Assembly (NCBI GenBank): GCA_963828465.1
Contig: CAWHEU010000022.1
Span: 4,577-68,576, forward strand
Length of the DNA: 64,000 nucleotides
Direction: 5' to 3'
Origin: an uncultured Acidobacteriota bacterium
Lineage (GTDB): Bacteria; Actinomycetota; Acidimicrobiia; Spongiisociales; ZC4RG35
Shown here: positions 1-64,000 of the stretch, piece by piece
Layout of the letters: each line of letters begins with the position of its first letter
How positions within the stretch are numbered: position 1 is the stretch's first letter
Made by a program: the position numbers and the translations under genes
The notes under the pieces: generated by a model
Seen by the model: the letters and a program-made list of their open reading frames with translations, nothing else
Told to the model about the DNA's origin: nothing
Database searches by the model: none

Positions 1-1
1 G

Positions 2-310
2 CTCGAGGTGGTTTACAAAACTGGGGAGAATGTCCATCTCCCGGAACTTCTCCGCTTGCGAGCCGTGTACTCGTTGGCCCAGGGAGGCGATGAGATGGAG
101 GCGGTGGCCGACCTGACCGAGGCGATGCGGGTTGCATCGGAGCAGGGGGCACGGGTGGCCCGGCTCCGTGCCGGCATCGAACTGGCCCGGCTCCCTGAGG
201 CTGTGCGACCCCACGACTGGCGCATCCTGCTCACGCAGGCGAGAGGCGACATCACATCATCGCTTCCAACAGGCGAAACGGCCGACGCCGACGATTTGCT
301 CGCCGTTTGA
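2..310 (+). CDS. 3'-end fragment of a gene truncated by the window start; helical C-terminal region, product unknown
   Basis: Open frame runs from the window edge to a TGA at 308-310. The frame is Ala/Leu/Arg-rich and helical-looking. No diagnostic motif. Confidence 0.3.
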   Translation, partial: LEVVYKTGENVHLPELLRLRAVYSLAQGGDEMEAVADLTEAMRVASEQGARVARLRAGIELARLPEAVRPHDWRILLTQARGDITSSLPTGETADADDLLAV

Positions 311-311
311 C

Positions 312-2378
312 GTGTCCCTGCCGCGCGTTGTCATCCTGGGGGGCGGCATGGCGGGGCTGGCCACTGCCTGGGAGCTGAGCTCGGGTGAATGGAGGGAGCG
401 TCTCGGATCGATCACCGTCTACCAGCGTGGCTGGCGGCTCGGGGGCAAGGGAGCGAGCAGCCGTGGCCGCCACGGACGCATCGAAGAGCACGGGCTCCAC
501 GTCCTGCTCGGTTACTACGACGCCACCTTCAGGTTGCTTCGGGAGGTGTACGACGAGCTGGACCGGACGGTCTCCGACCCGAATTGCCCCATCCGCAGTT
601 GGCAGGAAGCGGTGGCCCCCACGGGTGACGTCGGGCTCGCCGAACACGACGGGTCCGCCTGGTCCCATTTCGTCACCACGTTCTCCCAAAACGGCTCCCT
701 CCCCGGGGAGCTCGGGGCCGAGGACCGGCCTCTGCCTCCCCTGGAAGTTGCAGTACGCGCGATGCGGCTTCTCGTCGATTTCCATCGGTCGTTGGGCTCG
801 TCGTCGGATTCCACCCGACTCCACCTGAGTGGCTCCCCGGTGCCCAGGTCGAGGCGGCCCGATCTGGAGACTCTGATCCGAGCTGGTGGGCTCACCGCCC
901 TTGCCGCATTGTTGGAGGCCACTGAGCGCGCCGCCCGGATCGCCGCAGATGCCGCCCTCCCTTCCTCCACGGTGCAGACACTCGCTGGCGTCCTCGGTGG
1001 GTGGCGCGACGGGATACGGGCGGCGGTCATGGCCGATCCGGCGGCGCGTCGCACCTGGCAGCTCGTTGACCTCGTGGTGACCAACGTTGTGGGGATGTCG
1101 GCCGACGGGCTGTTGTCGGGCTCCGGCTACGAACGAATCGACCATCTCGACTACCGGGAATGGCTGGCCATGCACGGCGCCGCAAGAGAGACACTCGACT
1201 CGCCCATCGTGCGCGGCATGTACGACCTCACCTTCGCCTACGAGGGGGGCGACCGGGCCAGACCCCGTTTCGCGGCGGGGCTTGGACTCCAGTTGGCGAG
1301 CCGGATGCTGTTCGACTTCAAAGGCTCCATCTTCTGGCGGATGCAGGCCGGGATGGGCGAGGTGGTTTTCGCCCCTCTCTATCAGGCCCTGATCGGTCGT
1401 GGTGTCGAGTTCCGCTTCTTTCACCGCCTCGACCGGCTTGGCCTGACCGATGGCGGCGCAATTGGGTTGATCGAGCTCACCCGGCAGGCCGAACTGGCGG
1501 CGGGTCGGAGCAGCTACGACCCCCTGGTCCGGGTGGGTGGTCTTCCCTGCTGGCCGGCTCGCCCAGTCGTCGAGCAACTCGACGCCGATCCCGGGGATCA
1601 TCTCGAATCGCATTGGGGACCGGAGCCCGGAACTGGGAACGAGCGGCTTCTCGCCGGCGAGCACTTCGACGTCGTGGTTCTCGCTGTGTCGTTGGGGATG
1701 GTGCCCTACGTTGCATCGGAACTGGTGGGCGCCGACCGGGCCTGGCGGGACATGGTGGACCGGGTAGCGACGGTTGCCACAAGGTCCGCGCAGCTGTGGC
1801 TCACCGCCACCGAGTCCGACATGGGGTGGGACGGCCCGCCTGGTGTCACTCTCAGCGGGTTCGGCGACTCCTTCGACACCTGGGCCTCGATGTCGCACCT
1901 CCTCCCGATGGAAGCCTGGCCAACCGCCAGGCCGCCGCAGAGCATCGCCTACCTCTGTGGCGCCACAACCGATATCGACCCGGCAGACGGTGAGGAGGCG
2001 GTGCGCGGCGCCCTCGCCCGTTTCCTCGACGAGGAGGTCGGTGCACTTTGGCCCGCAGCTCAGGAGGCCGATGGGTTTCGCTGGGATTTGCTGTGGGACG
2101 AGCAGGGGCGGAGGGGAAGCGACCGGCTGAGCGGGCAGTACTTCAGGGCCAACCTCGACCCCTCGGACCGCTATGTGCAGTCACTGCCTGGCTCGGGCCG
2201 GTATCGCATCGCCCCAGGCGAGACTGGGTTCGACAACCTCGTCGTGGCCGGCGATTGGACCGCATGCGGTCTCGACGCCGGTTCCGTGGAGGCGGCCACG
2301 CGCTCTGGCATCCTGGCTGCGCGCTCCATCCTCGATGGCTCCATCGGCGATATGCATGGGATGGAGGGAGTGGCATGA
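312..2378 (+). CDS. FAD-dependent oxidoreductase, amine-oxidase/phytoene-desaturase-like family
   Basis: N-terminal Rossmann dinucleotide motif VVILGGGMAGLATAWEL followed by YQRGWRLGGK...EHGLHV. The C-terminal AGDWTACGLDAGSVEAATRSGILAA is typical of the FAD-binding tail of this family. A GTG start at 312 lies just upstream of the GxGxxG motif. The stop overlaps the next start (ATGA at 2375). Confidence 0.8.
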   Translation: MSLPRVVILGGGMAGLATAWELSSGEWRERLGSITVYQRGWRLGGKGASSRGRHGRIEEHGLHVLLGYYDATFRLLREVYDELDRTVSDPNCPIRSWQEAVAPTGDVGLAEHDGSAWSHFVTTFSQNGSLPGELGAEDRPLPPLEVAVRAMRLLVDFHRSLGSSSDSTRLHLSGSPVPRSRRPDLETLIRAGGLTALAALLEATERAARIAADAALPSSTVQTLAGVLGGWRDGIRAAVMADPAARRTWQLVDLVVTNVVGMSADGLLSGSGYERIDHLDYREWLAMHGAARETLDSPIVRGMYDLTFAYEGGDRARPRFAAGLGLQLASRMLFDFKGSIFWRMQAGMGEVVFAPLYQALIGRGVEFRFFHRLDRLGLTDGGAIGLIELTRQAELAAGRSSYDPLVRVGGLPCWPARPVVEQLDADPGDHLESHWGPEPGTGNERLLAGEHFDVVVLAVSLGMVPYVASELVGADRAWRDMVDRVATVATRSAQLWLTATESDMGWDGPPGVTLSGFGDSFDTWASMSHLLPMEAWPTARPPQSIAYLCGATTDIDPADGEEAVRGALARFLDEEVGALWPAAQEADGFRWDLLWDEQGRRGSDRLSGQYFRANLDPSDRYVQSLPGSGRYRIAPGETGFDNLVVAGDWTACGLDAGSVEAATRSGILAARSILDGSIGDMHGMEGVA

Positions 2379-3004
2379 CCACCGATCGGTCCGCCAAGGA
2401 AGCCCTTCGGGCCAGGCATCTGGTCGGAGACGTGCAGCGTTTCGGATTGTTCTCGGCCGCCTCGGTGGTCGATCGCTACAACGCCATGGTGGATCGGGCC
2501 ATGGTCGACGACGGAATCGCATCGGTGCCTCCGTCGGGGGACGGGCTCGACCCCGGGTCGCTCGTCGACCGAGCAGCACGGCTGGCAGAGGCCTATCTAC
2601 GGCTTCTCGAGACCACGGCGGTGATCGCATCTCAAGTCGGACGGGGCCAGGCCAGGCCAGAGATGGAAACGATCATCTTGCCCCCGGCGCGGCCGGCGAG
2701 CAGCTCCGAGACTTCGCTGTGGTTGCACAATCCCACCTCGGCGGCGTCGACCGGCATCGAGATCTCGGTGACCGGGCTCATCTCCCCGAAAGGTGCGACC
2801 ATCCCTGCCTCGGCGGTGCGGACTACTCCTCGGAGCGTCGACCACCTCGACCCCTCGACCAGCCGGGAGGTCCGGCTGAGCGTCGATATCCCCCAAGACC
2901 AGCCGGCGGGCATGTACTTCGGATTGGCCCTGATCTCGGATAGTCCCGGTGACGCCATCTCACTCTTGCTGAAGGTGGAACCTTCGGAGGAGGCCAGATC
3001 ATGA
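2375..3004 (+). CDS. hypothetical protein (~209 aa), translationally coupled on both sides
   Basis: ATGA overlap with the upstream stop (2375-2378) and with the downstream start (3001-3004). Good coding periodicity. No recognisable motif. Confidence 0.55.
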   Translation: MTTDRSAKEALRARHLVGDVQRFGLFSAASVVDRYNAMVDRAMVDDGIASVPPSGDGLDPGSLVDRAARLAEAYLRLLETTAVIASQVGRGQARPEMETIILPPARPASSSETSLWLHNPTSAASTGIEISVTGLISPKGATIPASAVRTTPRSVDHLDPSTSREVRLSVDIPQDQPAGMYFGLALISDSPGDAISLLLKVEPSEEARS

Positions 3005-4035
3005 CCACGGTCGGCACCGATTTCCTCGACGAACTCGAGACGTACACCGAGATGGCTCGTCGCGCCGCCCTCTCGTATCTCCCGGAACGGAGAGAGACGG
3101 ATTACCTAGTCGACCCCGCTTTGGAGTATCTGGGGCGACCCGGGAAGGGACTTCGGCCGGCGTTGTGCCTGGCCACCTGCGAGGCCTTCGGAGGTGGGGT
3201 CGACGAAGCGATGCCGACGGCGGCCGCCCTCGAGCTCCTCCACACCGCCTTTCTGGTCCATGACGACGTCGAGGACGACAGTGAACTGCGCCGGGGCGAG
3301 CCCACCCTGCATCGCACCTACGGCCGTGCCCTCGCCATCAACGCCGGTGACGGACTCGCTGTTTTCGCACTCGGCGCTCTGAGGGAGAACGACCGAAAGC
3401 TGGGACGTCGTCTCGCCGCCCGGATCTGGTCCGAGTTCGACTTCATGGCACGTCAGACCGTAGAAGGACAAGCCATCGAGCTGGGATGGCAGCGTGATGC
3501 ACACCACGACCTGACCCCCGACGACTATCTCGACCTGATCATGAAGAAGACCTGCTGGTACACCACGGTGTTGCCGCTGAGGGTGGGGGCGCTGATCGGT
3601 AGCAAGAGGGCGGTGGAGCTCAGACCGATGCTGCGATTCGGGTTCTTCCTGGGCGCGGCCTTCCAGATCCGCGACGACATCCTCAACCTGACCGGGTCTC
3701 CCGAGCTGTATGGCAAGGAGCCCCTGGGAGATATCCGCGAGGGCAAGCGGACGTTGATTCTCCTTCATCTACTCGCCGCCACCACCCCTGCGGACCAGGA
3801 GCAGGTCGAGCGTTACCTTGCCATGGACCGGGTTGACCGATCCGACGCTGTGATCGCGGAGATCTTCACGATGATGCAGGACTACGGGAGTGTGGCGTTT
3901 GCCGAGGAGTTCGCCCGAGGTATCGCCCGATCAGCCGCGGTCGCATTCGACGAGGCCTTCGCCGATGTACCGGATTCGCCTGCCCGACGTTTCGTGCGCG
4001 ATCTCGTCCCTTATATGGTGGAGCGGGATCGATGA
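3001..4035 (+). CDS. polyprenyl diphosphate synthase (GGPP/FPP synthase family, trans-isoprenyl diphosphate synthase)
   Basis: First Asp-rich motif FLVHDDVEDDSELRRG and second motif FQIRDDILN. Length 344 aa. Confidence 0.9.
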   Translation: MTTVGTDFLDELETYTEMARRAALSYLPERRETDYLVDPALEYLGRPGKGLRPALCLATCEAFGGGVDEAMPTAAALELLHTAFLVHDDVEDDSELRRGEPTLHRTYGRALAINAGDGLAVFALGALRENDRKLGRRLAARIWSEFDFMARQTVEGQAIELGWQRDAHHDLTPDDYLDLIMKKTCWYTTVLPLRVGALIGSKRAVELRPMLRFGFFLGAAFQIRDDILNLTGSPELYGKEPLGDIREGKRTLILLHLLAATTPADQEQVERYLAMDRVDRSDAVIAEIFTMMQDYGSVAFAEEFARGIARSAAVAFDEAFADVPDSPARRFVRDLVPYMVERDR

Positions 4036-4045
4036 GCCGGTACGG

Positions 4046-8772
<4,727 letters not shown>

Positions 8773-8805
8773 CTGACGCGCCCGCGGACGAACCGAGGGA
8801 CCGGG

Positions 8806-9003
8806 TCAGCCCTCCTCGGGCATGATCACCCAGAGGACGATGTAGATGAGGACCTGGGGGCCGGGGAGAATCAGCGAGAGCACGAACAGGAGCCTCATCA
8901 CCCCGTGGCTCATTCCGAAACGGTCGGCCAGGCCCGCAGCAACCCCGGCAATCATCCGATCTTCCTTGGGCCTCACCAGTCGAGGCGTCTGACGATCAGT
9001 CAT
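8806..9003 (-). CDS. PspC-domain small membrane protein
   Basis: MIAGVAAGLADRFGMSHGVMRLLFVLSLIL matches the PspC domain core. One TM helix. Confidence 0.7.
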   Translation of the reverse strand: MTDRQTPRLVRPKEDRMIAGVAAGLADRFGMSHGVMRLLFVLSLILPGPQVLIYIVLWVIMPEEG

Positions 9004-9061
9004 CTTTCCACCCTATCGGAGTCCGATCCCCGGACCTCCCGGTCGCTAGCTTCCTGGCTCC

Positions 9062-10090
9062 ATGGCTCCGGATCGCAACGGACCTCGAACAATCGACATC
9101 CACACCCATGTGATACCGCGCCAACTCGCCGAATCGGCCGAGCGAGGGGAGGCTCGTCACGGCATCATCTTTGGACGCGATACGAACGGACGAATCACGG
9201 GCTCGGTAGGGCCGACGACCTTCTCCATAGCATGGCCGAACATCCTGGAGACAGCCGAGGAGCGGATTCGGGCGATGGACGAGATGCGGGTCGATATGCA
9301 GGTCCTCTCGCTGAGCCCATTGATGCATTGGTACGAGCTCGACGCCAGTGCAGGTGTGCCTATGGCGAAGGAAGCGAATGACGACCTCGCCGAGATGGTT
9401 GCCACCAGCCCCGACCGGTTTGCCGCTCTCGCTTACCTCCCGCTGCAGGACCCAGCTGCAGCCGTCGCCGAGCTGGAGCGGTGCATCAGGGACCACGGGT
9501 TCCTCGGTGTGATGGTGGGGAGCCACGTCAACGGTCTCGACTGGGATGCCGAGGGGCTGTTCCCCGTCCTGGCCGCGGCCCGAGACCTGGGTGCGCTGGT
9601 GTTCGTCCATCCCGCCCATGGCCGGGCCAATTCATTTCTCACCCGTTATCACCTGCGCAATTTGATCGGCAACCCCTTCGAAACCACCGTCGCCATCGCC
9701 AGCCTGATCTTCGGTGGCGTGCTCGACCGGCTCCCCGATCTCGACATCTGCTTTGCACACGGGGGTGGGTACGCCTGCCTAGGCGCTGCTCGACTCGACC
9801 AGGGCCGGCAAGTCCGGGACGAGGCAGACTCATCCAGTCTTCCGTCTGACTATCTCCGGCGCCTCTACTTCGACTCTCTGGTGTTCAGCAATCGCGGACT
9901 GAGCAATCTGATCGAGGTCGTCGGCGCCGACCGGGTCGTCCTGGGCAGCGACTATCCGGCCGACATGGGAGAGCCGCGGCCCGTCGAGTTCATCGAGTCA
10001 CATCCTGAGCTGACCGACGACGAGCGTCGGCTCATCCTCGGTGTGAATATGGAGAGACTGCTGATTCGACCGGTCAGCTCGACGCCCTGA
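9062..10090 (+). CDS. amidohydrolase-2 family metal-dependent hydrolase/decarboxylase (ACMSD-like)
   Basis: IDIHTHVIP near the N-terminus, then ...VFVHPAHG... and FAHGGG. Paralog of the 11264..12274 gene. Confidence 0.85.
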   Translation: MAPDRNGPRTIDIHTHVIPRQLAESAERGEARHGIIFGRDTNGRITGSVGPTTFSIAWPNILETAEERIRAMDEMRVDMQVLSLSPLMHWYELDASAGVPMAKEANDDLAEMVATSPDRFAALAYLPLQDPAAAVAELERCIRDHGFLGVMVGSHVNGLDWDAEGLFPVLAAARDLGALVFVHPAHGRANSFLTRYHLRNLIGNPFETTVAIASLIFGGVLDRLPDLDICFAHGGGYACLGAARLDQGRQVRDEADSSSLPSDYLRRLYFDSLVFSNRGLSNLIEVVGADRVVLGSDYPADMGEPRPVEFIESHPELTDDERRLILGVNMERLLIRPVSSTP

Positions 10091-11111
10091 CAAGGAACGT
10101 GGCCATCTGGTCGCGTCGGATCGGATCGTCCGGGCAGTACCTGGTGTTCTCCGGTGGGTTGCAGCCGAGTGTGATCCCGGCTGCGCCCAACCGGTTGATG
10201 GCATCCTCGAAGATGTGACCGCGGTCGTCACCGAAGTAGTCGGTAGTGGCGGCCGGGAGATCAAAGGCGCGAACCAGGAACGCCGCCATCTCGCCTCGAG
10301 TCATCGTGCGGTCGGGACAGAACCTGGTGTTCTGGGGCGGGTTGCAGCCCTGCGTTATGCCCGTGGTGGCAACCTGGTTGATCGCGTTCTCGAACGTCGA
10401 GGCGCTGTCGTCGTTGAAATGGTCTCCGTCGGCTCGGGGCAAATCCAATGCTCGAGCGATGAACGCAGCCATGGCCCCGCGGGTGACGGAGTCATCAGGG
10501 CAGAACAGCGAGTTGTCGGGTGGGTTGCAGCCGACAGTGATCCCTTTGGCCGCGATGGCCTCGATGTTCGGTTCGTGGAGGTTGCCGTCATCGTCGGCGA
10601 AGGTGCCGTTGTAGCCGGGCGTGCGGGTGGCGCTGGCATCAGTTGGTGGTGGTTCGGCGCTCGTGTCGCCCCTCCCGACGAAGACCACCGTGACATACAG
10701 AGAGCCGCCACTGGTGTCGGTCCCGATCCCGACGTAGTTGTAGTCACCCAGCATGTTCGCTTTATGACCGGGGGAGGCCATGAACGCGTTGTGAAGTGAG
10801 GTTGGGGAGCTCCCCTTCCCGACGTTCTCAGCGATCCCTGACCAGCCGGGGCCGGCTGCGGCGGTCAGCTCTGCTTCACTGGAGTGGTAGAGCTCACCCG
10901 CCGCCGCCATTTCTTCAGCATGGCTTCGGGCGTACGAGCGCAAATCCGCGTCGAGCTGCAGAGCGCCGAGGCCATTCGCGGCCCGGGTCGCATTGATCTT
11001 CGACAGGAATTCTGACTCGGTCTCGCTATCCGCGGCCGCGACAGGGGCAAGGGCGAAAAGAGTCAGCGCGACGAAAACGAGCGACATCATCCAACGACTG
11101 CTTCCGCGCAT
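10074..11111 (-). CDS. secreted CAP (SCP/PR-1, YkwD-like) domain protein with three C-terminal SLH-like tandem repeats
   Basis: Signal peptide MMSLVFVALTLFALAPVAAA. CAP motifs (LRSYARSHAEEMA, GHKANMLGDYNYVGIG). Three ~48-aa repeats GIT(V/Q/L)GCNPPxNxxFCPDxxxTRGxMAAFLxRAxDLP resembling S-layer-homology domains. Start chosen at the ATG at 11111; the ORF extends to 11198. Confidence 0.75.
   Translation of the reverse strand: MRGSSRWMMSLVFVALTLFALAPVAAADSETESEFLSKINATRAANGLGALQLDADLRSYARSHAEEMAAAGELYHSSEAELTAAAGPGWSGIAENVGKGSSPTSLHNAFMASPGHKANMLGDYNYVGIGTDTSGGSLYVTVVFVGRGDTSAEPPPTDASATRTPGYNGTFADDDGNLHEPNIEAIAAKGITVGCNPPDNSLFCPDDSVTRGAMAAFIARALDLPRADGDHFNDDSASTFENAINQVATTGITQGCNPPQNTRFCPDRTMTRGEMAAFLVRAFDLPAATTDYFGDDRGHIFEDAINRLGAAGITLGCNPPENTRYCPDDPIRRDQMATFLVRASS
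10080..10560 (-). repeat. three tandem ~144-bp coding repeats (SLH-like modules) inside the CAP-domain gene
   Basis: The near-identical peptide blocks ...GNLHEPNIEAIAAKGITVGCNPPDNSLFCPDDSVTRGAMAAFIARALDLP / ...FENAINQVATTGITQGCNPPQNTRFCPDRTMTRGEMAAFLVRAFDLP / ...FEDAINRLGAAGITLGCNPPENTRYCPDDPIRRDQMATFLVRA recur three times. Confidence 0.7.
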
Positions 11112-11263
11112 CCGTGAGTAATCGGCGCCGGCGACGATTTTCTTTAGGTGGTGGCCTGCCCTCCTTTCCTGCACACGTTTGTGGTATATACCGATCACGA
11201 GCGGCGGCTCATCGTTGGAGGAGACATGGAGCGACTGCGGGCGGCTTTGACTGGCACCCCGGC
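11112..11263. promoter_or_regulatory. divergent intergenic/promoter region with an AT-rich patch (cgtttgtggtatatacc)
   Basis: Lies between the divergently transcribed CAP/SLH gene and the second amidohydrolase. It is the only AT-rich stretch locally in ~70% GC DNA. Confidence 0.3.
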
Positions 11264-12274
11264 GTGACAGGCACCGAGGCTCGTTCGGTGGTAGATGTCC
11301 ACAGCCATCTCCTTCCGAGGTCGGCCATCGCCGCTGCCGAGAAGGGTACCGACTGGTTCGGGTCGCGAATCGAGATCGACGACCTCGGCCGTCCCGAGAT
11401 CGTGACCGGCGACTACCGGGTCTCGATGGGCGGCCCGGCGCACTGGGAATCGATCGAGAAAAGGATCGCCCGCATGGACGACACGGGCGTCGACAGCCAG
11501 GTCATCTCACTCAACCCGATCCTGTTCCGCTACTACCTCGACCCCGACGACGCCATCGAATGCTCGAAGGCAGTCAACGACGAAATCGCCGGCATTGTCG
11601 CCGACCATCCCGATCGATTCGCCGGCTACGGGACCCTGCCAATGCAGGAACCCGCCGCCGCAGTGGGCGAACTGGAGCGGGTGATGTCCACCGCCGGGAT
11701 GGTCGGGGTGAGCGTCGGCACCCACGTCGGCGGGCTGAACTGGGACGAACCCGACCTCTTCCCGGTCCTCGAGGCTGCCGAGCAATCCAATGCCCTTGTC
11801 TTCGTCCACCCAGCCGCCTCCCGGCTGAAGGAGGCACTGCCTCGATATCACATGCGCAATTTCATCGCCAACCCCACCGAGACCACCATCGCCATCGGGT
11901 CTCTCATCTTCGGCGGCATCCTCGATCGTCTGCCCGGTCTCCGTCTCCTCTTCGCCCACGGTGGCGGCTACGCGTGTTGGGCCTACGCCCGTTTCGACCA
12001 TGGTCACGAGGTCAGACCCGAGGCCCGCGAGCATATTTCCAAGCTTCCGTCCGACTATCTGAGTGCCCTGTGGTACGACTCGCTGGTTCACGGGTACGGC
12101 AATCTGCGTCGGCTCGTCGACGTAGTCGGGATTGACCAGGTGGTATTGGGAACGGATTTCCCTGCCGACATGGGCCAGCCCGACCCGGTGGCCTGGATCG
12201 AGGGGAGCGACCTGTCCGAAACGGAGAAGGTCGCGGTGCTCGGTACGAATGCAGAAAGGTTGCTCGGATGGTGA
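11264..12274 (+). CDS. amidohydrolase-2 family hydrolase/decarboxylase (paralog of the 9062 gene)
   Basis: VDVHSHLLP, VFVHPAASR and FAHGGGYACWAYARFDHG are collinear with the 9062..10090 protein. The ORF is open from 11114. The GTG at 11264 gives an N-terminus matching the paralog; the 11114 start is also possible. Confidence 0.75.
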   Translation: MTGTEARSVVDVHSHLLPRSAIAAAEKGTDWFGSRIEIDDLGRPEIVTGDYRVSMGGPAHWESIEKRIARMDDTGVDSQVISLNPILFRYYLDPDDAIECSKAVNDEIAGIVADHPDRFAGYGTLPMQEPAAAVGELERVMSTAGMVGVSVGTHVGGLNWDEPDLFPVLEAAEQSNALVFVHPAASRLKEALPRYHMRNFIANPTETTIAIGSLIFGGILDRLPGLRLLFAHGGGYACWAYARFDHGHEVRPEAREHISKLPSDYLSALWYDSLVHGYGNLRRLVDVVGIDQVVLGTDFPADMGQPDPVAWIEGSDLSETEKVAVLGTNAERLLGW

Positions 12275-13218
12275 AGGACCCGTCAATCGAAACCGTCATG
12301 CCGGCTGGCGCCGCCAGGCTTCGTGAGCTCTTCCAGCGTCTCGATCCCAATTTCGCCAAGCTGTCGTCGACTCATCTGTCCAGGCTCCTCAGCCGGCCCG
12401 GGCTCGACGCCCGGACCAGGCTCCTGGTCCTGACGGGCCAGTACGCCACCACCGGGCGACACGACCAGTTGGGGGAAACCATCGAAGCCGCCCTCGATTC
12501 CGAAGTGCGCTCCTCCGACGTCCTCGAGGTCATCCTCCAGTGCTACGTATACACCGGGCCCTGGGTGGTGGCTGCCGCCGGTGGGGTGTATCTCCGAGTC
12601 CTGGAGCGACGGTCGGAGATCGAAGATGACCTGTCGGCCCGTGTCGACGACGGCGCCAACCGCAACTTGGAGGAGGAGCGTGCCACGTGGAGTGACGCTG
12701 ACCGCGACGACCCTCGGCTCCCCGACCTTATCGAACGGTACGGCTGGCACGGGATCTCGACTGGGCTCCGCCTCCGACCCCGTCATCACCTCAACCTCGC
12801 CGCCACCCTCGATGCTCTCGACCCCGACTACCTGCAGACCTGGCTCGACGCGATCTACGGAGGGATGTACGTCCGGGGCGTGCTCGACGACCGCACCAGG
12901 GTCATCTGCGTGGTGGGCAACACGCTGGCGGCGGGGGAGCAGCACCAATCCCGACGTCACATGCGATCCGCCCTCCGCAGCGGCGCCACACCCAAAGAGC
13001 TCCTCGAGGTGATCTTCCAGACCACGGGTCTGTTTGGCCACACCCATCTCATGCCGGCAGCCGTCGACGACCTGGTGCGGATCGTCGACGAGGAGGGACG
13101 TCTCGACGAGCTGGTTGCCCCTGACCGGATCGAAGAAGTCCGTCGGATCGTTGCGGCCCGGGCGGCCAGCCGTGGCGGCATCGCCGAGATCGATCTGAAG
13201 ACATCTGGAGGGGAAGGA
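12268..13218 (+). CDS. carboxymuconolactone decarboxylase (CMD/AhpD-like) family protein, two CMD-like halves; no stop codon before the downstream ketopantoate reductase
   Basis: Start ATG at 12268 overlaps the upstream stop (ATGGTGA). AhpD-like helical sequence. The frame continues without a stop into MSKRIGVLGAGAIG of the next gene. Confidence 0.6.
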
Positions 13219-14245
13219 ATGAGCAAGCGGATCGGGGTGCTCGGTGCCGGGGCCATCGGGAGCAGTGTCGGGGCCGACTTCACCGAGGCGAGGGAAGGAC
13301 GTCGTCCTGATCGACCAGTGGCCGGCCCACGTGGAGACGATGCGCACCGAAGGGCTGCGGGTGGTGATGCCGGACCGAGAGGTGAACGAGAAGGTCCGGG
13401 CGCTCCACATCGGTGAGCTGGCCACCGAGCGGCCCACATTCGATCTCGTGCTCCTCGCCGCCAAGTCCTACGACACCGTCTGGATGTGTCACCTGATCAA
13501 GCCATACCTGGCCGATGACGGTGTGTTCGTCGGCCTTCAGAACGGGATGAACGAGGAGATGATCACCCCGATCGTGGGCAGCGAGCGGTGCATCGCATGT
13601 GTCGTCGAGCTCTCCGCCGAGATCTGGGAGCCGGGGCTGGTGCAACGGGACACCACCAGGGAGGGGACCTGGTTCGCGGTGGGAGAGATCGACGGGGCGA
13701 TCTCCGATCGGGTCGAAGAAGTGGCGGCCTTGCTCCGGCATTCGGCCCGGGTCGACGTCACCGACAACATCTTCGGCGCCAAGTGGTCCAAGCTCGTCGT
13801 CAACTCGATGACCATGGGTCCTTATACACTGCTCGGGCTGAAGAACTGGGAGGCCTCGGCGCTACCGGGGATGACCGAGATCTCGGTGCGGCTCGGACGG
13901 GAGTCGGTGGCCGTAGGGGAGGGGCTCGGATACCGGCTCGAGCCGATCTTCGGGATGAGCGCCGAGCAGTTCAGCGGTACAGGCGACGAGATGCTGGTCA
14001 ACGCGATCCGGGTCCTGCATGGTCACATCGGGAAGGATGCGACCACGGCCACCGTCCAGGATCAGAGGAAGGGCCGCCGCACCGAACTGGAGCACATCAC
14101 GGGGACTGTGGTCCGCAAAGGGCGGGAGGTTGGGGTGCCCACCCCGGCCAACGATGCGGTTATGAAGCTGGCCGGTGAGATCGATCGGGGCGATCGGAAC
14201 ATGGAGCCGGCCAACCTCGACGCCTTGAAGACGCTTCTCGACTGA
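13219..14245 (+). CDS. 2-dehydropantoate 2-reductase (ketopantoate reductase, PanE/ApbA family); 1-nt frameshift at ~13291
   Basis: MSKRIGVLGAGAIGSSVGADFTEA is in the upstream frame and KDVVLIDQWPAHVE...LLAAKSYDT... in the +1 frame. Deleting one A in gaggcgAgggaagg restores TEAGKDVVLID. RBS GGAGGGGAAGGA precedes the ATG at 13219. Confidence 0.75.
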
Positions 14246-14248
14246 GGG

Positions 14249-15337
14249 TCAGGGTCTCTCGACCGCCACCGCCTCACCGGTGCGGGAGGCCTCCTCGATC
14301 GCCAGCGTGGCGGCCAGGGTCACCAGCGCCTCCTTGCCGGTGGAGAGATGACATGGTGTGCCGGCGGTGAGATAGTCGAGCCACGTCCGTGTTTCCTCGG
14401 CGACCCGACCGAACATGCGCCCGTCCGCCCACTCGCCAGCGGACTGGCTCCCCAGGAAGTAGAGGTTGACTTCCTGTTCGCCGGCATAGGCGTTCTGATG
14501 GCCCTGCTCGGTGTAGAGCATCTGCTCGCGATGGTCGTCGTCGATAAGCAGCGCCCCCTCGGAGCCGAACATCTCGAACCGGATGCTCTGCCCTGTGGTG
14601 GGGAACCCCATGGGGAGCATGTAGCAGACGTCGAATCCGAACACCGACCCATCCGAGTAGGTGAGCGTGGCCGACGTGACATCGTCGACATCGAACCCGT
14701 TCTCCCTGAAGACGATGCCGTGACCACGGGCCAGCGCCTCCACCGGGACCACGTCCTCCCCGACGTACCAGCCGACCAGATCCACCAGATAGGTCAGGAC
14801 GTCCATGACCGGTGTGGCGTGGACACTGCGGCGCAGGATGGCCAAACCCTGGGCCCGGGTGGAATAGACCCTTGCCCATCCACCGACCACCTGGCCTATC
14901 GCTCCCCGGTGCACGTGGTCGCGACCGACGAAGTACTTCTGCAGGAATCGGGCGGAATAGGCGACCCGGAGATCAACGCCGGCGGCGGCGGCCTCCGCCA
15001 CCATCTTCGAGCCGCCCACGATCTCCAGCGCCAACGGCTTCTCGACCATGACCGGCCGTCCCGAAGCGCAGGCGGCCACCACCGCATCGACGTGGGTGTC
15101 CTCGGGAAGCGACACGATGACCGCGTCGACGCGGGGGTCGTCGATCACGGCTGCGAGATCGTCGCCATAGGCGTCTGCTTCGGTGGTCTTGGCCAGACGC
15201 TCCGCCGCCTCTAGCGATTTGTCCATGACCCGGAGGTACTCCACCCCGGGATGGGCTGCGGCCAGCCGGGCCCGGTGGGTCCCCATCCGCCCGGAGCCGA
15301 CCACTCCGAGCCCGATGCTGCGATGACTGCTCATCAT
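14249..15337 (-). CDS. Gfo/Idh/MocA family NAD(P)-dependent oxidoreductase
   Basis: N-terminal Rossmann IGLGVVGSGRMG, then EKPLAL. 362 aa. Immediately downstream of the ABC permease genes. Confidence 0.85.
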   Translation of the reverse strand: MMSSHRSIGLGVVGSGRMGTHRARLAAAHPGVEYLRVMDKSLEAAERLAKTTEADAYGDDLAAVIDDPRVDAVIVSLPEDTHVDAVVAACASGRPVMVEKPLALEIVGGSKMVAEAAAAGVDLRVAYSARFLQKYFVGRDHVHRGAIGQVVGGWARVYSTRAQGLAILRRSVHATPVMDVLTYLVDLVGWYVGEDVVPVEALARGHGIVFRENGFDVDDVTSATLTYSDGSVFGFDVCYMLPMGFPTTGQSIRFEMFGSEGALLIDDDHREQMLYTEQGHQNAYAGEQEVNLYFLGSQSAGEWADGRMFGRVAEETRTWLDYLTAGTPCHLSTGKEALVTLAATLAIEEASRTGEAVAVERP

Positions 15338-15345
15338 TGATTCTC

Positions 15346-16242
15346 CTATTTCGCAGACCCGGAAACGAGACCAGCCACCATGTACCGCTCGATTCGGTTG
15401 TACATGATCAGGAATGGCAGCACGGTGAGGAGGGCGAAGGCGGCCTCGGCGGGGAAGTTGGCGATGCCCTGCCCGGTCTGCAGCATGAACAACTCGAAGG
15501 GGAGAGTTCGCTTGCCTGGGGTCGAGGTCAGGACCAGGGCGAGGGTGAACTCGTTCCAGGCCTCCCGGAAGGCCAGAGCGGCGATGGTGATGGTGGCCGG
15601 GGCGGCCAGGGGAAGCACCACACCTCGGAGACGCTGCCAGAGCGTTGCCCCGTCGACGCTGGCCGCCTCCTCGATGTCACGTGGTATCTGCTGGATGAAA
15701 CCGACCAGTAGCCACACCGCCAGCGGTAGGAGCGTCCCCGTATAGACGAAGATCAGCGTCGTGAGCTTGTCCAGCTGCCCGGTCTCCGCCGCCAGACGGT
15801 AGAGAGGAATCATGGTGCCCAGGCTGGGGACGAGCCGGGGGAGCAGCACCAGAAGCAGTAGGAGGTGTCTGCCCCGGAACCGGAACCGGGCGAAGGCATA
15901 GGCGGCGGGGACGGCCAGCAAGATGGTGAGCAGGGCGGTGCCGAATCCGACGATCACGCTGTTCCAGAAAGCGGCCCGGAAGTTGGGGTCGGCCAGGACC
16001 TGCTGGTAGGCCTGGATGGTCGGGTTCTCCGGGATGAGGTTGTAGTTGGCGAACGTCTCACCCTTGGTCTTGAAGGAGACCGAGATGGTCACCAGGAACG
16101 GGATGACGGTCCACAGCACCAAACCGATCAACGGCAGAGACAGCACCAACCGGCGAACCCACCGGCCCCGACGTGACAGACCAGGAGTGCTGGAGCCCCG
16201 CACCGTGGGCCCGGCCTCCTCGCGCGCCGTGGTGCCCACCAT
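15346..16242 (-). CDS. carbohydrate ABC transporter permease (MalG/BPD_transp_1-like)
   Basis: Six TM segments. EAA-like loop ...IEEAASVDGATLWQRLRGVVLPLAAP. Start ATG overlaps the upstream stop (TGATG on the minus strand). Confidence 0.85.
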   Translation of the reverse strand: MVGTTAREEAGPTVRGSSTPGLSRRGRWVRRLVLSLPLIGLVLWTVIPFLVTISVSFKTKGETFANYNLIPENPTIQAYQQVLADPNFRAAFWNSVIVGFGTALLTILLAVPAAYAFARFRFRGRHLLLLLVLLPRLVPSLGTMIPLYRLAAETGQLDKLTTLIFVYTGTLLPLAVWLLVGFIQQIPRDIEEAASVDGATLWQRLRGVVLPLAAPATITIAALAFREAWNEFTLALVLTSTPGKRTLPFELFMLQTGQGIANFPAEAAFALLTVLPFLIMYNRIERYMVAGLVSGSAK

Positions 16243-17184
16243 CAGAGAGCGACCTCGTAGCGGCGGGAGACCCGAACGTAGGAAAGGGTGAGCAGGGCGT
16301 TGAGCACCAGGATGAAGGTGGCGATGGCCAGTGCCCGGTTGAACTCCAATGACCTGAAGGCGGTCAGGTACATGTCCATGGCGAGGGTGGTGGTGGCATT
16401 GAGCGGCCCGCCCCCGGTCAACGCCAGGACCACTCCCAATCCGGTCAGCGTCGAGTAACTCAGCCAGACGGTGCTGATCACGATCTGAGGTGTGAGCAGC
16501 GGCATGGTGACGTATCTCGCCCGGGTCCAGCCGGTAGCGCCATCGACGAGCGCCGCATCGAGGTACGACCTGTCGATCGTCATCAACCCGCCGAGGAGGA
16601 GGAGGATCGTCAACGGGAGATCGGTCCACACCTGGGCGAAGATGACCACCAGCATCGCTGTCACCGGCTGGGACAGCCACGACGGCCCGTCGATCCCGAT
16701 CTGGCCGAGCAAGCCGTTCACCAGGCCGAACTGGGAGTTGAACAGGATGCGGAACATCAAGGCGGCGGCCACGTTCGAGATCAGGTACGGGCGCGAGCGA
16801 GATCGACCTCAGGAATCGTGCCCGCCCGACCACCTGGAACAGGGCGAATGCGAAGAGCAGCCCGAGGGTGGTCCCGACGATCAGACAGCCTCCGACGAAG
16901 ATGAATGTGCGAATCAGGGAGCTCCAGAACATCTCGTCCTGAAACATCTCGGCGTAGTTCTGGAGGCCGACCCACTCCTCTGGAGCGCCGAGGATCTCGG
17001 GCCGGAACAGGCTCTCCCAGACGCCGTACAGCACGGGAAAGGCCAGAACCGCCGCAACGACGATGATCGTTGGCAGTGAGAACAGATACGGAGTCGACCG
17101 CCCCTGGCCGAGCATGACGCTGTTGTTGGGGTCGGACGGACGCGGCTCCCGTTTTCGGCGGGCCCGCTCGGCGAGCGCCGTCAT
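16242..17184 (-). CDS. carbohydrate ABC transporter permease (MalF-like); 1-nt frameshift near 16795-16805
   Basis: The N-terminal frame (…FLRSISLAP) and the C-terminal frame (…PYLISNVAAALMFRILFNSQFGLVNGLLG…DAALVDGATGWTRARYVTMP) join only after a 1-nt shift in gcgcccgtacc. Confidence 0.75.
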
Positions 17185-17273
17185 GTGTCCACTCTCAGTC
17201 CTCCAGCCGGCCGCAGACGCGCCCGCCCCGGCTGAGCGGGACGGGCACGCAGGTCATAGGTTGATGTTCCGGC

Positions 17274-18593
17274 CTATAGCTCGTCGAGTTGTGGTTGATA
17301 CTCGTCGGCCAGCTCTTGAGCGGTCTTGTCGGTGCCCACCACGATCTCGCCGAACATCTGCTCCAGCACGGCTTCGACATCGCCACCGTTGAGCGCGGCC
17401 GGGACTGAAGCGCTTCCGGCGTACGCCTCCCGGAGCTGATCGGTGAAGAACGGCCAGATCTCATCCAACCGGGGGTCGGCGAGGTGTCTCGAGTTGCGCA
17501 TCGGCACCGACCCATTGGCCGCCGCATCGACCAGCGTCTCGTTGACATAACGCATGGCGAGGCCAGCCTCGTACGGATGCTCGGTGCCGCTGGTGAGGAA
17601 CCAGGTCCGGGCGTTCGAGATCTGGTGGCCGTCTATCTGAGCACCGGTCTGTGAAGCCGGGACGGGGATAACGCCCCACACGGTCTCATAATCGAAGCCG
17701 GGTTCCTCGCCAAGGTCGCCGGCCACCGTGAAGCCGTCGAGGATCATCGCAGCGTCCTGAGCCAGGAAGACGCCTCGCGCCTGGTCCTCGTCCCAGCTGA
17801 TGGCGTCCGGGGGCATGAGACCCTCTTCAGCGGCAGTCAGGAACCACTCCAAGGTGTAGATGCCACCCGGCGACTGCAGGTCGGGGGTCGCGCCCTCGAA
17901 GGGAGCGCCCGCGGCGCTGAGGAAGGTCTTGAACAAGGTGACGCCGGTGGTCGGCAATGCCTGCACGGTGAGCGGGATCCCGTCCGGCCGGGCTGTCTTG
18001 GCTGCCCGCAATGCCTCGAGGACGCCGTCGAGAGAGTCGATGGTCGACGGGTCGACCCCGGCCTCTTCCATCCACGGGACGTTGAAATAGAAGATGTCGA
18101 AGTTGGCGGTCAGGGATGAACCGAGAGTCTGCCCTTCGAGCAGGTTCTCCTCCCAGGCGATGGGCAGGATGTTGGCGAACTCCTCGGGGTCCTCCTCCTC
18201 CCACGTCGCCATTTCCTCGTCGAAGGGCATGACCAACCCGGCCGCGTTGTAAGCCTCGATCAGGAAGGTGTCGTCCTGGACGAGGTCAGGCATCGGCTGA
18301 TCTGCGTCCTGCATGCGCTGCAGCTGCTGGAGGATGTCGTCGTTCGCCTGGACGTCCAGGGTCACGTGGATCTCTCCCTCGTGCCGTTCGTTGAAGGCGT
18401 CGTAGTTGTCCGGTGGGGCATACCAATCACGAGATGCCCACACGAGGAGCTCGACCGGCTCGCCTCCTCCCTCAGCTCCTGTGCCGCCCGTCGTGGTGTC
18501 GGTCGATTCGCCACTATCGCAGGCAGCGAGAACCAGCACCATCGCCAGGAACAGCGACCCGAACCGGACAGCTCGTCTTGATTGCGACTTCAT
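17274..18593 (-). CDS. ABC transporter substrate-binding lipoprotein (extracellular solute-binding family 1, sugar-type)
   Basis: MKSQSRRAVRFGSLFLAMVLVLAAC gives a lipobox (LAAC). RBS GGAGGAGGA lies upstream of the ATG at 18593. SBP-like sequence. The ORF extends to 18656. Confidence 0.85.
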   Translation of the reverse strand: MKSQSRRAVRFGSLFLAMVLVLAACDSGESTDTTTGGTGAEGGGEPVELLVWASRDWYAPPDNYDAFNERHEGEIHVTLDVQANDDILQQLQRMQDADQPMPDLVQDDTFLIEAYNAAGLVMPFDEEMATWEEEDPEEFANILPIAWEENLLEGQTLGSSLTANFDIFYFNVPWMEEAGVDPSTIDSLDGVLEALRAAKTARPDGIPLTVQALPTTGVTLFKTFLSAAGAPFEGATPDLQSPGGIYTLEWFLTAAEEGLMPPDAISWDEDQARGVFLAQDAAMILDGFTVAGDLGEEPGFDYETVWGVIPVPASQTGAQIDGHQISNARTWFLTSGTEHPYEAGLAMRYVNETLVDAAANGSVPMRNSRHLADPRLDEIWPFFTDQLREAYAGSASVPAALNGGDVEAVLEQMFGEIVVGTDKTAQELADEYQPQLDEL

Positions 18594-18747
18594 CCCTGGT
18601 CCTCCTCCGTGGTACCTGAATGTGTTGCCTGGCGGGTTGGACTCGCCATCCTGCAATATACGTGATGCATGATATCCGTGCGGCGTCGAGCAGGGAATGG
18701 CGATTGCTAGGCAAATACCTCGGTTCGAATCGAGCTCCTAGGGACGA
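18594..18747. promoter_or_regulatory. promoter/operator region of the sugar ABC operon, with an AT-rich element ATATACGTGATGCATGATAT
   Basis: Upstream of the SBP start on the minus strand. An isolated AT-rich stretch with an internal ATGCAT palindrome. Confidence 0.3.
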
Positions 18748-19113
18748 TCAGGAGAAGAACTCGGTGATCGCCGCGGTGTCGTCGGAGAAGGCCCAGCGGT
18801 GGGTGACCTTGCCGTCGCGAATGTGATAGATCTCGGCCACCTTGTAGTCGAGGGTTCGGCCATCCCTCTTGCCGGTGGCGTTGATCAGAGCGATGGCATG
18901 TTCGTCGTTGGCGACGACGTCGTGGACCGACCCGTCGATCTCCCAGAGACCAGCCTGCTCCTCCATGTGGGCCAGCAAGGCTGCCTTGCCGACTATCGGC
19001 TCATCCCGGCCGATCTCCCACCATTCGACGGCATCGTCGATGCCGTTGGCATAGTCCTCGACTTCTCCTTCGAAGTATTGGCGAACCAGCGCCGCGTTGG
19101 GGTGGTCTGTCAT
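18748..19113 (-). CDS. SnoaL-like/NTF2-like (ketosteroid isomerase-fold) small protein
   Basis: 121 aa. MTDHPNAALVRQYFEG...HIRDGKVTHRWAFSD is typical of the SnoaL_2/limonene-epoxide-hydrolase-like fold. Confidence 0.65.
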   Translation of the reverse strand: MTDHPNAALVRQYFEGEVEDYANGIDDAVEWWEIGRDEPIVGKAALLAHMEEQAGLWEIDGSVHDVVANDEHAIALINATGKRDGRTLDYKVAEIYHIRDGKVTHRWAFSDDTAAITEFFS

Positions 19114-19244
19114 ATGGGCCTCCTTCGTCCGGCCGCTTCCGACACAAACCTACGCCTCGGCAGGTTGCCAATGGGTGGCCTCAGTAGAGCCTGATCAACG
19201 ACGGCGCGGCGGCGTAGCCTGATACCGCGCACGGACAGGGGGAC

Positions 19245-20812
19245 ATGACCGGAAGCACATCGCTTTGGGGAACGACCTACTTCCTGGCGCTGTTCGCCGC
19301 GATACTGGCCCTTCCCACCAGCTGGTTTCTCTTCCGTCGCTACCGGCGGTCGATTCTTCGGCTGATGAACGAGCGCTCCTCTGGCGATCAGATGGCGGAG
19401 GACATTGGTCCGATCCCTGACCACCCCCGGCCCACGGCGTCACCGCACACCGACGTCATCGAGGCGGGGTTGCGACGGAACGTGATCGTGGTGGTCATCG
19501 TCGCACTCGTCTCCGCGTTCGCCTTCGCCGCGTTGTTCCTGGTCTGGAACGAAGTCGGCCTCTCGGTCTGGCGGCTCTCGACCTTCGGCATTCTCTACTC
19601 CTGGCCGGCGGTGATCGGAGTCTGGATCGTCACCGGCGGGCGGCGACGATGGGTCCTTACTTCCCTGGCCGTGTACTTCGTCTCTCTGGCTATCGCCGTG
19701 ACCGTCGCCGGCGGCTCATGGGACGTGCCGGCGCAGTTGTTCCTGTTCAGCCTGGTCCCCACCGCGGCGATCATCGGGTTCCTCTCCCGCCGCTTTCGCG
19801 GTGTGGGCGCTTTGGTGCTCGGCACGATGATGCTTGCCCTGGCCGGCTCTCAAGCCTTCGCTTTCACCGTTTTCGGTAACGAGGTCTTGATCACAGCTTG
19901 GGCCGAGATTCTCACTGCGCTCGGCGTCACCAGCGGCATGGTGGCGTGGTTGGCTCTGATTGGGGTGGGGTTCGTGTTGTCCCTCCTCCTCGGAGTCGTC
20001 GCAACCAGGCTGCTGGCTGGGTGGTACGCGCGATTTGGCTTCTCGGATCAGATGCTGCTCCTCGGCTCGACCTTCCTGGTCTTCGCCGTCGACCAATCCG
20101 GGTCGGCGAGCACGACGGAGGGAGGCCCCTTTGGAATAGGGCTGCTCATCTATGTCGCCGCCGCCGTGGTCGCCTTCGTTCTGTATCGCCTCATCCATCG
20201 CCGAGCCGGTGGACCCGTCAACTCTGCTGATGCTCAGGGTGTTCTCATCCGACCCCACACGCCAACGTCTGCTCGACCAGATCGCGTCCAAATGGCGGTA
20301 TCTCGGCCCGGTCATGATGATCGGAGGGCCTGACCTGGCCGTGAACAACGTCGAGCCGGATGAATTCCTCGCCTTCGTGAGCGGCCGGACGCGGCGACTC
20401 TTCGTCAGCGGCCCCGAAGATCTCGCCGAGAGGATTGCGGAGCCTCGAGATACGGACCGACCGGGACGCCCGCTACCGGATCGACGAGTTCTTCTGTTTC
20501 GACGACACGTGGCGTTCCACCGTGAGCGAGCTGCTCGCACATAGCGACGCCGTGGTCATGGACCTGCGTTCGTTTGGCCCCGAGAACCGGGGGTCGAGCC
20601 ACGAACTAGAGCTGCTCGCCTCACGAGGCGCATTGGGCCGGACCGTCCTTCTGGTGGACCAGAGCACCGATCGCGCCCTGCTCGACACGATCCTCGCTTC
20701 AGTGCCTGAGTCCAAGCCCCCACCGTTCTCGTGCGTCCACGACGACCAAGCCGATGAGGCGACGCTGGCCTGCCTGGCAGCAGTTGAGGACGCCGTTGCA
20801 AGTCACGGGTAG
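19245..20812 (+). CDS. polytopic membrane protein (~8 TM) with a cytoplasmic C-terminal domain of unknown function; two apparent frameshifts (~20205 and ~20460)
   Basis: Three consecutive ORFs (19245.., 20152.., 20435..) are in three different frames. Each carries protein-like sequence: TM helices, then TLLMLRVFSSDPTRQRLLDQIASKWRYLGPVMMIGGPDLA…, then RYRIDEFFCFDDTWRSTVSELLAHSDAVVMDLRSFG…. This suggests one gene broken by indels. Confidence 0.5.
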
Positions 20813-20892
20813 TCGACCATCGGTAGCCTGGATGTCCCACGAATGAAGGGATTCTGACCATCGTCGATCCCTGAGGTCTGAAGGGGGGACTA

Positions 20893-22398
20893 ATGACCGG
20901 CGCAATGTCGGCACCGAATCCGACATCGCGTCCCAGTGACGCTGTCTTCATCAGCTACACACACGTAGACAACAAGCCGTTCGGCCCCGAGAAGCAACGT
21001 TGGATATCGCTCCTCGACGAGCATCTGAGCGTTCGACTCGAGCAACTTGCACCAGAGCATCACGTGTCGGTGTGGCGGGACGACAAGCTCCAAGGCAACG
21101 ACGTGTTCTCCGAGTCGCTGAAGGAGCGACTGGGGGAGGTAGCAGTGTTGATTTCGGTGTGTTCGCCCAGGTACTTGGTCTCGGAGTGGTGTCAGAGAGA
21201 ACTCAATGAGTTCGTGCAGGCCCAGGCGAAGCGGGGGCTCGAAGTAGGGACGAAGAGTCGGGTATTCAAGGTGATGAAGACACCGGTGCCTCTAGACGAA
21301 CTCCCTCCTCCGCTCGCTCCGCTGTTGGGGTACGAGTTCTATGAGGTATTGCCGGAAGGCGACCACTTTCGAGAATTCCTTCTCAACCCGAATGAGGAGG
21401 CGCGATGGAAGTTCTACGCTCGAGCGGACGATCTCGCCCAGGACATCGCCGATCTGCTCGACGAGTTGGCCGATGAGGCCGTCCGCCCCGAACCGGTCAC
21501 CTCCAGCACCGTGTATCTAGCTGCGACCACATCGGATGTCTCGGAGGGCCGGGACGACCTCAAGCGGGAACTGCAGCGACGCGGCTTCCGGGTATTTCCC
21601 GATCGCGACCTGCCTTTCGTGGCAGACGACCTGTCAGCGGCCATCACTGGCTGGTTGTCCGAGTCGGACTTCTCGATCCATCTCCTCGGTGCCCGGTACG
21701 GCGCCAGGCCAGAGGGTGACGATCGGTCGATTCCCGACCTGCAACTGGAGCTTGCCCGAGGGTTCGCCAACCGACAGGTTCTGACTCAGCTCATCTGCAT
21801 CAACGACGGGCACGAGGTGGTTGAAGAAGAGCAGGTCGAACTCATCGAGAGAGTCGAGACGACGAACGTCGGCCGAGGAGTCGAAGTGGTGAAGGCTCCG
21901 TTCGATAGGTTCAAGGAACATGTCCTGGACACGATGTCTCGGAGCCCGCTGGCGACAAAAGTGGATACCGGAGCAGAGGGTAGGACCGTCTACCTCGCCT
22001 ACGACCGGGTAGACAGCGAGGCAGCTGAAGCGCTGCAGACCTTGATCGAGGATCGGGGGTACAACGTTTTGTCGCCACTCATGGAGGGATCCGAGTCTGA
22101 AGTGCGTGAAGTCCACGAAACATCGATGGTGCTGAGTGACGCAGTGCTGATCTACTACGGCAAATGCACTGAGCACTGGGTGCGAATGCGGCTCTTCGAT
22201 CTCATGAAAGTGCGCGGGTGGGGCAGAACTGAGCCTTACCTGGCTCAAGCCCTGTGGGTCGGTGCTCCCGACACGCCACACAAGGCGAAGGTGCACATCA
22301 CACAGACTCTGCTCCTGAACGGCATGGCCGATCCCGCGCTGACGGCACTCGAGCCATTCCTCGTACGTCTGGAAGGGCGCGACGCGAGCAACGGATGA
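20893..22398 (+). CDS. TIR-domain protein (N-terminal canonical TIR plus two further degenerate TIR-like modules)
   Basis: DAVFISYTHVDNK…WRDDKLQGNDVF…AVLISVCSPRYLVSEWCQRELNEF is a textbook bacterial TIR. Two later blocks beginning TVYLAATTSD… and RTVYLAYDRVDSEAAEALQ… repeat the fold signature. Stop overlaps the next start (ATGA at 22395). Confidence 0.8.
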   Translation: MTGAMSAPNPTSRPSDAVFISYTHVDNKPFGPEKQRWISLLDEHLSVRLEQLAPEHHVSVWRDDKLQGNDVFSESLKERLGEVAVLISVCSPRYLVSEWCQRELNEFVQAQAKRGLEVGTKSRVFKVMKTPVPLDELPPPLAPLLGYEFYEVLPEGDHFREFLLNPNEEARWKFYARADDLAQDIADLLDELADEAVRPEPVTSSTVYLAATTSDVSEGRDDLKRELQRRGFRVFPDRDLPFVADDLSAAITGWLSESDFSIHLLGARYGARPEGDDRSIPDLQLELARGFANRQVLTQLICINDGHEVVEEEQVELIERVETTNVGRGVEVVKAPFDRFKEHVLDTMSRSPLATKVDTGAEGRTVYLAYDRVDSEAAEALQTLIEDRGYNVLSPLMEGSESEVREVHETSMVLSDAVLIYYGKCTEHWVRMRLFDLMKVRGWGRTEPYLAQALWVGAPDTPHKAKVHITQTLLLNGMADPALTALEPFLVRLEGRDASNG

Positions 22399-25300
22399 CG
22401 GCTACGTCCCCACTATTCAATCCCTTCCCCGGTCTTCGGCCGTTTCGCGAGGACGAGACACCTCTCTTCTTCGGCCGAGATGCCCAGATCGACGAGCTCC
22501 TCGCCGAACTGGGTAGGTCCCGATTCGTAGCAGTCATGGGAGCCTCCGGAAGCGGTAAGTCGTCCCTGGTCACCGCAGGGCTTCTGCCCGCGCTCCAGGG
22601 TGGACTCTCACCGCGATTGGGGGCCAATTGGCGCATCGCCAGCTTGCGCCCCGGGGGCGACCCGGTGCGCAACCTGGCCAGGGCCCTCGTCGAACCCGGC
22701 GTCCTCGATCGAGACGGCTCCGATGAGACCAGAGGCGTCGATCAAACGGAGGCGTTGCTCAGACGAAGCGGTCTTGGTCTCGCCGATCTGGCAAGACGTG
22801 ACGAGAGCCTGAGAGACGGCCGCCTACTGGTCGTTGTCGACCAGTTCGAGGAGTTGTTCCGATTTCAGGACGCTGGGGGCAGGGCACACGACGGCGCGGA
22901 CAATCCGGCATTCGTCCGGCTCCTGATCGAGGCTGTCGCCGACGAATCCAACGTGAGTGTGATCTTGACCATGCGATCCGACTACTTGGGGGATTGTTCC
23001 CAGTTCGACCAGCTGCCCGAGACGATCAACCAAGGGCTCTATCTCGTTCCCCGGCTTACACGCACGCAGCTCCGCGGGGCGATCACCGGTCCAGTCGCCG
23101 TCGGGGGCGGAACGATTGCCCCTCGACTTGTGCAACGGCTCCTGAACGACGCCGGCGCGGATCCCGACCAGCTGCCCGTGTTGCAGCACGCCCTGATGAG
23201 GATCTGGGACCTGTGGACTGGGGACGTGACTGCTCCTGGGCCAATCGACCTCGAGCATTACGAGGCTGCCGGCGGACTCGAGGAGGCGCTCGCCCGGCAT
23301 GCCGACGAGGCATATGACGATCTGACCGACGATCGGAGCCGGCGGATCGCGGAGCTTGCCTTCAAGCGCCTCACTGAGCTCGGAAACGATGGTCGCGAGG
23401 GCCGTCACCCGGCCACGTTGGCCGAGATCGCCTCTGTTGCAGATGCCACGGTCGAAGAAACGCGCGAGGTGATCCGTCACTTCGAGCAGCCGGGAAGATC
23501 CTTCGTCATGGTGTCTGATGACGGAGTCGTCGACATCTCCCACGAAAGCCTCATTCGCCAATGGCCGAGACTCCGTGACTGGGTTGGCGAGGAGGCGGCC
23601 TCCCGAGACACGTATCACCGGCTGGCCGAGTCCGCCGGCCGATGGCGTCGAGGTGAGGCTGCTCTCATGCGAGATCCGGATCTGCAGCTAGCTGTGAACT
23701 GGTGGACGGACAACCAGCCGAGCGGTGCCTGGGCCGAGCGGTACGGCTCGACATTCCAGGACGCAGCCGACTACCTGGATCGGAGCCGCAAAGCCGAGAG
23801 AAGCCGGCGGCTTCTGACGTGGTCCGGTGTCGCAGGGCTGGGCGTCCTGGCAGTCCTGTTCGCGGTGTTGGCTGTATGGGCGATAACGGCAGAACAGGAC
23901 GCGAAGTATCAGGAACGTCTTGCTGTCGGAAGGCAACTCTCCGCGGTCTCGACCGAGCACGGACCGGAGCGTCGGACAACCAGCATCCTCACCGCATTGG
24001 AGGCTCTTCGGACTACCGAGACCGACGGACTGCGTCTCCCGGAGGCCGAGGAGGCACTGCGTGCTGCGATGCACGACCCGCTCGGCATCCGACTCCCCGG
24101 CCAGCCGGGTCAGCTCGGCCATGACGAGGATGTGACGACACTGGGTTTCAGTCCCGACGGGAGATGGTTGGCGACGGGTAGCGCTGACGACACGGTGTTG
24201 CTATGGGATCTGGAGGACACGGAAGGGGACCCGCGTCCGTTGCCCGGTCATGCCGACGACGTGGTGGCGTTGGCGTTCAGCCCCGACGCCCGTTGGTTGG
24301 CCACCGGCAGTCTCGACGGCACCGCCATGTTGTGGGACCTGGAAGATGCGGAAGCCAAGCCCCGGATCCTGGACGGCCATACAGATGAGGTGACATCACT
24401 TGCCTTCAGCCCCGATGGCAGCTGGCTTGCCACCGGGAGCGTCGACGAAACCATCCAGCTCCGTGAATTGGACAACCCGGATCTCGTGGCCCGTGTCCTC
24501 CAGAGCGAGGCGGGATTCATCCTCTGCCTGGCCTTCAGCCCTGACGAGAGGTGGCTGGCGGCCGGCACTGGCACCGGCGTCGGGTATCTGTGGGACATGG
24601 GGAATCCCGGCGGCGACCCCGAGACGCTCAGCGGTCACAACGATGCTGTGGTCGCTGTCGCTTTCAGCCGTGACGGTGCTTCGCTGGCCACCGGGAGCAG
24701 GGATGCGACGATCCGGCTATGGGACCCCGACGTTCCGACCAATCCGTTTGCCAGGCTGGAACAAGGCGACGCGGTGCTCGGCCTGGTGCTCAGCTCCGAC
24801 GGGAGATGGCTAGCCACCGGCGGTGAGGACAACGCCGCCCGTGTTTGGGACCTCCAGCGGTTGAGAGGATCCCCTGACCCGTCACTAGTCCTCGTGCACT
24901 CCGGCCCCGTGGAACGGGTCTCCTTCAGTGCTGACAACCGCTGGCTGGCCACCGGTGGTCCTGGTGACCCGGCTCGGCTCTTCCAGGTCAACGACGCGTC
25001 TCTGCCGCCCGTGGTGCTCGCCGGCCCGGTCACGGCCCTCGGGTTCAGCACCGACGACCGATGGCTGGCGATCGGATCGGATCAGGGCTCGGCTCGCCTT
25101 TGGGGGACGGACCAACTCCCAACACAACCGGCAGTGCTCGATCACGACGACAAGGTCTCAGCGATCGAATTTGGCCCGGACGGTCGTGTGGCCACGGGGA
25201 CCACAGCCAATGTCACGCGTCTGTGGAGTCTCGACGACCCTTCGGCTGAGCCCGAAGTGCTAGCGCAAACGGATTTCGGGTTCGATATGGCACAGGTGGA

Positions 25301-26141
25301 AGCGATCGCGTTCAGACCCGACGGACGTATGTTGGCCACCGGCAGCGGTGACATGCGGGTCCGGTTGTGGACGCTGGATCCTTCAGGGTCCCAACTCGTA
25401 TCCGAGGAGCCTCTCGAGGCTGGAATCAATGATCTGGCCTTTAGTGCGGACGGGGACCGGCTTGCTATCGCGGTGAAGGAAGAGGATGTCTTGCTGTGGG
25501 ATGTGGCGGAGCGGTCGTTCGAGCGTCTCGAGGGTCACAGTGCTGAGGTGCGGAGCGTGGCCTTCAGCCCGAACGGACGTTTGCTGGCCACTGGAGACCT
25601 GGACGGGGAGATCCGGGTCTGGAATCTCGAAGATCTGGAGGTTCCTCCGGAGTCTCTGCGCGCCCATGCCGAGCGGGTGACATCGTTGGCCTTCGACGGA
25701 GAGGGACGTCAGCTCGCGTCCGGGAGCTGGGATCAGACCGTCCAGATCTGGGAGGTCGACACGCGGAGCTACATCACGTTGAACACAGATGGTCGGGTCG
25801 ACAATGTAGCCCTTCGACCCGATGGGAAGTTGATTGCAGTGGCAGCCGATCAACCTCATTTATGGGATCTGACCGCCCCCGACCAGAACGACCCGATCGC
25901 CAATCCTGTCATTCTGCGGGACCACACCAGCGTCGTGAACGCGGTTGCATTCAGCGCGGACGGGAGATGGCTCGGTACCGGGAGTGACGATCACTCCGTT
26001 CGTCTCTGGCTCCAACTGGAGGAATTGGCAGAGCTCGGCTGTGCCAGCGCGGGACGGAACCTGAGTCACGACGAGGTGCAGGAAATCAATCCCGGCGCCA
26101 AGAGCGTTAGCACGTGCGAAGAATGGCCCGAGGGGTCTTAG
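22395..26141 (+). CDS. nSTAND-type P-loop NTPase (NACHT-like) with a central TM helix and ~15 C-terminal WD40 repeats
   Basis: PFPGLRPFREDETPLFFGRDAQIDELL…RFVAVMGASGSGKSSLVTAGLLP carries a Walker A motif. Walker B is LLVVVDQFEE. The hydrophobic segment LLTWSGVAGLGVLAVLFAVLAVWAI is a TM helix. Then ~15 repeats of the type GHxDxVxxLAFSPDGRWLATGSxDxTxxLWDL. Confidence 0.85.
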   Translation: MTATSPLFNPFPGLRPFREDETPLFFGRDAQIDELLAELGRSRFVAVMGASGSGKSSLVTAGLLPALQGGLSPRLGANWRIASLRPGGDPVRNLARALVEPGVLDRDGSDETRGVDQTEALLRRSGLGLADLARRDESLRDGRLLVVVDQFEELFRFQDAGGRAHDGADNPAFVRLLIEAVADESNVSVILTMRSDYLGDCSQFDQLPETINQGLYLVPRLTRTQLRGAITGPVAVGGGTIAPRLVQRLLNDAGADPDQLPVLQHALMRIWDLWTGDVTAPGPIDLEHYEAAGGLEEALARHADEAYDDLTDDRSRRIAELAFKRLTELGNDGREGRHPATLAEIASVADATVEETREVIRHFEQPGRSFVMVSDDGVVDISHESLIRQWPRLRDWVGEEAASRDTYHRLAESAGRWRRGEAALMRDPDLQLAVNWWTDNQPSGAWAERYGSTFQDAADYLDRSRKAERSRRLLTWSGVAGLGVLAVLFAVLAVWAITAEQDAKYQERLAVGRQLSAVSTEHGPERRTTSILTALEALRTTETDGLRLPEAEEALRAAMHDPLGIRLPGQPGQLGHDEDVTTLGFSPDGRWLATGSADDTVLLWDLEDTEGDPRPLPGHADDVVALAFSPDARWLATGSLDGTAMLWDLEDAEAKPRILDGHTDEVTSLAFSPDGSWLATGSVDETIQLRELDNPDLVARVLQSEAGFILCLAFSPDERWLAAGTGTGVGYLWDMGNPGGDPETLSGHNDAVVAVAFSRDGASLATGSRDATIRLWDPDVPTNPFARLEQGDAVLGLVLSSDGRWLATGGEDNAARVWDLQRLRGSPDPSLVLVHSGPVERVSFSADNRWLATGGPGDPARLFQVNDASLPPVVLAGPVTALGFSTDDRWLAIGSDQGSARLWGTDQLPTQPAVLDHDDKVSAIEFGPDGRVATGTTANVTRLWSLDDPSAEPEVLAQTDFGFDMAQVEAIAFRPDGRMLATGSGDMRVRLWTLDPSGSQLVSEEPLEAGINDLAFSADGDRLAIAVKEEDVLLWDVAERSFERLEGHSAEVRSVAFSPNGRLLATGDLDGEIRVWNLEDLEVPPESLRAHAERVTSLAFDGEGRQLASGSWDQTVQIWEVDTRSYITLNTDGRVDNVALRPDGKLIAVAADQPHLWDLTAPDQNDPIANPVILRDHTSVVNAVAFSADGRWLGTGSDDHSVRLWLQLEELAELGCASAGRNLSHDEVQEINPGAKSVSTCEEWPEGS
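24100..26010 (+). repeat. ~15 tandem WD40 repeat units (coding repeats) forming two beta-propellers
   Basis: The recurrent peptide AFSPDGRWLATGS…RLWDL is visible ~15 times, including the degenerate units at ~25142 and ~25860. Confidence 0.8.
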
Positions 26142-26151
26142 GCGCGGTCGC

Positions 26152-27213
26152 TCAGGACGGCGGGGGGGAGATCAGGGTCACTACTGCCAAGAACTCGCCG
26201 TCGTTGTTGGTGACGCCGATGTCGTTGATCCCGAGGTAGAGACGACCGTCGGATTCGACGGTCGTCTGGAACTCACTGCCCACTTCGAACGGGACCCCAT
26301 TCTCTCCGATTTTTCCGATGAGCCCGGCATGATTGGCATCCTCGACCCCGGGCAGATTGGATTCGTGTCCCGGAAGGTTGGGGTCACCATCAGGAGTGAG
26401 CAGCGGGCCGTTCTCGGAGTGCTTTATCCGGCCGCCGGCTTCGATGTCGAGTGTGACTCCCGTGACGACATCGATACCGGAGTCCGTCCACAACACCGTG
26501 CCGGGCACCCGGACAGTCTGAGTTTTCGATGGCTCGGCATCGCATGCCTGAAATCCACCGACAAACTCTCCAAGCGGCGGAGCATCCGGGTCCAGCCGCG
26601 CCTCCTCGAACCACGCATTGAATTCTTGGGTGGGAACGCATATCGCGGGCCCCGGGGCCTGGCCTTTGGTCAGAAACGCGGCCTCGGTATAGGTTCCCTC
26701 CCTTGCCTCGTAGGTCTGGGAAAGACCCTCGGAGGTGAGCTCGATCGACCCCTTCTTGACCACGACACACGTGTTCTCAGTCGGCGGCTGACAAGCCGTG
26801 AACACCGTGGCGGGCTCCAATGCCGTGATGGTCGAGCTCGACGTTTCCAGTGTCAGACGGGTGTCGCTCACTTCGTCGTCGGTGAAGGTGACATGACCGC
26901 CGCCGAGGTACGCCCTCGCTTCCGCCGGTTCCCAGCTCTCGAGTTGGATGGCCGCCTGCCTGGACAACTCGAATCTGCCCAGGTCTCGGATCGTGAGGAG
27001 CCCACTGGCGCCGGGCCCCAACGTGATCTGGTTTCCCAGATCGATCGATTCACCGTCCCCGGTGCCGATCTCGGTTTCGCTCACCGAAATAGGGCCCTTA
27101 TAGACAACCAGATCTGCCTGCATGGGCGGTGTGACTTCATCTCCTCCGCAGGCAGCTAAGGCGAGGGTGATGAGCGTGATAGCCAGTCCCCCCCGAGACT
27201 TCCGTCGCAACAT
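26152..27213 (-). CDS. secreted lipoprotein with a beta-rich C-terminal domain, function unknown
   Basis: MLRRKSRGGLAITLITLALAACGGDE gives a lipobox LAAC. The Gly/Thr/Asp-rich C-terminus looks like a beta-sandwich. The ORF extends to 27258. Confidence 0.65.
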   Translation of the reverse strand: MLRRKSRGGLAITLITLALAACGGDEVTPPMQADLVVYKGPISVSETEIGTGDGESIDLGNQITLGPGASGLLTIRDLGRFELSRQAAIQLESWEPAEARAYLGGGHVTFTDDEVSDTRLTLETSSSTITALEPATVFTACQPPTENTCVVVKKGSIELTSEGLSQTYEAREGTYTEAAFLTKGQAPGPAICVPTQEFNAWFEEARLDPDAPPLGEFVGGFQACDAEPSKTQTVRVPGTVLWTDSGIDVVTGVTLDIEAGGRIKHSENGPLLTPDGDPNLPGHESNLPGVEDANHAGLIGKIGENGVPFEVGSEFQTTVESDGRLYLGINDIGVTNNDGEFLAVVTLISPPPS

Positions 27214-27395
27214 GCTCCCTCCAGTCCGGTCAACTCTATCCGAGGTCTGGTGGCCCAACAGGGCGAGAACCGCATATGGGCCACCATCCCGAAAGGAGCG
27301 GGTTGGAGCGGCGCTGATACGAGGATCGGGCCGCCCACGACGGCCGTCTCCGGTTAGCCCAGCCGCGTAGGCTCGGCCGTCGAAAGGGGGACTCG

Positions 27396-28344
27396 ATGGC
27401 CCATGTGACTTTCGTTCACGGAATCATGAATCAGCCTTCGCCCGCACGTCTGCTCAGGGAGTGGAAGCGGGACTTGGCCGACGGTGGGGACGGAGTGGAT
27501 CTCGATGTGTACGGCGTGACGTCATCGATGGTGTACTGGGCGGACGTCATGTATGCCGCCGCCACCGACGCCGGGGGCAGCCTCTCACGAGTCGATCGAG
27601 TACGAGGGCATCGAGTCGGGCGCCCTCACCGAGGTCGACGAGTCGTACATCGCCGAAGCGAGCGGGGACGAGAAGGACTTCATCGAGTCGATGATCGCCA
27701 ACTACGACCTCGACCATCCCGACGTGCCGGCAGCCGAGGCCGCTCCGGACGCGGGGGCAGAGGCCAGGGTGGCGGCGGCGTCGGCGTTGGAGGCAATACC
27801 TCTGCCGTGGTTCGTCAAGCGGCCGCTGATGCGGCTGCTGTTGCGTGACGTCCACCACTATCTCTTCAACACCAGTCATTCGCCTCGAACCGGGTCCAGC
27901 TACAAGGTCCGCGATGAGGTGAGGAAGCGGTTCGGCGCCGACCTCGGGGCCGTCGACGGTGGGCCCCATGTCGTAGTTGCGCACAGCCTCGGCTCGGTGA
28001 TCGCGTATGACTGTCTCAAACGGGTTGCCGGCACCAAGAAAGTGGACCTGCTGATCACGATCGGCACGCCGCTCGGCATGTCCGAGGTCCAGCACAACTT
28101 GAAGCCAGAGTGGTCGAAGGACGACGGCTACCCCGGAGAACTGCCGCGCTGGGTGAACGTGGTCGATCGTCTCGACCCGGTTTGTGTGGCCGACCCGATC
28201 ATCGCCAACGACTACATGCGGAAGAAGGCAGGCGTGGTGGTCGACGAGGTCGTGTCCAACGGCGGGGTGATGCGCCATCCGTCCGGCAAGTACTTCCGAC
28301 AGGCGGTCGTTCAGGATGCGGTGCGCAATGGATTGGGTGTCTGA
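27396..28344 (+). CDS. alpha/beta-hydrolase fold (lipase/esterase-like, GxSxG = AHSLGS); 1-nt frameshift in a G5 run near 27580
   Basis: N-terminus VTFVHGIMNQP, the nucleophile elbow VVVAHSLGSVIAYDCL and LLITIGTPLG are in two frames. These join at gccGGGGGcagc (27575-27586). RBS aaagggggac before the ATG. Confidence 0.7.
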
Positions 28345-28353
28345 GGGAGCCGG

Positions 28354-29919
28354 ATGTCGTTCTTCGACTCGCCACTTGGTGAGCAGCTCCGCTCCAGCCT
28401 CGATGCGGGGAAACCAGAGGACATCGCCGCCGCGGTAGGGGTGGTCAAGGGGAAGGTGTGGTCGGGGACAGTGCAGCCCGATCAGGTCGACGAGGTCCTC
28501 GCAGAACTGCAGCGACAACGACAGGTTCAGCACGTCATCGACATCGCCGATGCGGCCACCGCGGTCGGCTCGATCACGACGTCGGGCCGTCGCCGCTACT
28601 GCCAGATGCTGATCGAGTCGGGAGCCCTCCATGCCGGCGAGCTCGCCTGCGCAGAGCTTCTCGATCTGGCCGAGGATGCGAAGGAGCGGGGGGAGGCACT
28701 GGGGCTGCTCGGGCGGATCCGCAAGCAGCGTTACGTGACCAGCCGCCGGCCCGAGGATTTGATCGGCGCAATTGCCGCCTATCAGTTCGCATACGCGGGA
28801 GGCGGCGACCCGCTCTGGCATGGCATCAATCTCCTCGCACTCACCACCCGGGCCCATCGTGACGGAATCCTCGTTCCCCAACCGGTCGACACGGACGCTC
28901 TGACACGCACGCTCCTCGACGTAGTCAGGCAGACGGCACCCGAGTTGCAAGAGATCTGGGAGCGCACCACCGAGGTCGAGGCCCTGGTCGCCCTGGGCGA
29001 CAAGGCGTCGGTGGACGAAGCGGTGTCGGTGGCACAGAAACTCGCCAGCAGCAAGAGTGTCCGGCCGTTTGAGCTGGAGAGCCTTCGCCGTCAGCTGGCC
29101 GACATCTGGGAACTCGAGCCGCATCACCCGGTGCTGGTGGCCATCGCAGCGCAGAAGCTCCAACTCGGGGCCAGGGCCCATGTCGAGCTGCCCGATTCCG
29201 CGGGCCAGTTGGAGAAGATCTTCGGGACGGCCCTGCCTGTGGGGTACAAGCACCTGATGAGGGGTCTCGAGTGCGCAGAATCGGTGGGAAAGATCACCGA
29301 CGCATCCGAAGAGCCGTGGGGCACGGGATTCCTCCTACGCGGGAATCTGATCCATCCCGACTTCGGCGATGGACTGGTGCTGGCTACCAACGCCCACGTC
29401 TGTAGTCCAGAGCCCGGAGTGGGCAAGCTGCTGCCGAGCGAGGCGAAGGCTGTCTTCGACGTGACCAAGTCGGTCGATGGGGAGCAACTCGTCCTCACCG
29501 GCTTCGAGTGCCTGTGGAGCTCACCACCCTCGGTATGCGATGTCACCATCCTTCGCTTCACCGGACCCGAGCCGGCGCTCAAAGGCCAGCTCGACGTCGC
29601 CGCGTTGCCCCAGCCAGTGACGGAGGGCGCATATGTCTATGTCATCGGCCATCCGGCGGGGGGTGGGATCAAGTTTTCGATCAGGGGCAACGACCTTCTC
29701 GCCTATGACGCCGACATGTTCAAAGTCCACTACACCGCCCCCACCGAAGGGGGCAGCTCCGGGAGCCCGGTCTTCAACCAGGCATGGCAGCTGATGGCTG
29801 TTCATCACGCTGGAGATTCGAAGATGCACCGACTGGACGACCCTTCCGCTACGTATCAGGCCAACGAGGGGATCACGATCAAGGGGATCAGAGAGGAGTA
29901 CTCCAAGAATGGAAAATGA
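28354..29919 (+). CDS. N-terminal alpha-helical (TPR-like) domain fused to a C-terminal trypsin-like serine protease
   Basis: Catalytic triad context: LATNAHV (His), YDAD (Asp), GGSSGSPVF (Ser) in the C-terminal ~220 aa. The N-terminal ~300 aa is helical. No signal peptide. Confidence 0.8.
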   Translation: MSFFDSPLGEQLRSSLDAGKPEDIAAAVGVVKGKVWSGTVQPDQVDEVLAELQRQRQVQHVIDIADAATAVGSITTSGRRRYCQMLIESGALHAGELACAELLDLAEDAKERGEALGLLGRIRKQRYVTSRRPEDLIGAIAAYQFAYAGGGDPLWHGINLLALTTRAHRDGILVPQPVDTDALTRTLLDVVRQTAPELQEIWERTTEVEALVALGDKASVDEAVSVAQKLASSKSVRPFELESLRRQLADIWELEPHHPVLVAIAAQKLQLGARAHVELPDSAGQLEKIFGTALPVGYKHLMRGLECAESVGKITDASEEPWGTGFLLRGNLIHPDFGDGLVLATNAHVCSPEPGVGKLLPSEAKAVFDVTKSVDGEQLVLTGFECLWSSPPSVCDVTILRFTGPEPALKGQLDVAALPQPVTEGAYVYVIGHPAGGGIKFSIRGNDLLAYDADMFKVHYTAPTEGGSSGSPVFNQAWQLMAVHHAGDSKMHRLDDPSATYQANEGITIKGIREEYSKNGK

Positions 29920-30721
29920 CGCAATCCCTCCGGAGTTCCTGGAGCCCGAGGGCGACGCCGAGCGCCAGGATCCCGACCTCGTCTTCGAGACGACGTCAGC
30001 GACACTACGGGGGCTGTGGAATGACTGGATGTGCAAACGAGGTGACGGGACTTTCGTCGACGTCGAATTCTTCGGCCGCCGGATCGGCGGAGTGCCGACC
30101 CCGGCGGTCGACGCCTATCGGGCGCTCGAGGTAGCCCTGCGCTCCGCCGGTTACAAGCCAGATTCGCGGTGGGCGTACAACTGCAGGCTCATCGAGGGGA
30201 CGGACAAGCCCTCGCTGCACTCGGCCGGGATCGCAGTTGACATCGACCCGGACGAGAACCCGTTCTCGAAGGGTGACCCCTTCGCCGGGAAGATGGGTCC
30301 CGACCATGTCGCCGCGGCGCTGGCCATTCGCAACAGCGCCGGCGCCCGGGTGTGGTCCTGGGGCGGGCATTGGAACAAGCCCGATCGGATGCACTTCCAG
30401 CTCGACAGGGGGCCTGCGGCGGTGGATGTGGATTGGCGAACCGTCCCCGGTGGTGGCCCCGAAAGCGCCAGTTCGGGGTCAATGGACGTGAAGGAGGAAG
30501 AGATGGTTCTGTCCAAGAGCATGAAAGGCCCAGCAGTGGAGCGGTTCCAGCAGTGCCTGCTCGATTGGAATGCCAAGGCGCTGCCGAAGGACGGAGCCGA
30601 TGGTGTTTTTGGGAGCGAGACCGTCGAATGGGTGGGGCGGTTCCAGGAGGCCCTTGGTCTGGAGAAGACCGGAGTGATCGACGGGGTGACCGCGGCCTTG
30701 CTGGTCGCCCACGGGAAGTAA
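29909..30721 (+). CDS. M15 family (VanY/D-Ala-D-Ala carboxypeptidase-like) zinc peptidase with a C-terminal peptidoglycan-binding (PG_binding_1) domain; no signal peptide
   Basis: SLHSAGIAVDID (H…D zinc ligands) and GGHWNKPDRMHFQ (His). C-terminal GPAVERFQQCLLDWN…DGVFGSETVEWVGRFQEALGL matches the PG-binding fold. 11-nt overlap with the upstream stop. Confidence 0.8.
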   Translation: MENDAIPPEFLEPEGDAERQDPDLVFETTSATLRGLWNDWMCKRGDGTFVDVEFFGRRIGGVPTPAVDAYRALEVALRSAGYKPDSRWAYNCRLIEGTDKPSLHSAGIAVDIDPDENPFSKGDPFAGKMGPDHVAAALAIRNSAGARVWSWGGHWNKPDRMHFQLDRGPAAVDVDWRTVPGGGPESASSGSMDVKEEEMVLSKSMKGPAVERFQQCLLDWNAKALPKDGADGVFGSETVEWVGRFQEALGLEKTGVIDGVTAALLVAHGK

Positions 30722-30727
30722 CAAGCC

Positions 30728-32245
30728 ATCAAGGTCTTCCTGAGCTACCGGCGGGACGACACGGCGGGGCGCGCCGGAAGGCTCCACGACGCCCTGGCCT
30801 CGAGTTTCGGCACCCGCAACGTGTTCATGGACGTTTCCGCCATCGCGGTCGGCACCGACTTCGTCGACCAGGTGGAACGAGCGATCTCGACGAGCGACGC
30901 CTCGCTGGTGGTGATGGGGCCGAATTGGCTCGGGGCCACTGACCCCGAAGGCCGTCGGCGGCTCGACGATCCCCAGGACCACGTGAGGTCTGAGGTGCGC
31001 TCCGCGCTGGCCTCACCCAACCCGGTGGTTCCGGTGCTGGTCGGGGATGCATCGTTGCCGACCGAGGACCAACTGCCTGACGATCTGAAAGCCCTGGCGC
31101 GCCGACAAGCCGTGGAATTGCGGGACGAGACATGGTCTGAAGATGTCGAGATGCTGGTCCGGCGTCTCGAAGGCAAGGAGACGGTCCGGGAACCCCGCCG
31201 CTGGATTCTGCTGGCCATTGGCTTGATACTCCTGGGTGGCGTCGGCGCCGCTATCTGGATGGCTCAGGCAGGCGGCGAGGATGAGTTGACCCAATGCTCG
31301 GTGCCGGACGAGACATGGACCACGATCGACGTGGAACCCGGCGCCACGGACGTCGAACAATTGGAGCGGGATCGGGCACTCCGCTACACGGTGGTGAGTA
31401 CGGATTTCAGGGATGAACCCGGGGACGAGTGGTACGTCGTGCTCCATGTGAGGCTGGAGAACGAGTCCACGGACGTGGCGGGAAACGACGACCACACCGG
31501 GTACGGACCGTCGATCTTCGACGCCCTGCACGTCGATGAGATCTCGGTCGGGGGCCCTTACTGCTTTGGCGAGAACAGTGGTGACAGCGATCTCGCCCCG
31601 GGGGAGGCGGCCAACGCACGGGTTGGATTCCTCTCCGTACCTGGACCCCACCGAGGCAAGTCTGATGCTCGAGACCGATGGGCCCCTCTTTATCGAGATC
31701 ACCCCGGGCGCGTGATGCCGACGGTCCTGTTCTCGGGCCACATGGTCGATGCACCAGACCGGCCGTCTCCACGCTTCCCACCCGAGCGTGTTCCCCTGGT
31801 GCGGCGGGCGATCGCGGAAGCCGTCTGGCTCATCGATGACACCGACGCGGAGGCGATCTCGGGACTCGCCTGCGGGGGCGATCTCCTCTTCGCCGAGGAA
31901 TGGCTGAAGACCGGGCGGCCCTTGCACGCCTATCTGCCACGTGAAGAGGCGGATTTTCTCGACGAGTCGGTTCGTTTTGCCGGCTCGGAGTGGGTGGACT
32001 CGTTCCGTGAAGTGACCGCTGATCCGAACCTGGTCCTGATCGGTCCGGACCAAGAGATGCTTGGTTTGAACGAACCGCACACCGCGAACAACCTCCGCAT
32101 GCTCGAAGCTGCGTTGCTGCGGCCCGGCGCCCTCAACGGTCTGTTCCTTTGGGACGGCAAGGGAGGCGACGGTCCGGGAGGCACCGAGCACCTGGCCTCT
32201 GAGGTGGTCGAGCAGGGCGGGAGTGTCACCGTTCTCCGTCCGTAG
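30728..32245 (+). CDS. TIR domain – TM helix – C-terminal Rossmann-like (LOG/SLOG-like) domain protein; non-canonical start (ATC where ATG is expected)
   Basis: (I/M)KVFLSYRRDDTAGRAGRLHDALASSFGTRNVFMDVSAIAVGTDF…ASLVVMGPNWL is a canonical TIR. TM helix RRWILLAIGLILLGGVGAAIWMA. The C-terminus has ISGLACGGDLLFAEEWL … LFLWDGKGGDGPGGTEHL, reminiscent of LOG/SLOG Rossmann domains. The reading frame is open only from the TAA of the upstream gene (30719-30721). The first in-frame ATG (30830) lies inside the TIR domain. Confidence 0.65.
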   Translation: MKVFLSYRRDDTAGRAGRLHDALASSFGTRNVFMDVSAIAVGTDFVDQVERAISTSDASLVVMGPNWLGATDPEGRRRLDDPQDHVRSEVRSALASPNPVVPVLVGDASLPTEDQLPDDLKALARRQAVELRDETWSEDVEMLVRRLEGKETVREPRRWILLAIGLILLGGVGAAIWMAQAGGEDELTQCSVPDETWTTIDVEPGATDVEQLERDRALRYTVVSTDFRDEPGDEWYVVLHVRLENESTDVAGNDDHTGYGPSIFDALHVDEISVGGPYCFGENSGDSDLAPGEAANARVGFLSVPGPHRGKSDARDRWAPLYRDHPGRVMPTVLFSGHMVDAPDRPSPRFPPERVPLVRRAIAEAVWLIDDTDAEAISGLACGGDLLFAEEWLKTGRPLHAYLPREEADFLDESVRFAGSEWVDSFREVTADPNLVLIGPDQEMLGLNEPHTANNLRMLEAALLRPGALNGLFLWDGKGGDGPGGTEHLASEVVEQGGSVTVLRP

Positions 32246-32285
32246 GTTTCGACGAGGAAGCTGTCCTTCCGCATAAGGTTGAAGG

Positions 32286-33128
32286 ATGGGATTTCGCCTG
32301 GCCCTCGTCCAGCCGGTCGCCCATCGTCCGCCGGACGACGAGCGGAATGTGATGGATGCACTGGGGCAGATCTCTTACGCCGGCTCACAGGGTGCGGAAG
32401 TCGTGGCGTTTCCCGAGACCTACCCGGGCCCGTGGCGCACACCGATGACATTCGATCCCACGGAGGCGATGGCGGCTGCAGCGAGAGAGCACGGCGTTAC
32501 GATCCAGTTCGGAACGCTGGAAGCAATCCCAGGTGAACCCGAGGCGGCGTACAACGTCCTCAAGCTGATCGGCCCTGACGGAAGCATCAGCGGTGTCTAC
32601 CGCCGCACTCACCCGCCCGGGCCATGGATCTACGCCGGTGGGGTCTGGGATTTCGACTATCGGGTCGGCAACGAGTACCCGGTGTTCGAGAGTGAACATG
32701 GGACCGTCGGGCTGGCGATGTGCAGCGAAGCGTTCATGCCCGAGGTGACCCGTGCCCTGGCGCTGCGCGGGGCTGAGATCATCTTCATGCCCGCCGGAAT
32801 CGACAAGAAGAAACTGTGGGCCGCCTGGCGAAACCTGATCTGGGCCCGGGCCACAGAGAACCTGGCCGTGGTTATCACGACTCAGAACCTCTTCGACAGA
32901 TCCGAGCGAGGTCTGGCCATGGTTGCGCAACCCGAAGAGGTGATTTTCGAGGATGACGGCCCCGGCACCTTTCTGATCGACCTCGACCTCACGAGGATCC
33001 GCGAGATGCGGGAGCAAGTGGACGGCCCGAAGTCATCGGAGGAATACGGCGCCAAGCCTGGTGTGCTCACCCAGTGGCAAAGACCCGAGATGCGGGACAA
33101 GGTCTATCCCGCGGTAACCCGCACATAG
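32286..33128 (+). CDS. carbon-nitrogen hydrolase (nitrilase superfamily)
   Basis: Catalytic triad context: FPETY (Glu), AGIDKKK (Lys), LAMCSEAF (Cys). 280 aa. Confidence 0.85.
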   Translation: MGFRLALVQPVAHRPPDDERNVMDALGQISYAGSQGAEVVAFPETYPGPWRTPMTFDPTEAMAAAAREHGVTIQFGTLEAIPGEPEAAYNVLKLIGPDGSISGVYRRTHPPGPWIYAGGVWDFDYRVGNEYPVFESEHGTVGLAMCSEAFMPEVTRALALRGAEIIFMPAGIDKKKLWAAWRNLIWARATENLAVVITTQNLFDRSERGLAMVAQPEEVIFEDDGPGTFLIDLDLTRIREMREQVDGPKSSEEYGAKPGVLTQWQRPEMRDKVYPAVTRT

Positions 33129-33145
33129 AGAGCGGTGACCCGCAT

Positions 33146-36065
33146 CTAGGACCGGTCCTCGATGGCCTCCGGGGGCTCGATCCACTGCAATACCGTTCGG
33201 TAGTCGGCGGCGGCCCCTTCGGCGATCAGGCGGTCCCGCTCCGGTGGAAGGAGACCACCCTCGACCTCTTCACGGAATCGGGCCATTTCGTCCGGACTGG
33301 CCCCGACCCGGTTCCGCTCGACGCTGCCGAGAAACCGGGCGGCTGCAGACAGGTCACCTTCCGCCAGAGCAAGACGGAGGGCCTGTGCCGGGATCCCGGC
33401 CTGGACCTCTCGATCGAAGAGGAGGAGACGGTGGGCGGCCGATGTGAGCTCGACCCTGGCCGCCGCGAGACGTCCTTCATCGATGTGGCTGCGGATCGCA
33501 CGGGCGCCCGATCGGGCGGAGCAGGGCAGATCACCCACTTCGGCCAAGATCCCGGCTGCCTCGGCCAGATCGTCGGTTGAGGCCCCCAGTCCGAGATCCT
33601 GGGTCACCGCCCCGTGGTAGTAGAGGGCATGGCCCAACCCGTGACGGGATCCCAGATCACTCAGGATCTCGATGCTCTGGCGCAAGTTGGCCAGGACCCA
33701 CTCATCGTGACCGGATCCGATGTGGCTGGCCGAGGTCATCATCGATGCCGCGGCCAGATATCCGTCGCCGACCGTCAGCGCCTTCGAGATCGCGGCTTCG
33801 ACATGCTCCCGCCGCTGTTCCGGAGGACCGGCCTGCCCGAAGGCGAGCATGAACTCGATGATCGCCTGATCCCATTCCGGGTCCCACATCGGCGGGTGCC
33901 GGACATTCGCCAGAATCTGACGACCCTCCTCCATCCAGCCGCCCGCGTCCTGATGACCGACGAGGTTGGAATAGGCCATCCCGCGGGTCAGCGTGAGCCA
34001 CCCGACGAGCGCGTCGTCCCCGGCGCTCCGGGCACATTCGAGACCCAGATCTGCATAGTTCACCGCGGCCGGGTCGGTGAGGAAGGTCGCCAGCAGAGAA
34101 GCGGCCAGCCACGCCCTGGCGGCCATGGCGGGCGAGGCTTCGTCGCCATGTGATCGGAGCGCTCCCACCAACAGGTCCCGGCCTTCGACCTGGAGACTGG
34201 ATTGGGCCCAGAACCAGGTCAGATCGAATCCGATGTCGAGGAATCGGTCGATCTCCCCACGGCCGAGCAACGTGGACATGGCAACGCGGATGTTGTCGTT
34301 CTCCAAACAGGAGACTGCGGTTGGCCTGACGCTGGTCGGGACCGCGCAAGCTCGGGGCGATCTGCGCCACTGCGTTGGCGTAGTGAATGGCGTGGAGGAG
34401 CCGTACTTCGTCTTCCTCTCCTTCATCGGCCAGACGGGCCTGTCCGTATTGGCGGATCGGCTCGAGGAGTCGGAAGCGAGAAAAGCGAGCTTGCTGGATA
34501 GGCACCACGAGCGACTTGTCCACCAGCTGATCGAGCAAACCGAAGACATCGGTGGTGTCTCCGACGTTCTCAGCAGCAGGGAGATCGAACCCGCCGGCGA
34601 AGACCGAAAGACGTCGGAAAAGCGCCGACTCTTCCTCGCTGAGCAGGTCGTAGGACCAGCCGATCGTGTTCTCGAGGGTTCGCTGCCGGCGCACCGTCGT
34701 CTTCGAGGCTGCGGTGAGGACCCGGAACGACGTCTCGAGCTGGTCGGCGAGGTCGAGGAGGGTGAGAGTGCGGACCCGTGCCGCGGCCAGCTCGATGCCG
34801 AGAGGAATCCCGTCGAGACGACGGCAGATCCTGGCGATGGCTTCCAGGTCGGCGTGCGAAGGGGCGAGATCCGGCTTCATCCTGGCGGCCCGGTCGAGGA
34901 AGAGACGCACCGACTCCGATCGCGCCAGGTCCGATCCCTCTCCGGGCAGGCCAAGCGACGAGACCCGGAACACGATCTCGGCGGAGGTCCCGAGCGTCTC
35001 CCGTGATGTGGCCAGGATCGACAGGCCGGGGCTGGATCCGAGCATTTCTACCGCGATCGCCGCAGCCTCTTCGAGGAGGTGCTCACAGTTGTCCAGCAGC
35101 AATAGGAGCTTTCTTCGGGCTAGGTGAGCCTTGATCACCTGGATCAGGCCCATCCCGTCGCCGGCGCGCAGGCCCCAGACGTCGGCCACCTCATTCACGA
35201 CCAGGGCCGGATCTGCGATGTCGGCCAGCCCGGCCATCCAAACGCCATCAGGGAAGTCGTCTCCGAGGGCTCCGGCTACTTCCATGGCGAGACGGGTCTT
35301 GCCGGTCCCACCAACCCCGGTGAGGGTTACCAGCCTGTTGGACTGGAGCAGGGCCTTTACTTCCTCGAGGTCCTCGCGCCTCCCTACAAACGAGGTGAGT
35401 TGCGCCGGGAGATGAACCAGGTCGACCGGCTCGGTGCGCAGTGGCTCGGTTACCTCGGGCAGATCGGGATGGAGCAGCTCGAAGAGGCGCTCCGGGCGTT
35501 CCAGGTCCCTGAGAGGATGGACCCCTCGGTCCTGCAACTCCATGGGGGCTTCAACCAATTCTGCGGTCAGCTCAGCAGTGGCTCCCGACACCAGAATTTG
35601 CCCACCGTTCGCCGCTGCCATCACGCGGGCCGCCCTGTTCACATCGGGCCCGAAGTAATCGCCGGCCCGTTCGTACGAAGTGCCGGTATGGACCCCAATC
35701 CTGACGCGGATCGCCGGCCCTTCCCAAGCTTCGTCCAGAAGACCGAGCTGGGCCCGCATTGCGGCGCCAAGCGCGGCCAACGGCGTGGTGAAGGCGGCGG
35801 CAAAAGAATCCCCGGCGCTGGAGAAGACGTACCCATCGAGGTCAGCGATGGCGGATTCGAGAATGCGGTCGTGGGCGATCAGGCTCGCCGCCATGCCGTC
35901 ACGGTCCGCTTCCCAAAGACGGGTCGAACCGGCCACGTCGCTGAACAGGAACGAGACCGTGCCGGTGGGCCTGGAGTCCACCGTCGGAGGGTATCGGGGT
36001 CCCACGCGGGCCGCTAAGACGTCGGGTTCTACCGCGTCGGCAGGAACCAGTAGACGTAGCCGCAC
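33146..36065 (-). CDS. class III adenylate cyclase – NB-ARC/AAA ATPase – TPR STAND-family protein (paralog 1); frameshift near 34306-34328
   Basis: TGTVSFLFSDVAGSTRLWE…GDSFAAAF (cyclase). TLTGVGGTGKTRLA (P-loop). LLLLDNCEHL (Walker B). TPR-like C-terminus. The last ~390 aa are in another frame (33146..34549). Confidence 0.8.
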
Positions 36066-36099
36066 TCGGCAGCTCTCGTGAATGCACCCATCGCCGGGG

Positions 36100-37497
36100 T
36101 CAGTCGCCGGTTGTCAGCCAGCCCGGCTCGGGGTCGCCGAACATCTCGAGCAAGTAGTCGCGTGAGGCCTCGACCGCTCGGCGGGGCGCATCGAGCGAGG
36201 CCTTGAGCTTGAAGTCCTCCTTGAGCACCTCGCCGTCGACGAGGACGGTTTTCACATTGGAGATGTCGGCCGCGCAGACGACCGCACCCACCGGGTCGAT
36301 GATCGGGGCGATATTCACAGCCGACCCGTCGATGATCACGACGTCCGCCTTCTTCCCGGGTGTCAGCGACCCGGTGCGATCGGCGATTCCCGCCACATCG
36401 GCACCACCGATCGTGGCCCAGGCGAGTGCATCACGGGCGGTGATGAGGCCAGGCGATGCTTCCAAGCCGTCGAGGTCATCGTCCCAGGCCTCCTGGTGCT
36501 TGCGCCCCCGCTCGGACCCGAAGACGGCATGCATCTGGGTGAACTGGTCGGCCGACGCGGTAGTTGCAACGTCCGACGAGAGCCCGATCGGGATGTTGTA
36601 CTCGACAGCCGTGACCGCCGGCGCCCACCCGTGTCCCATCTGGATCTCTATCTGCGGGGCGAAGCTGACGTTCCCGCCCGAATCGCTGACGAGCTGCCAC
36701 TCCTCGTCGGTGAAATGCGAGGCGTGGACATACGTCGTGCCCGGATAGAGGAGGTCCATGTCCCGTAGCGCCGTGATCTGGCCCTTCGTGTAGCCGAACC
36801 GGTCCATGGCGACGTGCACGGTGATGTCGATGCCGAGCTCGTTGGCCAGCTCCCAGTCGTGACGCACGACTTCGGGCTTGCAAAAGCCGGGTCCTCGGGT
36901 GGCCAGGCCCATGGTGACCCGGCCCTCGTCGCTGCTGAAGTACTGCGACCGCAAGCGGCGTGCCTCGTCACCGTCCGACGTCAGGACGCTTCCGGTGTAG
37001 TCGGGGCCGAACCACCAGTCCACCAGCGATGTGTTCGGGAAGCCGTATGCGAAGACCGATCGGATGCCCGTCTCTTCGAGCGCGGCGACCGAGGCGTCGG
37101 CATGCTCGGGCGTGTTCATGATGTGGGCCCAGTCGACCAGCGTTGTGATGCCGGCGTTGATGCACTCGAGCGCTCCCCACTGTGTCGCCGAGTGGACATC
37201 CTCAGGCCGGTAGTGCGGGGCGAACTTGTCGAGGATCGCGCTGAAGTATGTGATCAGAGCGAAGTCGGGGGCACATGTCCGGATGCACGTCTCCCAGGTG
37301 TGCCGATGGGTGTCTATGAAGCCGGGGATGACAATGTCGCCGGTCGCATCGATGACCCGGGCATCGTCGGCCGACAGGTCGGTGCCGATGGCGGCGATCT
37401 TGTCGTCCTCGATCAGCACGTCAGCCTTCGGCAGCTCGCCGAGCTCAGGGTCCTGGGTCAGGACGATCCCGCCGCTCAAGAGGATTCGATCAGTCAC
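36100..37497 (-). CDS. amidohydrolase superfamily protein (cytosine deaminase/chlorohydrolase-like, metal-dependent)
   Basis: PGFIDTHRHTWE (HxH metal motif). 465 aa. Typical TIM-barrel amidohydrolase sequence. Confidence 0.85.
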   Translation of the reverse strand: MTDRILLSGGIVLTQDPELGELPKADVLIEDDKIAAIGTDLSADDARVIDATGDIVIPGFIDTHRHTWETCIRTCAPDFALITYFSAILDKFAPHYRPEDVHSATQWGALECINAGITTLVDWAHIMNTPEHADASVAALEETGIRSVFAYGFPNTSLVDWWFGPDYTGSVLTSDGDEARRLRSQYFSSDEGRVTMGLATRGPGFCKPEVVRHDWELANELGIDITVHVAMDRFGYTKGQITALRDMDLLYPGTTYVHASHFTDEEWQLVSDSGGNVSFAPQIEIQMGHGWAPAVTAVEYNIPIGLSSDVATTASADQFTQMHAVFGSERGRKHQEAWDDDLDGLEASPGLITARDALAWATIGGADVAGIADRTGSLTPGKKADVVIIDGSAVNIAPIIDPVGAVVCAADISNVKTVLVDGEVLKEDFKLKASLDAPRRAVEASRDYLLEMFGDPEPGWLTTGD

Positions 37498-37616
37498 ACC
37501 TAATGCCTTTCTCCTTGGCCTCGGTCAGGATCGTAACCCCTCCAAGCAAGAGGTTTCCGAGCAGCATGCCTCGTTCGGAAAGGAGCGGATTCAGACCGAC
37601 TAACCAGTGAACCGGC

Positions 37617-39201
37617 CTAGTTCTCGCGTCGGGTGGAGAGAGCTTTTTCCGTCAGGGCGAACACCTTGACCGGTCTCTGTACACCCTTCATCACCAGGTC
37701 TTCGACCGGAACCCCATCGACCCGGTCCTGTACCGCTGCCATGGTCCGCTCAGAGACCAGGACCTGACGCGGCTCGGCAGCCGTGGCAAGTCGAGCCGCC
37801 ACGTTCACGTGGTTTCCCACCACCGTGTAGTCGGTCCTCGTCGACGAACCGATGTTGCCCACCGTGACATATCCGGTGCTGATCCCGACGCCGACGGAGA
37901 GCTCCTCCTCAGAACGCATCCACGTGGCCCGCAGCTCCTCCACCTTGGCCAACATCTCGAATGCGGTAGCCACGGCCCGTTCGGCATGATCCTCGAACGG
38001 GATGGGATCACCGAAGAAAGCAAGCACTCCGTCCCCCAGGTACTTGTCCAGCGTGCCCCCGTTGGAGAAAACGATGTCGGTCATGGCGCTGAAGTACTCG
38101 TTCAGGGCATCGACGAGCTCCTCTGGCTCCATTCGCTCCGCGATCTGTGTGAAACCCCGGATGTCCGAGTAGAGGATCGTCAGATTGCGTCGGACCGAGG
38201 CGAAGGCCACCGGCTCGTCCCCGGCGAGTATCGCGTCCGCCACTTGCGGAGAGACGTATCGCCTCAGCTGCTCGGTCCGCTGCAGCTGGGTGACCTGTTC
38301 TTCGATGGTCTGCTCCAGATTGGCATTGAGCTGGCTCAATCCCTCGTACAAGGTGGAGAGCTGCCTGCTCGTCCGGTTCAGGTTGACCGTCAGCCTCCCG
38401 AACTCGTCACGGTTGGGGACTTCTACTTCCTGGCCGAAGTCGCCGTCGGCGATCCTTCCCAGTGCCAGATCGATCTTTCGCACCGGGCGCACCAGCGACC
38501 ACGACAGGATGGCTCCCATCGCCAGAGCGGTGAGCAGGCTGACCCCGGCGAACGCGGCAACAGTCACCGTGAGGAAGCGGCGATTCCCCCGGAAGTTCTC
38601 GAGCTCGGACGCAATGTCTTCCCTCCAGCGAGCCGATCATCAGGTTGAGATCGTCTTCCAGCTCATGTGAGATCTCGTGCTCGGCCGAGATGTGAACATC
38701 GGAGGCTCGGGTCATGTCGCCGGCCTCGTAGAAAGCCAAGACTTCTTCAGCTGCCTCGGCGTACCGGAGGTCGGTTGCGTCGATTCGGTCGACGATGGCG
38801 ACCAGCTCTTCGTCTGCCACATCTCTGATCGCCTGCATGTCGTTCGTGAAGTTCTCTTTGGCCTGGGCGATCTTGTCGTTCCACGAGTCGACCTGGGTGA
38901 TCAGGGCCATAGCCCGGTAATGGCTCTGCGCTGTCACTGCATAGATGCCCTGCTGGGCGAGCTCCAGCTGATCTTGGAGCTCGATCACCTGGTCCATCTG
39001 CCGGTTCATCGCGTTGATCACGACGATGCTGAAGACCCCCATGGCAAGAAGGAGCAGCGCACTCAACAGGAAGCCGGCGAGCAGCTTGGTGTGGATCGTC
39101 GCCGGCGCACGCGCCACCATGTCGATGAGCGGGCGCACCCAACGGACGGGGAGTGGATCTGGATTTGGTTCCGGCGCGCCCTGATTGACCGCGTCTGTCA
39201 T
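37617..39201 (-). CDS. membrane sensor adenylate/guanylate cyclase with a HAMP domain; frameshift near 38620-38635
   Basis: N-terminal TM, periplasmic helical sensor, second TM, HAMP (DGDFGQEVEVPNRDEFGRL), cyclase (ILYSDIRGFT…LDKYLGDGVLAFFG). The two halves are in different frames. Confidence 0.8.
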
Positions 39202-39322
39202 GTGCCTCCCACCTGACCGATGCCCGGCTTTAGAGCGATGAAGCCTATTCCCTCGAGCTGATCGTCGTAGGGGTGTTTATCCCCATGCCAGCGGCGTGCC
39301 AGATCGGAGACAGCGCTACCGG

Positions 39323-39787
39323 TTAGGCCAGCCGATGCTCGTAGTGAATCAAAGTGATGTCGGGGAACACGGTCTCACCGACTCTCACAAAGCCAAGCCT
39401 CTCGTAGAAATGTTGATTGCGGGTGGCGTACGCCGGTGTGTCCAGTGTCCAGACGGTGGCCGGAAACGTCCGCTCGATGAATCCCATCGCCTGAGTGCCG
39501 ATGCCTTGGTTGTGGTGGGCGGGATCGATGGCGAGGACGCCGAGATGGAAATGCCCCGCACCTTGATCGATGACAGTCATCCCTCCGATGATCTCGCCAT
39601 TCAATGAGACCTTGTAGCCCTCGCCGCGGGCAATCGTGGCCAGAGTCTCCTCCACCGAGTCGTAGCCGGGAGGGCCGCCGATCTCGACCCCTGGATAAAG
39701 GCGAGCATCATCGTGGAAAGCCGCGATCTGCACTTTGACCAGGTCCTCGGCGTCAGCGGGAGTCGCCAGCTCGAAATCGATGTTCAT
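39323..39787 (-). CDS. GNAT family N-acetyltransferase
   Basis: …HNQGIGTQAMGFIERTF… is the acetyl-CoA binding motif Q/RxxGxG/A. 154 aa. Confidence 0.85.
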   Translation of the reverse strand: MNIDFELATPADAEDLVKVQIAAFHDDARLYPGVEIGGPPGYDSVEETLATIARGEGYKVSLNGEIIGGMTVIDQGAGHFHLGVLAIDPAHHNQGIGTQAMGFIERTFPATVWTLDTPAYATRNQHFYERLGFVRVGETVFPDITLIHYEHRLA

Positions 39788-40987
39788 CGACGTTCCGCCC
39801 GGAAGATCGTCACCGGGTCGGCGATACCCTTCAGCTCGAATTCACCGATCTCGGTGAGCCTGAAAGCCGTCCCCCGAGACGATCCCCACCACCGGCTCAC
39901 CGACGTACACCTCGGCTGCGTCAGCCTGGGAAGCGATCCGGGCCGCGAGATTGACGGTCCGCCCGAAGTAGTCACCTTCGTCGTAGAGCATTGGGCCGGC
40001 ATTGACCCCGATATGGGTGTCGGGGAGCCCGCGGCTGGGTGCGCTGTCGACCATCTCCAGGGATGCCATCACGGCATCGTCGGGATCGCGGAACTGGAGG
40101 AACACGCCGTCGCCCAGCAACTTGATCACGTTGCCCCGATAATCGGCGGCCACCTCGGTCGCCAGCTGAGCAAAGGTGAGGGCGACCTCTGCCGCCACAT
40201 CGTCACCGGATTCCTCGGTCAGTTCCGTGAAGCCGCTGAGATCGGCAAACACCGCGGTCTCCAACTGGTGCGGCTGGCGTTGCCGAACACCGGCCTGCTC
40301 GAGGGCGGTCTCGACGTGCCCGAACTGATGCTCGGTGGAGAATGTCTCCGAGTGTCGACGGAACAGCCAGCTCAACAGGTCCTCGCCCGAGCGGCCAACC
40401 CGGAGGCCGACTTCACGCAGTGCCGCCTCGTACGCGTCATTGTCGTTGAGTCCTCTTCGCCGAAACTGTTCCTCGACTGTCTGATGGAAGTAATGGGGCA
40501 GGTACTGGGCAACGCGACGCGTGCTGTCTCCCCAGACCCGCGCCATCCGGATCACGTCCCGTTCATCCAGACCCGCGGCGAAGAGGATCCGGACCTCCCG
40601 CAGGGCTTCGAGGTCCTCTTGGCGGACGAACTCGTCCGCCTCGGGCCGGGGCAAGCCAAAGGCCATGTAGATGCTGTCGAGCGTGGCAAATGGGATCCCG
40701 ATCGCTTCGGCCTCTTCGGCAAAGGTGACATCCGACCGAGGGAATCGCCGGCCCGCGCTCTCGAGGTAGCCGAGCGACAGATGACCTGATGCCAGCGCAG
40801 TGGCCAGCGACTCCTCCTCGATTCCCATCTCATCGAGCTGACGGACCACCCGCACCTGCATGACGTCCCGACGCTCGAACGCGCCGTCCTCGGATTGAAG
40901 GATTCCCAGGTCTACGAGCCTCCTGATGTGCGCAGGGCTCGTGCCGGACCGATCGGCGAGCTCCTCTTCGGAGAGGCGGTCGGCCAT
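39784..40987 (-). CDS. MerR-like HTH + class III adenylate cyclase; frameshift near 39865-39875
   Basis: N-terminal LSEEELADRSGTSPAHIRRLVDLGIL (HTH). C-terminal cyclase TAVFADLSGFTELTE…IKLLGDGVFLQF…. The last ~25 aa (RLTEIGEFELKGIADPVTIFRAERR) are in another frame. Confidence 0.75.
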
Positions 40988-40998
40988 CCGACCGCCTC

Positions 40999-41148
40999 TC
41001 AGTCGGCGTAGGCGAGTGGGTCGGTCATGAAGACGTCGTGACAGACCTGGGAGCAGAAGTAGTAGGTCTTGCCTTCATATTCAGCCGTCGCCGCGGCGTC
41101 ATCCGTGTCGATCTTCATCCCGCATACGGGGTCCGTGACCATCGCCAT
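40999..41148 (-). CDS. YHS/TRASH-domain small metal-binding protein
   Basis: MAMVTDPVCGMKID…AEYEGKTYYFCSQVCHDVF. RBS AGGAGG lies 6 nt upstream of the ATG at 41148. The ORF is open to 41232. Confidence 0.65.
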   Translation of the reverse strand: MAMVTDPVCGMKIDTDDAAATAEYEGKTYYFCSQVCHDVFMTDPLAYAD

Positions 41149-41249
41149 CGACAACCTCCTGGAGCCAATCCGTTCGTCATACCCGAGCGTATTCACGCGG
41201 AAACCAGGATGCATGGGCCCGGAATGTCCCATCTACGCTCCGGAACCGT

Positions 41250-42200
41250 GTGAGGGCAGTTGTCTACGACCGGTACGGGACCCCCGATGTGCTGCGAATC
41301 GAGGAGGTGCCGACGCCGACCCCGGGACCAGGTCAGGTGCTCGTCGACGTCATGGCGACATCGGTCAACCTCTCCGACTGGGAGTGCTTGGTTGGCTCAC
41401 CCTTCTACGCCCGCTTCGGTGGCCTGCGCAAGCCGCGACGCCGGACGCTGGGCTCTGACATCGCCGGCCGGATCCGGGAAGTCGGGTCTGGAGTCACCCG
41501 CTTCCGACCCGGTGACGAGGTGTACGGCGAGATTCCGATGGGGGGCTTCGCCGAGTACGCCGTGGCTCCTGAGTCGGCGCTGGCCCACAAGCCGGAGGCG
41601 CTCACCTTCGCCCACGCCTCGACGATTCCACAACCTGGGCCCATCGCCTTGCAGGGCACGGCCACGGTCAAACCCGGACAGCGAGTCGCGATCAACGGCG
41701 CCGGTGGTGGGTCGGGTTCCTTCGCCATCCAGCTCGCCAAGCGAGCCGGTGCACATGTGACCGGAGTCGACAATGCCCAAAAGCTCGACCACATGCGGAC
41801 GATGGGGGCTGATGAGGTGGTCGATCATGGAACTCAGGACTTCACCAGGCTCGAGCCATTCGACCTGATCCTGGACATGGTTGCCCACCGCTCCGTGTTC
41901 GCTTATCGACGGGCATTGGCCCCGGGTGGCCGATACCGGTGTGTCGGCGGATCGGTCCGGGCCTTGCTGCGCGTCCTGACGGTGGGTGTGGTCATCGGCC
42001 GGCTCACCGGTCGCCGGCTCGGGGTGCTCGCTGTGAGACCGGGCCCGGCCCACTTCCGGCCCCTCGCCGACCTCTGTGTCTCAGGTGACGTCCGCATCCA
42101 CATCGACAGGACGTTTTCGATGGATGAGGTGCCCGAGGCGCTGGCTCGCGTCGGTGAAGGGCGTGCCCTAGGCAAGGTGGTCGTCCAGAACGCCCGATGA
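41250..42200 (+). CDS. MDR-family zinc-binding alcohol dehydrogenase / quinone oxidoreductase
   Basis: MRAVVYDRYGTPDVLRIEEVPTP… and nucleotide-binding AINGAGGGSGSFAIQLAK. Confidence 0.85.
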   Translation: MRAVVYDRYGTPDVLRIEEVPTPTPGPGQVLVDVMATSVNLSDWECLVGSPFYARFGGLRKPRRRTLGSDIAGRIREVGSGVTRFRPGDEVYGEIPMGGFAEYAVAPESALAHKPEALTFAHASTIPQPGPIALQGTATVKPGQRVAINGAGGGSGSFAIQLAKRAGAHVTGVDNAQKLDHMRTMGADEVVDHGTQDFTRLEPFDLILDMVAHRSVFAYRRALAPGGRYRCVGGSVRALLRVLTVGVVIGRLTGRRLGVLAVRPGPAHFRPLADLCVSGDVRIHIDRTFSMDEVPEALARVGEGRALGKVVVQNAR

Positions 42201-42222
42201 CAACCCGCGTAGCCTGGCCGGC

Positions 42223-42690
42223 ATGAGCTACGGCTGGTGGAAATTCATCCATCTCGCCGGTGTCGTGGGCTTCGTTGCCGCTCACGGCACCTCCATGGCG
42301 GCCACCGTCTTGATGAGGCGGATCCGTGAGCCGCAGCAGGTGGCGGGAGTCCTCCAGCTCAGCGCAGCCACGGTGAGCACTTTCTATGTCTCGACGTTGG
42401 TTCTGCTGGTGGGAGGGATCGGCGCCGGGGTGGTCGGTCAATGGTTCGATCAGGGGTGGATCTGGTTGTCACTGGGCCTGCTGATCGGGGTCGGGGTCCT
42501 CATGTTCCCCATGGCCCGACGCCACTTCCGTCGGATCCGCATGATCCTCGAGCTGATGGAAACCGGGACAGCCGTTTCCCAAGACGATTTCGCTCGGGTC
42601 GTCAACTCGGGTAGCCCGGTCCTCACCGCAGGCACCGGGTTCGTGGCGCTTCTGTTCATCCTCTATCTGATGGTCCTGAAGCCGTTTTGA
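42223..42690 (+). CDS. small integral membrane protein (DUF2269-like, 4 TM)
   Basis: Hydrophobicity pattern and length (155 aa). No catalytic motifs. Confidence 0.55.
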   Translation: MSYGWWKFIHLAGVVGFVAAHGTSMAATVLMRRIREPQQVAGVLQLSAATVSTFYVSTLVLLVGGIGAGVVGQWFDQGWIWLSLGLLIGVGVLMFPMARRHFRRIRMILELMETGTAVSQDDFARVVNSGSPVLTAGTGFVALLFILYLMVLKPF

Positions 42691-43691
42691 GCGCCTACCG
42701 CCGGATCATCGTCGGGGCTCACGGCTCACCCACCTCGGCAGTGGCCGAGGAGGCCGCCGCCCGGCTCGCCAACCAACTCGGAGCGGAGCTGGTCCTGATC
42801 AATGTCGACGAAACGGGGAGCGGCGAGGACATTCTCCGAGCCGCGGCCGACCGGGCCCGCACCTTCGGCATCGAGGCGCAGACCCTGCATCGCGAAGGTG
42901 AGGTCGCCGAGTCGATAGTTGCCGCCGCGGCCGAGCTCCGTGCCGATCTGTTGGTCATCGGGGACCACGGGATGGGACCGGACAGCCGGTTCAGCCTCGG
43001 CGGCATCCCTAGCCAGGTGGCACATCACTCACCAGTCGACATCCTGGTGGTGAGAACCTCCGACCCCACCCGGGAGCACGACTACCGCAGAGCCCTGCTC
43101 GCCACCGATGGTTCCCTTACTGCCCACCAGGCGACCCGCCACGGTGACGCCCTGGCCCAGGCACTCGGGGCCGAGATCACCCTGATCTACGTCGGTGACG
43201 AGCTCATTGGCGACATCGTGCTCCGGGACACCGCCGCCCGACTCGATCGTGACGGAATCGAGCGGATCGTCACCAAGGGAAATCCGGCGGTGCAGATCTC
43301 GAGACATGCCGGCGACTATGACCTGGTCGTTGTGGGGAACAAGGGGATGACCGGCTCCCGGCGATACATTCAGCGGGCAGTGCCCAGCAGGGTTGCGCAC
43401 GAAGCCGGGTCGGATGTCCTTATCGTTCGGACGGTGAGTAGGTCATTCTTCGATCTCCGCCCCGGGGAAGGCGCCGTCGTCGAGGTCGATGGGGAGAAGG
43501 TCGCGGCATACCTCCACGAAGACGGGACGACCTTTGCCCTCTCCGCTCGGTGCCAGCACATGGGGTGCATCGTCGACTGGAACAGTCGGGCCAAGACCTG
43601 GGATTGTCCCTGCCACGGCTCCCGCTACGAGTACAGCGGCGCCATCATCAACGGTCCCACCACCAAGCCGCTGCCCCCGGTCCAGGCCTGA
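42687..43691 (+). CDS. tandem universal stress protein (UspA) domains fused to a C-terminal Rieske [2Fe-2S] domain
   Basis: Two USP-like halves (…LLVIGDHGMG… and …LVVVGNKGMTG…). C-terminal CQHMGC…CPCHGS are the Rieske ligands. TTG start overlapping the upstream stop. Confidence 0.8.
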   Translation: MSAYRRIIVGAHGSPTSAVAEEAAARLANQLGAELVLINVDETGSGEDILRAAADRARTFGIEAQTLHREGEVAESIVAAAAELRADLLVIGDHGMGPDSRFSLGGIPSQVAHHSPVDILVVRTSDPTREHDYRRALLATDGSLTAHQATRHGDALAQALGAEITLIYVGDELIGDIVLRDTAARLDRDGIERIVTKGNPAVQISRHAGDYDLVVVGNKGMTGSRRYIQRAVPSRVAHEAGSDVLIVRTVSRSFFDLRPGEGAVVEVDGEKVAAYLHEDGTTFALSARCQHMGCIVDWNSRAKTWDCPCHGSRYEYSGAIINGPTTKPLPPVQA

Positions 43692-43706
43692 GGGCTCCGA
43701 CCGAAA

Positions 43707-46700
43707 GTGCTGCCTTCCGGTCTCGTCACCTTCGTCCTGACCGACATCGAGGGTTCGACACGACTCTTCCGCGAGCTCGGTGATGAGTACCCCAGACTGC
43801 TGGCAGACCATTACGAGCTGCTCCGCGCCGCGGTGACCGGCCATGGAGGCGCTGAGGTCGGGACCGAGGGCGACTCGCTGCTGATCGCATTTCCTGATGC
43901 GGCCGAGGCGGTCGCCGCTTGCCTCGAAGGTCAACTCGCACTGTCCGCCCATGTCTGGCCCCTCGGTGTAAAAGTCCAGGTGCGGATGGGAGTGCACACG
44001 GGAGAGGCGACACCGGTTGATGGCAACTACGTAGCCCTTCCGCTTCATCAAGTTGCCCGCATCTCTGCCGGAGCCCACGGTGGCCAGATCCTGGTCTCTC
44101 AGACCACTGCCACCAACATCGAAGGGAGGCTCCCGCCAGGCACACACCTGGCCGCCCTCGGGTCTTTCCAACTGCGAGGCTTCGCTACTCCGGAGCCCTT
44201 GTATCAGCTGCGGCACCCTGACCTCCAGGACGATTTTCCGCCGCTGCGCGCCATCGGGGTCCTTGCCCACAACCTGCCCTTCCGCCGCGCCAGCTTCGTC
44301 GGACGGGCCCAGGATCGGGCGACGCTGGCCGGGATGCTCGGCACGACGGGCCTGGTCACGGTCGTTGGCCCTGGTGGCGTCGGGAAGACACGGCTCGCCC
44401 TCCAGGTGGCCTTCGACGTGCTCGACGAGTTCGACGACGGAGTCTGGCTGGTCGAGCTGGCACCCTTAGCCGATCCTGTCTCTGTGCCCAGGGCAGTCGC
44501 CTCTGCCATGGGCATTGCCGAGGTTCCCGGCCAGAGCACTGAAGAGGCTCTGACTTCGGCTCTTGGGGGCAAGGCTGCCCTGCTCGTCCTGGACAACTGC
44601 GAACACCTCCTCGACGCCGTCGCCGGCCTCGCCCAGATGCTTTCAGAGCGCTGCCCCAACCTGGTGATTCTCTCCACGAGCAGAGAGCCGCTCGACATCG
44701 ACGGGGAGGTTGTCTGGCGGGTAGAGCCACTTCTCACCCTCGACCCCGATCAGACGGTCGGCATCGCCGAGCTGAAGGCGTCGGACGCCGTGCAGCTGTT
44801 CACCGAAAGAGCCGCCTCGGTTCGACCCGGATTCGAGCTCACCGAGGACAACGCCGGCGATGTCGCGAGGATCGTCTTTCATCTGAGCGGCATGCCGCTG
44901 GCGATCGAGTTGGCCGCAGCCGCCCTGGCCGATCGGTCGTTGAGCGGTGTGCTCAGCGGGCTCGAAGACCGGTTCTCGCTGTTGGTCCGGGGACGGCGGA
45001 CCGCCCCCACCCGTCATCAGACGCTTCGCGCCGCGATCGAGTGGAGCCTCGACCTGTTGGAGCCATCCGAGCGACTCCTGTTCGACCGGCTTTCGGTATT
45101 CGCCGGCAGCGGGACCAATGCTGCCGCCGGTGAGGTCTGCGCCGGTGGCGCAGTGGAGGGCAGCGAAGTCTCCGAGATCATGGGTCGTCTGGTCAGGGCA
45201 TCGCTGGTCTCGATCGAGTCGGAATCACCCGATCGTTGGACCATGCTCGAGTCGATTCGCGAATTGGGTGTGCTGGAGCTGGCCGAGTCGGGTGGAACGG
45301 AAGAGTTCTCCCGTCGACACCGGACCTGGGCTGTAGGGCGCGTCGAGGCGGTCGAGGATCGAATCGGCCGAAAAGGGCAGGAGGCCGTCTTGGCCGAGCT
45401 GGCCGACGAACGCGACAACATCCGGCGGGCCATCGAAAACGCGCTCTCGGCCCACGACACGGAGATCGGGTTGCGGATATGCACCGCCATGACCCGCTAT
45501 TGGACGTCGCACGGAGACTGGACCGAGGGATCAGAGCAGCTCGGCAACGTGCTGGCTCTGAGCGGGGGCGACCCGGGACTTCGTGGTCGTGCGCTGGTCG
45601 CTCTGGGCAGCCTCCTTCAACTCAGGGGGGAGCTCGAGGAGGCCGACAAGCGGTTTGGGGAGGCAAGAGAGTTGGCCACCGCTACGGGCGACGACGTCAA
45701 CCTGGCTCGTGCTCTTTTGTATGCGGGTTATGTCGCATTCCGACACTCCCACCTATCGGAGGCCCAGGGTCTTTGGGAGGAGGCTCTAGCCCGCGCTCGC
45801 AGCGGCGGAGACCAGCGCGTGGAGGCCAGTGTCCTCAGAAGTCTCGCCATCGTCGCCGGCACCGAAGGGCGCCAGGACCTCGCAGGCGAACTGTTGGACC
45901 AGGCCATCGGGTTGGCCCAAGCTTCAGGAGACGACCAGCTGCTCCGCCTCCTGCTCGGCTCCTCGGCCGAGATGAACATCTGGCTGGGTCGTTATCAGGT
46001 GGCAGAAAGGGCCTACGGAGACGCTCTATCCCTTGCCGCAGAGATCGGCGATTTCTCGGCCCGCCCACTTTTGCTCGCTGAGTTGGGCTGGGTGGCGATC
46101 CTGCGTGGGGATCCACTCACAGCGCAGCGCCTCTCCATCGAAGCGGTCGAGTTCGCCGAAGACCTGGGAACACCCAGGGTGCTCACCCATGCCCTTCGTC
46201 TGGGCGGAGAGGCCATGATGCGTCTCGGAGACCTGGCCGCCGCGTCCGAGACTCTCGACCGTGCCCTCGCCGTCGCCGAGAGCCTCAACGCTCCCGCCGA
46301 GTTGGCCGGCGTGCGCTGCTCACAGGCGTGCCTGGCCTTGGAGCTCCAGGATTGGGAACTGGCTCGAGTCCACGCCGGAGAGGCGATCGAGACTTCGGGC
46401 TTGGCCCACACGATGCGCCGGACCACCCCGCAGTGGGTTTTGGGGATGGTCAGCCTGCTCGAAGGCGACCTCGGGTCCGCGGGACGACAGTTCCAGGAGG
46501 CCCTCGCCGCGGCGGTAGAGCGGGGCGCACTCCGTCACGAGGCCACCTTCAGCTTGGGTCTGGCCGCGGTAAACACTGCACAGGGGCGAACCACCGAGGC
46601 GGCGAGCCTCTGCAGGCGCGCCCTCGACCTGTGGCAAAGCCTCGGCGACCCGCTTGGCGTGGTCGAGTGCCTGGTCGTGTTGGCGCAGCTCGCGGCGACA

Positions 46701-46928
46701 ACAGAGCCCGAAGGTGCTGCGGAGTTGCTTGATGCGGCCGGGTCGCTTCGGGATCATGCCGGGGCCAAGGCGACACCTCGTGAAGCGGCGCAGGTGGCAG
46801 CCATATCAGGCTCGCTTGGGCAGGTTCTCGCCTCCGAGGGCCTCGAGGCGGCAGCGAAGATGGGTCAAGCAGATGCGGTCGCCGCAGCCGGACGGATCAT
46901 CTCGATGATCGAGACCGGAAATCAATAG
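43707..46928 (+). CDS. class III adenylate cyclase – NB-ARC/AAA ATPase – TPR STAND-family protein (paralog 2, intact, 1073 aa)
   Basis: GLVTFVLTDIEGSTRLF…GDSLLIAF (cyclase). VTVVGPGGVGKTRLA (P-loop). LLVLDNCEHLL (Walker B). Long TPR C-terminus. GTG start. Confidence 0.9.
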   Translation: MLPSGLVTFVLTDIEGSTRLFRELGDEYPRLLADHYELLRAAVTGHGGAEVGTEGDSLLIAFPDAAEAVAACLEGQLALSAHVWPLGVKVQVRMGVHTGEATPVDGNYVALPLHQVARISAGAHGGQILVSQTTATNIEGRLPPGTHLAALGSFQLRGFATPEPLYQLRHPDLQDDFPPLRAIGVLAHNLPFRRASFVGRAQDRATLAGMLGTTGLVTVVGPGGVGKTRLALQVAFDVLDEFDDGVWLVELAPLADPVSVPRAVASAMGIAEVPGQSTEEALTSALGGKAALLVLDNCEHLLDAVAGLAQMLSERCPNLVILSTSREPLDIDGEVVWRVEPLLTLDPDQTVGIAELKASDAVQLFTERAASVRPGFELTEDNAGDVARIVFHLSGMPLAIELAAAALADRSLSGVLSGLEDRFSLLVRGRRTAPTRHQTLRAAIEWSLDLLEPSERLLFDRLSVFAGSGTNAAAGEVCAGGAVEGSEVSEIMGRLVRASLVSIESESPDRWTMLESIRELGVLELAESGGTEEFSRRHRTWAVGRVEAVEDRIGRKGQEAVLAELADERDNIRRAIENALSAHDTEIGLRICTAMTRYWTSHGDWTEGSEQLGNVLALSGGDPGLRGRALVALGSLLQLRGELEEADKRFGEARELATATGDDVNLARALLYAGYVAFRHSHLSEAQGLWEEALARARSGGDQRVEASVLRSLAIVAGTEGRQDLAGELLDQAIGLAQASGDDQLLRLLLGSSAEMNIWLGRYQVAERAYGDALSLAAEIGDFSARPLLLAELGWVAILRGDPLTAQRLSIEAVEFAEDLGTPRVLTHALRLGGEAMMRLGDLAAASETLDRALAVAESLNAPAELAGVRCSQACLALELQDWELARVHAGEAIETSGLAHTMRRTTPQWVLGMVSLLEGDLGSAGRQFQEALAAAVERGALRHEATFSLGLAAVNTAQGRTTEAASLCRRALDLWQSLGDPLGVVECLVVLAQLAATTEPEGAAELLDAAGSLRDHAGAKATPREAAQVAAISGSLGQVLASEGLEAAAKMGQADAVAAAGRIISMIETGNQ

Positions 46929-46942
46929 GAAAGGAACACAGC

Positions 46943-47749
46943 ATGGGATGGCTCGATGGTGAGGTGGCAGTGATCACCGGCGCCGGGTCGGGGCTGGGAC
47001 GGGCCCTGGTGGATCGTTTCGTTGCAGAAGGAGCCCGGGTCGTCGCCGTCGACCGCGCCGAGGACCGGGTGGCCGAGGTCGAGAAAGCCCACGGGGAAGA
47101 GGTTGCAGGAGTCGTTGCCGACGTGACCAGCGCCGAGGACAACGAACGTGCCGTGGCCCAGGGCCTGGCCCGCTTTGGCCAGATCGATGTCTTCATCGGG
47201 AACGCTGGGATGTTCGACTTTGGTGCCAGCTTCGTCGACACTCCCATCGATCGACTGGAAGAGGGCTTCGACGAGTTGTTCGCCCTCAACGTCAAGGGTT
47301 ACCTGCTCGGAGTGAAAGCGTCGGTCAATGCCCTGTTGGAGAGCGGTGGCTCGGTCCTGCTCACCGCGTCGATGTCCTCATGGCACGCCGGGGTGGGAGG
47401 TGTGGTCTATACGGCCTCGAAGCACGCCGTCGTCGGGTTGGTCCGCCAACTGGCCCACGAGCTGGCGCCAAAAGTGCGGGTCAACGGTGTGGCGCCCGGC
47501 TTCATGCGCACCGACATCCGTGGCCCCAAGGCACTGGGCCTCGGTGATGTCACCCCCTCATCCCTTCCCGATCTGGAACAGATCGCCGTCGCCACCACGC
47601 CTCTCAGATTCCTGCCCCGGCCGGAGGACTACACCGGTCATTTCGTTCAGCTCGCGTCGCGCAGCAACGCCCCAGCCACCACCGGAACCGTTGTCGCATG
47701 CGACGGCGGGCTCGACGTGCGGGGAATCGGGCTGCCCCAACCTGGGTGA
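46943..47749 (+). CDS. SDR family oxidoreductase (cis-dihydrodiol/3-hydroxyacyl dehydrogenase-like)
   Basis: VAVITGAGSGLGRA (TGxxxGxG), NAG, YTASKHAV (YxxxK). Confidence 0.9.
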   Translation: MGWLDGEVAVITGAGSGLGRALVDRFVAEGARVVAVDRAEDRVAEVEKAHGEEVAGVVADVTSAEDNERAVAQGLARFGQIDVFIGNAGMFDFGASFVDTPIDRLEEGFDELFALNVKGYLLGVKASVNALLESGGSVLLTASMSSWHAGVGGVVYTASKHAVVGLVRQLAHELAPKVRVNGVAPGFMRTDIRGPKALGLGDVTPSSLPDLEQIAVATTPLRFLPRPEDYTGHFVQLASRSNAPATTGTVVACDGGLDVRGIGLPQPG

Positions 47750-47815
47750 CCCAGCCCGCGGCTTCAAAAGTGAGTCCACCTACGCTTCGGGCATTCCGGC
47801 GCGAGGGAGTGATAG

Positions 47816-48776
47816 ATGGATCACCCGACGACCCTGGGTCGCAGCAGCCTGAGAGTTCCCCGCCTCGGCGTCGGGGCTATGACGTGGGGCGAGCCACGAG
47901 GGCTGGCACGTTTCCACCCGGCGCAGATGGCCTATGGGGGCGCCCACGGGTACGAGGAGGAGGAACGCGCCCTCGAGGCGAGTCTGGAGGCGGGTGTCGA
48001 CTTGGTCGATACCGCTGCCTTCTACAGCGGGGGAGCCTCGGAGCTGCGAGTTGGCAAGCTGGCGCAGGGCAAAGACGTGCTGATCGCCAGCAAATTCCCG
48101 TCCGGGATCCGGTTCAAGGCCGATGACTTCCCGGGAGAGTTGGAGGCGAGCCTGACCAGGCTGGGGCGCACAAACCTCGACCTGTACCAGCATCACTTCC
48201 CGGGACGGGTGTCGATACCGGATTTGATGAACCACATGGCGGATGCTGTTGAAGCAGGGAAGGTGACGGCGGTAGGAGTCAGCAACTACTCGGCGGACCA
48301 GATGCGCCAGGCCCACGCCGCGCTCGCCGATCGGGGAGTACCGCTTGCATCCAATCAGGTCGAGTACTCACTTTTGCATCGACAACCGGAGACCAACGGT
48401 GTTCTCGACGCCTGCCGTGAGTTGGGTGTCACTCTCATCGCCTATACCCCACTCGCTGGGGGAATGCTGACAGGGAAGTACTCGGCCGAGAATCGTCCCA
48501 CCGGGTTCTACCGACGTGTCCTGCCCCGGTATCGCCGCAAAGCGCTGGACGCCATACAACCCGTGGTTTCCGCTCCTCCGCGAGATCGGTGATCGACATT
48601 CGAAGACCCCGAGTCAGGTGGCCATTCGCTGGCTCATCGAGGACCCGATCGTGCTGCCCATACCTGGCGCCAAGAACGGCAAGCAGGCAACAGATAACGC
48701 GGCCGCCCTCGGCTTCTCGTTGGCGGCCGACGAAGTCGCCGCCTTGAGCGATGCAACCCGAGCATGGAGGGCCTGA
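47816..48776 (+). CDS. aldo/keto reductase; frameshift near 48550-48565
   Basis: The AKR core (…LVDTAAFYSGG…, …LIAYTPLAGG…) is in the 47816 frame. The C-terminus (LREIGDRHSKTPSQVAIRWLIEDPIVLPIPGAKN) is in the 48516 frame. Confidence 0.8.
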
Positions 48777-48811
48777 GTCCCCGCTGGAAGCCGGAGATGT
48801 AGCTTCCGTCG

Positions 48812-50482
48812 GTGTCGAGGACTCGTCTGTGGGAGCGTCTCAGTGGTGTGGGCGACGAGATGGTCTCTTCCATCCGTCACCTTGTCGAGGCGCTCCGTGT
48901 CAGGGACATGCGGCGGGTGCTCGCTGCGTACCTCGGCTTCAGCGTGGCCGAGATGGCGAACTTCATCGCCATCCTCATCTACGCCTACGAAGTGGGTGGC
49001 GCCTCGGCTCTCGGCCTGGTCGCGTTCCTCCAGCTCGCCCCGGCCACCGTGTTCGCCCCCGTTGGCGCCACCCTCGGAGACCGCTACCGCCGCGAGCTCA
49101 TGCTCATCGTGGCGTACGCGGTCTTTGCCGCCTCCTCGGCCTCGATGGCGATCGCGCTCTACGCCGATTGGCCAGTGGGCGTGATCTACTTCCTCGCCGC
49201 GGTCAACGGCACGGTTCTGACCCTGGTGCGACCGTTTCACGAGTCCCTCCTCCCCGCCCTCGCCCGGAGCACGGAGCAACTGACGGCGGGGTATGTCGCC
49301 GGCGGAACAATCGAAAACCTGGGCTGGATCGCCGGGCCTCTTCTGGCCGGCGTCACCGCGGCTGCCTGGGGAATAGGCACCACCTTCGTCATCACGACGG
49401 CGCTTCTACTCGTCGGCACGATCTTGGTCTGGAGTGTTCAGACCACCACGGCAGCCGACCGTGGCACCGGCCAGAGCGCAATTCAGATGACATTGGAGGG
49501 GTTCGGCGCCTTCCGCGGCCCCCGCCCCAGGGTCATCCTCCTCTCCTCGACCAGCGTCTTCTTCCTAGCCGGTGTTCTCGAGGTCGCCACCATCGTCCTC
49601 GCCTTCGAAGTGTTCGCCACGGAAGATTCCGGGGCTGCCTGGCTCAATGCCGCTATCGGTATTGGTGCCGCAGCAGGCTCGGTCCTTGCGATCGTTCTGA
49701 TCGGAAAGAGACACCTCGCTCCATCGATGCGGCGGGGACTGCTACTCATCGCTGTATCCGTGTCTTTGATCCCGATCTTTGGATCGCAGGCAGTCGCCCT
49801 TGTCGCTTTGGCCGTCATGGGCGCCGGCTGGACCTTCGTCGATGTGTCGGGTCGGATCATGCTGCAACGGGTCATCCCGCTCGGCGGTCTCTCCCGGGCG
49901 TTTGGGGTCGTGGAAGGAACCTCCACCGCCGCCGAGGCGTTCGGCTCGGTAGCGGGGGCGATCCTCATCGGCTGGTTGGGCGTCGGGTGGACGCTGGTCG
50001 TCGCCAGTCTGCTCATCATCCTTGTCGTCCTGGTCAACCGCGGGGCGCTCCAGGAGGCGGACGTTGGGGTGATAGTCCCCATCGAGCACCTCCACTTGTT
50101 GAGGTCGACGCCGATGTTCGCCGCATTAGGCCCGGCCGAGTTGGAGCGCCTGGCATTGACCATCGATGAGGAATCGGTCGGCCCGGGCTCTGCCGTCTGT
50201 GTGCAGGGGGAGCCGGGGGAACACTTCTACTTCGTGGAGCGGGGGACGGCCCGGGTCGTACGTGACGGCACAGATGTCGCAACCCTGGCGACCGGGGACT
50301 TCTTCGGGGAGATTGCCTTGTTGCGGGACATCCCCCGAACCGCCACCGTCGAGGCCGTGAGCGACCTGGATCTATTGGTCCTCGAAAGGGGGCCGTTCCT
50401 AGACGCGATCAAGTCGTCGGCGTGCCAGATCGAAGCCGCCCAAGCGGTATCCCAGACTCGCATGGACGAGTTGGGAATGTGA
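48812..50482 (+). CDS. MFS transporter fused to a C-terminal cyclic-nucleotide-binding (CAP-effector) domain
   Basis: 12 TM MFS body. The C-terminus has GDFFGEIALLRDIPRTATVEAV, the canonical cNMP-binding motif. Confidence 0.85.
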   Translation: MSRTRLWERLSGVGDEMVSSIRHLVEALRVRDMRRVLAAYLGFSVAEMANFIAILIYAYEVGGASALGLVAFLQLAPATVFAPVGATLGDRYRRELMLIVAYAVFAASSASMAIALYADWPVGVIYFLAAVNGTVLTLVRPFHESLLPALARSTEQLTAGYVAGGTIENLGWIAGPLLAGVTAAAWGIGTTFVITTALLLVGTILVWSVQTTTAADRGTGQSAIQMTLEGFGAFRGPRPRVILLSSTSVFFLAGVLEVATIVLAFEVFATEDSGAAWLNAAIGIGAAAGSVLAIVLIGKRHLAPSMRRGLLLIAVSVSLIPIFGSQAVALVALAVMGAGWTFVDVSGRIMLQRVIPLGGLSRAFGVVEGTSTAAEAFGSVAGAILIGWLGVGWTLVVASLLIILVVLVNRGALQEADVGVIVPIEHLHLLRSTPMFAALGPAELERLALTIDEESVGPGSAVCVQGEPGEHFYFVERGTARVVRDGTDVATLATGDFFGEIALLRDIPRTATVEAVSDLDLLVLERGPFLDAIKSSACQIEAAQAVSQTRMDELGM

Positions 50483-50570
50483 AGAATCCTCGATGGACGA
50501 CGCCAACAGCATGGCGGGTCCGTTCTTCGCTATGTTCCGGCATGCACCCGGAGCGAGGAGGAGAAGAACA

Positions 50571-50822
50571 GTGCCCACATTCATGGACGTCCACAATATG
50601 GACGGGGGAGTATCCGCGGCAGATGTTGCCGGGGCTCACCAGGCGGATCTGGCCCACCAGGATCAGTACGGCGTCAATTACAAGAGCTACTGGGTGGACG
50701 AGTCCAACGGCAAGATCTTCTGCCTCGTCGACGCTCCAGACTCCGAGACTGCGGTGAAGGTGCACCGGGAGGCGCACGGTCTGGTCGCCGACGAGATCTA
50801 CGAGGTCGTCGAAGGGTCTTGA
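50571..50822 (+). CDS. DUF4242-family small protein
   Basis: VPTFMDVHNMDGGVSAADVAGAHQADL…YWVDESNGKIFCLVDAPD. RBS GAGGAGGAG precedes the GTG at 50571. The ORF is open from 50493. Confidence 0.6.
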   Translation: MPTFMDVHNMDGGVSAADVAGAHQADLAHQDQYGVNYKSYWVDESNGKIFCLVDAPDSETAVKVHREAHGLVADEIYEVVEGS

Positions 50823-50880
50823 TGCGGCGCCTGACAGTGCGCAGGCCCGTCTGAAAGCAGCTCCCACGTAGGGTCTTGGG

Positions 50881-52458
50881 ATGGCGGATGTCGCCCTCCC
50901 AAACTCGAGCGGGGTTCGAACCGCTGAGATCATCGCCGCGATCTCGATGGCGACAGACCTGGCCGTCGGCTTCCCGCTGGAGCATGGTTTACGAAGCTCC
51001 GTGATCGCTACGCGCCTATGCGATCGTCTGGGGGTCGACCGGGAGACCGCGTCGCAGGCGTACTTCCTCAGCCTCCTCTTCTACGTTGGCTGCAATGCCC
51101 CGGCCGAGGTGGGCTGGGACGTGTTTGGCGACGACGACTCGCTCACCACATACGCCAGTCCATTCCGATTTGGCAGCCGGGCGGAGATGGCCAAAGGAAT
51201 GATGCGGGCGGTGGCACCGCCAACCGCACCGGCTCATGTCCGTGTCTGGCGTGTCAGTCGCCACCTGCCGGAGTTGGCCATCGGGTTTGCCGGGGTGGTC
51301 GACGCCACCTGCGAGGTCGCGCGGATGCTCACGGACGAGCTGGGCCTGGGGTCACCTGTCTCCAACCTCGTGGCTTTCGAGTCGGCGCGTTGGGATGGCA
51401 AGGGGTTTCCGGGCGGGGTCGGCGGAGACGAGATCCCACTTGCGGTGCGGATAGCCCACGTCGCCCGGGACGCCGCATTTCAGCTCATTCTGGGTGACGT
51501 CGAGTTCGTTTCCGATGTGATCGGCCAGCGGTCCGCCCAGGCGTTCGACCCGATAGTCGCCAGGACTTTCATACAGGACGCGGCCGAGATCGTCGAGATC
51601 GAATCAGAGCTCCCGCTCTGGGACCTGGCGCTCGGCTGCGAGCCCAAACCCTGGTCGTTGCTCGACGGAGAGGCGATCGACCGAGCGCTGGCCGCGATGG
51701 GTCACTTCACCGATATGGCCATTCCCGAATTCGTGGGGCACTCCTCTGGAGTGGCGACTGCGTGCCTGGCTGCGGCCCAGGTGCTTTCGTTCGACTCAGC
51801 GGACACTCTGACCGTTCATCGTGCGGCGTTGGTGCACGACCTGGGACGGGCCGCGGTTCCGGTCCGCATCTGGAGCAAGAGAAAGTCGTTGACGCTGGAC
51901 GACTGGGAGCGAATACGGCTGCACGCCTACCACACCGAGCGGATCCTGACCCAGTCTCCTTTCCTCTCAGACCTGGTTCCGGTCGCCGGGTTTCACCATG
52001 AACGCGTCGACGGAACGGGTTATCACCGTGGTGTCGGGGCGTCGTCCATGGAGCGACCGGCCCGTGTCCTTGCCGCTGCCGACGCCTATCACGCCATGAC
52101 CGAGCCCCGACCGCATCGGCCTGCCCTTTCGCGCGGAGCGGCGGCGGAGGTGCTCACTGGAGAGGCCAAAGCCGGGCGCCTCGATCCGGAAGCGGTCGCC
52201 GCTGTGCTGGAGGGCGGCGGGCATAGCGCTGCTTCGGTGCCCTGGCCTGCCGGCTTGACCGAGCGCGAGATCCAGGTGGTGAGGCACCTCGCACGGGGTC
52301 TTCAGACCAAGCAGATCGCCCGGGCCCTCGAGATATCGCCGAAGACCGTCGACTTTCACATTCAAAGCGCCTATCGCAAGATGGGCGTATCGACCCGGGC
52401 CGGCGCCACCCTGTTCGCCATGCAGCACGGACTCACCACCTGGGAGAACTCCCGATAG
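50881..52458 (+). CDS. HD-GYP-like phosphohydrolase domain protein with a C-terminal LuxR-type HTH
   Basis: HDLGRAAVP… and GFHHERVDGTGYHRG fit HD-GYP with P→H in GYP. The C-terminus LTEREIQVVRHLARGLQTKQIARALEISPKTVDFHIQSAYRKMGV is a LuxR/GerE HTH. Confidence 0.8.
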   Translation: MADVALPNSSGVRTAEIIAAISMATDLAVGFPLEHGLRSSVIATRLCDRLGVDRETASQAYFLSLLFYVGCNAPAEVGWDVFGDDDSLTTYASPFRFGSRAEMAKGMMRAVAPPTAPAHVRVWRVSRHLPELAIGFAGVVDATCEVARMLTDELGLGSPVSNLVAFESARWDGKGFPGGVGGDEIPLAVRIAHVARDAAFQLILGDVEFVSDVIGQRSAQAFDPIVARTFIQDAAEIVEIESELPLWDLALGCEPKPWSLLDGEAIDRALAAMGHFTDMAIPEFVGHSSGVATACLAAAQVLSFDSADTLTVHRAALVHDLGRAAVPVRIWSKRKSLTLDDWERIRLHAYHTERILTQSPFLSDLVPVAGFHHERVDGTGYHRGVGASSMERPARVLAAADAYHAMTEPRPHRPALSRGAAAEVLTGEAKAGRLDPEAVAAVLEGGGHSAASVPWPAGLTEREIQVVRHLARGLQTKQIARALEISPKTVDFHIQSAYRKMGVSTRAGATLFAMQHGLTTWENSR

Positions 52459-52499
52459 GCGACGATCGCCGATTCTCATACCTTGGTCACGAGACCGAG

Positions 52500-53606
52500 A
52501 TGAGCGAGCACATCGACACAATCGTCATCGGTGGCGGTCAGGCGGGTCTAGCCGTCGGCTATCACCTCCACCGCAATGGCATGCCGTTCCTGATCCTGGA
52601 TGAGAACCCCCGAATAGGGGACGTCTGGCGGAACAGGTGGGACTCCCTCCGGCTATTCACCCCCGCCGCATATAGCGGGCTGCCGGGCATGCCCTTCCCA
52701 GGCCCCCGATCTGCTTACCCCACCAAGGATGAGACCGCCGCCTATTTCGAGGCGTACGCCGAAAGATTCGGGCTCCCGGTTCGAACAGGGGTCAGGGTGG
52801 ACCGGCTCTCTGGGAGCGGCGATGGCTTCGTGGTGTCTGCCGGAACTGACCAACTTCATGCCCAAAACGTCGTGGTGGCGACCGGTGCCTATCAGCAACC
52901 GCACATCCCATCCTTCTCGACGCAGCTCGACAACACCATCCTCCAGCTCCATTCGACCGAGTACCACAATCCCGACCAGCTGCGTGAGGGTGGAGTCCTC
53001 GTCGTCGGAGCCGGCAACTCGGGTGCCGAGATTGCTCTCGATATCGCCAGTCACCACCGGGTTTGGCTCTCCGGCCCGGATCCCGGACAGGAGCCCACCC
53101 GCGCCGGGACCATCCCCGACCGGTTGTTGACCCCGATTCTGTGGTTGGCCGCAACCCGGCTGACGGTGAGGACCGCACCCGGACGAAAGCTCCGCGACCG
53201 CTTCATCGATCCCCCCCGTGGCATTCCGCTGGGGCGGGTACGACGGAAGGACATCATCGCCGCCGGGATCGAACGAGTGCCCCGGACCGTCGGAGTGAGC
53301 AATGGCCACCCCGTGCTCGAGGATGGAACGGTGCTCGAAGTATCGAACGTCATCTGGTGCACCGGATTCACACATGACTACGGCTGGATCGACCCCCCAA
53401 TCGCGACGGACAAGGGCTTCCCGATTCACAACCGGGGTATCGTCGAGTCCCGTCCCGGTCTGTACTTCATCGGGCTCCGCTTCCTCTACTCGCTGAGCTC
53501 GGCTCTCCTGGGCGGTGTGGGACGGGACGCTGAATACATCGTCGATCACATCGTTGCCACGCGGCAGGGGAGAAAGGATTTGAGTGACCAGCGAGCGCAG
53601 CGGTGA
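52500..53606 (+). CDS. flavin-containing monooxygenase / NAD(P)-binding FAD-dependent oxidoreductase
   Basis: IVIGGGQAGLAVG (FAD GxGxxG), VLVVGAGNSGAEIA (NADPH GxGxxG), and the C-terminus …WCTGF…. Confidence 0.85.
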   Translation: MSEHIDTIVIGGGQAGLAVGYHLHRNGMPFLILDENPRIGDVWRNRWDSLRLFTPAAYSGLPGMPFPGPRSAYPTKDETAAYFEAYAERFGLPVRTGVRVDRLSGSGDGFVVSAGTDQLHAQNVVVATGAYQQPHIPSFSTQLDNTILQLHSTEYHNPDQLREGGVLVVGAGNSGAEIALDIASHHRVWLSGPDPGQEPTRAGTIPDRLLTPILWLAATRLTVRTAPGRKLRDRFIDPPRGIPLGRVRRKDIIAAGIERVPRTVGVSNGHPVLEDGTVLEVSNVIWCTGFTHDYGWIDPPIATDKGFPIHNRGIVESRPGLYFIGLRFLYSLSSALLGGVGRDAEYIVDHIVATRQGRKDLSDQRAQR

Positions 53607-54252
53607 GAGCTCTCTGCCGCCAGCACGGAAGCGAGCGAAAGACATCGAGCGCAAACGTCGCATCTACGCCGACGAAGCCCCCACCTATGACGATGAGATG
53701 GATTTCTTCGAGAGGCGGATCACGGGGACGGAGCATCGCGGTTGGGCATGCTCACGAGCGAACGGAGCCACGCTCGAGGTTGCCATTGGCACCGGTCTAA
53801 ATCTTCCCCACTATCCGACTGGTCTGAACCTGACAGGAATCGATCTGAGCCCCGAAATGCTCGACGTGGCACGCGCCAGAGCCCAACACTTGGGTCGAGC
53901 AGTCGAGTTGCTCGAGGCAGACGCTCAGAACCTGCCATTTCCGAACAACTCAGTCGACACCGTGGTGTGCACTTACGCGCTGTGCAGCGTCCCCGACGAC
54001 GCCCGGGTCGTCAGCGAGATGAGGCGCGTCCTCAAACGAGGTGGCCGTCTCATCCTCGTGGACCATGTCCGCAGCACATCCCCACCACTGTTCTGGCTGC
54101 AGTGGTTGTACGAATTCATCCCGAGGCGGACAAAGGGCGAGTTCATGACACGTCAACCAGCCCAACATGTCATAACGACGGATTTCGAGATCGTGGACCA
54201 CGATCGTCTTCGAGTTGGAATTGTCGAGCGACTGATGGCGGTCAAGCGGTAG
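53584..54252 (+). CDS. class I SAM-dependent methyltransferase
   Basis: LEVAIGTGLNL (motif I GxGxG), …VDTVVCTYAL…, …LKRGGRLILVDH…. Confidence 0.85.
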   Translation: MTSERSGESSLPPARKRAKDIERKRRIYADEAPTYDDEMDFFERRITGTEHRGWACSRANGATLEVAIGTGLNLPHYPTGLNLTGIDLSPEMLDVARARAQHLGRAVELLEADAQNLPFPNNSVDTVVCTYALCSVPDDARVVSEMRRVLKRGGRLILVDHVRSTSPPLFWLQWLYEFIPRRTKGEFMTRQPAQHVITTDFEIVDHDRLRVGIVERLMAVKR

Positions 54253-54342
54253 TCGGTAGCGGCCCGTGCGACTTTGCTCGCGAACTATCTGCACGTGTGG
54301 CCGACCCTCCCCATCAGGCTTCGGTGTTTCCCAAGTGGATGC

Positions 54343-55833
54343 CTAGGCGCCGAATCGTTCCCGAAGCAGACCGTGACGCAGCCCCCGATCGCTCACCGTG
54401 AGACTCTCCTGACCGAGCTTTCCCATCACAGTGCGGACGATGCAGCACCCGGCCAGGATCACGTCGGCGCGTTTGGGTTGGAGCCCGACGATCGAACGGC
54501 GGGCCTCGGCGTCCTGTGTCCGGTACATCTCGATCTGGCGGTCGATCTCGTCACGTTCCAGGATGGTTCCCTGGACCACGTCGGGGTCATAAGTCGCCAA
54601 CCGGTGAAAGACCGCTGTGATATTGGTCACTGCGCCTCCCATGGCCACCAGGGCGTCGGGCCGGGGGCGGCCGTCGAGAGCGGAGAGATCACGGGAGATC
54701 GCCTCGAGTGCCGAGGCGAGCACATCCGCCTCCACCGCATTGTCCAGCCCGAAAGTCTCGGTGTATCGCACCGCGCCGACAGGGACGCTGAAGCGCTCCA
54801 CTACCTCGTCACCATCGCCGAAGGTGAACTGAGAGCTTCCCCCTCCGGTGTCGAACACCACCAACGAGCCAGGATCCAGTCCGAGCTCGGCCTTGACCGC
54901 CAGATAGGCGAGTCGAGCCTCCTCCTCACCGGAGATGGCCTCGACGGTGAACCCGGTTCGTCTCCGGATGAGGTCGATCACCTGGTCACGATTGGAGGCG
55001 GTCCGCAATGCCGCAGTCCCGACCATGACGATGGCCCTGGCCCGATTCTGTCTCGCATCGTCGACCATCTCTGCGATCGCCTTTGCGGTGCGCTCCATCG
55101 CCTCGTCGGATATTGGGCCGTTCGGCTCCTGCCCCTCGCCGAGGCGGGTCAGTTCGGCCCGGTCGACGACGGCTCTCCATCCATCGGCGGTCTGCTCGGC
55201 CACGTGGAACTTGACCGAGTTCGTGCCGACGTCGACGACCGCGTACCTCACTCCTCCGTCGACGAGGATGATGGTCATGCCCCGGACGAAGTTGTGGTTC
55301 AGCAGCGTCTGCATACCGGTTGTGTTGACAGCATCGATCACTTTGTCGGGGTCTTCGGACTCGATGGCGATCGTCCTCATCGGGACGCTGTCCACCACCA
55401 AATCGGTCAGCTCGGCCATGCAGCCGTCCAACGTGTAACGCACCCGTCTCTTGTGGATCGGCACCGCGCTCACCTGAGGATGGGACGCCAACACCTCGGA
55501 GTGGAATTGGTCGAGCGTGTATGAGTCACGGTTCAGTGGCGGTGGGTCGATCGCCAGCATCGCAAAGACCTTTGCCACATCCGTCGCCGCCAGCGGGAAG
55601 CCCTCCTTCATGACGGGGACCCACTGTTCGAGACCTTCTGGGCTCACCTCCTGGAGGACCTTCACGTCCATCAGTTCGTCGCGGATCTTGACGATCGGGC
55701 CCGATCCTGTGCGCAGATAGACCTCATCGGACTCCTGGATCCCCGTCGGTTCGAGGGCGGCGAACACCGCTTCGGCGGCATCGAAATCGGTGCCGAAGGT
55801 GCGCCACTCCCAGCGAGGGACGATTGTCGTCAT
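54343..55833 (-). CDS. Ppx/GppA family phosphatase (exopolyphosphatase / guanosine pentaphosphate phosphohydrolase-like) with an N-terminal ~150-aa extra domain
   Basis: VVDVGTNSVKFHVAE and VVFDTGGGSSQF (ASKHA ATPase-fold phosphate motifs). Start taken at the ATG at 55833 (MTTIVPRWEW…). The ORF is open to 56133 but that upstream part looks non-coding. Confidence 0.75.
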   Translation of the reverse strand: MTTIVPRWEWRTFGTDFDAAEAVFAALEPTGIQESDEVYLRTGSGPIVKIRDELMDVKVLQEVSPEGLEQWVPVMKEGFPLAATDVAKVFAMLAIDPPPLNRDSYTLDQFHSEVLASHPQVSAVPIHKRRVRYTLDGCMAELTDLVVDSVPMRTIAIESEDPDKVIDAVNTTGMQTLLNHNFVRGMTIILVDGGVRYAVVDVGTNSVKFHVAEQTADGWRAVVDRAELTRLGEGQEPNGPISDEAMERTAKAIAEMVDDARQNRARAIVMVGTAALRTASNRDQVIDLIRRRTGFTVEAISGEEEARLAYLAVKAELGLDPGSLVVFDTGGGSSQFTFGDGDEVVERFSVPVGAVRYTETFGLDNAVEADVLASALEAISRDLSALDGRPRPDALVAMGGAVTNITAVFHRLATYDPDVVQGTILERDEIDRQIEMYRTQDAEARRSIVGLQPKRADVILAGCCIVRTVMGKLGQESLTVSDRGLRHGLLRERFGA

Positions 55834-55897
55834 GCGCAGGTCGGTCCAATCTGGTTGGATTCGGGACCGTCCGACCCTAGACGACCCGAAGGAGACC

Positions 55898-58639
55898 ATG
55901 ACCACCCAAGTAACTGAGCGCGCCGATTGGTACGCCATGGAAGCGGCCGATGCGGCTCTCACGCTCGAGGTGGACCCGAATCTCGGGCTGAAAGCACCCG
56001 AGGTCGAAGAGCGCGTGGCGAAGTACGGGACGAATCGGCTTGCCGAGGGGGAGAAGGAGTCTGGGTTCCGGGCCTTCATCCGCCAATACGAGGACTTCAT
56101 GCAGATCGTGCTGTTGGCGGCAGCGGTCGTCAATCAGCTGGTGACCGGGGATACGCCGACCACGGTCCTTCTCGCCGGTCTCACCGTCTTCAACGCGGTG
56201 ATCGGTCTCCGGCAGGAGGCGAAGGCCGAGGAGAGCGTCGCCGCCCTGGCTTCGATGATGAAGACCATTGCCCGTGTCCGCCGGGATGGTCAGGTACTCG
56301 AAGTGGACGCGGTCGAGCTGGTGCCGGGGGATGTCGTCCTGGTGGAGGCGGGGAACCTGGTTCCTGCCGATGGCCGGATCACCGTCGCCGCGACGTTGGA
56401 GATCGAAGAGGCAGCCCTTACCGGGGAGAGTCTTCCGGTCAGCAAGGCCACTGCCCCGGTCACGGGTGCGGACGTACCGCTGGGAGACCGCACCTGCATG
56501 GCCTACATGAACACCTCCGTGACCCGAGGGCGCGGGGAGATGGTGATCACCGCCACCGGGATGGAGACCGAGATCGGGCATATCGCCGGGATGCTGGCCA
56601 GCACCGAGTCGGAGAAGACCCCGCTGCAAAAGCAACTGGACGCGCTGTCCAAGATCATCGCCTCGATCGCTGCGGTGGCCCTGGTCGTGGTGGTCTTGTT
56701 GGGGCTGTCCCAGGGCCAGACCTTCGACACCCTGTTCATCACCGGGGTGGCGTTGGCCGTGGCCGCCATCCCGACCGGGCTTCCGGCGGTCGTGACCGCG
56801 CTGCTGTCGATCGGCACCCGGGAGATCGCCCGGCGGAATGCGATTGTGAAACGTCTCCCCGCCGTCGAAACCCTGGGCTCGACTTCGGCGATCTGCTCCG
56901 ACAAGACCGGGACCTTGACCCTGAACAAGATGACCGCTCGGGAGATGGTCATTCCCGGCCAGAACGTCTTCCAGGTCTCCGGCGAGGGATATTCGACGGT
57001 CGGTGACATCACACATGTTGGCGGGGCCAACATCGATCTCGACGCATGTCTCCTACCGATGGTCCTCTGCGCCGACGCGGTCCTCGACGGAGAGAGCCTC
57101 ATCGGTGACCCCACGGAAGGCGCTCTGATCGTTCTCGGTGCCAAAGGCGGGCTGGATATCGAACGCACCCGATCGACCTATCCGAGAGTCGCCGAGGTCC
57201 CGTTCGACTCGGAATACAAGTTCATGGCCACCTTCCACGAGATGACGGACCGTGACGGCGATCCGGTCATCCGCTGTTTTGTGAAGGGCGCGCCCGACGT
57301 ACTCATCGGCAGGGGTGGCTCCTACCTCAGCCCCGATGGGGAGGAAGTGCCGGTCACCGACGAGAACAAGCATCTCGCCCTCGAGGCAAACGACCGCATG
57401 GCGGCTTCGGGGGAGCGGGTGATGGTCGTCGCCCGGAGGGACTTTGACCCGGATTCCTTCGATCCGAACGGGAATTTGCTCGATCTCGTCCAGGACCTGA
57501 CCTTGCTGGCAATGGTGGGGATCGTCGATCCGCCCCGGTCTGAAGCCAAGGCTGCCATCGCCAAGTGTCACGACGCAGGGATCCGGGTGCGGATGATCAC
57601 CGGGGACCATGCCACTACCGCTGCTGCCATCGCCGGAGAGCTCGGGATCGAAGGCAGGGCGATCACCGGCGCCCAGTTCGCGGCGATGCCCGACGACCAG
57701 CTCATCGAAGAGCTACCGGAGATCGGGGTGATTGCCCGGGTCGCCCCCGAAGACAAGGTGCGTCTGGTCCGGATGCTCCAGCAGTCCGAAAACGTCGTGG
57801 CGATGACCGGGGACGGGGTCAACGACGCCCCGGCGTTGAAGGCCGCCGACATCGGTGTGGCCATGGGGATCACAGGCACCGAGGTCTCCAAAGAGGCGGC
57901 GGTGATGATCCTCACCGACGACAACTTCGCCACCATCGTCGGCGCCGTCGAGTACGGGCGCGCCCTCTACGACAACCTGCTCAAGTATCTCCGCTTCCAG
58001 ATGTCGACGCTTGTGGCCTATATCGCGGTGTTCATCGGCGCCGGCATCTTCGGCATCGCCGGCGGTGTCCCCCTCAACCCGCTCCAGATCCTGTGGCTGA
58101 ACATGGTGATCGACATTCCCATCGCCATCGCCCTCGGCTTCGACGAGCCCACCCCCGGCCTCATGCAACGTGCACCACGGCCGGTGGGTGCCCCGGTCCT
58201 CTCCGCCCGGGATTGGGTCCGGTTGTGTGTGCAGGGCTTTGTCATGACCGTTGGCACTCTTGCCGTCTATCTGCTGGCAGAACCCGAATACGGAGCCGCG
58301 GTCGCCTCGACCATGCTGTTGACCACGCTGTCGCTGTTCCACCTGATCGCCGGTTACATGGCCCGAGACCCGGACAGCACCGTGTTCGACCGGGCCGCAC
58401 TGCCCGGATCCACTCAGCTGAAGCGCTATGGGCTCGCTCTCCTGGCCATGATCCTGGTGACCACACTGGGGATCCTCCAGCGCATCTTTTCGACGGTCGA
58501 GCTGGGCTTCAACCAGTGGGTGATTTGTGGCGGGATCGCGTTGAGCCTGCTCGTGGTCGAAGAGCTCATCAAATTGTTCCTCCGTCGAAGGAAGTCCGTG
58601 CCCGAGAAGACCCCGGCCCAGCCGGCTCTGGCGGCGTGA
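55898..58639 (+). CDS. P-type cation-transporting ATPase (P2-type, Ca2+/Mg2+-like)
   Basis: TGES, ICSDKTGTLT (phosphorylation site), MITGD, TGDGVNDAPALK. RBS GAAGGAGA before the ATG at 55898. Confidence 0.9.
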   Translation: MTTQVTERADWYAMEAADAALTLEVDPNLGLKAPEVEERVAKYGTNRLAEGEKESGFRAFIRQYEDFMQIVLLAAAVVNQLVTGDTPTTVLLAGLTVFNAVIGLRQEAKAEESVAALASMMKTIARVRRDGQVLEVDAVELVPGDVVLVEAGNLVPADGRITVAATLEIEEAALTGESLPVSKATAPVTGADVPLGDRTCMAYMNTSVTRGRGEMVITATGMETEIGHIAGMLASTESEKTPLQKQLDALSKIIASIAAVALVVVVLLGLSQGQTFDTLFITGVALAVAAIPTGLPAVVTALLSIGTREIARRNAIVKRLPAVETLGSTSAICSDKTGTLTLNKMTAREMVIPGQNVFQVSGEGYSTVGDITHVGGANIDLDACLLPMVLCADAVLDGESLIGDPTEGALIVLGAKGGLDIERTRSTYPRVAEVPFDSEYKFMATFHEMTDRDGDPVIRCFVKGAPDVLIGRGGSYLSPDGEEVPVTDENKHLALEANDRMAASGERVMVVARRDFDPDSFDPNGNLLDLVQDLTLLAMVGIVDPPRSEAKAAIAKCHDAGIRVRMITGDHATTAAAIAGELGIEGRAITGAQFAAMPDDQLIEELPEIGVIARVAPEDKVRLVRMLQQSENVVAMTGDGVNDAPALKAADIGVAMGITGTEVSKEAAVMILTDDNFATIVGAVEYGRALYDNLLKYLRFQMSTLVAYIAVFIGAGIFGIAGGVPLNPLQILWLNMVIDIPIAIALGFDEPTPGLMQRAPRPVGAPVLSARDWVRLCVQGFVMTVGTLAVYLLAEPEYGAAVASTMLLTTLSLFHLIAGYMARDPDSTVFDRAALPGSTQLKRYGLALLAMILVTTLGILQRIFSTVELGFNQWVICGGIALSLLVVEELIKLFLRRRKSVPEKTPAQPALAA

Positions 58640-58699
58640 ACGGGTCCCACGCTCTGCAGGATGACGGGTCTTTGGAATCCTCGGGCATAGCCTGGGTGG

Positions 58700-59110
58700 A
58701 TGGCGGTCGACCGAAGTCGTAAGGCGAGGAGCGCCCGCAAACGCAAGCGCCGAATGGGTCGCCTCGAACACGACCTCAGCGAAGAGCAGTGGGCGACCCT
58801 CAAGGCGGCCTGGGGTGGCTGCGCATATTGCGGGGCCGTCGACAAGCCGCTCCAGCGCGATTGCGTGCTGGCTATCTCGCGGGGCGGGCGATACACCCTC
58901 AACAACATCGCTCCCGCCTGCCAGTCCTGCAATGCCAGCAAGGGCAATCACGAGGTGACCGGCTGGCTGCGACGCAGGCGGCTCGACGAGAGCGCCTTTT
59001 TGCTGCGTCATTTCGAGATCAACGCCGAGCTGGCAGAGCGGTTCCCTGGCGAATTGGCCGCCGAGCTCGATTCCACCACCGCCCAGACTCGGCCTGACCG
59101 GGCTCGCTGA
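58700..59110 (+). CDS. HNH-family endonuclease-like small protein (the usual DH catalytic His is Cys)
   Basis: CAYCGAVDKPLQRDCVLAISRGGRYTLNNIAPACQSCNASKG matches the zinc-finger spacing of the HNH motif C-x2-C…C-x2-C. An alternative start is at 58754. Confidence 0.6.
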   Translation: MAVDRSRKARSARKRKRRMGRLEHDLSEEQWATLKAAWGGCAYCGAVDKPLQRDCVLAISRGGRYTLNNIAPACQSCNASKGNHEVTGWLRRRRLDESAFLLRHFEINAELAERFPGELAAELDSTTAQTRPDRAR

Positions 59111-59280
59111 ATCACGGAGACAACCTTGCGCTATTCGCGCGCTCCCCTCCCGCGCTCCGCCGACGCCATCGGCAGCGGCGGCGAAGTTTCCAGGCTCGGG
59201 GGCAGATCAGGATTGGCCATGGGGAGCGAGCCGGTATCGGGATTCACTCCGATAGGTCGTGATGTCACGGCCCATATAGA

Positions 59281-59308
59281 TGTCGCCCCGCTCGATCGAG
59301 CGGGGCGA
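59281..59308 (-). terminator. perfect 12-bp inverted repeat GTCGCCCCGCTC-GATC-GAGCGGGGCGAC, a candidate intrinsic terminator for the mutarotase gene
   Basis: The hairpin is ~25 nt downstream of the minus-strand stop at 59333. It is followed on the minus strand by a T/A-rich tract (ATCTATATGG). Confidence 0.5.
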
Positions 59309-59332
59309 CTGTCTATGGCGAGTCTCCGCGTG

Positions 59333-60550
59333 TCAGCGGTCGGTGCTGAAGGCGTAGACGGTGGTGGTCTCGTACACCTCGCCGGGGGACAGAACCGTCG
59401 ATGGGAAATTGTCATGGTTGGGTGAGTCCGGGAAGTGTTGGGTCTCGAGGGCAAAGCCGGCGCTCTGCCGGTACATCTTCCCGCTGGTCCCGATCAAAGT
59501 CCCGTCGAGGAAGTTGCCGGCATAGAACTGGATCCCGGGCTCGGTGGTCAGCACCTTCAGCGTGCGGCCACTCTCCGGATCCGTGGCCTTGGCGGCCAGC
59601 TCGAGCCGATCGTCGGTCTTGCGGTCGAGGACCCAGTTGTGGTCATAACCACGACCGATCACCAGCTGCTCGAAGGTGCCGTCATTGATCCGCTCCCCGA
59701 TGGCGGTGGACTTGTTGAAGTCCATCGGCGTTCCTTCCACCGGATCGATAGGCCCGGTGGGGATCAGGGTGTCGTTGACCGGCGTGTACTCATCGGCGTT
59801 GATGAAGAGCTTGTGGTCGTAGATATCGCCGTTGCCCTCACCCGCCAGGTTGAAATAGGCATGGTTGGTGAGGTTGACGATCGTCTCCAAACCCTCGCCC
59901 TCCTCCAGTTCTGCCCGATAATCCATCCTGATCTCGTTCTTCGGGGTGAGCAGATAGGTGACGGTGACGTGCAGGGTCCCCGGATAGTTCTCCTCGCCGT
60001 CCGGGCTCGTGTAGGTGAGCCGGAGACCGACGTTCTTCCCGTCGTCGATCGGCTCGGCAGCCCAGATCCGCTTGTCGAACCCGAAGTCGCCGCCATGGAG
60101 ATGGTTGGGATCGTTGTTGGTGGCCAGCTGGTACGTCTCGCCGTTCAACTCGAACTGTCCCAGCGCGATCCGATTGGCGTAGCGACCGGTGATGTTCCCG
60201 AAGTAGGGGTTCTCGTTCACGTACTGGTCCAGGTTGTTGAAACCCAGGGTGACGTTGGTAAGCCGCCCCCTGCGCCCCGGGATCTCGATGGATTGGAGGA
60301 TCCCCCCATAGGTGAGGATGTTCACCTTCATCCCCTTGCGGTTGGTGAGGGTCCATATCTCGACCGGGTTGCCCTGTTCCGGGTGTTCCGGGTTGGTCGA
60401 GTTGACCTCACCGAATGGCTGGCTGGTGATACTCGCTCCTTGCGTGGTGGCGGCCTGATTGGCGGCCGCGGCGGGCACAACCGCGAGGGCTGTGAGCAGG
60501 AGAACGAGAGTCGTGGCGAAGACTCTGCTTCGCTTGATTGCTCTCCGCAT
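59333..60550 (-). CDS. secreted aldose 1-epimerase (galactose mutarotase)
   Basis: Signal peptide FATTLVLLLTALAVVPAAAA. Mutarotase motifs …NHLHGG… and …HAYFNL…. Confidence 0.9.
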   Translation of the reverse strand: MRRAIKRSRVFATTLVLLLTALAVVPAAAANQAATTQGASITSQPFGEVNSTNPEHPEQGNPVEIWTLTNRKGMKVNILTYGGILQSIEIPGRRGRLTNVTLGFNNLDQYVNENPYFGNITGRYANRIALGQFELNGETYQLATNNDPNHLHGGDFGFDKRIWAAEPIDDGKNVGLRLTYTSPDGEENYPGTLHVTVTYLLTPKNEIRMDYRAELEEGEGLETIVNLTNHAYFNLAGEGNGDIYDHKLFINADEYTPVNDTLIPTGPIDPVEGTPMDFNKSTAIGERINDGTFEQLVIGRGYDHNWVLDRKTDDRLELAAKATDPESGRTLKVLTTEPGIQFYAGNFLDGTLIGTSGKMYRQSAGFALETQHFPDSPNHDNFPSTVLSPGEVYETTTVYAFSTDR

Positions 60551-60628
60551 GACCTTCTCCTTTGGTCGCGGATGAGCAACCCTAGGTCTGAATTGCTAAA
60601 GCCGCAAGCGTGTGCCTGCATACGTAAT

Positions 60629-63600
60629 TCAGGATGTTGTCGCCAGTACCTCCCGCGCCGCGACCAGGTCGTGTTCCTCGAGGCCTTCGGTGAATGTGGC
60701 GTAGAGCGATGCCAGCTCCTCGCTGCCGTCGGGGGTCTTGCCCATCTCCCGATGGAGGTCGACCAGCCGGGTCAGTGCCTGCAACTCGACGAGGTGGAAC
60801 CCTCCCGCCCCTCCTCCTAGAGCCGCGATCAGATAGGCCTGTTCGGCGGCCTCCAGATCGGGGTCGGGGAATGTCCTCAGAATGTCACCTCTGACGATGA
60901 GGAACTCAGGATTGGTCAAGACGTCGGGCCCGCCGGTCGTGACGGCCTCATCGATCAGCTCCAGGGCTCGCTCGGAAAGACCCGCGATGTTGTGCACCAA
61001 AGCTCGCAGACGGAGCAGATCGGGCCAGAACACCGGGGGCGCGGTCAGCCCGTGGTACAGCTCGATTCCCTTCTCGGTCATTGTGAGACCGGTCTCGGGG
61101 TCCCCCAGATAGGACGTCGCCACCCCATCGCAGACGGTGGAGAGGGTTCGCCATACCGGATAGTCGTTCTGCTCGGATACCACGTCCAGCTCCCTGGCCC
61201 GATCCCGCGCCTCCTCGTACCGCCCGCGATAGAGGGCGAGAAGACCGTTGTGATGGAGTCCATAGGCGATGCTGTAGGGGTGGCCGATCTGCCGTGCCAC
61301 ATCGAGGGCGTCCTCGACGCGGTCTACGGCCTGCTCCAACTTCCCGCACTGCCAGAGGAGGATTCCCGAGGCGGTTCGGGCCACCACACCGGTGTTGGGG
61401 CCGAGCCGAAATCGGCCAGAGTCATGGACCTGAGGGTCGTGAAGCTCGATAGCCCGGTCGAGGCTGGGGAGCCCCACCTCGAGGTTCCCGGTGAAGGCGG
61501 TTGCGGCCCCGTAGACATAGTGGCCCTCGATCAGCATCGAGTCGTCGCCGGCCTGCTCACCGAGCTCGAGCAGCTGCTGGCCGAGTTCGGCGACCGCGGC
61601 GAATTGAGCGATACCCATGTAGTAGGTAGCCAGGGCACGGAGCACCGGAAACCGTTGGGTCGGAGTCCCGACCGTCTCCGAGGCCTCCATGGCTTTCTTG
61701 TACGCCGCCTCGGTTTCTGGTCCGTAGCCGCGGACGGCCATCATCGCCCGCGCCAGACTCATCCGGAGTGCCAGCTGCTCGGCGGCGACCTTCGGTGACG
61801 GCTCGACCCCATCCAGCATTTCGATCCCGTCGTTGGCCAATTCGATTGCGGCCCGGTACCAACCCCTCGACTCGTGGAGAGCCCACATCCCCTCGATCAT
61901 CCCGAATATCTGCTCGACTCCGCCTTGGGCGATCCAGTAGTCCCAGGCGGTCCTCAGGTTGCCCAACTCCCGCTCCAGATCGTCCAGCGCTGCCTGCCGG
62001 TCCGCAGCGTGCAGGCGCCCGCCTATGCCGTCGACCAACCTGCAGAAATAGTCGGCGTGGGAGTGCCGGCCCGCCGCTTCCCGGTCCGGCGACTCGGCCA
62101 GCTTCGACTCGGCGAATTCCTTGATCATGAGCAGCATCGAGAACCGCTGGGTCAGCCCCGTGTCTGCACGTCGCACAAGGCTCTTGTCCACCAGCGAGCC
62201 GAGAGTGTCGAGGGCGTCGACCCCACCGAGGACTTCGGCGGCCACGGCCTCTAGCGCGCGAAGGTCGGTGGCGGAGAACACCGACAGCAGTTCGAAAACT
62301 TCACGCTCGTTCTGGTCGAGTAGCTCGTAGCTCCATCCGATCGCCCCCCAAAGGGTGCGTTGACGATCGGGCAAGTCTCGGCCACCCGCACCGAGGACGT
62401 CGAGCCGCTCCCGGAGCCGTTCCAACAGATCCGACGGGGTGAACACGTTGAGCCGAGCCGCGGCTAGCTCGATTGCGAGCGGGAGCCCGTCGAGTCGGAG
62501 ACAGATCTCGGCGATCGTGGAAGCGTTGTCATCCGTCACCGTGAACTCGGGGCGCACTGCCCGGGCTCGGTCGGCAAACAGAGCCACCGCCTCCGACTCG
62601 GCGATGACGGAGGCCTCGTCGTCAGGATGAGGGAGGCCGAGCGGGGGCACCGGGAACACCTTCTCCGCCCGGACCCGAAGTGTCTCCCGGCTGGTAACGA
62701 GGACCTTGATCCCTGGTGCGTGTTGGAGGAGCTCAGACAGCCCCACGGCGGCGGGTGCCACCTGTTCGAAGTTGTCGAGGACGAGGAGCATCCGGGAATC
62801 GCGCAGTCGGGTCTTCAGCACTTCGAGAGCATCGCTACCGCCCGACACAGGGATGGCGAGCGTCGCTGCGACCGCATCGAACACGTTGTCCGGTTCTCGT
62901 TCGGAGGAGAGATCGACGAAGAAGACACCGTCCAGGTAGTGGTCCAACTCATCGGCGGCGACCTGGAGACCGATCCGTGTCTTGCCCGCACCGCCTGGGC
63001 CGGTGATAGTGAGCAGCCTTGTGGTCGGGGATTCCAGCATGAGGTGGATGGCCGCCAGCTCGTCCTCACGACCCAGGAACTCGGTGGCCTGCTGGGGGAG
63101 GTTGTTCGGTCTTCCGTCCAGGGTCCGTGGCGCCGGGAATTCGGAACGGAGGGCGTCGTGGATCACCTGATAGAGATGCTCGGGCTCGGTGAGGTCCTTG
63201 AGCCGGTGGATCCCGAGATCTCGCAGCTCTACACCTGGCGGCAGATATCCGGACGCGGAAGACGTGCCAGAAACCAAGCACTTGGCCTCCGTGCCCGGCG
63301 GCCATGATCCGGGCGGCGCGGTTCATCGCCGGCCCGAAGTAGTCGCCCTCACGGCTCTCGGTGTCTCCGCTGTGGATCCCCATTCGGACCCGGAGAGGGC
63401 CCGTCGGTCCCCACTGCTCCTCATCCAGTGAGCGTTGGCTGTCGACGGCTGCGGAGACGCCATCCGAGACCGAGTCGAACATGGCGATCATTCCATCACC
63501 CGTGGTCTTCAACACCGAGCCCCCGGCTTGGGCTATCGCCTGGTTGAGTATCTGGTCGTGACGAGCGAGTGCGGCTGCCATCTCGTCGCCGTGTTCCTCC

Positions 63601-63647
63601 CAGAGACGTGTGCTTCCTTCGATGTCGGTGAAGAGGAACGTCTGCAT
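60629..63647 (-). CDS. class III adenylate cyclase – NB-ARC/AAA ATPase – TPR STAND-family protein (paralog 3); frameshift near 63275
   Basis: MQTFLFTDIEGSTRLWE…GDGMIAMF (cyclase, 63066..63965 frame). Then GYLPPGVELRDLG…LLTITGPGGAGKTRIG…LLVLDNFEQV and TPR repeats (60629..63277 frame). Confidence 0.8.
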
Positions 63648-63687
63648 CGACGGGGGAATATACGAAATGGCGGGCCACCGCCGCGTC

Positions 63688-64000
63688 TCAGCTGTCGTCG
63701 AGCACTTTTCGCAAGGCGCCGGCGAAAGCCTCTGGGTCGCCCGTCTGGCCATATTCGCCGCCCAGGAAGCCTCCATGGTCACTGGGGAACGTGGTGACTT
63801 TCGTCCCGAGGTGTTCGGCCGCTGCCTCCGCTCCGCGATGGGCCAGTTCGCCATCCGATTCGACGCCGGCGGCGAGGATGATGCGCGTGGAAGCGGCTCC
63901 CAGCGCATCGAAGTCGGGTTGGTAGTGGGTGTTCGTGATGAGGTTCTGCCCGAGCAGCACGTCATCCCGGGAGCCGTCGTCTCCCGTCGGCAGTCCGAAC
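63688..64000 (-). CDS. alpha/beta-hydrolase fold protein, C-terminal fragment (gene continues past the window end)
   Basis: …FPSDHGGFLGGEYGQ… is a hydrolase-like C-terminal region. Open to the window end. Confidence 0.45.
   Translation of the reverse strand, partial: FGLPTGDDGSRDDVLLGQNLITNTHYQPDFDALGAASTRIILAAGVESDGELAHRGAEAAAEHLGTKVTTFPSDHGGFLGGEYGQTGDPEAFAGALRKVLDDS

What the first reader, a model, noticed from the sequence alone, without database searches (positions are those of the whole stretch)
23800..23900. Predicted TM helix in the middle of the STAND–WD40 protein
RSRRLLTWSGVAGLGVLAVLFAVLAVWAITAEQ lies between the NTPase module and the WD40 propellers. That would put the NTPase and the WD40 sensor on opposite sides of the membrane, or anchor the protein. 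Either is atypical for cytosolic NLR-like proteins and implies surveillance at the envelope.
Basis: seen in the sequence. Interest (0 to 1): 0.5.

Follow-up and report, generated by a model that had tools for sequence, protein, structure and literature searches.

The report
Membrane-spanning STAND–WD40 receptor with TIR partner
The hydrophobic stretch is a real membrane-spanning helix found in almost every relative of this protein, which most likely makes it a receptor with its ATPase inside the cell and its WD40 sensor outside, always encoded next to a TIR-type NAD-degrading partner.

Summary
Residues 474-500 of the 1249-aa protein (window 22392..26141) are a 27-residue charge-free, non-amphipathic segment between an nSTAND1 NTPase and 15 WD40 repeats.

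It is not a quirk of this gene. A hydrophobic helix sits at the same junction in 96.6% of 323 homologs from many phyla, against 0-3.9% in control windows. Only its hydrophobicity and a preceding Arg-rich motif are conserved.

Flank charges (K+R about 6.0 on the N side, 2.9-3.5 on the C side) predict NTPase inside and C-terminus outside. In homologs the post-helix module is sometimes a domain type that is normally extracytoplasmic (CAP, dCache_1 between two TM helices, CHASE2, ARC6-IMS, Lcl_C). The few relatives without a helix carry cytosolic domains (SpoIIE, CHAT).

The gene is the second of a conserved two-gene operon. A 500-aa TIR+DUF4062 protein lies directly upstream in 75 of 82 genomic loci, and is fused to the NTPase in one relative.

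The feature is typical of this clade, not atypical. I found no description of this operon in the searched literature and no PADLOC match, so I rate it a new variant of a known kind.

The parts
20893..22398 (+). Partner gene, 501 aa, with three alpha/beta modules. (1) TIR_2, aa 18-118 (nt 20944-21246), with the catalytic-type Glu E103 in the motif SEWCQRELNEF. (2) A DUF4062-like module, aa 207-285 (nt 21511-21747). (3) A third module, aa ~358-501 (nt 21964-22395), weakly similar to the second. Its stop codon overlaps the receptor gene's ATG by 7 nt.
   Evidence: Pfam TIR_2 scores 56.8 bits (cut-off 28). DUF4062 scores 24.5 bits (cut-off 24.7). Among 44 orthologs, TIR_2 matches 44 and DUF4062 matches 42; E103 is >=90% conserved. 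hhalign of module 2 against module 3 gives E 2.8e-4. An ortholog lies directly upstream on the same strand in 75 of 82 loci.
22392..26141 (+). Receptor gene, 1249 aa: nSTAND1 NTPase, single TM helix, helical stalk, 15 WD40 repeats. The start is taken as ATG 22392, not the upstream GTG 22254 of the raw ORF, because homologs begin within a few residues of this Met.
22422..23654 (+). nSTAND1 STAND NTPase module (aa 11-421). Walker A is G50-S58 (GASGSGKSS). Walker B is VVVDQFEE (D150, E153/E154).
   Evidence: Pfam PF20703 scores 343.6 bits (cut-off 27.1). The motif residues are invariant in a 96-sequence alignment. The AF2 model has mean pLDDT 90.9 and gives Foldseek hits to Cdc6/ORC, Apaf-1, CED-4, NRC3 and Avs4.
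23766..23810 (+). Basic juxtamembrane motif ADYLDRSRKAERSRR (aa 459-473), with 6 K/R. Predicted to sit on the cytoplasmic face.
   Evidence: Mean K+R in the 15-aa N-flank of homologs is 6.0, against 2.9-3.5 in the C-flank. The N-flank has more in 96/106 and 113/134. The residue just before the core is R in 265 of 314 and K in 45.
23811..23891 (+). Predicted transmembrane helix core LLTWSGVAGLGVLAVLFAVLAVWAITA (aa 474-500).
23754..23960 (+). One continuous predicted alpha-helix (aa 455-523) running from the end of the NTPase module through the TM core into the stalk.
   Evidence: AF2 with a 96-sequence alignment: helix H455-523, with 10-residue block pLDDT of 86-98 over aa 451-520 and 76 for aa 521-530. 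The single-sequence model gave the same long helix at low confidence.
23892..24119 (+). Post-membrane stalk and linker (aa 501-576): the rest of the long helix, two short helices, then a disordered linker at aa 563-573.
24120..26021 (+). WD40 region (aa ~577-1210). I count 15 repeats by eye from the recurring 'xxAFSPDGRWLATGSxDxTxxLWD' unit, enough for two propellers. Predicted to be extracytoplasmic.
   Evidence: Pfam WD40 scores 370 bits over 11 scored stretches, and many beta-propeller families also match. Repeat count read from the sequence.
26022..26138 (+). C-terminal tail (aa 1211-1249). It holds two of the protein's four cysteines (LGCASAG...STCEEW).
   Evidence: Read from the sequence. 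No function was tested.
28354..29919 (+). Neighbour; membership of the system is uncertain. TPR-S plus a trypsin-like peptidase.
   Evidence: Pfam TPR-S E 2.1e-12 and Trypsin_2 E 2.9e-15. TPR-S is also the commonest family among neighbours of the operon elsewhere (6 of 78).
30821..32245 (+). Neighbour; membership of the system is uncertain. A second TIR protein with its own single hydrophobic helix (aa ~129-147 of the listed ORF) and a ~320-aa C-terminal part.
   Evidence: Pfam TIR_2 E 1.2e-7. KD19 of 2.42 at aa 129. It is not a paralog of the 501-aa partner.

Best explanation
The segment is a genuine single-pass transmembrane helix. It is the constant hallmark of a very large clade of nSTAND1 NTPases.

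Predicted orientation: the NTPase module (aa 1-470), ending in an Arg-rich motif, is cytoplasmic. The stalk and the 15 WD40 repeats are outside the cytoplasmic membrane. In this probably Acidimicrobiales-like monoderm that means the cell-wall zone; in diderm relatives it means the periplasm.

The protein is the second product of a conserved, probably translationally coupled two-gene operon. The first product is a cytosolic TIR + DUF4062 protein, both modules being NADase-type folds.

Proposed mechanism (inferred, not shown):
- A ligand or an envelope perturbation is bound by the external repeat domain.
- This clusters or re-orients the receptors. The change passes through the continuous helix 455-523.
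- The cytoplasmic NTPase modules then undergo nucleotide-dependent oligomerisation.
- The oligomer recruits or activates the TIR/DUF4062 partner, which consumes NAD+ or makes an NAD-derived signal.

The membrane separates the sensor from the NTPase. The usual NLR/Apaf-1 autoinhibition, in which the sensor packs on the NTPase, is therefore not possible. Activation would have to resemble ligand-induced clustering of TLRs or receptor kinases.

What is shown: the helix, its conservation, the charge bias, the operon, the domain repertoire. What is inferred: topology, direction of signalling, NADase output, immune role.
For: 1. Helix properties: KD19 of 2.67, Hessa sum of -2.3, hydrophobic moment about 0, 27-residue charge-free core. 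Shuffle p is about 0.002.

2. Conservation of hydrophobicity but not sequence: 106 of 114 evaluated top hits, where most of the 8 misses are truncated or sub-threshold; 82 of 82 genome loci from Actinomycetota, Acidobacteriota, Cyanobacteria, Bacteroidota, Verrucomicrobiota, Planctomycetota and Proteobacteria; 134 of 141 representatives of 50%-identity clusters. Overall 96.6% against 0-3.9% in control windows. Median charge-free core is 23 aa. There is no further TM in 81 of 81 loci.

3. Positive-inside bias: K+R of 6.0 (N-flank) against 2.9 and 3.5 (C-flank). The N-flank has more in 96/106 and 113/134.

4. Homologs carry, at the post-helix position, domain types that are normally extracytoplasmic: CAP, dCache_1 flanked by a second TM, ARC6-like IMS, Lcl_C, Peptidase_M74, Trypsin_2, and CHASE2. 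Relatives without a helix carry cytosolic SpoIIE or CHAT.

5. The AF2 model (pLDDT 90.9) shows a single 69-residue helix through the segment.

6. Operon: the TIR/DUF4062 ortholog is immediately upstream on the same strand in 75 of 82 loci, with a median HSP gap of 57 nt. In the window the two genes overlap by 7 nt. The fusion protein P0228 is partner + nSTAND1 + CHAT.

7. Partner protein: TIR_2 in 44/44 orthologs, DUF4062 in 42/44, catalytic-type Glu E103 >=90% conserved. Its profile matches plant TIR NADases and Cat1. DUF4062 is reported as a TIR-like NADase in 2026 preprints.
Against: - No topology predictor or experiment was available. The orientation rests on charge bias and on analogy with domains in homologs.
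- The C-flank is still fairly basic, about 3 K/R per 15 aa.
- WD40 (54 of 82 loci) and TPR (15 of the 27 other loci scanned) are the classical cytosolic STAND sensors. The protein would have to export 690 aa here, and up to about 2000 aa in relatives.
- Cysteine parity in the post-helix regions shows only a weak excess of even counts (130 even, 99 odd, 65 none).
- Neighbourhoods of the operon in other genomes are heterogeneous, with hardly any known defence genes. PADLOC has no matching system. An immune role is therefore inferred from domain types alone.
- Some post-helix modules are enzymes (trypsin, M74 peptidase). These fit an outward effector better than a sensor.
- DUF4062 in the window protein scores 0.2 bits below Pfam's cut-off.
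Confidence: 0.6

Rival explanations
1. Inside-out system. The helix is a true TM span with the same topology, but the trigger is sensed in the cytoplasm by the NTPase and/or the TIR-DUF4062 partner. The external module is an output or anchor, for example scaffolding or attacking the cell wall, or holding the complex at a particular envelope site.
For: Some homologs carry enzymes after the helix: Trypsin_2, Peptidase_M74 and CAP. Cell-wall enzymes with PG_binding_1 sit near the operon both in the window (29909..30721) and in L002. The partner protein has three TIR-like modules, any of which might sense something.
Against: Most post-helix modules are binding repeats: WD40 in 54 of 82 loci and TPR in 15 of the 27 others scanned. 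Others are classical extracytoplasmic sensor domains, dCache_1 and CHASE2. In characterised STANDs the C-terminal repeat region is the sensor (established for Apaf-1, NLRs and Avs).
Confidence: 0.15
2. Anchor only. The hydrophobic segment tethers the protein to the cytoplasmic face, as an in-plane or re-entrant helix, so both the NTPase and the WD40 region stay in the cytoplasm and work like an ordinary cytosolic NLR-like sensor held at the membrane.
For: WD40 and TPR sensors are normally cytosolic in STAND proteins. Exporting very large repeat domains is costly. The C-flank keeps about 3 K/R per 15 aa.
Against: The core has a median of 23 charge-free residues, is charge-flanked on both sides and has no amphipathicity. 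That is too short for a hairpin and too hydrophobic for an in-plane helix. AF2 predicts one straight 69-residue helix. The N/C charge asymmetry is strong. Homologs place Cache, CHASE2, CAP and ARC6-IMS domains after the helix. Relatives with cytosolic enzymes at that position lack the helix.
Confidence: 0.1
3. The helix is itself an effector. On NTPase oligomerisation the clustered TM helices perturb or permeabilise the membrane, with the TIR partner as a second effector.
For: Membrane-disrupting TM effectors are common in abortive-infection systems (established knowledge). STAND oligomerisation would bring many helices together. There is no direct evidence from this work.
Against: The helix sequence is not conserved and has no polar or Gly-rich face. 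A dedicated enzymatic effector gene is conserved next door. The helix is central, between two large domains, not a terminal effector module.
Confidence: 0.05
4. Not a membrane segment at all. It is a buried hydrophobic helix in a soluble oligomer, or a chance hydrophobic run.
For: No experimental data exist for any member of this clade.
Against: Hydrophobic moment is about 0.06 and shuffle p about 0.002. Hydrophobicity is conserved in 96.6% of homologs while the sequence is free to vary. There is a positive-inside bias. In the AF2 secondary-structure read-out it is part of one continuous 69-residue helix running away from the NTPase module.
Confidence: 0.03

Closest known systems
nSTAND1 NTPases (Pfam PF20703; defined by Kaur, Iyer, Burroughs & Aravind 2021, PMC8195603)
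   Same: The NTPase module is a full-length, high-scoring member (343.6 bits). As in the described systems, it is linked to TIR-type effectors and to variable C-terminal modules.
   Different: The defining paper describes nSTAND1 with FGS/C-type-lectin sensors, effector-associated adaptor domains (EADs) and diversity-generating retroelements. In the text I read it mentions neither a TM helix after the domain nor the TIR+DUF4062 upstream gene. Doré et al. 2024 list nSTAND1 and TM among their target-protein domain labels, but predict the targets of DGR 1 and 6 (DGR 6's carry nSTAND1) to be cytoplasmic.
Apaf-1 and the animal DUF4062-NACHT-WD40 proteins (TEP1, NWD1)
   Same: A STAND NTPase followed by tandem WD40 propellers (15 repeats here, by my count). 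It is associated with a TIR-like DUF4062 module, which is reported to be an NADase in TEP1. Foldseek finds Apaf-1, Dark and CED-4.
   Different: Those proteins are soluble, and in Apaf-1 the WD40 domains fold back onto the NTPase. Here a membrane lies between the two, the NTPase is nSTAND1 rather than NB-ARC or NACHT, and the TIR/DUF4062 module is a separate polypeptide.
Avs and bNACHT antiviral STAND proteins of bacteria
   Same: The three-part logic of effector, STAND NTPase and C-terminal repeat sensor, with TIR and DUF4062 used as NADase effectors. [quoted passage not shown]
   Different: Characterised Avs and bNACHT proteins are cytosolic, have a fused N-terminal effector and sense phage proteins inside the cell. 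The TM class of bNACHT has multiple TM regions and is uncharacterised. This protein has exactly one helix between the NTPase and the sensor, has its effector in trans, and matches no PADLOC model.
Toll-like receptors (analogy only)
   Same: An external repeat domain, a single-pass helix and cytoplasmic TIR signalling.
   Different: There is no homology of the ectodomain (WD40 here, LRR in TLRs). The polarity is reversed (N-in here). An NTPase sits between the helix and the TIR. The TIR is on a separate protein.
Actinobacterial receptor Ser/Thr kinases such as PknD (kinase - TM - beta-propeller) and PknB (from my own knowledge, not tested here)
   Same: The same bitopic N-in/C-out layout: a large cytoplasmic enzymatic module first, one TM helix, then an exported propeller or repeat sensor. 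This shows the layout is feasible in Actinomycetota.
   Different: The cytoplasmic module is a kinase rather than a STAND NTPase, the propeller type is different (NHL), and there is no TIR partner.

Membership tests
nSTAND1 STAND NTPase (PF20703) | Match to the family HMM above the curated threshold, over the full model | tested here: met
   343.6 bits against a cut-off of 27.1; model positions 1-374 of 379; aa 11-421
nSTAND1 STAND NTPase (PF20703) | P-loop Walker A (GxxxxGK[ST]) and Walker B (hhhhD, then acidic residues) | tested here: met
   GASGSGKSS (G50-S58) and VVVDQFEE (D150, E153, E154). These residues are invariant in the 96-sequence alignment.
nSTAND1 STAND NTPase (PF20703) | STAND-type fold: NTPase core plus helical and winged-helix modules | tested here: met
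   AF2 model with pLDDT 90.9. Foldseek probability 1.0 to Cdc6/ORC, Apaf-1, CED-4, NRC3 and Avs4, but with low TM-scores of 0.2-0.33.
WD40 beta-propeller | Multiple WD40 repeats above the Pfam threshold | tested here: met
   PF00400 scores 370 bits over 11 scored stretches. I count 15 repeat units by eye in the sequence.
Bitopic (single-pass) membrane protein, N-in/C-out | One hydrophobic stretch of about 20 or more residues with favourable insertion energy, and no others | tested here: met
   KD19 of 2.67, Hessa sum of -2.3, 27-aa charge-free core. The next best window in the protein reaches only 1.48.
Bitopic (single-pass) membrane protein, N-in/C-out | The segment is conserved in hydrophobicity across homologs | tested here: met
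   96.6% of 323 homologs against 0-3.9% in control windows; 82 of 82 genome loci
Bitopic (single-pass) membrane protein, N-in/C-out | Positive-inside charge bias | tested here: met
   K+R is 6 (N-flank) against 3 (C-flank) in the window protein. Family means are 6.0 against 2.9-3.5.
Bitopic (single-pass) membrane protein, N-in/C-out | Call by a dedicated topology predictor (TMHMM, DeepTMHMM, TOPCONS) | not testable with these tools
   No such predictor was available. Only hydropathy scales coded by hand were used.
Bitopic (single-pass) membrane protein, N-in/C-out | Experimental membrane localisation and an exported C-terminus | not testable with these tools
   Needs PhoA/GFP fusions, cell fractionation or protease accessibility.
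TIR-domain NADase effector (partner gene 20893..22398) | TIR HMM match above threshold, and the catalytic glutamate | tested here: met
   TIR_2 scores 56.8 bits against 28. E103 in SEWCQRELNEF is >=90% conserved in 44 orthologs. The profile hits RUN1, L6, RPV1 and Cat1 TIR domains. Enzyme activity was not tested.
DUF4062 / NIR TIR-like NADase (partner gene) | DUF4062 HMM match above threshold | tested here: inconclusive
   The window protein scores 24.5 bits against a cut-off of 24.7. 42 of 44 orthologs match at E <= 0.01, the best at 8.7e-10. I did not map the catalytic residue.
Avs / known anti-phage STAND systems (PADLOC) | Match to a system model; N-terminal effector fused to the NTPase | tested here: not met
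   PADLOC gives only a WD40-driven HEAT-ARM hit and a P-loop hit, and no system model for either protein. The NTPase starts at aa 11 with no fused effector.
Thoeris | ThsB-type TIR together with ThsA or another Thoeris partner | tested here: not met
   NCBIfam ThcB4 scores 22.9 bits against a cut-off of 220, and FxsC_Nterm scores 52 against 130. No Thoeris partner gene is present.
Tat-dependent signal anchor | Twin-arginine consensus directly before the hydrophobic core, conserved in the family | tested here: inconclusive
   The window protein has SRRLL before the core. RR occurs within 6 residues of the core in only 197 of 314 homologs, and many Bacteroidota members have KxR instead.

The most novel reading that the evidence does not exclude
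A very large class of bacterial immune or surveillance receptors (more than 13,000 50%-identity clusters at E <= 1e-30, which counts all nSTAND1 relatives and not only helix-bearing ones) has, as far as I could find, not been described as such. Its members are single-pass transmembrane STAND NTPases. They would read extracytoplasmic cues (phage adsorption or ejection machinery, cell-wall damage, or non-self cells) with exported WD40, TPR, Cache or CAP ectodomains. They would then switch on a cytosolic TIR-DUF4062 NADase through ligand-induced clustering. That would be a prokaryotic design combining TLR-like topology with an NLR-like engine, in which the usual contact between sensor and NTPase for autoinhibition is impossible.
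Probability: 0.35. Interest if true: 0.85.

Novelty: new variant of a known kind. Interest (0 to 1): 0.6.

Why it matters
All characterised bacterial STAND/NLR-like sensors (Avs, bNACHT) and their animal and plant relatives detect ligands inside the cell, and hold the NTPase in check by direct contact with the sensor. This clade would be different in two ways if the predicted topology is right. It would show that bacteria also use STAND engines as transmembrane receptors looking outward. It would also need a different activation principle, clustering through one helix rather than release of an intramolecular lock.

The clade is constant in architecture across at least seven phyla: NTPase, one TM helix, a variable ectodomain, and a TIR+DUF4062 partner. 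The partner combines two NADase-type folds, one of which was shown to be enzymatically active only in 2026 preprints.

The system is directly testable. The operon has two genes. One homolog comes from a MAG labelled Enterobacteriaceae (L032), so it may be expressible in E. coli. Topology reporters, NAD+ read-outs and point mutants are all standard methods.

Tried and rejected
- Single-sequence AlphaFold2 of aa 344-720 gave a poor model (pLDDT 61). I replaced it with an MSA-based run.
- An exact-sequence look-up of the window protein found no record. The source organism is therefore only inferred, from the best genome hit: an Acidimicrobiales MAG at 63% identity.
- PADLOC gave no system match. 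NCBIfam gave only sub-threshold hits.
- Cysteine parity as a test for export: 130 even, 99 odd and 65 none in post-helix regions, against 145 even and 149 odd in the NTPase part. This is too weak to use.
- The twin-arginine (Tat) idea: an RR motif is frequent but not general. I did not adopt it.
- Looking for a conserved third gene or a defence-island context around the operon in 78 neighbouring ORFs gave a heterogeneous picture: TPR-S in 6, cyclase in 5, cNMP-binding in 4, TIR in 2, McrBC in 1. None of the other window neighbours recurs in the 82 loci, apart from a lipoprotein in one close relative.
- The second TIR gene of the window (30821..32245) is not a paralog of the partner gene.
- Literature: five full-text searches and seven papers read. 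I found no description of this operon or of a TM helix as a constant of nSTAND1. No supplementary files were held for the 2026 Nature STAND survey, so I cannot exclude that this clade is listed there.
- I could not inspect model coordinates. Whether helix 455-523 is solvent-exposed is therefore judged only from the secondary-structure string.
Full report

Yes. The window encodes a long + strand ORF from 22254 to 26141. Homolog N-termini place the start at ATG 22392. That ATG overlaps the stop of the upstream gene (20893..22398) by 7 nt. The product is 1249 aa.

Pfam places nSTAND1 at aa 11-421 (E 2.8e-102) and WD40 repeats at aa ~577-1210 (E 1.5e-114). The segment therefore lies exactly between the two modules.

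Its properties:
- The best 19-residue window (aa 480-498) has a Kyte-Doolittle mean of 2.67, 5 SD above the protein's mean. The next best window in the protein reaches only 1.48.
- The summed Hessa free energy is -2.3 kcal/mol, and the helical hydrophobic moment is about 0.06, so the segment is not amphipathic.
- The D/E/K/R-free core is 27 residues, aa 474-500.
- Only 45 of 20,000 composition-preserving shuffles reach this hydrophobicity anywhere in the protein.

**2. Do homologs keep it?**

- A search with aa 1-570 found 5592 relatives.
- Among the best 120, 114 extended far enough past the domain to be evaluated. 106 of those have a window with KD19 >= 1.6 just after the nSTAND1 domain. Most of the 8 misses are truncated or have a weaker segment below threshold.
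- In 82 genomic loci, 80 of them from the species-representative genome collection, the score is 82 of 82. The phyla are Actinomycetota, Acidobacteriota, Cyanobacteria, Bacteroidota, Verrucomicrobiota, Planctomycetota and Proteobacteria.
- Among representatives of 50%-identity clusters it is 134 of 141.
- Pooled, 96.6% of 323 proteins have such a window in the 125 aa after the domain (median KD19 2.39). Three control windows of equal size give 0-3.9%.
- The sequence of the segment is not conserved. Only its hydrophobicity, its length (median charge-free core 23 aa) and a preceding Arg-rich motif are. That is how a lipid-facing anchor behaves, not a packed helix.
- 81 of 81 loci have no further TM, so the protein is single-pass.
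- The family is very large: 13,137 cluster representatives at E <= 1e-30 and 48,406 at E <= 1e-3. These numbers count all nSTAND1 relatives, not only those with the helix.

**3. Which way does it face?**

Four lines of evidence point to N-in/C-out.

- *Charge bias.* The 15-residue N-flank carries 6 K/R in the window protein and the C-flank carries 3. Family means are 6.0 against 2.9 (N-flank greater in 96 of 106) and 6.0 against 3.5 (113 of 134). This positive-inside bias puts the NTPase in the cytoplasm. That is also where it needs to be for nucleotide, and where a TIR partner needs to be for NAD+.
- *Domains at the same position in homologs.* Some carry domain types that are normally extracytoplasmic (my assignment from established knowledge of these families). 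These are CAP (P0103), dCache_1 lying between the constant helix and a second helix (P0063), the ARC6-like intermembrane-space domain (P0012), Lcl_C (P0007), Peptidase_M74 (P0045) and Trypsin_2 (P0024). Two relatives have the order nSTAND1 - TIR - CHASE2.
- *Relatives without a helix.* The few that truly lack it carry cytosolic modules instead: SpoIIE phosphatase (P0013), CHAT (P0228) or a second nSTAND1 (P0162).
- *Structure prediction.* An MSA-based AlphaFold2 model of aa 1-620 (mean pLDDT 90.9) shows one continuous helix, aa 455-523, running through the segment. Two short helices and a disordered linker follow, and then the first WD40 strands.

A single straight span of 23-27 residues cannot leave both large domains on the same side of the membrane.

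The weak points are these:
- No dedicated predictor or experiment was available.
- The C-flank is still moderately basic.
- WD40 and TPR are the usual cytosolic STAND sensors.
- Cysteine parity gives only a faint hint of export.

**4. What surrounds it?**

The upstream gene (501 aa) has a TIR_2 domain (56.8 bits), a DUF4062-like module (24.5 bits, just under the 24.7 cut-off) and a third alpha/beta module weakly similar to the second.

- Its ortholog lies immediately upstream on the same strand in 75 of 82 loci. Three of the seven exceptions have no upstream sequence available.
- In 44 orthologs, TIR_2 matches 44 and DUF4062 matches 42. The catalytic-type Glu (E103, motif SEWCxRELxEF) is >=90% conserved.
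- The family profile finds plant TIR NADases (RUN1, L6, RPV1) and Cat1 among solved structures.
- One relative, P0228, is a fusion of the whole partner protein (33% identity over 500 aa), nSTAND1 and CHAT. This restores the classical order of effector, NTPase, C-terminal module.

The real unit is therefore a conserved two-gene operon: TIR+DUF4062, then nSTAND1 - TM - variable ectodomain. The ectodomain is WD40 in 54 of 82 loci and TPR in 15 of the 27 others scanned.

Beyond these two genes nothing is universal. TPR-S proteins are the commonest neighbours (6 of 78; one is in the window at 28354..29919), and known defence genes are rare. PADLOC has no model for the pair.

**5. How it most likely works**

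*Shown:* a cytoplasm-side STAND NTPase with intact Walker motifs, one TM helix, an external repeat domain predicted from the evidence above, and an obligatory TIR/DUF4062 neighbour.

*Inferred:* binding of an external ligand, or an envelope perturbation, clusters or re-orients the receptors through the long helix. The NTPase modules oligomerise. The oligomer recruits or activates the TIR/DUF4062 protein, which depletes NAD+ or makes an NAD-derived signal. DUF4062 is reported as a TIR-like NADase in two 2026 preprints.

The membrane separates the sensor from the NTPase, so the Apaf-1/NLR mode of autoinhibition cannot apply. The logic is closer to TLRs or receptor kinases.

*Rivals:* inside-out signalling with the ectodomain as output (about 0.15), a cytoplasmic-face anchor only (about 0.1), the helix as a membrane-perturbing effector (about 0.05), and not a membrane segment at all (about 0.03).

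**6. Comparison with what is known**

The NTPase is a clear member of Pfam nSTAND1. The paper that defined nSTAND1 describes it with FGS lectin sensors, effector-associated adaptor domains and diversity-generating retroelements. It mentions neither the helix nor this operon.

Doré et al. list nSTAND1 and TM among their target-protein domain labels, but predict the targets of DGR 1 and 6 (DGR 6's carry nSTAND1) to be cytoplasmic. [quoted passage not shown] 2020 note TM segments in iSTAND systems. So the general idea of membrane-associated bacterial STANDs already exists.

What I did not find described is this specific layout, constant across phyla, with its TIR+DUF4062 partner. The closest soluble analogues are Apaf-1 and the animal DUF4062-NACHT-WD40 proteins TEP1 and NWD1.

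I rate it a new variant of a known kind. The caveat is that the supplementary tables of the 2026 STAND survey could not be read.

**7. Verdict**

- Observation: confirmed.
- Interpretation: partly supported. The opposite-sides reading is well supported by sequence evidence. 'Atypical' is wrong for this clade, where the helix is the rule. 'Envelope surveillance' is plausible but unproven.
- Interest: 0.6.

Noticed in passing
window 30821..32245 (+); the true start is probably near 30730: A second TIR protein in the same gene cluster also has a single strong hydrophobic helix (RRWILLAIGLILLGGVGAAIWMA, KD19 2.42 at aa ~129), followed by about 320 aa with no Pfam match. The layout is therefore TIR - TM - unknown domain. 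The reading frame upstream of the listed GTG continues with 'KVFLSYRRDD', a typical start of a TIR domain, so the listed ORF is probably truncated at its 5' end. It is not a paralog of the 501-aa partner.
   Followed up: partly
window 28354..29919 (+) and 29909..30721 (+): Downstream on the same strand, with the two genes overlapping each other, are a TPR-S + Trypsin_2 protein and a Peptidase_M15_4 + PG_binding_1 cell-wall enzyme. TPR-S is also the commonest family among neighbours of the operon in other genomes (6 of 78). L002 has a CHAP + PG_binding_1 gene, an astacin and further TIR genes near its operon.
   Followed up: partly
window 26152..27258 (-): Immediately downstream, and convergent, is a 368-aa ORF with a lipoprotein-type signal (LAITLITLALAACGGDE) and no Pfam match. 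A 34%-identical homolog sits in the same position and orientation next to the operon in L001 (about 9902-10882). It was not found in the other loci.
   Followed up: partly
proteins P0228, P0196, P0212: These are architectural variants of the clade. P0228 is a fusion of the whole TIR/DUF4062 partner, nSTAND1 and CHAT, with no TM helix. P0196 and P0212 have the order nSTAND1 - TIR_2 - CHASE2, with several TM helices.
   Followed up: yes
alignment A2 (post-helix regions of 27 homologs without WD40, e.g. L005:7540-10572): The consensus right after the TM helix reads 'AxxxxxxA' repeated about 14 times. This strict 7-residue alanine periodicity over about 100 residues suggests a coiled-coil stalk outside the membrane in the TPR-type members. 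The window protein has a much shorter stalk.
   Followed up: no
window 43707..46928 (+) and 60629..63277 (-): The same 64-kb window holds two more STAND-type genes: Guanylate_cyc + NB-ARC + TPR (1073 aa) and NB-ARC + TPR (882 aa).
   Followed up: no
L001 6001-8616 / 8796-9905 and L002 3575-5983 / 6020-7183: In the two closest metagenomic relatives, the WD40 region is split into a second gene (369 and 387 aa) just after a shorter receptor gene (871 and 802 aa). This could be a real split or an assembly frameshift.
   Followed up: no
window 19245..20333 (+) and 20435..20812 (+): Upstream of the operon lie a 362-aa multi-pass membrane protein (KD19 up to 3.07; only a weak DUF4229 hit) and a 125-aa ORF with no Pfam match. 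Neither has a counterpart in the 82 related loci.
   Followed up: partly
window 23790..23810 (aa 467-473, ERSRRLL before the helix): The basic motif resembles a twin-arginine signal (S-R-R-x-L-L). RR lies within 6 residues of the core in 197 of 314 homologs, and R outnumbers K by about 3 to 1 in the N-flank. If real, Tat-type export of a pre-folded propeller would be an interesting possibility, but many Bacteroidota members lack RR.
   Followed up: partly
Cytophagales-type loci, e.g. L028:1149-4361, L031:1155-4355, L041:1145-4381: In many Bacteroidota loci a ~1065-aa ORF is conserved directly upstream of the operon on the same strand, and a ~450-aa ORF lies downstream. TonB-dependent receptor and Plug domains were hit 4 times in the neighbour scan. 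They may correspond to the upstream ORF, but I did not check which ORFs gave those hits.
   Followed up: no

What the first reader, a model, noticed from the sequence alone, without database searches (positions are those of the whole stretch)
27396..33128. Five-gene plus-strand cassette of hydrolytic/effector-type proteins next to the STAND system
Alpha/beta hydrolase (GxSxG), helical-domain + trypsin-like protease, signal-peptide-less M15 peptidase + PG-binding domain, TIR–TM–LOG/SLOG-like protein, and nitrilase-superfamily hydrolase sit in one orientation with ≤40-bp gaps or overlaps. Lipase, protease, cell-wall peptidase and TIR are the recurring effector repertoire of NTP-dependent conflict systems described in multicellular Actinobacteria and Cyanobacteria. 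Together with the upstream TIR/STAND pair this makes a ~12-kb conflict island.
Basis: partly seen in the sequence, partly recalled or inferred. Interest (0 to 1): 0.75.

Follow-up and report, generated by a model that had tools for sequence, protein, structure and literature searches.

The report
TPR-S–trypsin envelope-lysis defence operon
An uncultured Acidimicrobiia bacterium carries a tight operon built around a sensor-linked trypsin-like protease, a lipase-like hydrolase, an endolysin-like cell-wall peptidase, a membrane TIR protein and a small nucleotide-binding (SLOG) protein, which most likely forms an uncharacterised suicide or immunity system related to Thoeris.

Summary
The ORFs and domain calls are real, but the anatomy needs correcting. 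Relatives show six genes, not five. The 'TIR–TM–SLOG' protein is an artefact of a 1-nt insertion that fuses a TIR–TM gene to a separate 176-aa gene. The α/β-hydrolase is split by another 1-nt insertion. Such insertions occur across the window, so they are probably assembly errors.

The invariant core is α/β-hydrolase + TPR-S–trypsin. They are adjacent in every Acidimicrobiia ortholog with upstream sequence and in 32 of 56 distant loci from other phyla. Around this core, non-homologous signal-less peptidoglycan hydrolases (M15, GH108, Amidase_2, NlpC/P60-like), TIR proteins and the SLOG recur.

The nitrilase-type gene is only a neighbour. The upstream TIR/STAND pair is a swappable module, replaced in the closest relatives.

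TPR-S is also found next to a ThsB-type TIR (56% identical to a type VIII Thoeris ThsB) in a ThsI-like architecture. Best reading: a Thoeris-like, protease-relayed lysis system. No PADLOC model matches it. The mechanism is inferred, not shown.

The parts
27396..28344 (+). α/β-hydrolase (ABH), ~315 aa. Split in the window by a +1 insertion near 27579. Core partner of the protease.
28354..29919 (+). TPR-S (sensor-type TPR) + trypsin-like serine protease (PROT), 521 aa. The hub of the system.
   Evidence: Pfam TPR-S 2.1e-12 and Trypsin_2 2.9e-15. The triad H348/D396/S469 is invariant in 25 sequences down to 31% identity. Orthologs at 52-97% identity occur across Acidimicrobiia, and relatives at 32-40% in many phyla.
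29909..30721 (+). Signal-less M15 (LAS-type) peptidoglycan peptidase + PG_binding_1, endolysin-like.
   Evidence: Pfam. The Zn and catalytic motifs SLHSAGIAVD and DRMH are present (sequence). It matches phage endolysin PHROGs 1512 and 2649 at about 1e-11. There is no hydrophobic N-terminus. Other loci carry GH108+PG_binding_3, Amidase_2 or an NlpC/P60-like enzyme in its place.
30728..31715 (+). TIR (cytoplasmic) – one TM helix – ~130-aa extracytoplasmic domain. ATC start codon. The 3' end is frameshifted in the window by a +1 insertion near 31636.
   Evidence: TIR_2 5.4e-14 when read from 30722. The start-position codon is ATC in 10 loci, TTG in 3 and ATG in 1, with a Shine-Dalgarno-like sequence 6-9 nt upstream. 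The TM helix is at residues 160-178. The D-x-V-R-x-E motif is conserved. The native C-terminus ...LETDGPLFIEITPGA* is readable in the other frame.
31715..32245 (+). Stand-alone YpsA-like SLOG protein (P176), 176 aa, no Pfam family.
32286..33128 (+). Nitrilase-superfamily protein. A neighbour, not a conserved component. Arg replaces the catalytic Lys.
   Evidence: CN_hydrolase 2.7e-28. It is present only where the protease is at least 84% identical, and is separated by inserts in L014, L028 and the JGI contig. YRRTH occurs in all 8 orthologs where solved relatives have YRK.
20893..22398 (+). TIR_2 + DUF4062 protein, first gene of the swappable upstream module.
   Evidence: Pfam. It overlaps the next gene by 7 nt. 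It has the canonical S-x-W-C-x-x-E-L motif.
22392..26141 (+). nSTAND1 NTPase + WD40 repeats.
   Evidence: nSTAND1 2.8e-102 and WD40 1.5e-114. Window 20697-27335 is replaced in L001, L006 and L028 by TIR–TM–Big_9–TPR plus a lipoprotein.
26152..27258 (-). Lipoprotein (lipobox LALAAC, probable ATG start at 27213), no Pfam family. Part of the swappable upstream module.
   Evidence: Sequence. An ortholog is present in L002 and the JGI contig. The alternative module also contains a lipoprotein, P322.

Best explanation
The region is a modular conflict (abortive-infection or programmed-lysis) operon centred on a TPR-S–trypsin protease.

Shown:
- The gene set and its conserved, tightly spaced order.
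- Intact catalytic residues in the protease, the α/β-hydrolase and the M15 peptidase.
- The YpsA-like SLOG fold of the 176-aa protein.
- Recurrent linkage of the protease with TIR genes, the SLOG, and analogous signal-less peptidoglycan hydrolases across phyla.

Inferred mechanism:
1. TIR proteins detect an envelope or invader cue and make an NAD-derived nucleotide. These are the membrane TIR–TM protein encoded in the operon and the exchangeable upstream TIR modules, each of which comes with a lipoprotein.
2. The signal is read by TPR-S together with the SLOG protein. The two domains are fused in thousands of other proteins.
3. This switches on the trypsin domain.
4. The protease cleaves and unmasks the co-encoded cytoplasmic pro-enzymes, the α/β-hydrolase and the endolysin-like peptidase.
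5. These attack membrane and wall, so the cell lyses before the invader completes its cycle.

The ATC start would keep the TIR protein scarce.
For: - Operon-like spacing of 9, -11, 6 and -1 bp.
- ABH directly precedes PROT in every Acidimicrobiia ortholog with upstream DNA and in 32 of 56 distant loci. Three of three distant ABH homologs are followed by TPR-S–trypsin, each with TIR genes within 5 kb.
- The slot directly upstream of the protease holds either ABH or a signal-less wall hydrolase: Amidase_2 in 4 Bacteroidota loci and GH108+PG_binding_3 in 4 alphaproteobacterial loci.
- TIR_2 is the top family among near ORFs (14 of 136) and is not in the top 25 of the control set. A TIR lies within 5 kb in 19 of 26 orthologous and 15 of 56 distant loci.
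- P176 is a SLOG. It is fused C-terminal to TPR-S in 10 of 10 sampled proteins, with SLATT, kinase or AAA_35-TIR heads.
- TPR-S sits next to a ThsB-type TIR that is 56% identical to the type VIII Thoeris ThsB, in a protein matching the 'CMP hydrolase and TPR' description. That TPR is proposed to perceive cADPR (bioRxiv 10.64898/2025.12.03.692087).
- Precedents exist: TIR signal to caspase-like protease in type IV Thoeris, and an upstream-encoded pro-nuclease activated by a trypsin-like protease (PMC12799240).
- The cassette proteins are 80-93% identical to L001, against 95-98% for the flanking genes.
Against: - No experiment exists on any member.
- No PADLOC model matches ABH, M15, P176 or CNH, and the other matches are weak and generic.
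- Most distant ABH–protease pairs have no TIR within 5 kb (41 of 56), so a TIR signal cannot be obligatory for the core.
- No cleavage site or gating element is demonstrated in ABH or M15. The low-confidence acidic inserts of ABH (residues 59-76 and 114-133) are only suggestive.
- No empty site was found in close relatives, so mobility of the cassette itself is unproven.
- Composition is native.
- The ThsI link rests on a homolog, not on the tested protein itself.
Confidence: 0.55

Rival explanations
1. This is a defence island of independent small systems that merely sit together: the TIR-DUF4062/nSTAND1-WD40 pair, the ABH + TPR-S–trypsin pair, a Thoeris-like TIR–TM + SLOG pair, and a stand-alone lysin. 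There is no signal relay between them.
For: ABH–protease occurs alone in many distant loci. TIR + TPR-S/SLOG pairs exist on their own, as on plasmid pKMi029_2. M15, TIR and SLOG are variably present among orthologs: L004 lacks M15 and TIR–TM, and L005 lacks the TIR–TM and SLOG genes. The order of the SLOG and TIR genes is swapped in L003.
Against: Overlapping or 6-9-bp junctions are maintained from ABH to P176. The SLOG domain is fused to the same TPR-S domain that the protease carries. Non-homologous wall hydrolases repeatedly take the same slot next to the protease.
Confidence: 0.25
2. The cassette genes are effectors deployed by the upstream STAND NTPase, making one ~12-kb NTP-dependent conflict system.
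For: The STAND pair is adjacent in the window, in L002, in a 67-kb JGI contig, and (inverted) in L003 at 71% protease identity. Kaur et al. 2020 describe peptidase + α/β-hydrolase pairings and wall-degrading effectors in such systems.
Against: The STAND pair is replaced by TIR–TM–Big_9–TPR plus a lipoprotein in about 15 loci, including relatives whose protease is 97% identical. It is absent in most distant loci. No effector-associated adaptor domain was found by Pfam. A minus-strand lipoprotein gene and a 137-bp gap separate it from the cassette.
Confidence: 0.1
3. This is a housekeeping or developmental envelope-remodelling operon (regulated autolysis, wall turnover, lipid remodelling) rather than an immunity system.
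For: Composition is native and the operon is retained across an Acidimicrobiia clade down to 52% protease identity. No empty site was found. YpsA itself affects cell division in Bacillus (PMC6459960).
Against: The wall hydrolases lack export signals and resemble phage endolysins. The operon is linked to TIR, SLATT, STAND, pYEATS and Schlafen-like genes. Distribution across phyla is patchy, in unrelated genomic contexts. The sensor modules are swapped between close relatives.
Confidence: 0.07
4. This is a decaying cluster, with the frameshifted hydrolase and TIR genes being genuine pseudogenes.
For: Two frameshifts lie in 5.7 kb. The truncated 263-aa ORF is present in public protein collections as called, on a 603,886-bp contig (P0265).
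Against: At least six uncompensated indels relative to four relatives are all +1 insertions. They also hit unrelated flanking genes that are 95-98% identical to orthologs, at about 20205, 20435, 34306 and 38617. There are no nonsense codons and no decay downstream of the shifts.
Confidence: 0.03

Closest known systems
Type VIII Thoeris (ThsB TIR + ThsI 'CMP hydrolase and TPR'; bioRxiv 10.64898/2025.12.03.692087)
   Same: A TIR gene sits next to a protein carrying a TPR-S-type TPR. A plasmid homolog of the type VIII pair shows TPR-S (PF20308, 1.5e-17).
   Different: Here TPR-S is fused to a trypsin protease, not to a nucleotide hydrolase head. The TIR is a TIR_2-type membrane protein, not ThsB_TIR. 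Extra genes are present (ABH, M15, SLOG). No signal molecule is known.
Type IV Thoeris (TIR → N7-cADPR → caspase-like protease)
   Same: A TIR protein is paired with a protease as the downstream element.
   Different: The protease is trypsin-fold with a TPR-S sensor, not caspase-like. The proposed targets are dedicated pro-enzymes rather than indiscriminate proteolysis.
Gated nuclease–trypsin-like protease pairs in Hachiman and AVAST (Tuck et al. 2025, PMC12799240)
   Same: A separate upstream gene encodes a hydrolase, followed by a trypsin-like protease fused to a sensing domain. In that system proteolytic activation of the pro-enzyme is proven.
   Different: The partner here is an α/β-hydrolase or a wall hydrolase, not an MBL nuclease. 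The sensor is TPR-S, not Hachiman or STAND. Activation by cleavage is untested.
Peptidase + α/β-hydrolase pairings and NucA–trypsin systems of Kaur et al. 2020 (PMC7159879)
   Same: These are computationally predicted conflict systems in which a peptidase gene is always accompanied by an α/β-hydrolase gene, and trypsin systems that recruit lysozyme or papain-like wall hydrolases.
   Different: Those pair caspase with the α/β-hydrolase, depend on vWA-MoxR, STAND or EAD adaptors, and do not describe TPR-S–trypsin + ABH + SLOG in the text I could read.
YpsA / ThsA-SLOG clade of SLOG domains
   Different: P176 matches no Pfam model, is stand-alone here, and its family is characteristically fused after TPR-S rather than after SIR2.

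Membership tests
Thoeris (TIR-signalling defence) | TIR-domain protein with a catalytic Glu, encoded in the operon | tested here: met
   TIR_2 5.4e-14. The conserved D-x-V-R-x-E Glu is present in all TIR–TM orthologs. The position is assigned by motif, not by structure.
Thoeris (TIR-signalling defence) | Partner protein with a domain known to bind TIR-made nucleotides (SLOG, Macro, TPR-S...) | tested here: met
   P176 is a SLOG. TPR-S is present in the protease. TPR-S is linked to a type VIII-like ThsB.
Thoeris (TIR-signalling defence) | Match to curated models of a named Thoeris type | tested here: not met
   PADLOC ThsB1 matches only at 8.3e-08 over 65 residues. NCBIfam ThcB4 scores 34.6 bits against a cutoff of 220. 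There is no effector model hit.
Thoeris (TIR-signalling defence) | Phage-triggered signal production and effector activation | not testable with these tools
   Needs infection assays and LC-MS.
NTP-dependent conflict systems with STAND core (Kaur et al.) | Obligate NTPase core encoded with the effectors | tested here: not met
   nSTAND1-WD40 is adjacent in the window. It is replaced or absent in most relatives that keep the cassette.
NTP-dependent conflict systems with STAND core (Kaur et al.) | Effector-associated adaptor domains (EADs, Death-like) linking effectors to the core | tested here: not met
   No such Pfam family was found in any cassette protein at E<=0.01.
Protease-activated pro-enzyme pairs | Hydrolase gene directly upstream of a trypsin-like protease fused to a sensor domain | tested here: met
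   ABH precedes TPR-S–trypsin with a 9-bp gap. The arrangement is conserved across phyla.
Protease-activated pro-enzyme pairs | Site-specific cleavage unmasks the hydrolase | not testable with these tools
   The only hints are disordered acidic inserts in the ABH model.
α/β-hydrolase superfamily | Fold plus a Ser-Asp-His triad with a nucleophile elbow | tested here: met
SLOG superfamily | Rossmann-like SLOG fold with glycine-rich loops | tested here: met
Peptidase M15 / LAS endolysin-like | SxHxxGxAxD and DxxH zinc and catalytic motifs, plus a wall-binding domain | tested here: met
   Pfam M15_4 1.5e-11 and PG_binding_1 2.3e-09. The motifs are visible in the sequence. It matches endolysin PHROGs.
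Nitrilase superfamily (active enzyme) | Glu-Lys-Cys catalytic triad | tested here: not met
   Glu and Cys are present, but Arg replaces the Lys (YRRTH against YRKSH or HRKIH in solved relatives). This holds in all 8 orthologs.

The most novel reading that the evidence does not exclude
This would be a new Thoeris-type pathway organised as a protease relay.
- Toll-like-receptor-shaped TIR proteins (extracytoplasmic domain, one TM helix, cytoplasmic TIR), aided by lipoproteins, sense damage or phage contact at the envelope.
- Their nucleotide product is read by a split TPR-S/SLOG receptor.
- The attached trypsin protease then activates 'gated' envelope-lytic pro-enzymes: an α/β-hydrolase and an endolysin-like peptidase, replaced in other phyla by GH108, amidase or NlpC/P60-like enzymes.
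- The infected cell lyses itself.

The logic (wall-recognition enzyme fold + serine protease + TIR) would parallel the insect PGRP–protease–Toll cascade.
Probability: 0.2. Interest if true: 0.85.

Novelty: new variant of a known kind. Interest (0 to 1): 0.6.

Why it matters
If the model holds, it would extend two recent experimental principles. One is that TIR-made nucleotides can activate proteases. The other is that trypsin-like proteases can unmask co-encoded pro-enzymes. The extension is to a new effector class that destroys the cell envelope rather than NAD+ or DNA.

It would also give the widespread TPR-S domain and an unannotated SLOG family (about 3,700 clusters) a concrete, testable role. 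The ABH + TPR-S–trypsin pair is common in soil phyla that current defence catalogues cover poorly, and PADLOC has no model for it. It is compact enough (two to five genes) for direct testing.

The conserved AUC start on a TIR gene is a small but testable case of expression restraint on a toxic enzyme.

Tried and rejected
- **Exact look-ups.** Look-ups of the window's protease and of the 263-aa truncated hydrolase ORF found no record, so the source contig could not be inspected.
- **PDB sequence search.** Sequence-only searches with P176 and ABH were uninformative.
- **Empty-site test.** A metagenome scan with the right-flank guanylate-cyclase/HTH gene gave only four close orthologs. One carries the cassette and the others show an inversion, so presence or absence of the cassette in close relatives remains undecided.
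- **Promoter and terminator scan.** Nothing above shuffled expectation.
- **RNA scans.** Rfam and tRNA scans found nothing.
- **NCBIfam.** It has no ThsI model, so the ThsI link had to be made through a plasmid homolog.
- **Literature.** The J. Bacteriol. 2020 Burroughs and Aravind paper, which I recall as a possible source for TPR-S (from memory, unverified), is not held. Full-text searches for TPR-S or PF20308 found nothing relevant.
- **Rejected: prophage lysis cassette.** Only M15 hits PHROGs.
- **Rejected: recent horizontal transfer.** Composition is native.
- **Rejected: island-specific pseudogenisation.** The indels are window-wide.
- **Set aside: SLT_2 next to the protease in L053.** It has a signal peptide, so I treated it as coincidental.
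Full report
**1. What is in the sequence**

The window has about 65% G+C and no compositional break at 20-34 kb. Homologs are named Acidimicrobiia MAGs.

- Abhydrolase_6, weak.
- TPR-S + Trypsin_2.
- Peptidase_M15_4 + PG_binding_1.
- TIR_2.
- CN_hydrolase.
- Upstream: TIR_2 + DUF4062, then nSTAND1 + WD40.

The gene models, however, are disturbed. The hydrolase N-terminus (MAHVTFVHG...) and its body (…HSLGS…) lie in different frames. The 474-aa 'TIR–TM–SLOG' ORF corresponds in relatives to two genes: a TIR–TM protein and a 176-177-aa protein, joined by a TGATG stop/start overlap. Alignment with four independent relatives shows single-base insertions in the window near 27579 and 31636. It shows the same kind of lesion in unrelated genes at about 20205, 20435, 34306 and 38617. 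All of these are +1 insertions, none is a nonsense codon, and the sequence downstream of each remains highly similar to the orthologs. I therefore read them as assembly errors, although only read mapping can settle this. The deposited assembly evidently carries them, because the truncated 263-aa ORF is in the public protein collection (P0265).

The corrected cassette has six genes:

| Gene | Coordinates | Gap to next gene (bp) |
|---|---|---|
| ABH | 27396-28344 | 9 |
| TPR-S–trypsin | 28354-29919 | -11 |
| M15–PG_binding | 29909-30721 | 6 |
| TIR–TM | 30728-31715 | -1 |
| P176 | 31715-32245 | 40 |
| CN_hydrolase | 32286-33128 | – |

**2. The TIR start codon**

The TIR β-strand motif (IKVFLSYRRDD) begins six bases after the M15 stop codon. 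There is no ATG, GTG or TTG before 30821. At the homologous codon, ten loci have ATC, three have TTG and one has ATG. A purine-rich Shine-Dalgarno-like sequence lies 6-9 nt upstream, and in L001 an in-frame TAG immediately precedes the ATC. The peptide between the ATC and the first canonical start is conserved through synonymous changes. An AUC start is therefore the best reading, but it is an inference. The TIR–TM–Big_9–TPR genes of relatives likewise lack a canonical start before their FISYRR motif.

**3. Individual proteins**

- **Protease.** The triad H348/D396/S469 is invariant down to 31% identity.
- **M15.** The zinc and catalytic motifs are intact, there is no export signal, and it matches phage endolysin families.
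- **TIR–TM.** It has one TM helix, so the TIR domain would be cytoplasmic and the ~130-aa C-terminal domain outside. A Glu is conserved in a D-x-V-R-x-E motif.
- **CN_hydrolase.** All orthologs have Arg where the catalytic Lys should be.

**4. Comparative genomics**

From 80 genome loci anchored on the protease, plus contigs from exact look-ups:
- ABH directly precedes the protease in every Acidimicrobiia ortholog with upstream DNA, and in 32 of 56 distant loci. The distant loci come from Acidobacteriota, Proteobacteria, Gemmatimonadota, Planctomycetota, Myxococcota, Deinococcota and Bacteroidota.
- Reciprocally, three of three distant ABH homologs are followed by TPR-S–trypsin.
- M15, TIR–TM and P176 are common but dispensable. 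L004 has only ABH, the protease and P176. L005 has an M15–SH3 gene on the other strand, two extra TPR-S proteins and a Macro-domain gene. L003 has the order M15, P176, TIR.
- CN_hydrolase is confined to the closest clade and is sometimes separated by inserted genes, so it is a neighbour.

Where ABH is missing, the slot directly upstream of the protease holds one of the following:
- A signal-less Amidase_2, in four Bacteroidota loci.
- GH108 + PG_binding_3, in four alphaproteobacterial loci.
- A TIR–LRR–Roc–COR protein.

In two Acidimicrobiales loci an NlpC/P60-like amidase lies one gene further upstream, behind an unannotated 352-358-aa ORF. Nearby genes include TIR–TM–muramidase and TIR–FGE-sulfatase proteins.

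In a census of 136 ORFs within 2.6 kb of the protease, the leading families were TIR_2 (14), PG_binding_3 (6), TPR-S (5), Amidase_2 (5) and GH108 (4). A matched set of 136 ORFs more than 5 kb away gave ordinary metabolic families, with no TIR or wall hydrolase in the top 25. A TIR lies within 5 kb of the protease in 19 of 26 orthologous and 15 of 56 distant loci.

**5. The upstream module is exchangeable**

Window 20697-27335 holds TIR-DUF4062, nSTAND1-WD40 and a minus-strand lipoprotein gene. It sits between flanks that L001, L006 and L028 share. Those relatives carry instead a 3.2-kb module of TIR–TM–Big_9–TPR plus a different lipoprotein. The window's protease is 97% identical to L006 and L007, which have the alternative module. 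It is only 86% identical to L002, which shares the STAND module. This implies recombinational swapping. The cassette proteins are 80-93% identical to L001, against 95-98% for the flanking genes.

**6. Link to known systems**

The P176-type SLOG family is large: 3697 clusters at 50% identity. In 10 of 10 sampled multidomain members the SLOG domain follows a TPR-S domain, behind SLATT, protein-kinase, AAA_35–TIR or unannotated heads. In L064, L078 and L085 such a TPR-S–SLOG protein sits next to the TPR-S–trypsin gene.

A recent preprint validates type VIII Thoeris. A ThsB TIR makes cADPR, which activates ThsI, described as 'CMP hydrolase and TPR'. The authors suggest that the TPR perceives the signal. 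On E. coli plasmid pKMi029_2, a ThsB_TIR that is 56% identical to the tested Yersinia ThsB sits next to a 402-aa protein with an N-terminal nucleotide-hydrolase-like domain and TPR-S (1.5e-17). A TIR + SLATT pair lies beside them. So TPR-S is, by inference, the TPR of ThsI.

Two further precedents bear on the model:
- Type IV Thoeris shows that a TIR signal can activate a protease.
- Tuck et al. show that a separately encoded upstream pro-nuclease is unmasked by a trypsin-like protease fused to a sensor.

Kaur et al. 2020 had predicted peptidase + α/β-hydrolase pairings and wall-degrading effectors in related conflict systems.

**7. Interpretation**

The data support a self-contained, modular conflict operon whose hub is TPR-S–trypsin. 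The proposed relay runs from TIR signal, to the TPR-S/SLOG receptor, to protease activation, to unmasking of the α/β-hydrolase and the endolysin-like peptidase, to lysis. It fits the anatomy and the precedents, but every step of it is inferred.

The main weakness is that most distant ABH–protease pairs have no TIR nearby. The core may therefore sense something else, with TIR input as an add-on.

The rival explanations are:
- A co-located set of independent systems.
- Housekeeping autolysis.
- Gene decay.

No PADLOC model covers the core.

**8. Verdict**

The domains are right, but the gene count and the fusion are wrong.
This is a conflict module, but not a set of STAND effectors, and the nitrilase-type gene is excluded.
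- Novelty: a new variant of a known kind.
- Interest: 0.6.

Noticed in passing
window 30728-30820; L001 7429, L006 8079, L016 5604 and others: The TIR–TM gene has a conserved ATC at the start position. Ten loci have ATC, three have TTG and one has ATG. A Shine-Dalgarno-like sequence lies 6-9 nt upstream, and in L001 an in-frame TAG sits just before the ATC. The 31 codons before the first canonical start are conserved as protein.
   Followed up: yes
L001 ~1075-1140; L006, L010, L012, L018-L020, L028: The TIR–TM–Big_9–TPR genes of relatives also lack ATG, GTG or TTG between an in-frame TAG and their FISYRR motif. The leader TAG GTT GCA CCG ATC GGA CTG AGA is conserved. This may be a second non-canonical start on a TIR gene.
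   Followed up: partly
window ~20205, 20435, ~27579, ~31636, ~34306, 38617 (possibly 48567, ~63280): Uncompensated single-base insertions relative to four relatives split at least five genes. These include a 972-aa guanylate-cyclase/HTH_77 gene (33146-36065, minus strand) and a HAMP–cyclase gene. All are +1 insertions and none is a nonsense codon.
   Followed up: partly
window 20697-27335 versus L001 884-4040: Two alternative sensor modules occupy the same chromosomal site in close relatives. One is TIR-DUF4062 + nSTAND1-WD40 + a lipoprotein. The other is TIR–TM–Big_9–TPR + a lipoprotein. Their distribution is incongruent with protease similarity.
   Followed up: yes
window 32286-33128: The nitrilase-superfamily protein and all seven orthologs have Arg at the catalytic Lys position (YRRTH), while the Glu and Cys are retained.
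   Followed up: partly
window 8791-9015 (minus strand): This is a small PspC-domain protein gene. A homolog about 81% identical at DNA level sits between the SLOG gene and the CN_hydrolase gene in L002 and a JGI contig, and just downstream of the CN_hydrolase gene in L014 and L028.
   Followed up: partly
P0372-P0407; L064 6949-8952; L085 5037-6674: The unannotated P176-type SLOG domain is characteristically fused after TPR-S. The N-terminal heads include SLATT_1, a protein kinase, AAA_35–TIR and unannotated ~200-aa regions.
   Followed up: partly
L166 (E. coli plasmid NZ_CP147111.1, record 569-4339): Adjacent type VIII-like and type VII-like Thoeris pairs lie next to a recombinase gene. The first pair is nucleotide-hydrolase-like + TPR-S with a ThsB_TIR. 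The second is a ThsB_TIR with SLATT_3/SLATT_1.
   Followed up: partly
L064 13171-15132; L078 12931-14517; L085 6765-8363: TIR is fused to an N-acetylmuramidase domain, with a TM helix between the two, and TIR is fused to an FGE-sulfatase domain, both next to the protease gene. At least the TIR–TM–muramidase protein repeats the TIR(inside)–TM–ligand domain(outside) layout of the window's TIR–TM protein; no TM helix was checked for in the TIR–FGE-sulfatase proteins.
   Followed up: no
window 33146-36065, 43692-46928, 60629-63322 (and 37617-39201): There are three paralogous large guanylate-cyclase/AAA/TPR/HTH_77-type regulator genes and a HAMP–cyclase gene in one 64-kb window. The 33.15-37.6 kb segment appears inverted in L008, and the junctions in the short contigs L088 and L091 are similar.
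   Followed up: no
L167-L169: Distant ABH–protease pairs sit beside TIR genes combined with WD40, CHASE2 or prokaryotic YEATS domains, and in L167 near a Schlafen/AlbA_2 gene.
   Followed up: no

What the first reader, a model, noticed from the sequence alone, without database searches (positions are those of the whole stretch)
29909..30721. Cytoplasmic (leaderless) M15 peptidoglycan peptidase with PG-binding domain inside the island
VanY/M15 zinc-peptidase motifs (SxHxxGxAxD, HW/MH) plus a PG_binding_1 repeat, but no signal peptide or lipobox. A cell-wall hydrolase retained in the cytoplasm fits an abortive-infection lysis effector or a toxin delivered by another route, rather than housekeeping wall remodelling.
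Basis: partly seen in the sequence, partly recalled or inferred. Interest (0 to 1): 0.5.

Follow-up and report, generated by a model that had tools for sequence, protein, structure and literature searches.

The report
Endolysin-like wall peptidase in conflict operon
This is an intact cell-wall peptidase built like a phage endolysin, with no export signal, that in about thirty Acidimicrobiia species sits beside a sensor-protease, a lipase-like enzyme and TIR/SLOG signalling genes, so it is probably the wall-breaking part of a cell-suicide (anti-phage) module, though nothing here shows lysis directly.

Summary
ORF 29909-30721(+) encodes a 270-aa protein with Peptidase_M15_4 and PG_binding_1 domains. 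All zinc and catalytic residues are invariant, and no Sec, TAT or lipobox signal exists or can be gained by moving the start. A missing signal peptide is not odd in itself: this is the standard phage endolysin architecture. The nearest outgroups (42-48% identity) are phage or viral-contig lysins followed by small holin-like membrane genes.

Two things are distinctive. First, a conserved acidic extension of about 27 aa (IPxEFLDPEGDAExQDP) is absent from the phage relatives. Second, the gene context is conserved. In 31 of 35 loci with at least 50% identity (three of the four exceptions are cut contigs), the gene lies within 3.5 kb of a TPR-S- or EAD1-fused trypsin-like protease. A lipase-like α/β-hydrolase usually accompanies it, in at least four gene arrangements. 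A TIR-membrane protein, a SLOG-fold protein and nSTAND1-WD40 are often present too. No phage genes are nearby. The gene has been deleted at least twice, leaving remnants.

Best reading (about 0.55): a domesticated endolysin acting as the lytic effector of an Aravind-type conflict or cell-death module. The release and activation steps are inferred, not shown. Novelty: a new variant of a known kind. Interest is moderate.

The parts
29909..30721 (+). Gene for the 270-aa leaderless M15 zinc peptidase with a PG_binding_1 domain (stop TAA 30719-30721). A Shine-Dalgarno-like GAGGAG lies 11 nt upstream. The ATG overlaps the upstream protease gene's stop by 11 nt (ATGGAAAATGA).
29909..29989 (+). Acidic N-terminal extension specific to this family (residues 1-27, MENDAIPPEFLEPEGDAERQDPDLVFE; consensus IPxEFLDPEGDAExQDP). 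It is absent from phage-type relatives, which start at the equivalent of residue 29. It is predicted disordered (pLDDT below 50 for residues 1-26) yet is under purifying selection.
29993..30433 (+). M15 (LAS-fold) catalytic domain, residues about 29-175. Zinc motif SLHSAGIAVD at 30212-30241. Catalytic and zinc motif DRMH at 30383-30394. The near-invariant Cys42 and Cys92 are both replaced in P0068, the one relative that lacks them.
30506..30718 (+). C-terminal PG_binding_1 domain, residues about 200-270. It follows a low-confidence linker (residues 176-199).
28354..29919 (+). Conserved partner: a cytoplasmic TPR-S plus Trypsin_2 serine protease of 521 aa. Candidate catalytic-triad residues sit in the motifs NAHV, DVTIL and GSSGSP. 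It has no membrane segment or signal peptide.
27396..28344 (+). Conserved partner: a lipase-like α/β-hydrolase (HG oxyanion motif, AHSLGS nucleophile elbow). In this window it is split by a 1-nt frameshift near 27575 (frames starting at 27396 and 27553). It is intact at 315 aa in L001 and L007.
30728..32245 (+). Downstream partner: TIR_2 domain, one membrane helix (protein residues about 161-183), a predicted β-rich middle segment, then a SLOG domain. The probable start is a non-canonical ATC at 30728. The first canonical start, GTG 30821, would truncate the TIR domain.
31715..32245 (+). SLOG-fold unit of 176 aa (motifs FSGHMVDAPDR..PRFP, ACGGDLLF, GDGPGGT). It is a separate gene in most relatives and is fused in frame here.
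22254..26141 (+). nSTAND1 NTPase plus WD40 repeats (probable start ATG 22395, overlapping the upstream stop). It recurs next to the operon in L013, L081, L086 and L087.
20893..22398 (+). TIR_2 plus DUF4062 protein upstream of the STAND gene. It recurs in L013 and L086.
26152..27258 (-). Lipoprotein-like protein of unknown function (lipobox LAAC). It lies between the STAND gene and the operon. It recurs in L081 and L087 only.

Best explanation
The gene encodes an active, cytoplasmically synthesised M15 zinc peptidase that cuts peptidoglycan stem peptides and carries a C-terminal peptidoglycan-binding domain. In effect it is an endolysin. It descends from, or shares recent ancestry with, actinophage endolysins. 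It has since become a fixed but dispensable component of an Acidimicrobiia conflict or programmed-cell-death module. That module comprises a lipase-like α/β-hydrolase, a TPR-S- (or EAD1-) fused trypsin-like protease, the M15-PGB protein, and usually a TIR-membrane protein and a SLOG-fold protein, often next to nSTAND1-WD40.

Proposed mechanism (inferred). The enzyme is made together with the protease, by translational coupling, and stays harmless because the membrane separates it from the wall. The acidic 27-aa N-terminal extension may also keep it latent. When the module is triggered, the membrane barrier is breached. Candidates for that step are the lipase-like hydrolase, the TIR-membrane protein, or the small two-helix membrane protein found in the EAD1-type operons. 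The protease may also remove the N-terminal extension. The peptidase then degrades the sacculus and the cell lyses, aborting an infection or removing a damaged cell.

Shown: enzyme identity, intact active site, absence of a signal, phage affinity, conserved linkage, dispensability. Inferred: the trigger, the release route, proteolytic activation, and lysis as the outcome.

For: Leaderless. N-termini are acidic and lack a hydrophobic region in about 75 family clusters. No upstream extension is possible.

Endolysin affinity. The best PHROG hits are endolysin families 1512 and 2649. The best annotated phage hits are endolysins or lysin A proteins with the same domain order. P0076 (47% identity) lies on a RecT/RusA/YqaJ phage contig followed by a 46-aa single-helix membrane gene. 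The best IMG/VR relative (48% identity, aligned from residue 29) follows a tail-fibre-like gene and precedes a 62-aa holin-like ORF, scored with one hydrophobic segment and read by eye as having two. Most of the 224 representatives at E<=1e-30 start the domain at residue 2-5.

Linkage. 31 of 35 non-duplicate loci at >=50% identity have the trypsin-like gene within 3.5 kb, and 27 have the hydrolase within 5 kb. Arrangements are co-directional and overlapping, convergent, divergent, or 2-3 kb apart. Linkage that survives rearrangement argues for functional coupling.

Precedent. EAD1-linked lysozyme and papain-like peptidoglycan peptidase effectors occur in trypsin-containing systems (PMC7159879 section 32).

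Dispensable. There were two independent deletions, one seen in two loci with identical junctions (L075, L076; 5' remnant) and one in L084 (3' remnant).

Not a prophage. No phage genes or tRNA lie nearby, and the α/β-hydrolase has no phage relatives.
Against: No experiment or direct computational evidence shows lysis, activation by the protease, or an anti-phage role.

The protein carries no recognised effector-associated adaptor domain (no EAD1 hit) and has no PADLOC match.

No small holin-like ORF lies in the window's operon. The only membrane protein there is the TIR protein.

One locus at 65% identity (L022) and the 40%-identity relatives (L036, L038, L040, in an rpsP-rimM-trmD-rplS-lepB region) lack an adjacent protease. 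At least L022, L036 and L038 still keep the acidic N-terminal motif, so the extension's function cannot depend strictly on a neighbouring protease gene.

The near-invariant Cys42/Cys92 pair could be a disulfide. That would fit an enzyme meant to work outside the cytoplasm by some export route.
Confidence: 0.55

Rival explanations
1. The enzyme is exported by a non-classical route and acts outside the producer. Possible routes are cargo of a contractile injection system, another dedicated machine using the acidic N-terminal peptide as its signal, or release from a lysing subpopulation. It would then serve as an antibacterial toxin against neighbours or as a wall-remodelling enzyme.
For: The conserved, disordered N-terminal extension is under purifying selection, and this is the kind of feature used as a packaging or secretion signal (my own knowledge of eCIS cargo signals). 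In L003 the gene lies next to a BTAD regulator and a complete eCIS cluster with sheath, tube, baseplate and PAAR genes. The co-varying Cys42/Cys92 pair could be a disulfide typical of extracytoplasmic proteins. The N-terminal motif persists in loci without a protease.
Against: The injection-system neighbourhood occurs in one locus only; the sister locus L005 has the same EAD1-trypsin context without it. No injection-system, T7SS or other secretion genes were identified in the window, though only part of it was annotated. The motif is found on no other protein in any fetched locus (81 of 81 hits are M15 genes), so there is no sign of a shared secretion leader. No immunity gene is evident.
Confidence: 0.15
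2. The enzyme never leaves the cytoplasm. It attacks cytoplasmic peptidoglycan precursors (UDP-MurNAc-peptides, or lipid II on the inner leaflet), as VanX- and VanY-type M15 enzymes do. As an effector it would stop wall synthesis without any need for export.
Against: A PG_binding_1 domain and the domain swapping seen in relatives (LysM in P0069, SH3b in P0073 and P0226) are hallmarks of enzymes that dock on the polymerised wall. The closest sequence relatives are phage lysins. No van-type or precursor-pathway genes are nearby.
Confidence: 0.1
3. It is a host lysis enzyme used to release something. This could be injection-system or tailocin particles, public goods or DNA, as in tailocin and GTA lysis cassettes. 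It would not be an immune effector.
For: It has endolysin architecture and phage ancestry. It lies next to an eCIS cluster in L003. A small two-helix membrane protein sits in the EAD1-type operon.
Against: Most loci, including the window, have nothing obvious to release. The constant partners are TPR-S/EAD1 proteases, TIR, SLOG and STAND-WD40 genes, which are typical of conflict systems.
Confidence: 0.08
4. It is a cytoplasmic muropeptide sensor or processor. The M15-PGB protein would bind or trim wall fragments that enter the cytoplasm when the wall is damaged, and feed that signal to the protease, TIR or STAND machinery. This would be analogous to NOD1/NOD2 or PGRP sensing.
For: It is a leaderless protein with a peptidoglycan-binding domain, embedded among NLR-like (nSTAND1-WD40) and TIR genes. 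The TIR protein has a membrane helix and a predicted extracytoplasmic segment, which suggests envelope surveillance.
Against: All catalytic residues are invariant, and a pure sensor would not need them. The module persists without the gene, which suits an optional effector better than the sensor. No precedent was found in the papers searched.
Confidence: 0.05
5. It is a decaying remnant of a prophage lysis cassette that happens to lie next to defence genes.
For: The architecture is endolysin-like and the nearest outgroups are phage-borne. This window's assembly contains frameshifted neighbours.
Against: The ORF is intact and under purifying selection in about 30 species. The same non-phage neighbours are conserved through rearrangements. 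No phage genes, integrase or tRNA are in the window. No member of the acidic-N-terminus subfamily lies on an IMG/VR viral contig.
Confidence: 0.03

Closest known systems
Holin-dependent phage endolysins with an M15 peptidase and a PG_binding_1 wall-binding domain. Examples are lysin A of Mycobacterium phage Benedict (gene 7), the Bacillus phage Eldridge endolysin, and PHROG families 1512 and 2649.
   Same: Both lack a signal peptide. Both have an N-terminal M15 zinc peptidase and a C-terminal PG_binding_1 in the same order. Uncultured phage and viral-contig relatives reach 42-48% identity and are followed by small membrane (holin-like) genes.
   Different: This gene is not in a phage or prophage, and the window has no adjacent holin-like ORF. 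It carries an extra conserved acidic extension of about 27 aa. It is translationally coupled to a TPR-S trypsin-like protease and linked to a lipase-like hydrolase, TIR and SLOG.
EAD1-linked peptidoglycan-degrading effectors (lysozyme-like and papain-like peptidases) in the trypsin-containing conflict systems of multicellular bacteria. Source: Kaur, Burroughs, Iyer and Aravind 2020, eLife, PMC7159879, 'System 3'.
   Same: A wall-degrading enzyme is encoded with trypsin-like proteases that carry conflict-system adaptor or sensor modules. EAD1-trypsin is the direct neighbour in L003, L005, L006 and L033 (and a weaker match in L039), and TPR-S-trypsin elsewhere. STAND NTPases lie nearby.
   Different: The catalytic family differs (M15, not lysozyme or NlpC/P60). 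The effector has no EAD1 domain. No NucA endonuclease core is present. The hosts are Acidimicrobiia rather than mainly alphaproteobacteria. The constant partners are a lipase-like hydrolase, TIR and SLOG.
Thoeris (ThsB TIR plus ThsA SLOG effector) and the BcTir/BcTpr pair of Bacillus cereus (a TIR protein plus a protein with an N-terminal NAD+ glycosidase domain and a C-terminal TPR domain; bioRxiv 10.1101/2023.05.26.542521).
   Different: Here SLOG is a stand-alone 176-aa protein or is fused to the TIR-membrane protein. It is not fused to SIR2, membrane or TPR effector parts. TPR-S is fused to a protease. No PADLOC Thoeris call covers the system. The M15 enzyme has no counterpart in Thoeris.
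Protease-activated peptidoglycan hydrolase zymogens, for example Clostridioides difficile pro-SleC (activated by the Csp subtilisin; PDB 9h68).
   Different: SleC is a lytic transglycosylase acting in the spore cortex, and its activation is shown experimentally. Here cleavage of the acidic extension is only a hypothesis.
VanX/VanY/LdcB-type M15 D,D- and L,D-peptidases.
   Different: No van operon or recycling genes are nearby. This protein has a wall-binding domain. The sequence relatives are phage lysins rather than resistance or recycling enzymes.

Membership tests
Peptidase family M15 (LAS-fold zinc peptidoglycan peptidases; Pfam Peptidase_M15_4) | Profile match above the curated threshold | tested here: met
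   PF13539, E 1.5e-11, 45.2 bits against a cutoff of 25, covering profile positions 2-70 of 70
Peptidase family M15 (LAS-fold zinc peptidoglycan peptidases; Pfam Peptidase_M15_4) | Zinc ligands H-x6-D plus a distal His, with a catalytic Asp in a DxxH motif | tested here: met
   H104, D111, D159 and H162 are present and invariant in 28 relatives
Peptidase family M15 (LAS-fold zinc peptidoglycan peptidases; Pfam Peptidase_M15_4) | LAS fold | tested here: met
   [not shown]
Peptidase family M15 (LAS-fold zinc peptidoglycan peptidases; Pfam Peptidase_M15_4) | Hydrolysis of a defined stem-peptide bond | not testable with these tools
   Bond specificity (L-Ala-D-Glu or D-Ala-D-Ala, for example) cannot be read from the sequence. 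The nearest annotated phage domains are labelled 'L-Ala-D-Glu peptidase', but that is annotation only
PG_binding_1 peptidoglycan-binding domain | Profile match above threshold and the three-helix fold | tested here: met
   [not shown]
Canonical holin-dependent phage endolysin | No signal peptide, and a modular catalytic plus wall-binding architecture | tested here: met
   same domain order as phage endolysins
Canonical holin-dependent phage endolysin | Encoded in a phage or prophage lysis cassette next to a holin | tested here: not met
   No phage genes or tRNA are in the 64-kb window, and no small membrane ORF is in the operon. No subfamily member lies on an IMG/VR contig. So it works like an endolysin but is not a phage endolysin.
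Effector of Aravind-type NTP-dependent conflict systems (Kaur et al. 2020) | Conserved gene neighbourhood with STAND, TPR-S or EAD-bearing components | tested here: met
   31 of 35 loci have a TPR-S- or EAD1-trypsin gene within 3.5 kb. nSTAND1-WD40 is adjacent in the window, L013, L081, L086 and L087
Effector of Aravind-type NTP-dependent conflict systems (Kaur et al. 2020) | Effector-associated adaptor domain (EAD or Death-like) on the effector itself | tested here: not met
   No EAD1 or other Pfam hit on residues 1-44, even at E<=1. The N-terminus is a short disordered acidic peptide
Effector of Aravind-type NTP-dependent conflict systems (Kaur et al. 2020) | Effector slot is variable or dispensable | tested here: met
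   Independent deletions of the gene leave 5' or 3' remnants in L075, L076 and L084. Replacement by a different effector was not seen.
Thoeris | ThsB-type TIR protein plus a ThsA whose SLOG domain is fused to a SIR2 or membrane effector | tested here: not met
   TIR is present (PADLOC ThsB1 E 8e-8, partial) and a SLOG fold is present. But the SLOG unit is stand-alone or fused to the TIR-membrane protein, with no SIR2
Housekeeping secreted L,D- or D,D-carboxypeptidase (LdcB/DacB type) | Signal peptide or membrane anchor, and broad single-copy distribution | tested here: not met
   No signal or anchor. 59 loci in one pattern-based scan of 185,579 species genomes, nearly all Acidimicrobiia for the close family. 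The gene has been lost repeatedly

The most novel reading that the evidence does not exclude
A host-encoded, holin-free self-lysis programme. A membrane-anchored TIR protein and a SLOG protein generate or read a nucleotide signal. That signal switches on a TPR-S trypsin-like protease. The protease then unleashes two latent cytoplasmic enzymes: a lipase-like hydrolase that opens the membrane, and a domesticated endolysin whose acidic 27-residue pro-peptide it removes. The cell is then dismantled from the inside, membrane first and wall second. This would be a new effector logic for TIR/STAND immunity and a clear case of a phage lysis enzyme turned against phages.
Probability: 0.25. Interest if true: 0.7.

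Novelty: new variant of a known kind. Interest (0 to 1): 0.45.

Why it matters
Known bacterial immune effectors mostly destroy NAD+, nucleic acids or membranes. Wall-degrading effectors have been predicted from genome context (Kaur et al. 2020) but I found no experimental study of one among the papers searched. This family offers a compact, testable case. It is a phage-derived endolysin kept by the host and tied through evolution to a sensor-protease, a lipase-like enzyme and TIR/SLOG signalling genes.

If the model holds, it shows how a cell can carry a lethal wall hydrolase safely, by compartment and possibly by a pro-peptide, and fire it on demand without a holin. It would also add an M15 enzyme and a new short acidic N-terminal module to the list of conflict-system parts. 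If it does not hold, the gene is still a well-defined new subfamily of leaderless M15 hydrolases in a poorly studied class (Acidimicrobiia).

Tried and rejected
- **Start-site correction or a hidden signal.** Rejected. ATG 29909 is the first start after the in-frame stop. Residues 5-27 are conserved at protein level. All family N-termini are acidic. The three 'hydrophobic' variants are frameshifted calls.
- **Read-through fusion of M15 to the TIR protein.** In the window a single TAA separates two in-frame ORFs and no canonical start precedes KVFLSY. Rejected because in L008, L011, L004 and L018 the TIR frame is shifted relative to the M15 stop, while an ATC or TTG codon sits at the same position two codons before VFLSY.
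- **The lipase-like hydrolase as a LysB-type phage esterase, making a LysA/LysB pair.** Rejected: no phage or PHROG match.
- **PDB sequence search for the M15 protein.** Nothing beyond weak PG-binding hits. Foldseek on the whole model was dominated by the PG-binding domain.
- **PADLOC.** No hit for the M15 protein.
- **Profile search of the SLOG unit against PDB sequences.** Noise only. The fold search was needed.
- **Shared N-terminal leader on other proteins.** None found.
- **Testing whether other effectors replace M15 downstream of the protease.** The metagenome scan returned mainly close relatives, so the question stays open apart from the deletion variants.
- **Literature searches for M15 or endolysin-like immune effectors.** No description of this module was found.
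Full report
**1. What is in the sequence**

Its ATG is the first possible start after the upstream in-frame stop. A GAGGAG box lies 11 nt upstream. The ATG overlaps the stop of the preceding gene by 11 nt (ATGGAAAATGA), and the same 11-nt overlap is seen wherever gene coordinates are available, in L001 and L004.

Pfam gives Peptidase_M15_4 (residues 97-165, E 1.5e-11, 45 bits against a cutoff of 25). It also gives one PG_binding_1 domain (residues 207-265, E 2.3e-9, 38 bits against 23). The motifs SLHSAGIAVD and DRMH are present, and H104, D111, D159 and H162 are invariant across 28 relatives.

Codon-position GC (0.67/0.48/0.80) and dN/dS of 0.11-0.32 against 19 orthologues show a real gene under selection.

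**2. No export signal**

The N-terminus, MENDAIPPEFLEPEGDAERQDPDLVFE, has net charge -8 in the first 35 residues. It has no hydrophobic stretch, twin-arginine motif or lipobox. All roughly 75 full-length family clusters look the same, with net charge -5 to -14. Three database entries with other N-termini are frameshifted gene calls. SignalP was not available, so this is a heuristic result. It is backed by the impossibility of any upstream extension.

**3. A missing signal is normal for this architecture**

PHROG matches are all endolysin families (1512 at E 9e-12, 2649 at E 4e-11). The best annotated phage hits are endolysins or lysin A proteins with the same M15 then PG_binding_1 order, such as Bacillus phage Eldridge and Mycobacterium phage Benedict, at 28-30% identity.

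An exhaustive profile search of 1.84 billion representative proteins found 224 relatives at E<=1e-30. In most of them the domain begins at residue 2-5, so they too have no room for a signal. Several carry collagen-like tails typical of phage proteins.

Two outgroups could be placed in context:
- P0076 (47% identity) lies on a contig with SLT, YqaJ, RecT and RusA and is followed by a 46-aa single-helix membrane gene.
- The best IMG/VR relative (L093, 48% identity) follows a tail-fibre-like gene and precedes a 62-aa holin-like ORF, which the hydropathy scan scored with one hydrophobic segment and which by eye has two.

Both alignments start at residue 29 of the window protein, as does the 42%-identity alignment to P0212. 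The family is therefore sister to phage endolysins. It differs by a conserved acidic extension of about 27 residues (consensus IPxEFLDPEGDAExQDP). That extension is predicted disordered yet is under purifying selection: dN/dS over the first 45 residues is 0.08-0.37 in all but two comparisons, one of which (a very close pair with almost no synonymous change) gave 0.58 and one was undefined. In all fetched loci the motif occurs only on M15 genes (81 of 81 hits).

**4. The context is the real finding**

The window and its relatives are Acidimicrobiia metagenome-assembled genomes, mostly from soil. Among 35 non-duplicate loci with at least 50% identity:
- 31 have a trypsin-like protease gene within 3.5 kb.
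- 27 have a lipase-like α/β-hydrolase (HG and AHSLGS motifs; weak LCAT, PGAP1 and lipase matches) within 5 kb.
- 20 have the TIR or SLOG genes within 3.5 kb.

Three of the four loci without a protease are cut at a contig end. Only L022 is a true exception.

The linkage survives rearrangement:
- hydrolase, protease, M15 co-directional and overlapping (the window, L001, L004, L007-L019);
- M15 convergent with protease and hydrolase (L002, L024, L027, L028, L030-L032, L035);
- divergent (L034);
- separated by 2-3 kb (L026, L029);
- divergent from an operon of EAD1-trypsin, a 415-aa membrane protein (its N-terminal EAD1 match is not significant, E 0.1), a related hydrolase and a 77-aa two-helix membrane protein (L003 and L005; only the EAD1-trypsin gene is seen in L006, L033 and L039).

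The protease carries TPR-S or EAD1, modules defined in Aravind-type conflict systems.

Upstream lie TIR-DUF4062 and nSTAND1-WD40. This pair recurs beside the operon in L013 and L086, and nSTAND1-WD40 also recurs in L081 and L087.

The window has no phage genes, tRNA, integrase or GC anomaly. It is a cluster of conflict genes, not a compositional island.

**5. Dispensability**

In the metagenome loci L075 and L076 the protease gene is followed by about 110 nt of degenerate M15 5' sequence and then the SLOG gene. In L084 only the M15 3' end remains (IDGVTAALL...). The gene has therefore been deleted at least twice from an otherwise intact operon. This fits an optional, potentially dangerous effector and argues against a housekeeping role.

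**6. Mechanism**

*Shown:* an intact peptidoglycan peptidase with a wall-binding domain is made in the cytoplasm together with a protease. It is evolutionarily tied to that protease, a lipase-like enzyme and TIR/SLOG/STAND genes.

*Inferred:* like an endolysin, the enzyme is harmless until the membrane barrier fails. The module supplies candidates for that step: the lipase-like hydrolase, the TIR-membrane protein, and the 77-aa two-helix protein of EAD1-type operons. The protease may also remove the acidic extension, which ends at a conserved acidic residue just where phage homologues begin. The outcome would be lysis of an infected or damaged cell.

Precedents are the EAD1-linked lysozyme and papain-like peptidoglycan peptidases predicted by Kaur et al. 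(PMC7159879), TIR plus SLOG signalling in Thoeris and BcTir/BcTpr, and protease-activated SleC. I put this reading at about 0.55.

**7. Cautions and rivals**

- The protein has no recognised adaptor domain and no PADLOC hit.
- The window operon has no small holin-like ORF.
- Relatives at 40% identity in another actinomycete lineage sit in an rpsP-rimM-trmD-rplS-lepB region, and L022 sits among secreted proteins. Neither has an adjacent protease. L022 and two of the three 40%-identity loci (L036, L038) visibly keep the acidic motif; the gene call in the third (L040) starts further downstream.
- Cys42 and Cys92 are nearly invariant, and both are replaced in P0068, the one relative that lacks them. 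A disulfide would suit an extracytoplasmic working site. In one locus (L003) the gene adjoins a complete contractile-injection-system cluster.

Export by a non-classical route (0.15), attack on cytoplasmic precursors (0.10), lysis for release of particles (0.08), muropeptide sensing (0.05) and prophage remnant (0.03) therefore remain, in that order.

**8. Verdict**

The enzyme is an ordinary type. The conserved module around it and its acidic N-terminal extension were not described in the papers I could search. I rate it a new variant of a known kind, of moderate interest (0.45).

Noticed in passing
window 30719-30830: The TIR gene has no ATG, GTG or TTG before its conserved KVFLSY strand. It lies in the same frame as the M15 gene, after a single TAA. 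Across relatives an ATC (window, L001, L007-L011) or a TTG (L004, L014, L015, L018, L021) sits two codons before VFLSY, while the frame relative to the M15 stop varies. This points to a non-canonical ATC start or coupled re-initiation, not read-through. It may keep TIR expression low.
   Followed up: yes
window 27396-28344 (near 27575): The lipase-like α/β-hydrolase gene is split between two frames by a 1-nt indel in this window. It is a single 315-aa ORF in L001 and in L007 (about 95% protein identity over this gene). This is either an assembly error or a recent pseudogene.
   Followed up: partly
window 31142-32245; L001, L004, L007, L009: The TIR-membrane protein and the 176-aa SLOG unit form one continuous ORF here and in L009. 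They are separate or frame-shifted genes in most relatives, and SLOG homologues are mostly stand-alone 176-aa proteins. A fusion would place SLOG after a membrane helix and a predicted extracytoplasmic segment, which is topologically odd. An internal start at ATG 31715 or an assembly indel is likely.
   Followed up: partly
[not shown]
   Followed up: partly
L075:1600-1800, L076:1470-1660, L084:6520-6700: In these loci the M15 gene has been deleted from the operon, leaving a degenerate 5' remnant (L075, L076) or a 3' remnant (L084) between the protease and SLOG genes.
   Followed up: yes
L003:11188-20894: One family member lies directly beside a BTAD regulator and a complete extracellular contractile-injection-system cluster (Pvc16_N, sheath, tube, gp19-like, Phage_base_V spike/baseplate protein, PAAR, gp25). 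Its sister locus L005 lacks that cluster.
   Followed up: partly
L003:6262-6495 (- strand); L005:6325-6558: A 77-aa protein with two membrane helices (holin-like topology) ends the EAD1-trypsin operon that faces the M15 gene. The same operon has a 415-aa protein with a weak, non-significant N-terminal EAD1 match (E 0.1), one membrane helix and a predicted outside domain.
   Followed up: partly
L036, L038, L040 (about 7950-8800): Relatives at 40% identity in another actinomycete lineage sit between rpsP/rimM and trmD/rplS/lepB with no adjacent protease. L036 and L038 keep an acidic N-terminal motif (MDPDGAERSDPEV); the L040 gene call starts further downstream and does not show it.
   Followed up: partly
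window 33146-36065 (- strand): An adenylate-cyclase/STAND (NB-ARC-like) gene appears split into two overlapping ORFs (33702-36065 and 33146-34549). This suggests another frameshift in the assembly.
   Followed up: no
window 33.7-36.1, 37.6-38.6, 39.8-41.0, 43.7-46.9 and 60.6-63.3 kb: The window is unusually rich in signalling proteins: four adenylate/guanylate-cyclase-domain genes, two of them fused to STAND/NB-ARC ATPases (one also with TPR repeats), plus a separate STAND-TPR protein. It also has a cNMP-binding MFS transporter (48.8-50.5 kb) and an HD-GerE regulator (50.9-52.5 kb).
   Followed up: no
proteins P0216, P0220, P0230 (from the representatives search): Leaderless M15 plus PG_binding_1 relatives carry C-terminal collagen-like GPxGPxG repeats. 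These may be virion-associated lysins of uncultured actinophages.
   Followed up: no

What the first reader, a model, noticed from the sequence alone, without database searches (positions are those of the whole stretch)
30700..30760. M15 peptidase and TIR genes lie in the same frame separated by a single TAA; the TIR has ATC where ATG is expected
The M15/PG-binding gene ends …LVAHGK-TAA. The next codons, in the same frame, are CAA GCC ATC AAG GTC TTC CTG AGC TAC (Q A I K V F L S Y). This is the start of a canonical TIR (MKVFLSY… if ATC were ATG). A Shine-Dalgarno-like GGGAAG sits ~10 nt upstream of that ATC. The first in-frame ATG (30830) lies inside the TIR domain. Options are an ATC/non-canonical initiation codon, a base-call error (ATG→ATC), or stop-codon readthrough producing a peptidase–TIR fusion.
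Basis: seen in the sequence. Interest (0 to 1): 0.5.

Follow-up and report, generated by a model that had tools for sequence, protein, structure and literature searches.

The report
Conserved ATC start codon, TIR gene
A membrane-anchored TIR (SARM1-like, probably NAD-cleaving) gene in a soil Acidimicrobiia operon most likely starts translation at the rare codon ATC, which is the same in every close relative examined, so it is a real inherited feature, not a sequencing error or a fusion with the upstream peptidase, and it probably keeps a toxic protein at very low levels.

Summary
The M15/PG-binding gene ends at TAA 30719-30721. The same frame continues CAA GCC ATC(30728) AAG GTC TTC CTG AGC TAC, and the Pfam TIR_2 model begins two codons after the ATC.

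I fetched 20 orthologous loci from independent MAGs and metagenomes. The codon before (K/R)VFLSY is ATC in 19 and ATT in one. A nested subclade uses TTG, and a distant outgroup uses ATG with a strong Shine-Dalgarno (SD) sequence.

The 33 codons between the ATC and the first ATG are under purifying selection: variable columns by codon position are 13/6/32 of 33. They hold 9 of the 21 invariant family residues and form strand βA and helix αA of a confident SARM1-like TIR model. Most loci have an in-frame stop 2-5 codons upstream and no ATG/GTG/TTG before codon 24-32.

The stop-to-ATC spacer is 6, 8, 9, 10, 14, 15 or 16 nt, so the two genes are out of frame in 7 loci. That rules out a base-call error and conserved readthrough fusion.

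Best reading: AUC (AUH) is the genuine, weak initiation codon, aided by a stop-overlapping SD and/or coupling to M15 termination. By analogy with Streptomyces infC (ATC) and sigR (GTC) it is probably IF3-sensitive. This is a new member of a known kind. Gene callers truncate this protein in 41 of the 120 best database clusters.

The parts
27396..28344 (+). First conserved operon gene: alpha/beta-hydrolase-like protein (323 aa in orthologs). In the window it is split over two frames near 27574-27581 (frameshift relative to orthologs).
   Evidence: tblastn of ortholog proteins from L020 and L025 hits two frames of the window; weak Pfam Abhydrolase_6 hits; same gene order in L020, L022, L025, L027.
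28354..29919 (+). TPR-S + trypsin-like protease gene. It overlaps the M15 start by 11 nt.
   Evidence: Pfam TPR-S 2.1e-12 and Trypsin_2 2.9e-15; conserved upstream of M15/TIR in orthologous loci.
29909..30721 (+). M15 peptidase + peptidoglycan-binding domain gene, stop TAA 30719-30721.
   Evidence: Pfam Peptidase_M15_4 1.5e-11 and PG_binding_1 2.3e-09; sequence.
30713..30718 (+). Weak Shine-Dalgarno-like GGGAAG, 9 nt before the ATC.
   Evidence: Duplex with the anti-SD is -5.1 kcal/mol in the window. Other orthologs have GGAG/GGGG/GAGG overlapping the stop codon, or a GGA-rich stretch just after it, 5-9 nt upstream (-6 to -10 kcal/mol).
30722..30727 (+). 6-nt intergenic spacer CAAGCC. Its length varies among orthologs (6, 8, 9, 10, 14, 15, 16 nt) and it is non-coding.
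   Evidence: Alignment A1 and spacer table.
30728..30730 (+). ATC: inferred translation initiation codon of the TIR gene.
   Evidence: ATC in 19 and ATT in 1 of 20 orthologous loci; TTG in a nested subclade; ATG in the outgroup. No canonical start between the upstream in-frame stop and codon 24-32 in 14 of 20 loci.
30728..30826 (+). First 33 codons of the TIR domain (strand bA, residues 3-7; helix aA, residues 9-27). They are lost in all database gene calls that start at Met34.
   Evidence: Variable columns by codon position 13/6/32 of 33; pairwise codon differences 1717 synonymous vs 684 non-synonymous. Invariant F4 S6 Y7 R8 G17 R18 D21 F33 (and D35 just after). AlphaFold pLDDT 95-97 for residues 1-30. 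The truncated protein P0002 hits TIR_2 only from model position 30 at 27.8 bits, below the cut-off.
30821..30829 (+). GTG (30821) and ATG (30827): the first canonical start codons, internal to the TIR domain and used by gene callers.
   Evidence: the ORF listing. 41 of the 120 best homolog clusters begin 'MDV...'. The GTG is GTA or GTT in 3 orthologs.
30728..31190 (+). SARM1-like TIR domain (about residues 1-154) with invariant Glu89.
   Evidence: Pfam TIR_2. AlphaFold2 model with mean pLDDT 88.5. Foldseek best hits are human SARM1 TIR domains: E 6e-10, TM 0.85-0.88 normalised to the target, 24% identity. E89 is invariant in a 44-sequence family alignment.
31202..31264 (+). Predicted single transmembrane helix (WILLAIGLILLGGVGAAIWMA), followed by a cysteine-containing domain on the other side of the membrane (presumed extracytoplasmic).
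   Evidence: Hydrophobic stretch read from the translation; it is conserved in orthologs. Inference only: no topology predictor was run.
31635..31641 (+). One extra base, unique to the window, within CCGTACC. It shifts the frame 26-27 codons before the normal stop and fuses the ORF in frame to the next gene.
   Evidence: Gap in all 14 orthologs at this point. Deleting any one base of 31635-31641 restores a 328-aa protein ending ...LDPTEASLMLETDGPLFIEITPGA, as in orthologs.
31713..31715 (+). TGA: the normal stop of the TIR gene (in the frame restored after the insertion). It overlaps the ATG of the next gene (TGATG).
31715..32245 (+). Downstream conserved 176-aa gene of unknown family, with a canonical ATG/GTG start in all orthologs that carry it.
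   Evidence: No Pfam, PADLOC or PDB sequence hit.

Best explanation
The TIR gene begins at ATC 30728. AUC, a near-cognate of AUG read by initiator tRNA, serves as its start codon and has been maintained by selection across a clade of Acidimicrobiia operons (hydrolase; TPR-S/trypsin protease; M15 peptidase; TIR-TM protein; 176-aa protein).

Ribosomes reach the AUC in one or both of two ways: de novo, through a Shine-Dalgarno motif that overlaps or directly follows the M15 stop codon, or by re-initiation after terminating at the M15 stop 6-16 nt upstream. AUC initiates at about 1-2% of AUG in E. coli and is the class of codon that IF3 discriminates against. The expected effect is therefore very low, IF3-sensitive synthesis of a SARM1-like, membrane-anchored TIR protein that would be toxic in excess.

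Shown here: conservation of AT(C/T); a coding pattern of substitution starting immediately after it; non-coding, variable-length sequence before it; absence of canonical starts; and the structural need for the first 33 codons.

Inferred: that fMet-tRNA initiates there, that expression is low and IF3-sensitive, and that this serves to limit toxicity or set stoichiometry.
For: 1. ATC in the window plus 18 orthologous loci and ATT in one, from independent assemblies (GenBank MAGs, JGI, ENA, Logan) sharing 52-85% protein identity.
2. Neighbouring codons vary synonymously. Over the first 33 codons, variable columns by codon position are 13/6/32 of 33.
3. The spacer has non-triplet indels (6, 8, 9, 10, 14, 15, 16 nt) and both TAA and TAG stops.
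4. 14 of 20 loci have no ATG/GTG/TTG between the upstream in-frame stop (2-14 codons before the ATC) and codon 24-32.
5. F4, S6, Y7, R8, G17, R18, D21, F33 and D35 are invariant in the family. Strand bA (residues 3-7) and helix aA (9-27) are modelled at pLDDT 95-97. Truncated gene calls drop TIR_2 from 54.9 to 27.8 bits.
6. Start codons at the same position are TTG with a strong SD in a subclade nested inside the ATC group, and ATG with SD GGAGGGAG in the outgroup. This position is therefore the start in relatives.
7. ATG was never seen in the ATC clade, although third positions vary in 32 of 33 adjacent codons.
8. Precedents: AUC gives 1-2% of AUG, and an N-terminal Met was confirmed by mass spectrometry in E. 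coli (bioRxiv 10.1101/063800). infC uses ATC in Streptomyces, and the sigR GTC start is repressed by IF3 (PMC5472188).
Against: There is no experimental evidence (N-terminus, ribosome profiling) for any member.

The SD in the window's own subclade is weak (-5.1 and -3.1 kcal/mol, 9-nt spacing), so de novo initiation at AUC there would be very inefficient.

In five of the out-of-frame loci (L004, L010, L024, L025, L028) the TIR frame is open further upstream and holds a GTG or TTG 20-59 codons (128 or more in L028) before the ATC. A longer N-terminus cannot be excluded for those loci individually.

ATC is also simply the preferred Ile codon in a 65% GC genome, so codon identity alone is weak evidence. 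The argument rests on position and context.

The window's own copy carries a frameshift near its 3' end, so this particular copy may be defective or mis-assembled.
Confidence: 0.8

Rival explanations
1. Strict termination-reinitiation. The AUC is used only by ribosomes that have just terminated at the M15 stop codon, so TIR synthesis is obligatorily coupled to M15 translation and there is no independent initiation.
For: Wherever M15 or its 3' remnant is present, its stop lies only 6-16 nt before the ATC. The subclade with the shortest spacer (6 nt, including the window) has the weakest SD. In three M15-loss loci (L022/L023, L025, L026) the last 12-30 M15 codons and their stop are retained next to the TIR start. 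Re-initiation near a stop is documented in E. coli (PMC2268962; PMC10666635).
Against: Most loci carry a recognisable SD at 5-9 nt (-6 to -10 kcal/mol). In L025 and L026 M15 is only a short remnant with no evident strong start of its own, yet the ATC is kept. This is a sub-variant of the best explanation (same start codon), not an exclusive alternative.
Confidence: 0.3
2. Stop-codon readthrough of TAA produces an M15 peptidase-TIR fusion protein, and the ATC is an ordinary internal Ile codon.
For: In the window and 12 other loci the two ORFs are in the same frame, separated by one stop.
Against: They are out of frame in 7 loci: spacers of 8, 10, 14 and 16 nt in L004, L010, L011, L024, L025, L026 and L028. 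The spacer 'codons' are not conserved (QA / GSS / ESS / GPS / RRKAA). The stop is TAA or TAG with no conserved readthrough context and no conserved RNA structure (consensus energy -1.1 kcal/mol). M15 is deleted in some loci that keep the TIR gene. Relatives start at TTG or ATG at this exact position.
Confidence: 0.02
3. Sequencing or assembly error: the true base at 30730 is G (ATG).
For: The window has at least three frameshifts relative to orthologs within 7 kb, so its sequence quality, or the integrity of this locus, is questionable.
Against: The same ATC is found in 18 other loci from different projects and assemblers, and the closest relatives (L005, L012) share the identical junction TAACAAGCCATC. 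The suspect errors in the window are indels, not substitutions.
Confidence: 0.01
4. The gene really starts at GTG 30821 or ATG 30827, as gene callers assume, and the upstream 33 codons are an untranslated relic (an N-terminally truncated or decaying TIR).
For: 41 of the 120 best database clusters are annotated this way, including NCBI entries. The window copy also has a 3' frameshift.
Against: The 33 codons evolve as coding sequence (13/6/32 variable columns by codon position). They hold 8 of the family's 21 invariant residues (9 counting D35). They form the central bA strand and the aA helix. Without them the TIR_2 match falls below Pfam's threshold. GTG 30821 is not conserved, and Met34 is Gln in more distant relatives.
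Confidence: 0.04

Closest known systems
infC (IF3) non-canonical start: AUU in E. coli, ATC in Streptomyces
   Same: A near-cognate AUH codon is conserved across orthologs as the start. Gene finders routinely mis-annotate it. It occurs in Actinobacteria and belongs to the codon class that IF3 discriminates against (PMC5472188).
   Different: infC is autoregulatory: its product is the discriminator. Here the gene encodes a TIR-TM protein with no link to translation. IF3 sensitivity was not tested.
Streptomyces sigR GTC start codon (IF3-repressed; sets SigR:RsrA stoichiometry)
   Same: An actinobacterial operon gene with a conserved non-canonical start that keeps one partner low relative to a co-transcribed partner and is mis-annotated in all genomes (PMC5472188).
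   Different: The codon differs (GTC vs ATC) and the protein is a sigma factor, not an immune-type effector. sigR was verified experimentally; this case was not.
Enterococcus faecalis ebpA ATT start; E. coli pcnB AUU
   Same: A rare AUH start attenuates expression of a protein that is harmful or needed in small amounts. For ebpA, the annotated start was a downstream ATG (PMC4447247, abstract listed; pcnB).
   Different: These are single-species examples in unrelated gene families. Here the codon is conserved across a clade with saturated synonymous sites.
SARM1-type TIR NADase domains / bacterial ThsB-like TIR proteins
   Same: Pfam TIR_2 match. The best structural matches are human SARM1 TIR domains (TM 0.85-0.88, 24% identity). 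A Glu is invariant at position 89. There are weak PADLOC ThsB hits (5e-08).
   Different: The architecture is TIR + one TM helix + a small cysteine-containing C-terminal domain. No ThsA-type partner (SIR2/SLOG/Macro) was detected. The operon partners are a TPR-S/trypsin protease and an M15 peptidase. NADase activity was not tested.
Protease + TIR conflict systems (e.g. type IV Thoeris TIR-caspase; Aravind-lab trypsin/caspase-TIR systems)
   Same: A TIR gene lies next to a trypsin-like protease, or in the outgroup L029 a CHAT/caspase-like protease, each carrying a TPR-S domain. This recalls TIR-signal-activated proteases (bioRxiv 10.1101/2024.10.24.620036; PMC7159879).
   Different: No sequence-level membership was shown: PADLOC finds no known system. 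The TIR here is membrane-anchored, and an M15 cell-wall peptidase is inserted between protease and TIR.

Membership tests
Genes with a conserved non-canonical AUH start codon (infC-type) | No canonical start (ATG/GTG/TTG) available between the upstream in-frame stop and the conserved coding region | tested here: met
   The window has 2 open codons upstream, and the first canonical codon is GTG at codon 32. The same holds in 14 of 20 loci.
Genes with a conserved non-canonical AUH start codon (infC-type) | A near-cognate codon is conserved at the coding/non-coding boundary across orthologs, and relatives use a canonical start at the same position | tested here: met
   19 ATC and 1 ATT; TTG in a nested subclade; ATG in the outgroup. 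The coding substitution pattern begins right after it and the indel-rich spacer lies right before it.
Genes with a conserved non-canonical AUH start codon (infC-type) | Ribosome-binding site at functional spacing | tested here: inconclusive
   GGAG/GGGG/GAGG/GAAGGA lies 5-9 nt upstream in most loci (-6 to -10 kcal/mol), but only GGGAAG or GGCAAG at 9 nt (-5.1 and -3.1) in the window's subclade.
Genes with a conserved non-canonical AUH start codon (infC-type) | fMet initiation at that codon, and repression by IF3 | not testable with these tools
   Needs N-terminal proteomics, Ribo-RET, start-codon swaps and IF3 over-expression or infC* fidelity mutants.
Programmed stop-codon readthrough fusion | Downstream ORF conserved in the same frame as the upstream ORF | tested here: not met
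   Out of frame in 7 of 20 loci (spacers 8, 10, 14, 16 nt).
Programmed stop-codon readthrough fusion | Conserved stop identity/context or a stimulatory RNA structure, and a linker conserved as protein | tested here: not met
   Both TAA and TAG are used. The spacer sequence and length vary. RNAalifold consensus energy is -1.1 kcal/mol with no covariation.
Translational coupling by termination-reinitiation | Very short distance or overlap between the upstream stop and the downstream start | tested here: met
   6-16 nt in all loci that retain the M15 3' end.
Translational coupling by termination-reinitiation | Downstream translation depends on upstream translation | not testable with these tools
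   Indirect only: the ATC is retained where M15 is reduced to a 12-30-codon remnant (L025, L026), which argues against strict dependence on full-length M15.
TIR domain (Pfam TIR_2; SARM1-like NADase) | Profile match above the curated threshold over the whole domain | tested here: met
   TIR_2 at 54.9 bits against a cut-off of 28, model positions 1-121.
TIR domain (Pfam TIR_2; SARM1-like NADase) | Flavodoxin-like TIR fold | tested here: met
   AlphaFold2 mean pLDDT 88.5. Foldseek against SARM1 TIR: E 6e-10, TM 0.85-0.88.
TIR domain (Pfam TIR_2; SARM1-like NADase) | Catalytic glutamate equivalent to SARM1 E642, and NAD+ cleavage | tested here: inconclusive
   E89 is invariant in 44 family members, but residue-level superposition on E642 was not obtained and activity cannot be tested here.
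Thoeris defence system | ThsB-type TIR together with a ThsA-type effector (SIR2/SLOG, Macro, or caspase-like) | tested here: not met
   Only weak ThsB hits for the TIR (5e-08). None of the neighbours matches any PADLOC system protein apart from weak, marginal RT-Protease hits on the trypsin domain (E 3e-4). The downstream 176-aa protein has no Pfam or PDB sequence match.

The most novel reading that the evidence does not exclude
The AUC start is a regulatory switch, not just a throttle. AUH starts are held down by IF3 fidelity checking. Anything that lowers IF3 activity or perturbs initiation (phage takeover of translation, ribosome damage, stress) would then selectively raise synthesis of the membrane TIR NADase. 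On this reading the operon reads out the state of the host's translation-initiation machinery: an infC-like circuit co-opted by an immune or cell-suicide module. The retention of the M15 3' end and its stop next to the TIR start, even where M15 itself is lost, would be part of this control element.
Probability: 0.12. Interest if true: 0.75.

Novelty: new member of a known kind. Interest (0 to 1): 0.45.

Why it matters
Conserved non-AUG/GUG/UUG starts in bacteria are documented for only a handful of genes (infC, pcnB, sigR, ebpA). Here is a case supported by comparative evidence across a whole clade, in an immune-type TIR effector gene.

It has a practical consequence. Prodigal-type and NCBI annotations truncate this protein by 33 residues, removing the core bA strand and aA helix. 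Forty-one of the 120 best database clusters are affected. Domain searches, structure predictions and any cloning based on the annotated ORF would therefore give a dead protein.

It also gives a concrete, testable example of expression control of a potentially toxic TIR protein through start-codon choice. The series ATG -> TTG -> ATC/ATT across the family suggests start-codon strength has been tuned.

Tried and rejected
- An exact-sequence look-up of the window's M15 protein found nothing on record, so the source genome could not be identified.
- RNAalifold on the junction of 19 loci gave no conserved structure (-1.1 kcal/mol, no covariation). I found no evidence for a readthrough or frameshift stimulator, or for a start-occluding hairpin.
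- PADLOC gave no known defence system, only weak ThsB-like and RT-protease hits.
- Pfam (E up to 5) and a PDB sequence search for the downstream 176-aa protein gave nothing usable. My initial guess that it is SLOG-like is unsupported and was dropped.
- A GC-pattern survey of the window for other genes lacking canonical starts flagged the TIR ORF most strongly; a shorter, similar stretch at 37617..38636 (-) was not followed up. Non-canonical starts do not look like a general property of this stretch of genome.
- A literature search found no report linking TIR or defence genes to non-canonical starts.
- The Leu5 codon was considered as the start: TTG in L006 and L014, which explains database entries beginning MSYRRDD or LSYRRDD. 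It was rejected because it is CTG/CTC/CTT elsewhere.
- L025 was considered as proof of coupling-independent ATC use. It is weakened by an in-frame TTG 20 codons upstream in that locus.
Full report
**1. The observation**

The window sequence shows a 270-aa gene at 29909..30721. It has Pfam Peptidase_M15_4 (1.5e-11) and PG_binding_1 (2.3e-09) domains and ends ...LVAHGK-TAA (30719-30721). The same frame continues CAA GCC ATC(30728-30730) AAG GTC TTC CTG AGC TAC. Pfam TIR_2 aligns from model position 1 at the Val two codons after the ATC (54.9 bits, cut-off 28).

The first canonical start codons in that frame are GTG 30821 and ATG 30827. GGGAAG lies at 30713-30718. The description is therefore correct.

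A GC-by-codon-position survey of all long ORFs in the window flags the TIR ORF most strongly. It has a 33-codon stretch before the first canonical start with a coding signature (GC3 0.91). One shorter stretch at 37617..38636 (-), 23 codons with GC3 0.83, looks similar and was not followed up.

**2. Relatives**

A protein search gave 743 homologs. Of the 120 best clusters, 41 begin 'MDV(S/T/A)AI...', at the internal Met34. These include entries from NCBI, JGI, ENA and Logan. More distant relatives begin M(R/K)(V/I)F(L/I)SYRRDD.

This suggested that gene callers everywhere fail to find a start at the true N-terminus, so I fetched DNA:
- 5 GTDB MAG loci;
- 9 orthologous metagenome loci;
- 10 more loci around chosen homologs.

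**3. The junction in orthologs**

The codon preceding (K/R)(V/I)F(L/V)(S/C)Y is:
- ATC in the window and 18 other loci;
- ATT in L028;
- TTG, with SD GAGGAGAGG, in L020/L021 and L022/L023;
- ATG, with SD GGAGGGAG, in the outgroup L029, where a CHAT + TPR-S protease replaces trypsin and M15.

A neighbour-joining tree places the TTG subclade inside the ATC/ATT group. AUH therefore looks ancestral for the trypsin-M15-TIR operon type.

The distance from the M15 stop (TAA or TAG) to the ATC is:
- 6 nt (window, L005, L008, L009, L012);
- 9 nt (L001, L002, L003, L006, L007, L013, L014);
- 15 nt (L027);
- 8 nt (L004, L010, L024);
- 10 nt (L011, L026);
- 14 nt (L028);
- 16 nt (L025).

Seven loci are thus out of frame, and the spacer sequence is not conserved. 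In L022/L023, L025 and L026, M15 is deleted down to a remnant of its last 12-30 codons, yet the TIR gene is kept.

**4. Is the stretch after the ATC translated?**

Over the first 33 codons, 19 distinct sequences show variable columns of 13, 6 and 32 (of 33) at codon positions 1, 2 and 3. Pairwise codon differences are 1717 synonymous against 684 non-synonymous.

In a 44-member family alignment, F4, S6, Y7, R8, G17, R18, D21, F33 and D35 are invariant. That is 9 of the 21 invariant columns.

An AlphaFold2 model (mean pLDDT 88.5, pTM 0.81) puts strand bA at residues 3-7 and helix aA at residues 9-27, with pLDDT 95-97. Its best PDB matches are human SARM1 TIR domains: E 6e-10, TM 0.85-0.88 normalised to the target, 24% identity.

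A protein starting at Met34 (P0002) matches TIR_2 only from model position 30, at 27.8 bits, below the gathering score. The 33 codons are therefore expressed and structurally indispensable.

**5. Where can translation start?**

In 14 of 20 loci there is an in-frame stop 2-14 codons before the ATC and no ATG/GTG/TTG until codon 24-32. The Leu5 codon is TTG only in L006 and L014. That explains database entries beginning MSYRRDD and LSYRRDD, but the codon is CTG/CTC/CTT elsewhere.

The only near-cognate codon conserved between the non-coding spacer and strand bA is AT(C/T). Relatives use TTG or ATG at exactly that position. Most loci have a Shine-Dalgarno motif (GGAG, GGGG, GAGG, GAAGGA) 5-9 nt upstream, often overlapping the M15 stop (-6 to -10 kcal/mol). 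The window's subclade has only GGGAAG or GGCAAG at 9 nt (-5.1 and -3.1 kcal/mol). No conserved RNA structure spans the junction.

**6. Verdict on the three options**

- Base-call error: excluded by conservation of the ATC across independent assemblies.
- Readthrough fusion: excluded as the conserved mechanism, by the out-of-frame loci, the unconserved spacer and the loss of M15 in some loci.
- Non-canonical initiation at AUC: by far the best-supported reading (confidence about 0.8).

Whether ribosomes arrive de novo through the SD or by re-initiation after M15 termination cannot be decided from sequence. The very short stop-start distances, the weak SD in the 6-nt group and the retained M15 3' remnants favour a contribution from coupling. 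The SDs, and retention of the ATC next to mere remnants of M15, favour some independence.

**7. Mechanism and meaning (inference)**

In E. coli, AUC initiates at about 1-2% of AUG with Met at the N-terminus (bioRxiv 10.1101/063800). IF3 destabilises initiation complexes on non-canonical codons. infC itself uses ATT in E. coli and ATC in Streptomyces, and Streptomyces sigR uses GTC under IF3 repression to set SigR:RsrA stoichiometry (PMC5472188). Re-initiation is also IF3-sensitive (PMC2268962).

By analogy, the AUC start should hold the TIR-TM protein at a small fraction of the upstream gene products. That is plausible for a SARM1-like TIR with an invariant Glu89, which could deplete NAD+ if over-produced.

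Within the ATC clade ATG never appears, although a single C->G change would create it and third positions vary in 32 of 33 neighbouring codons. This argues for selection against a strong start.

A more speculative reading is that IF3 dependence makes TIR synthesis responsive to perturbation of translation initiation (probability about 0.12).

**8. Comparison with known systems**

The phenomenon belongs to the known, small class of conserved non-canonical bacterial start codons (infC, pcnB, sigR, ebpA). It is a new member in a new gene family, not a new mechanism.

The operon (alpha/beta-hydrolase-like protein; TPR-S + trypsin protease; M15 + PG-binding peptidase; TIR-TM protein; 176-aa unknown protein) resembles protease/TIR conflict systems (PMC7159879; type IV Thoeris preprint). 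It matches no PADLOC system, and I do not file it under Thoeris.

**9. Caveats**

There is no experimental datum for any member. In five of the out-of-frame loci, distant upstream in-frame GTG or TTG codons exist.

The window's own TIR copy has one extra base within 31635-31641 relative to all 14 aligned orthologs. This shifts the frame 26-27 codons before the normal stop (TGA 31713-31715) and fuses the ORF to the next gene. Deleting one base restores a 328-aa ortholog-like protein.

Two more frameshifts relative to expectation lie nearby: the hydrolase gene at about 27575, and a large minus-strand gene at about 34400-34450. Either the assembly has indel errors or this locus is decaying in this genome. 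Neither affects the conclusion about the ATC.

Noticed in passing
window 31635-31641: The window has one extra base (context CTCTCCGTACCTGG) compared with all 14 aligned orthologs. It frameshifts the TIR gene 26-27 codons before its normal stop and fuses it in frame to the downstream gene (ORF 30821..32245 in the ORF listing). Deleting one base restores ...GFLS(D/V/Y)LDPTEASLMLETDGPLFIEITPGA*. This is either an assembly indel or a real inactivating/fusing mutation.
   Followed up: yes
window 27396-28344 (junction ~27574-27581): The first operon gene (alpha/beta-hydrolase-like, 323 aa in orthologs) is split between two reading frames in the window. Ortholog proteins align to frame 3 and then frame 1.
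   Followed up: yes
window 33146-36065 (-), switch ~34400-34450: Two long overlapping minus-strand ORFs (787 aa and 467 aa) look like one large cyclase/ATPase/TPR-type regulator broken by a frameshift. The codon-position GC pattern changes phase at about 34400-34450. This is the third frameshift within about 7 kb.
   Followed up: partly
L022/L023 ~3800-3900; L025 3846-3901; L026 ~2650-2769: In loci that have lost the M15 peptidase gene, its last 12-30 codons and stop codon are still present directly upstream of the TIR start. This may hint that the segment (SD and/or a short coupling ORF) is needed for TIR translation.
   Followed up: partly
window 31715-32245 and orthologs (e.g. L020 5062-5571): A conserved 169-176-aa protein follows the TIR gene, with motifs GLACGGDLLFAEEWL and WDGxGGDGPGGT. 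It has no Pfam, PADLOC or PDB sequence match. Its start overlaps the TIR stop (TGATG or GTGA). Function unknown.
   Followed up: partly
L024 3075-4091 (-); L028 2612-3640 (-): In two of the more divergent loci the gene after the TIR-TM gene is a convergent FHA + TIR protein (Pfam Yop-YscD_cpl/FHA/TIR), a second TIR gene in the neighbourhood.
   Followed up: no
L029 1-3960: In the ATG-start outgroup the gene upstream of the TIR-TM homolog is a 1353-aa CHAT (caspase-like) + TPR-S protein instead of TPR-S/trypsin + M15. It is followed by a 932-aa protein with a faint TIR hit. The protease partner is therefore exchangeable.
   Followed up: no
L010 ~146-155: The spacer AGGATGAC contains an ATG 5 nt before the ATC, but out of frame with the TIR ORF. 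It would open a short overlapping ORF and might compete with the ATC.
   Followed up: no
database proteins P0002-P0032, P0036-P0061: Annotation is systematically wrong. 41 of the 120 best homolog clusters, including NCBI entries P0024, P0049 and P0061, start at internal Met34 and lack the first 33 residues of the TIR domain. P0003 and P0040 also carry spurious C-terminal extensions.
   Followed up: yes
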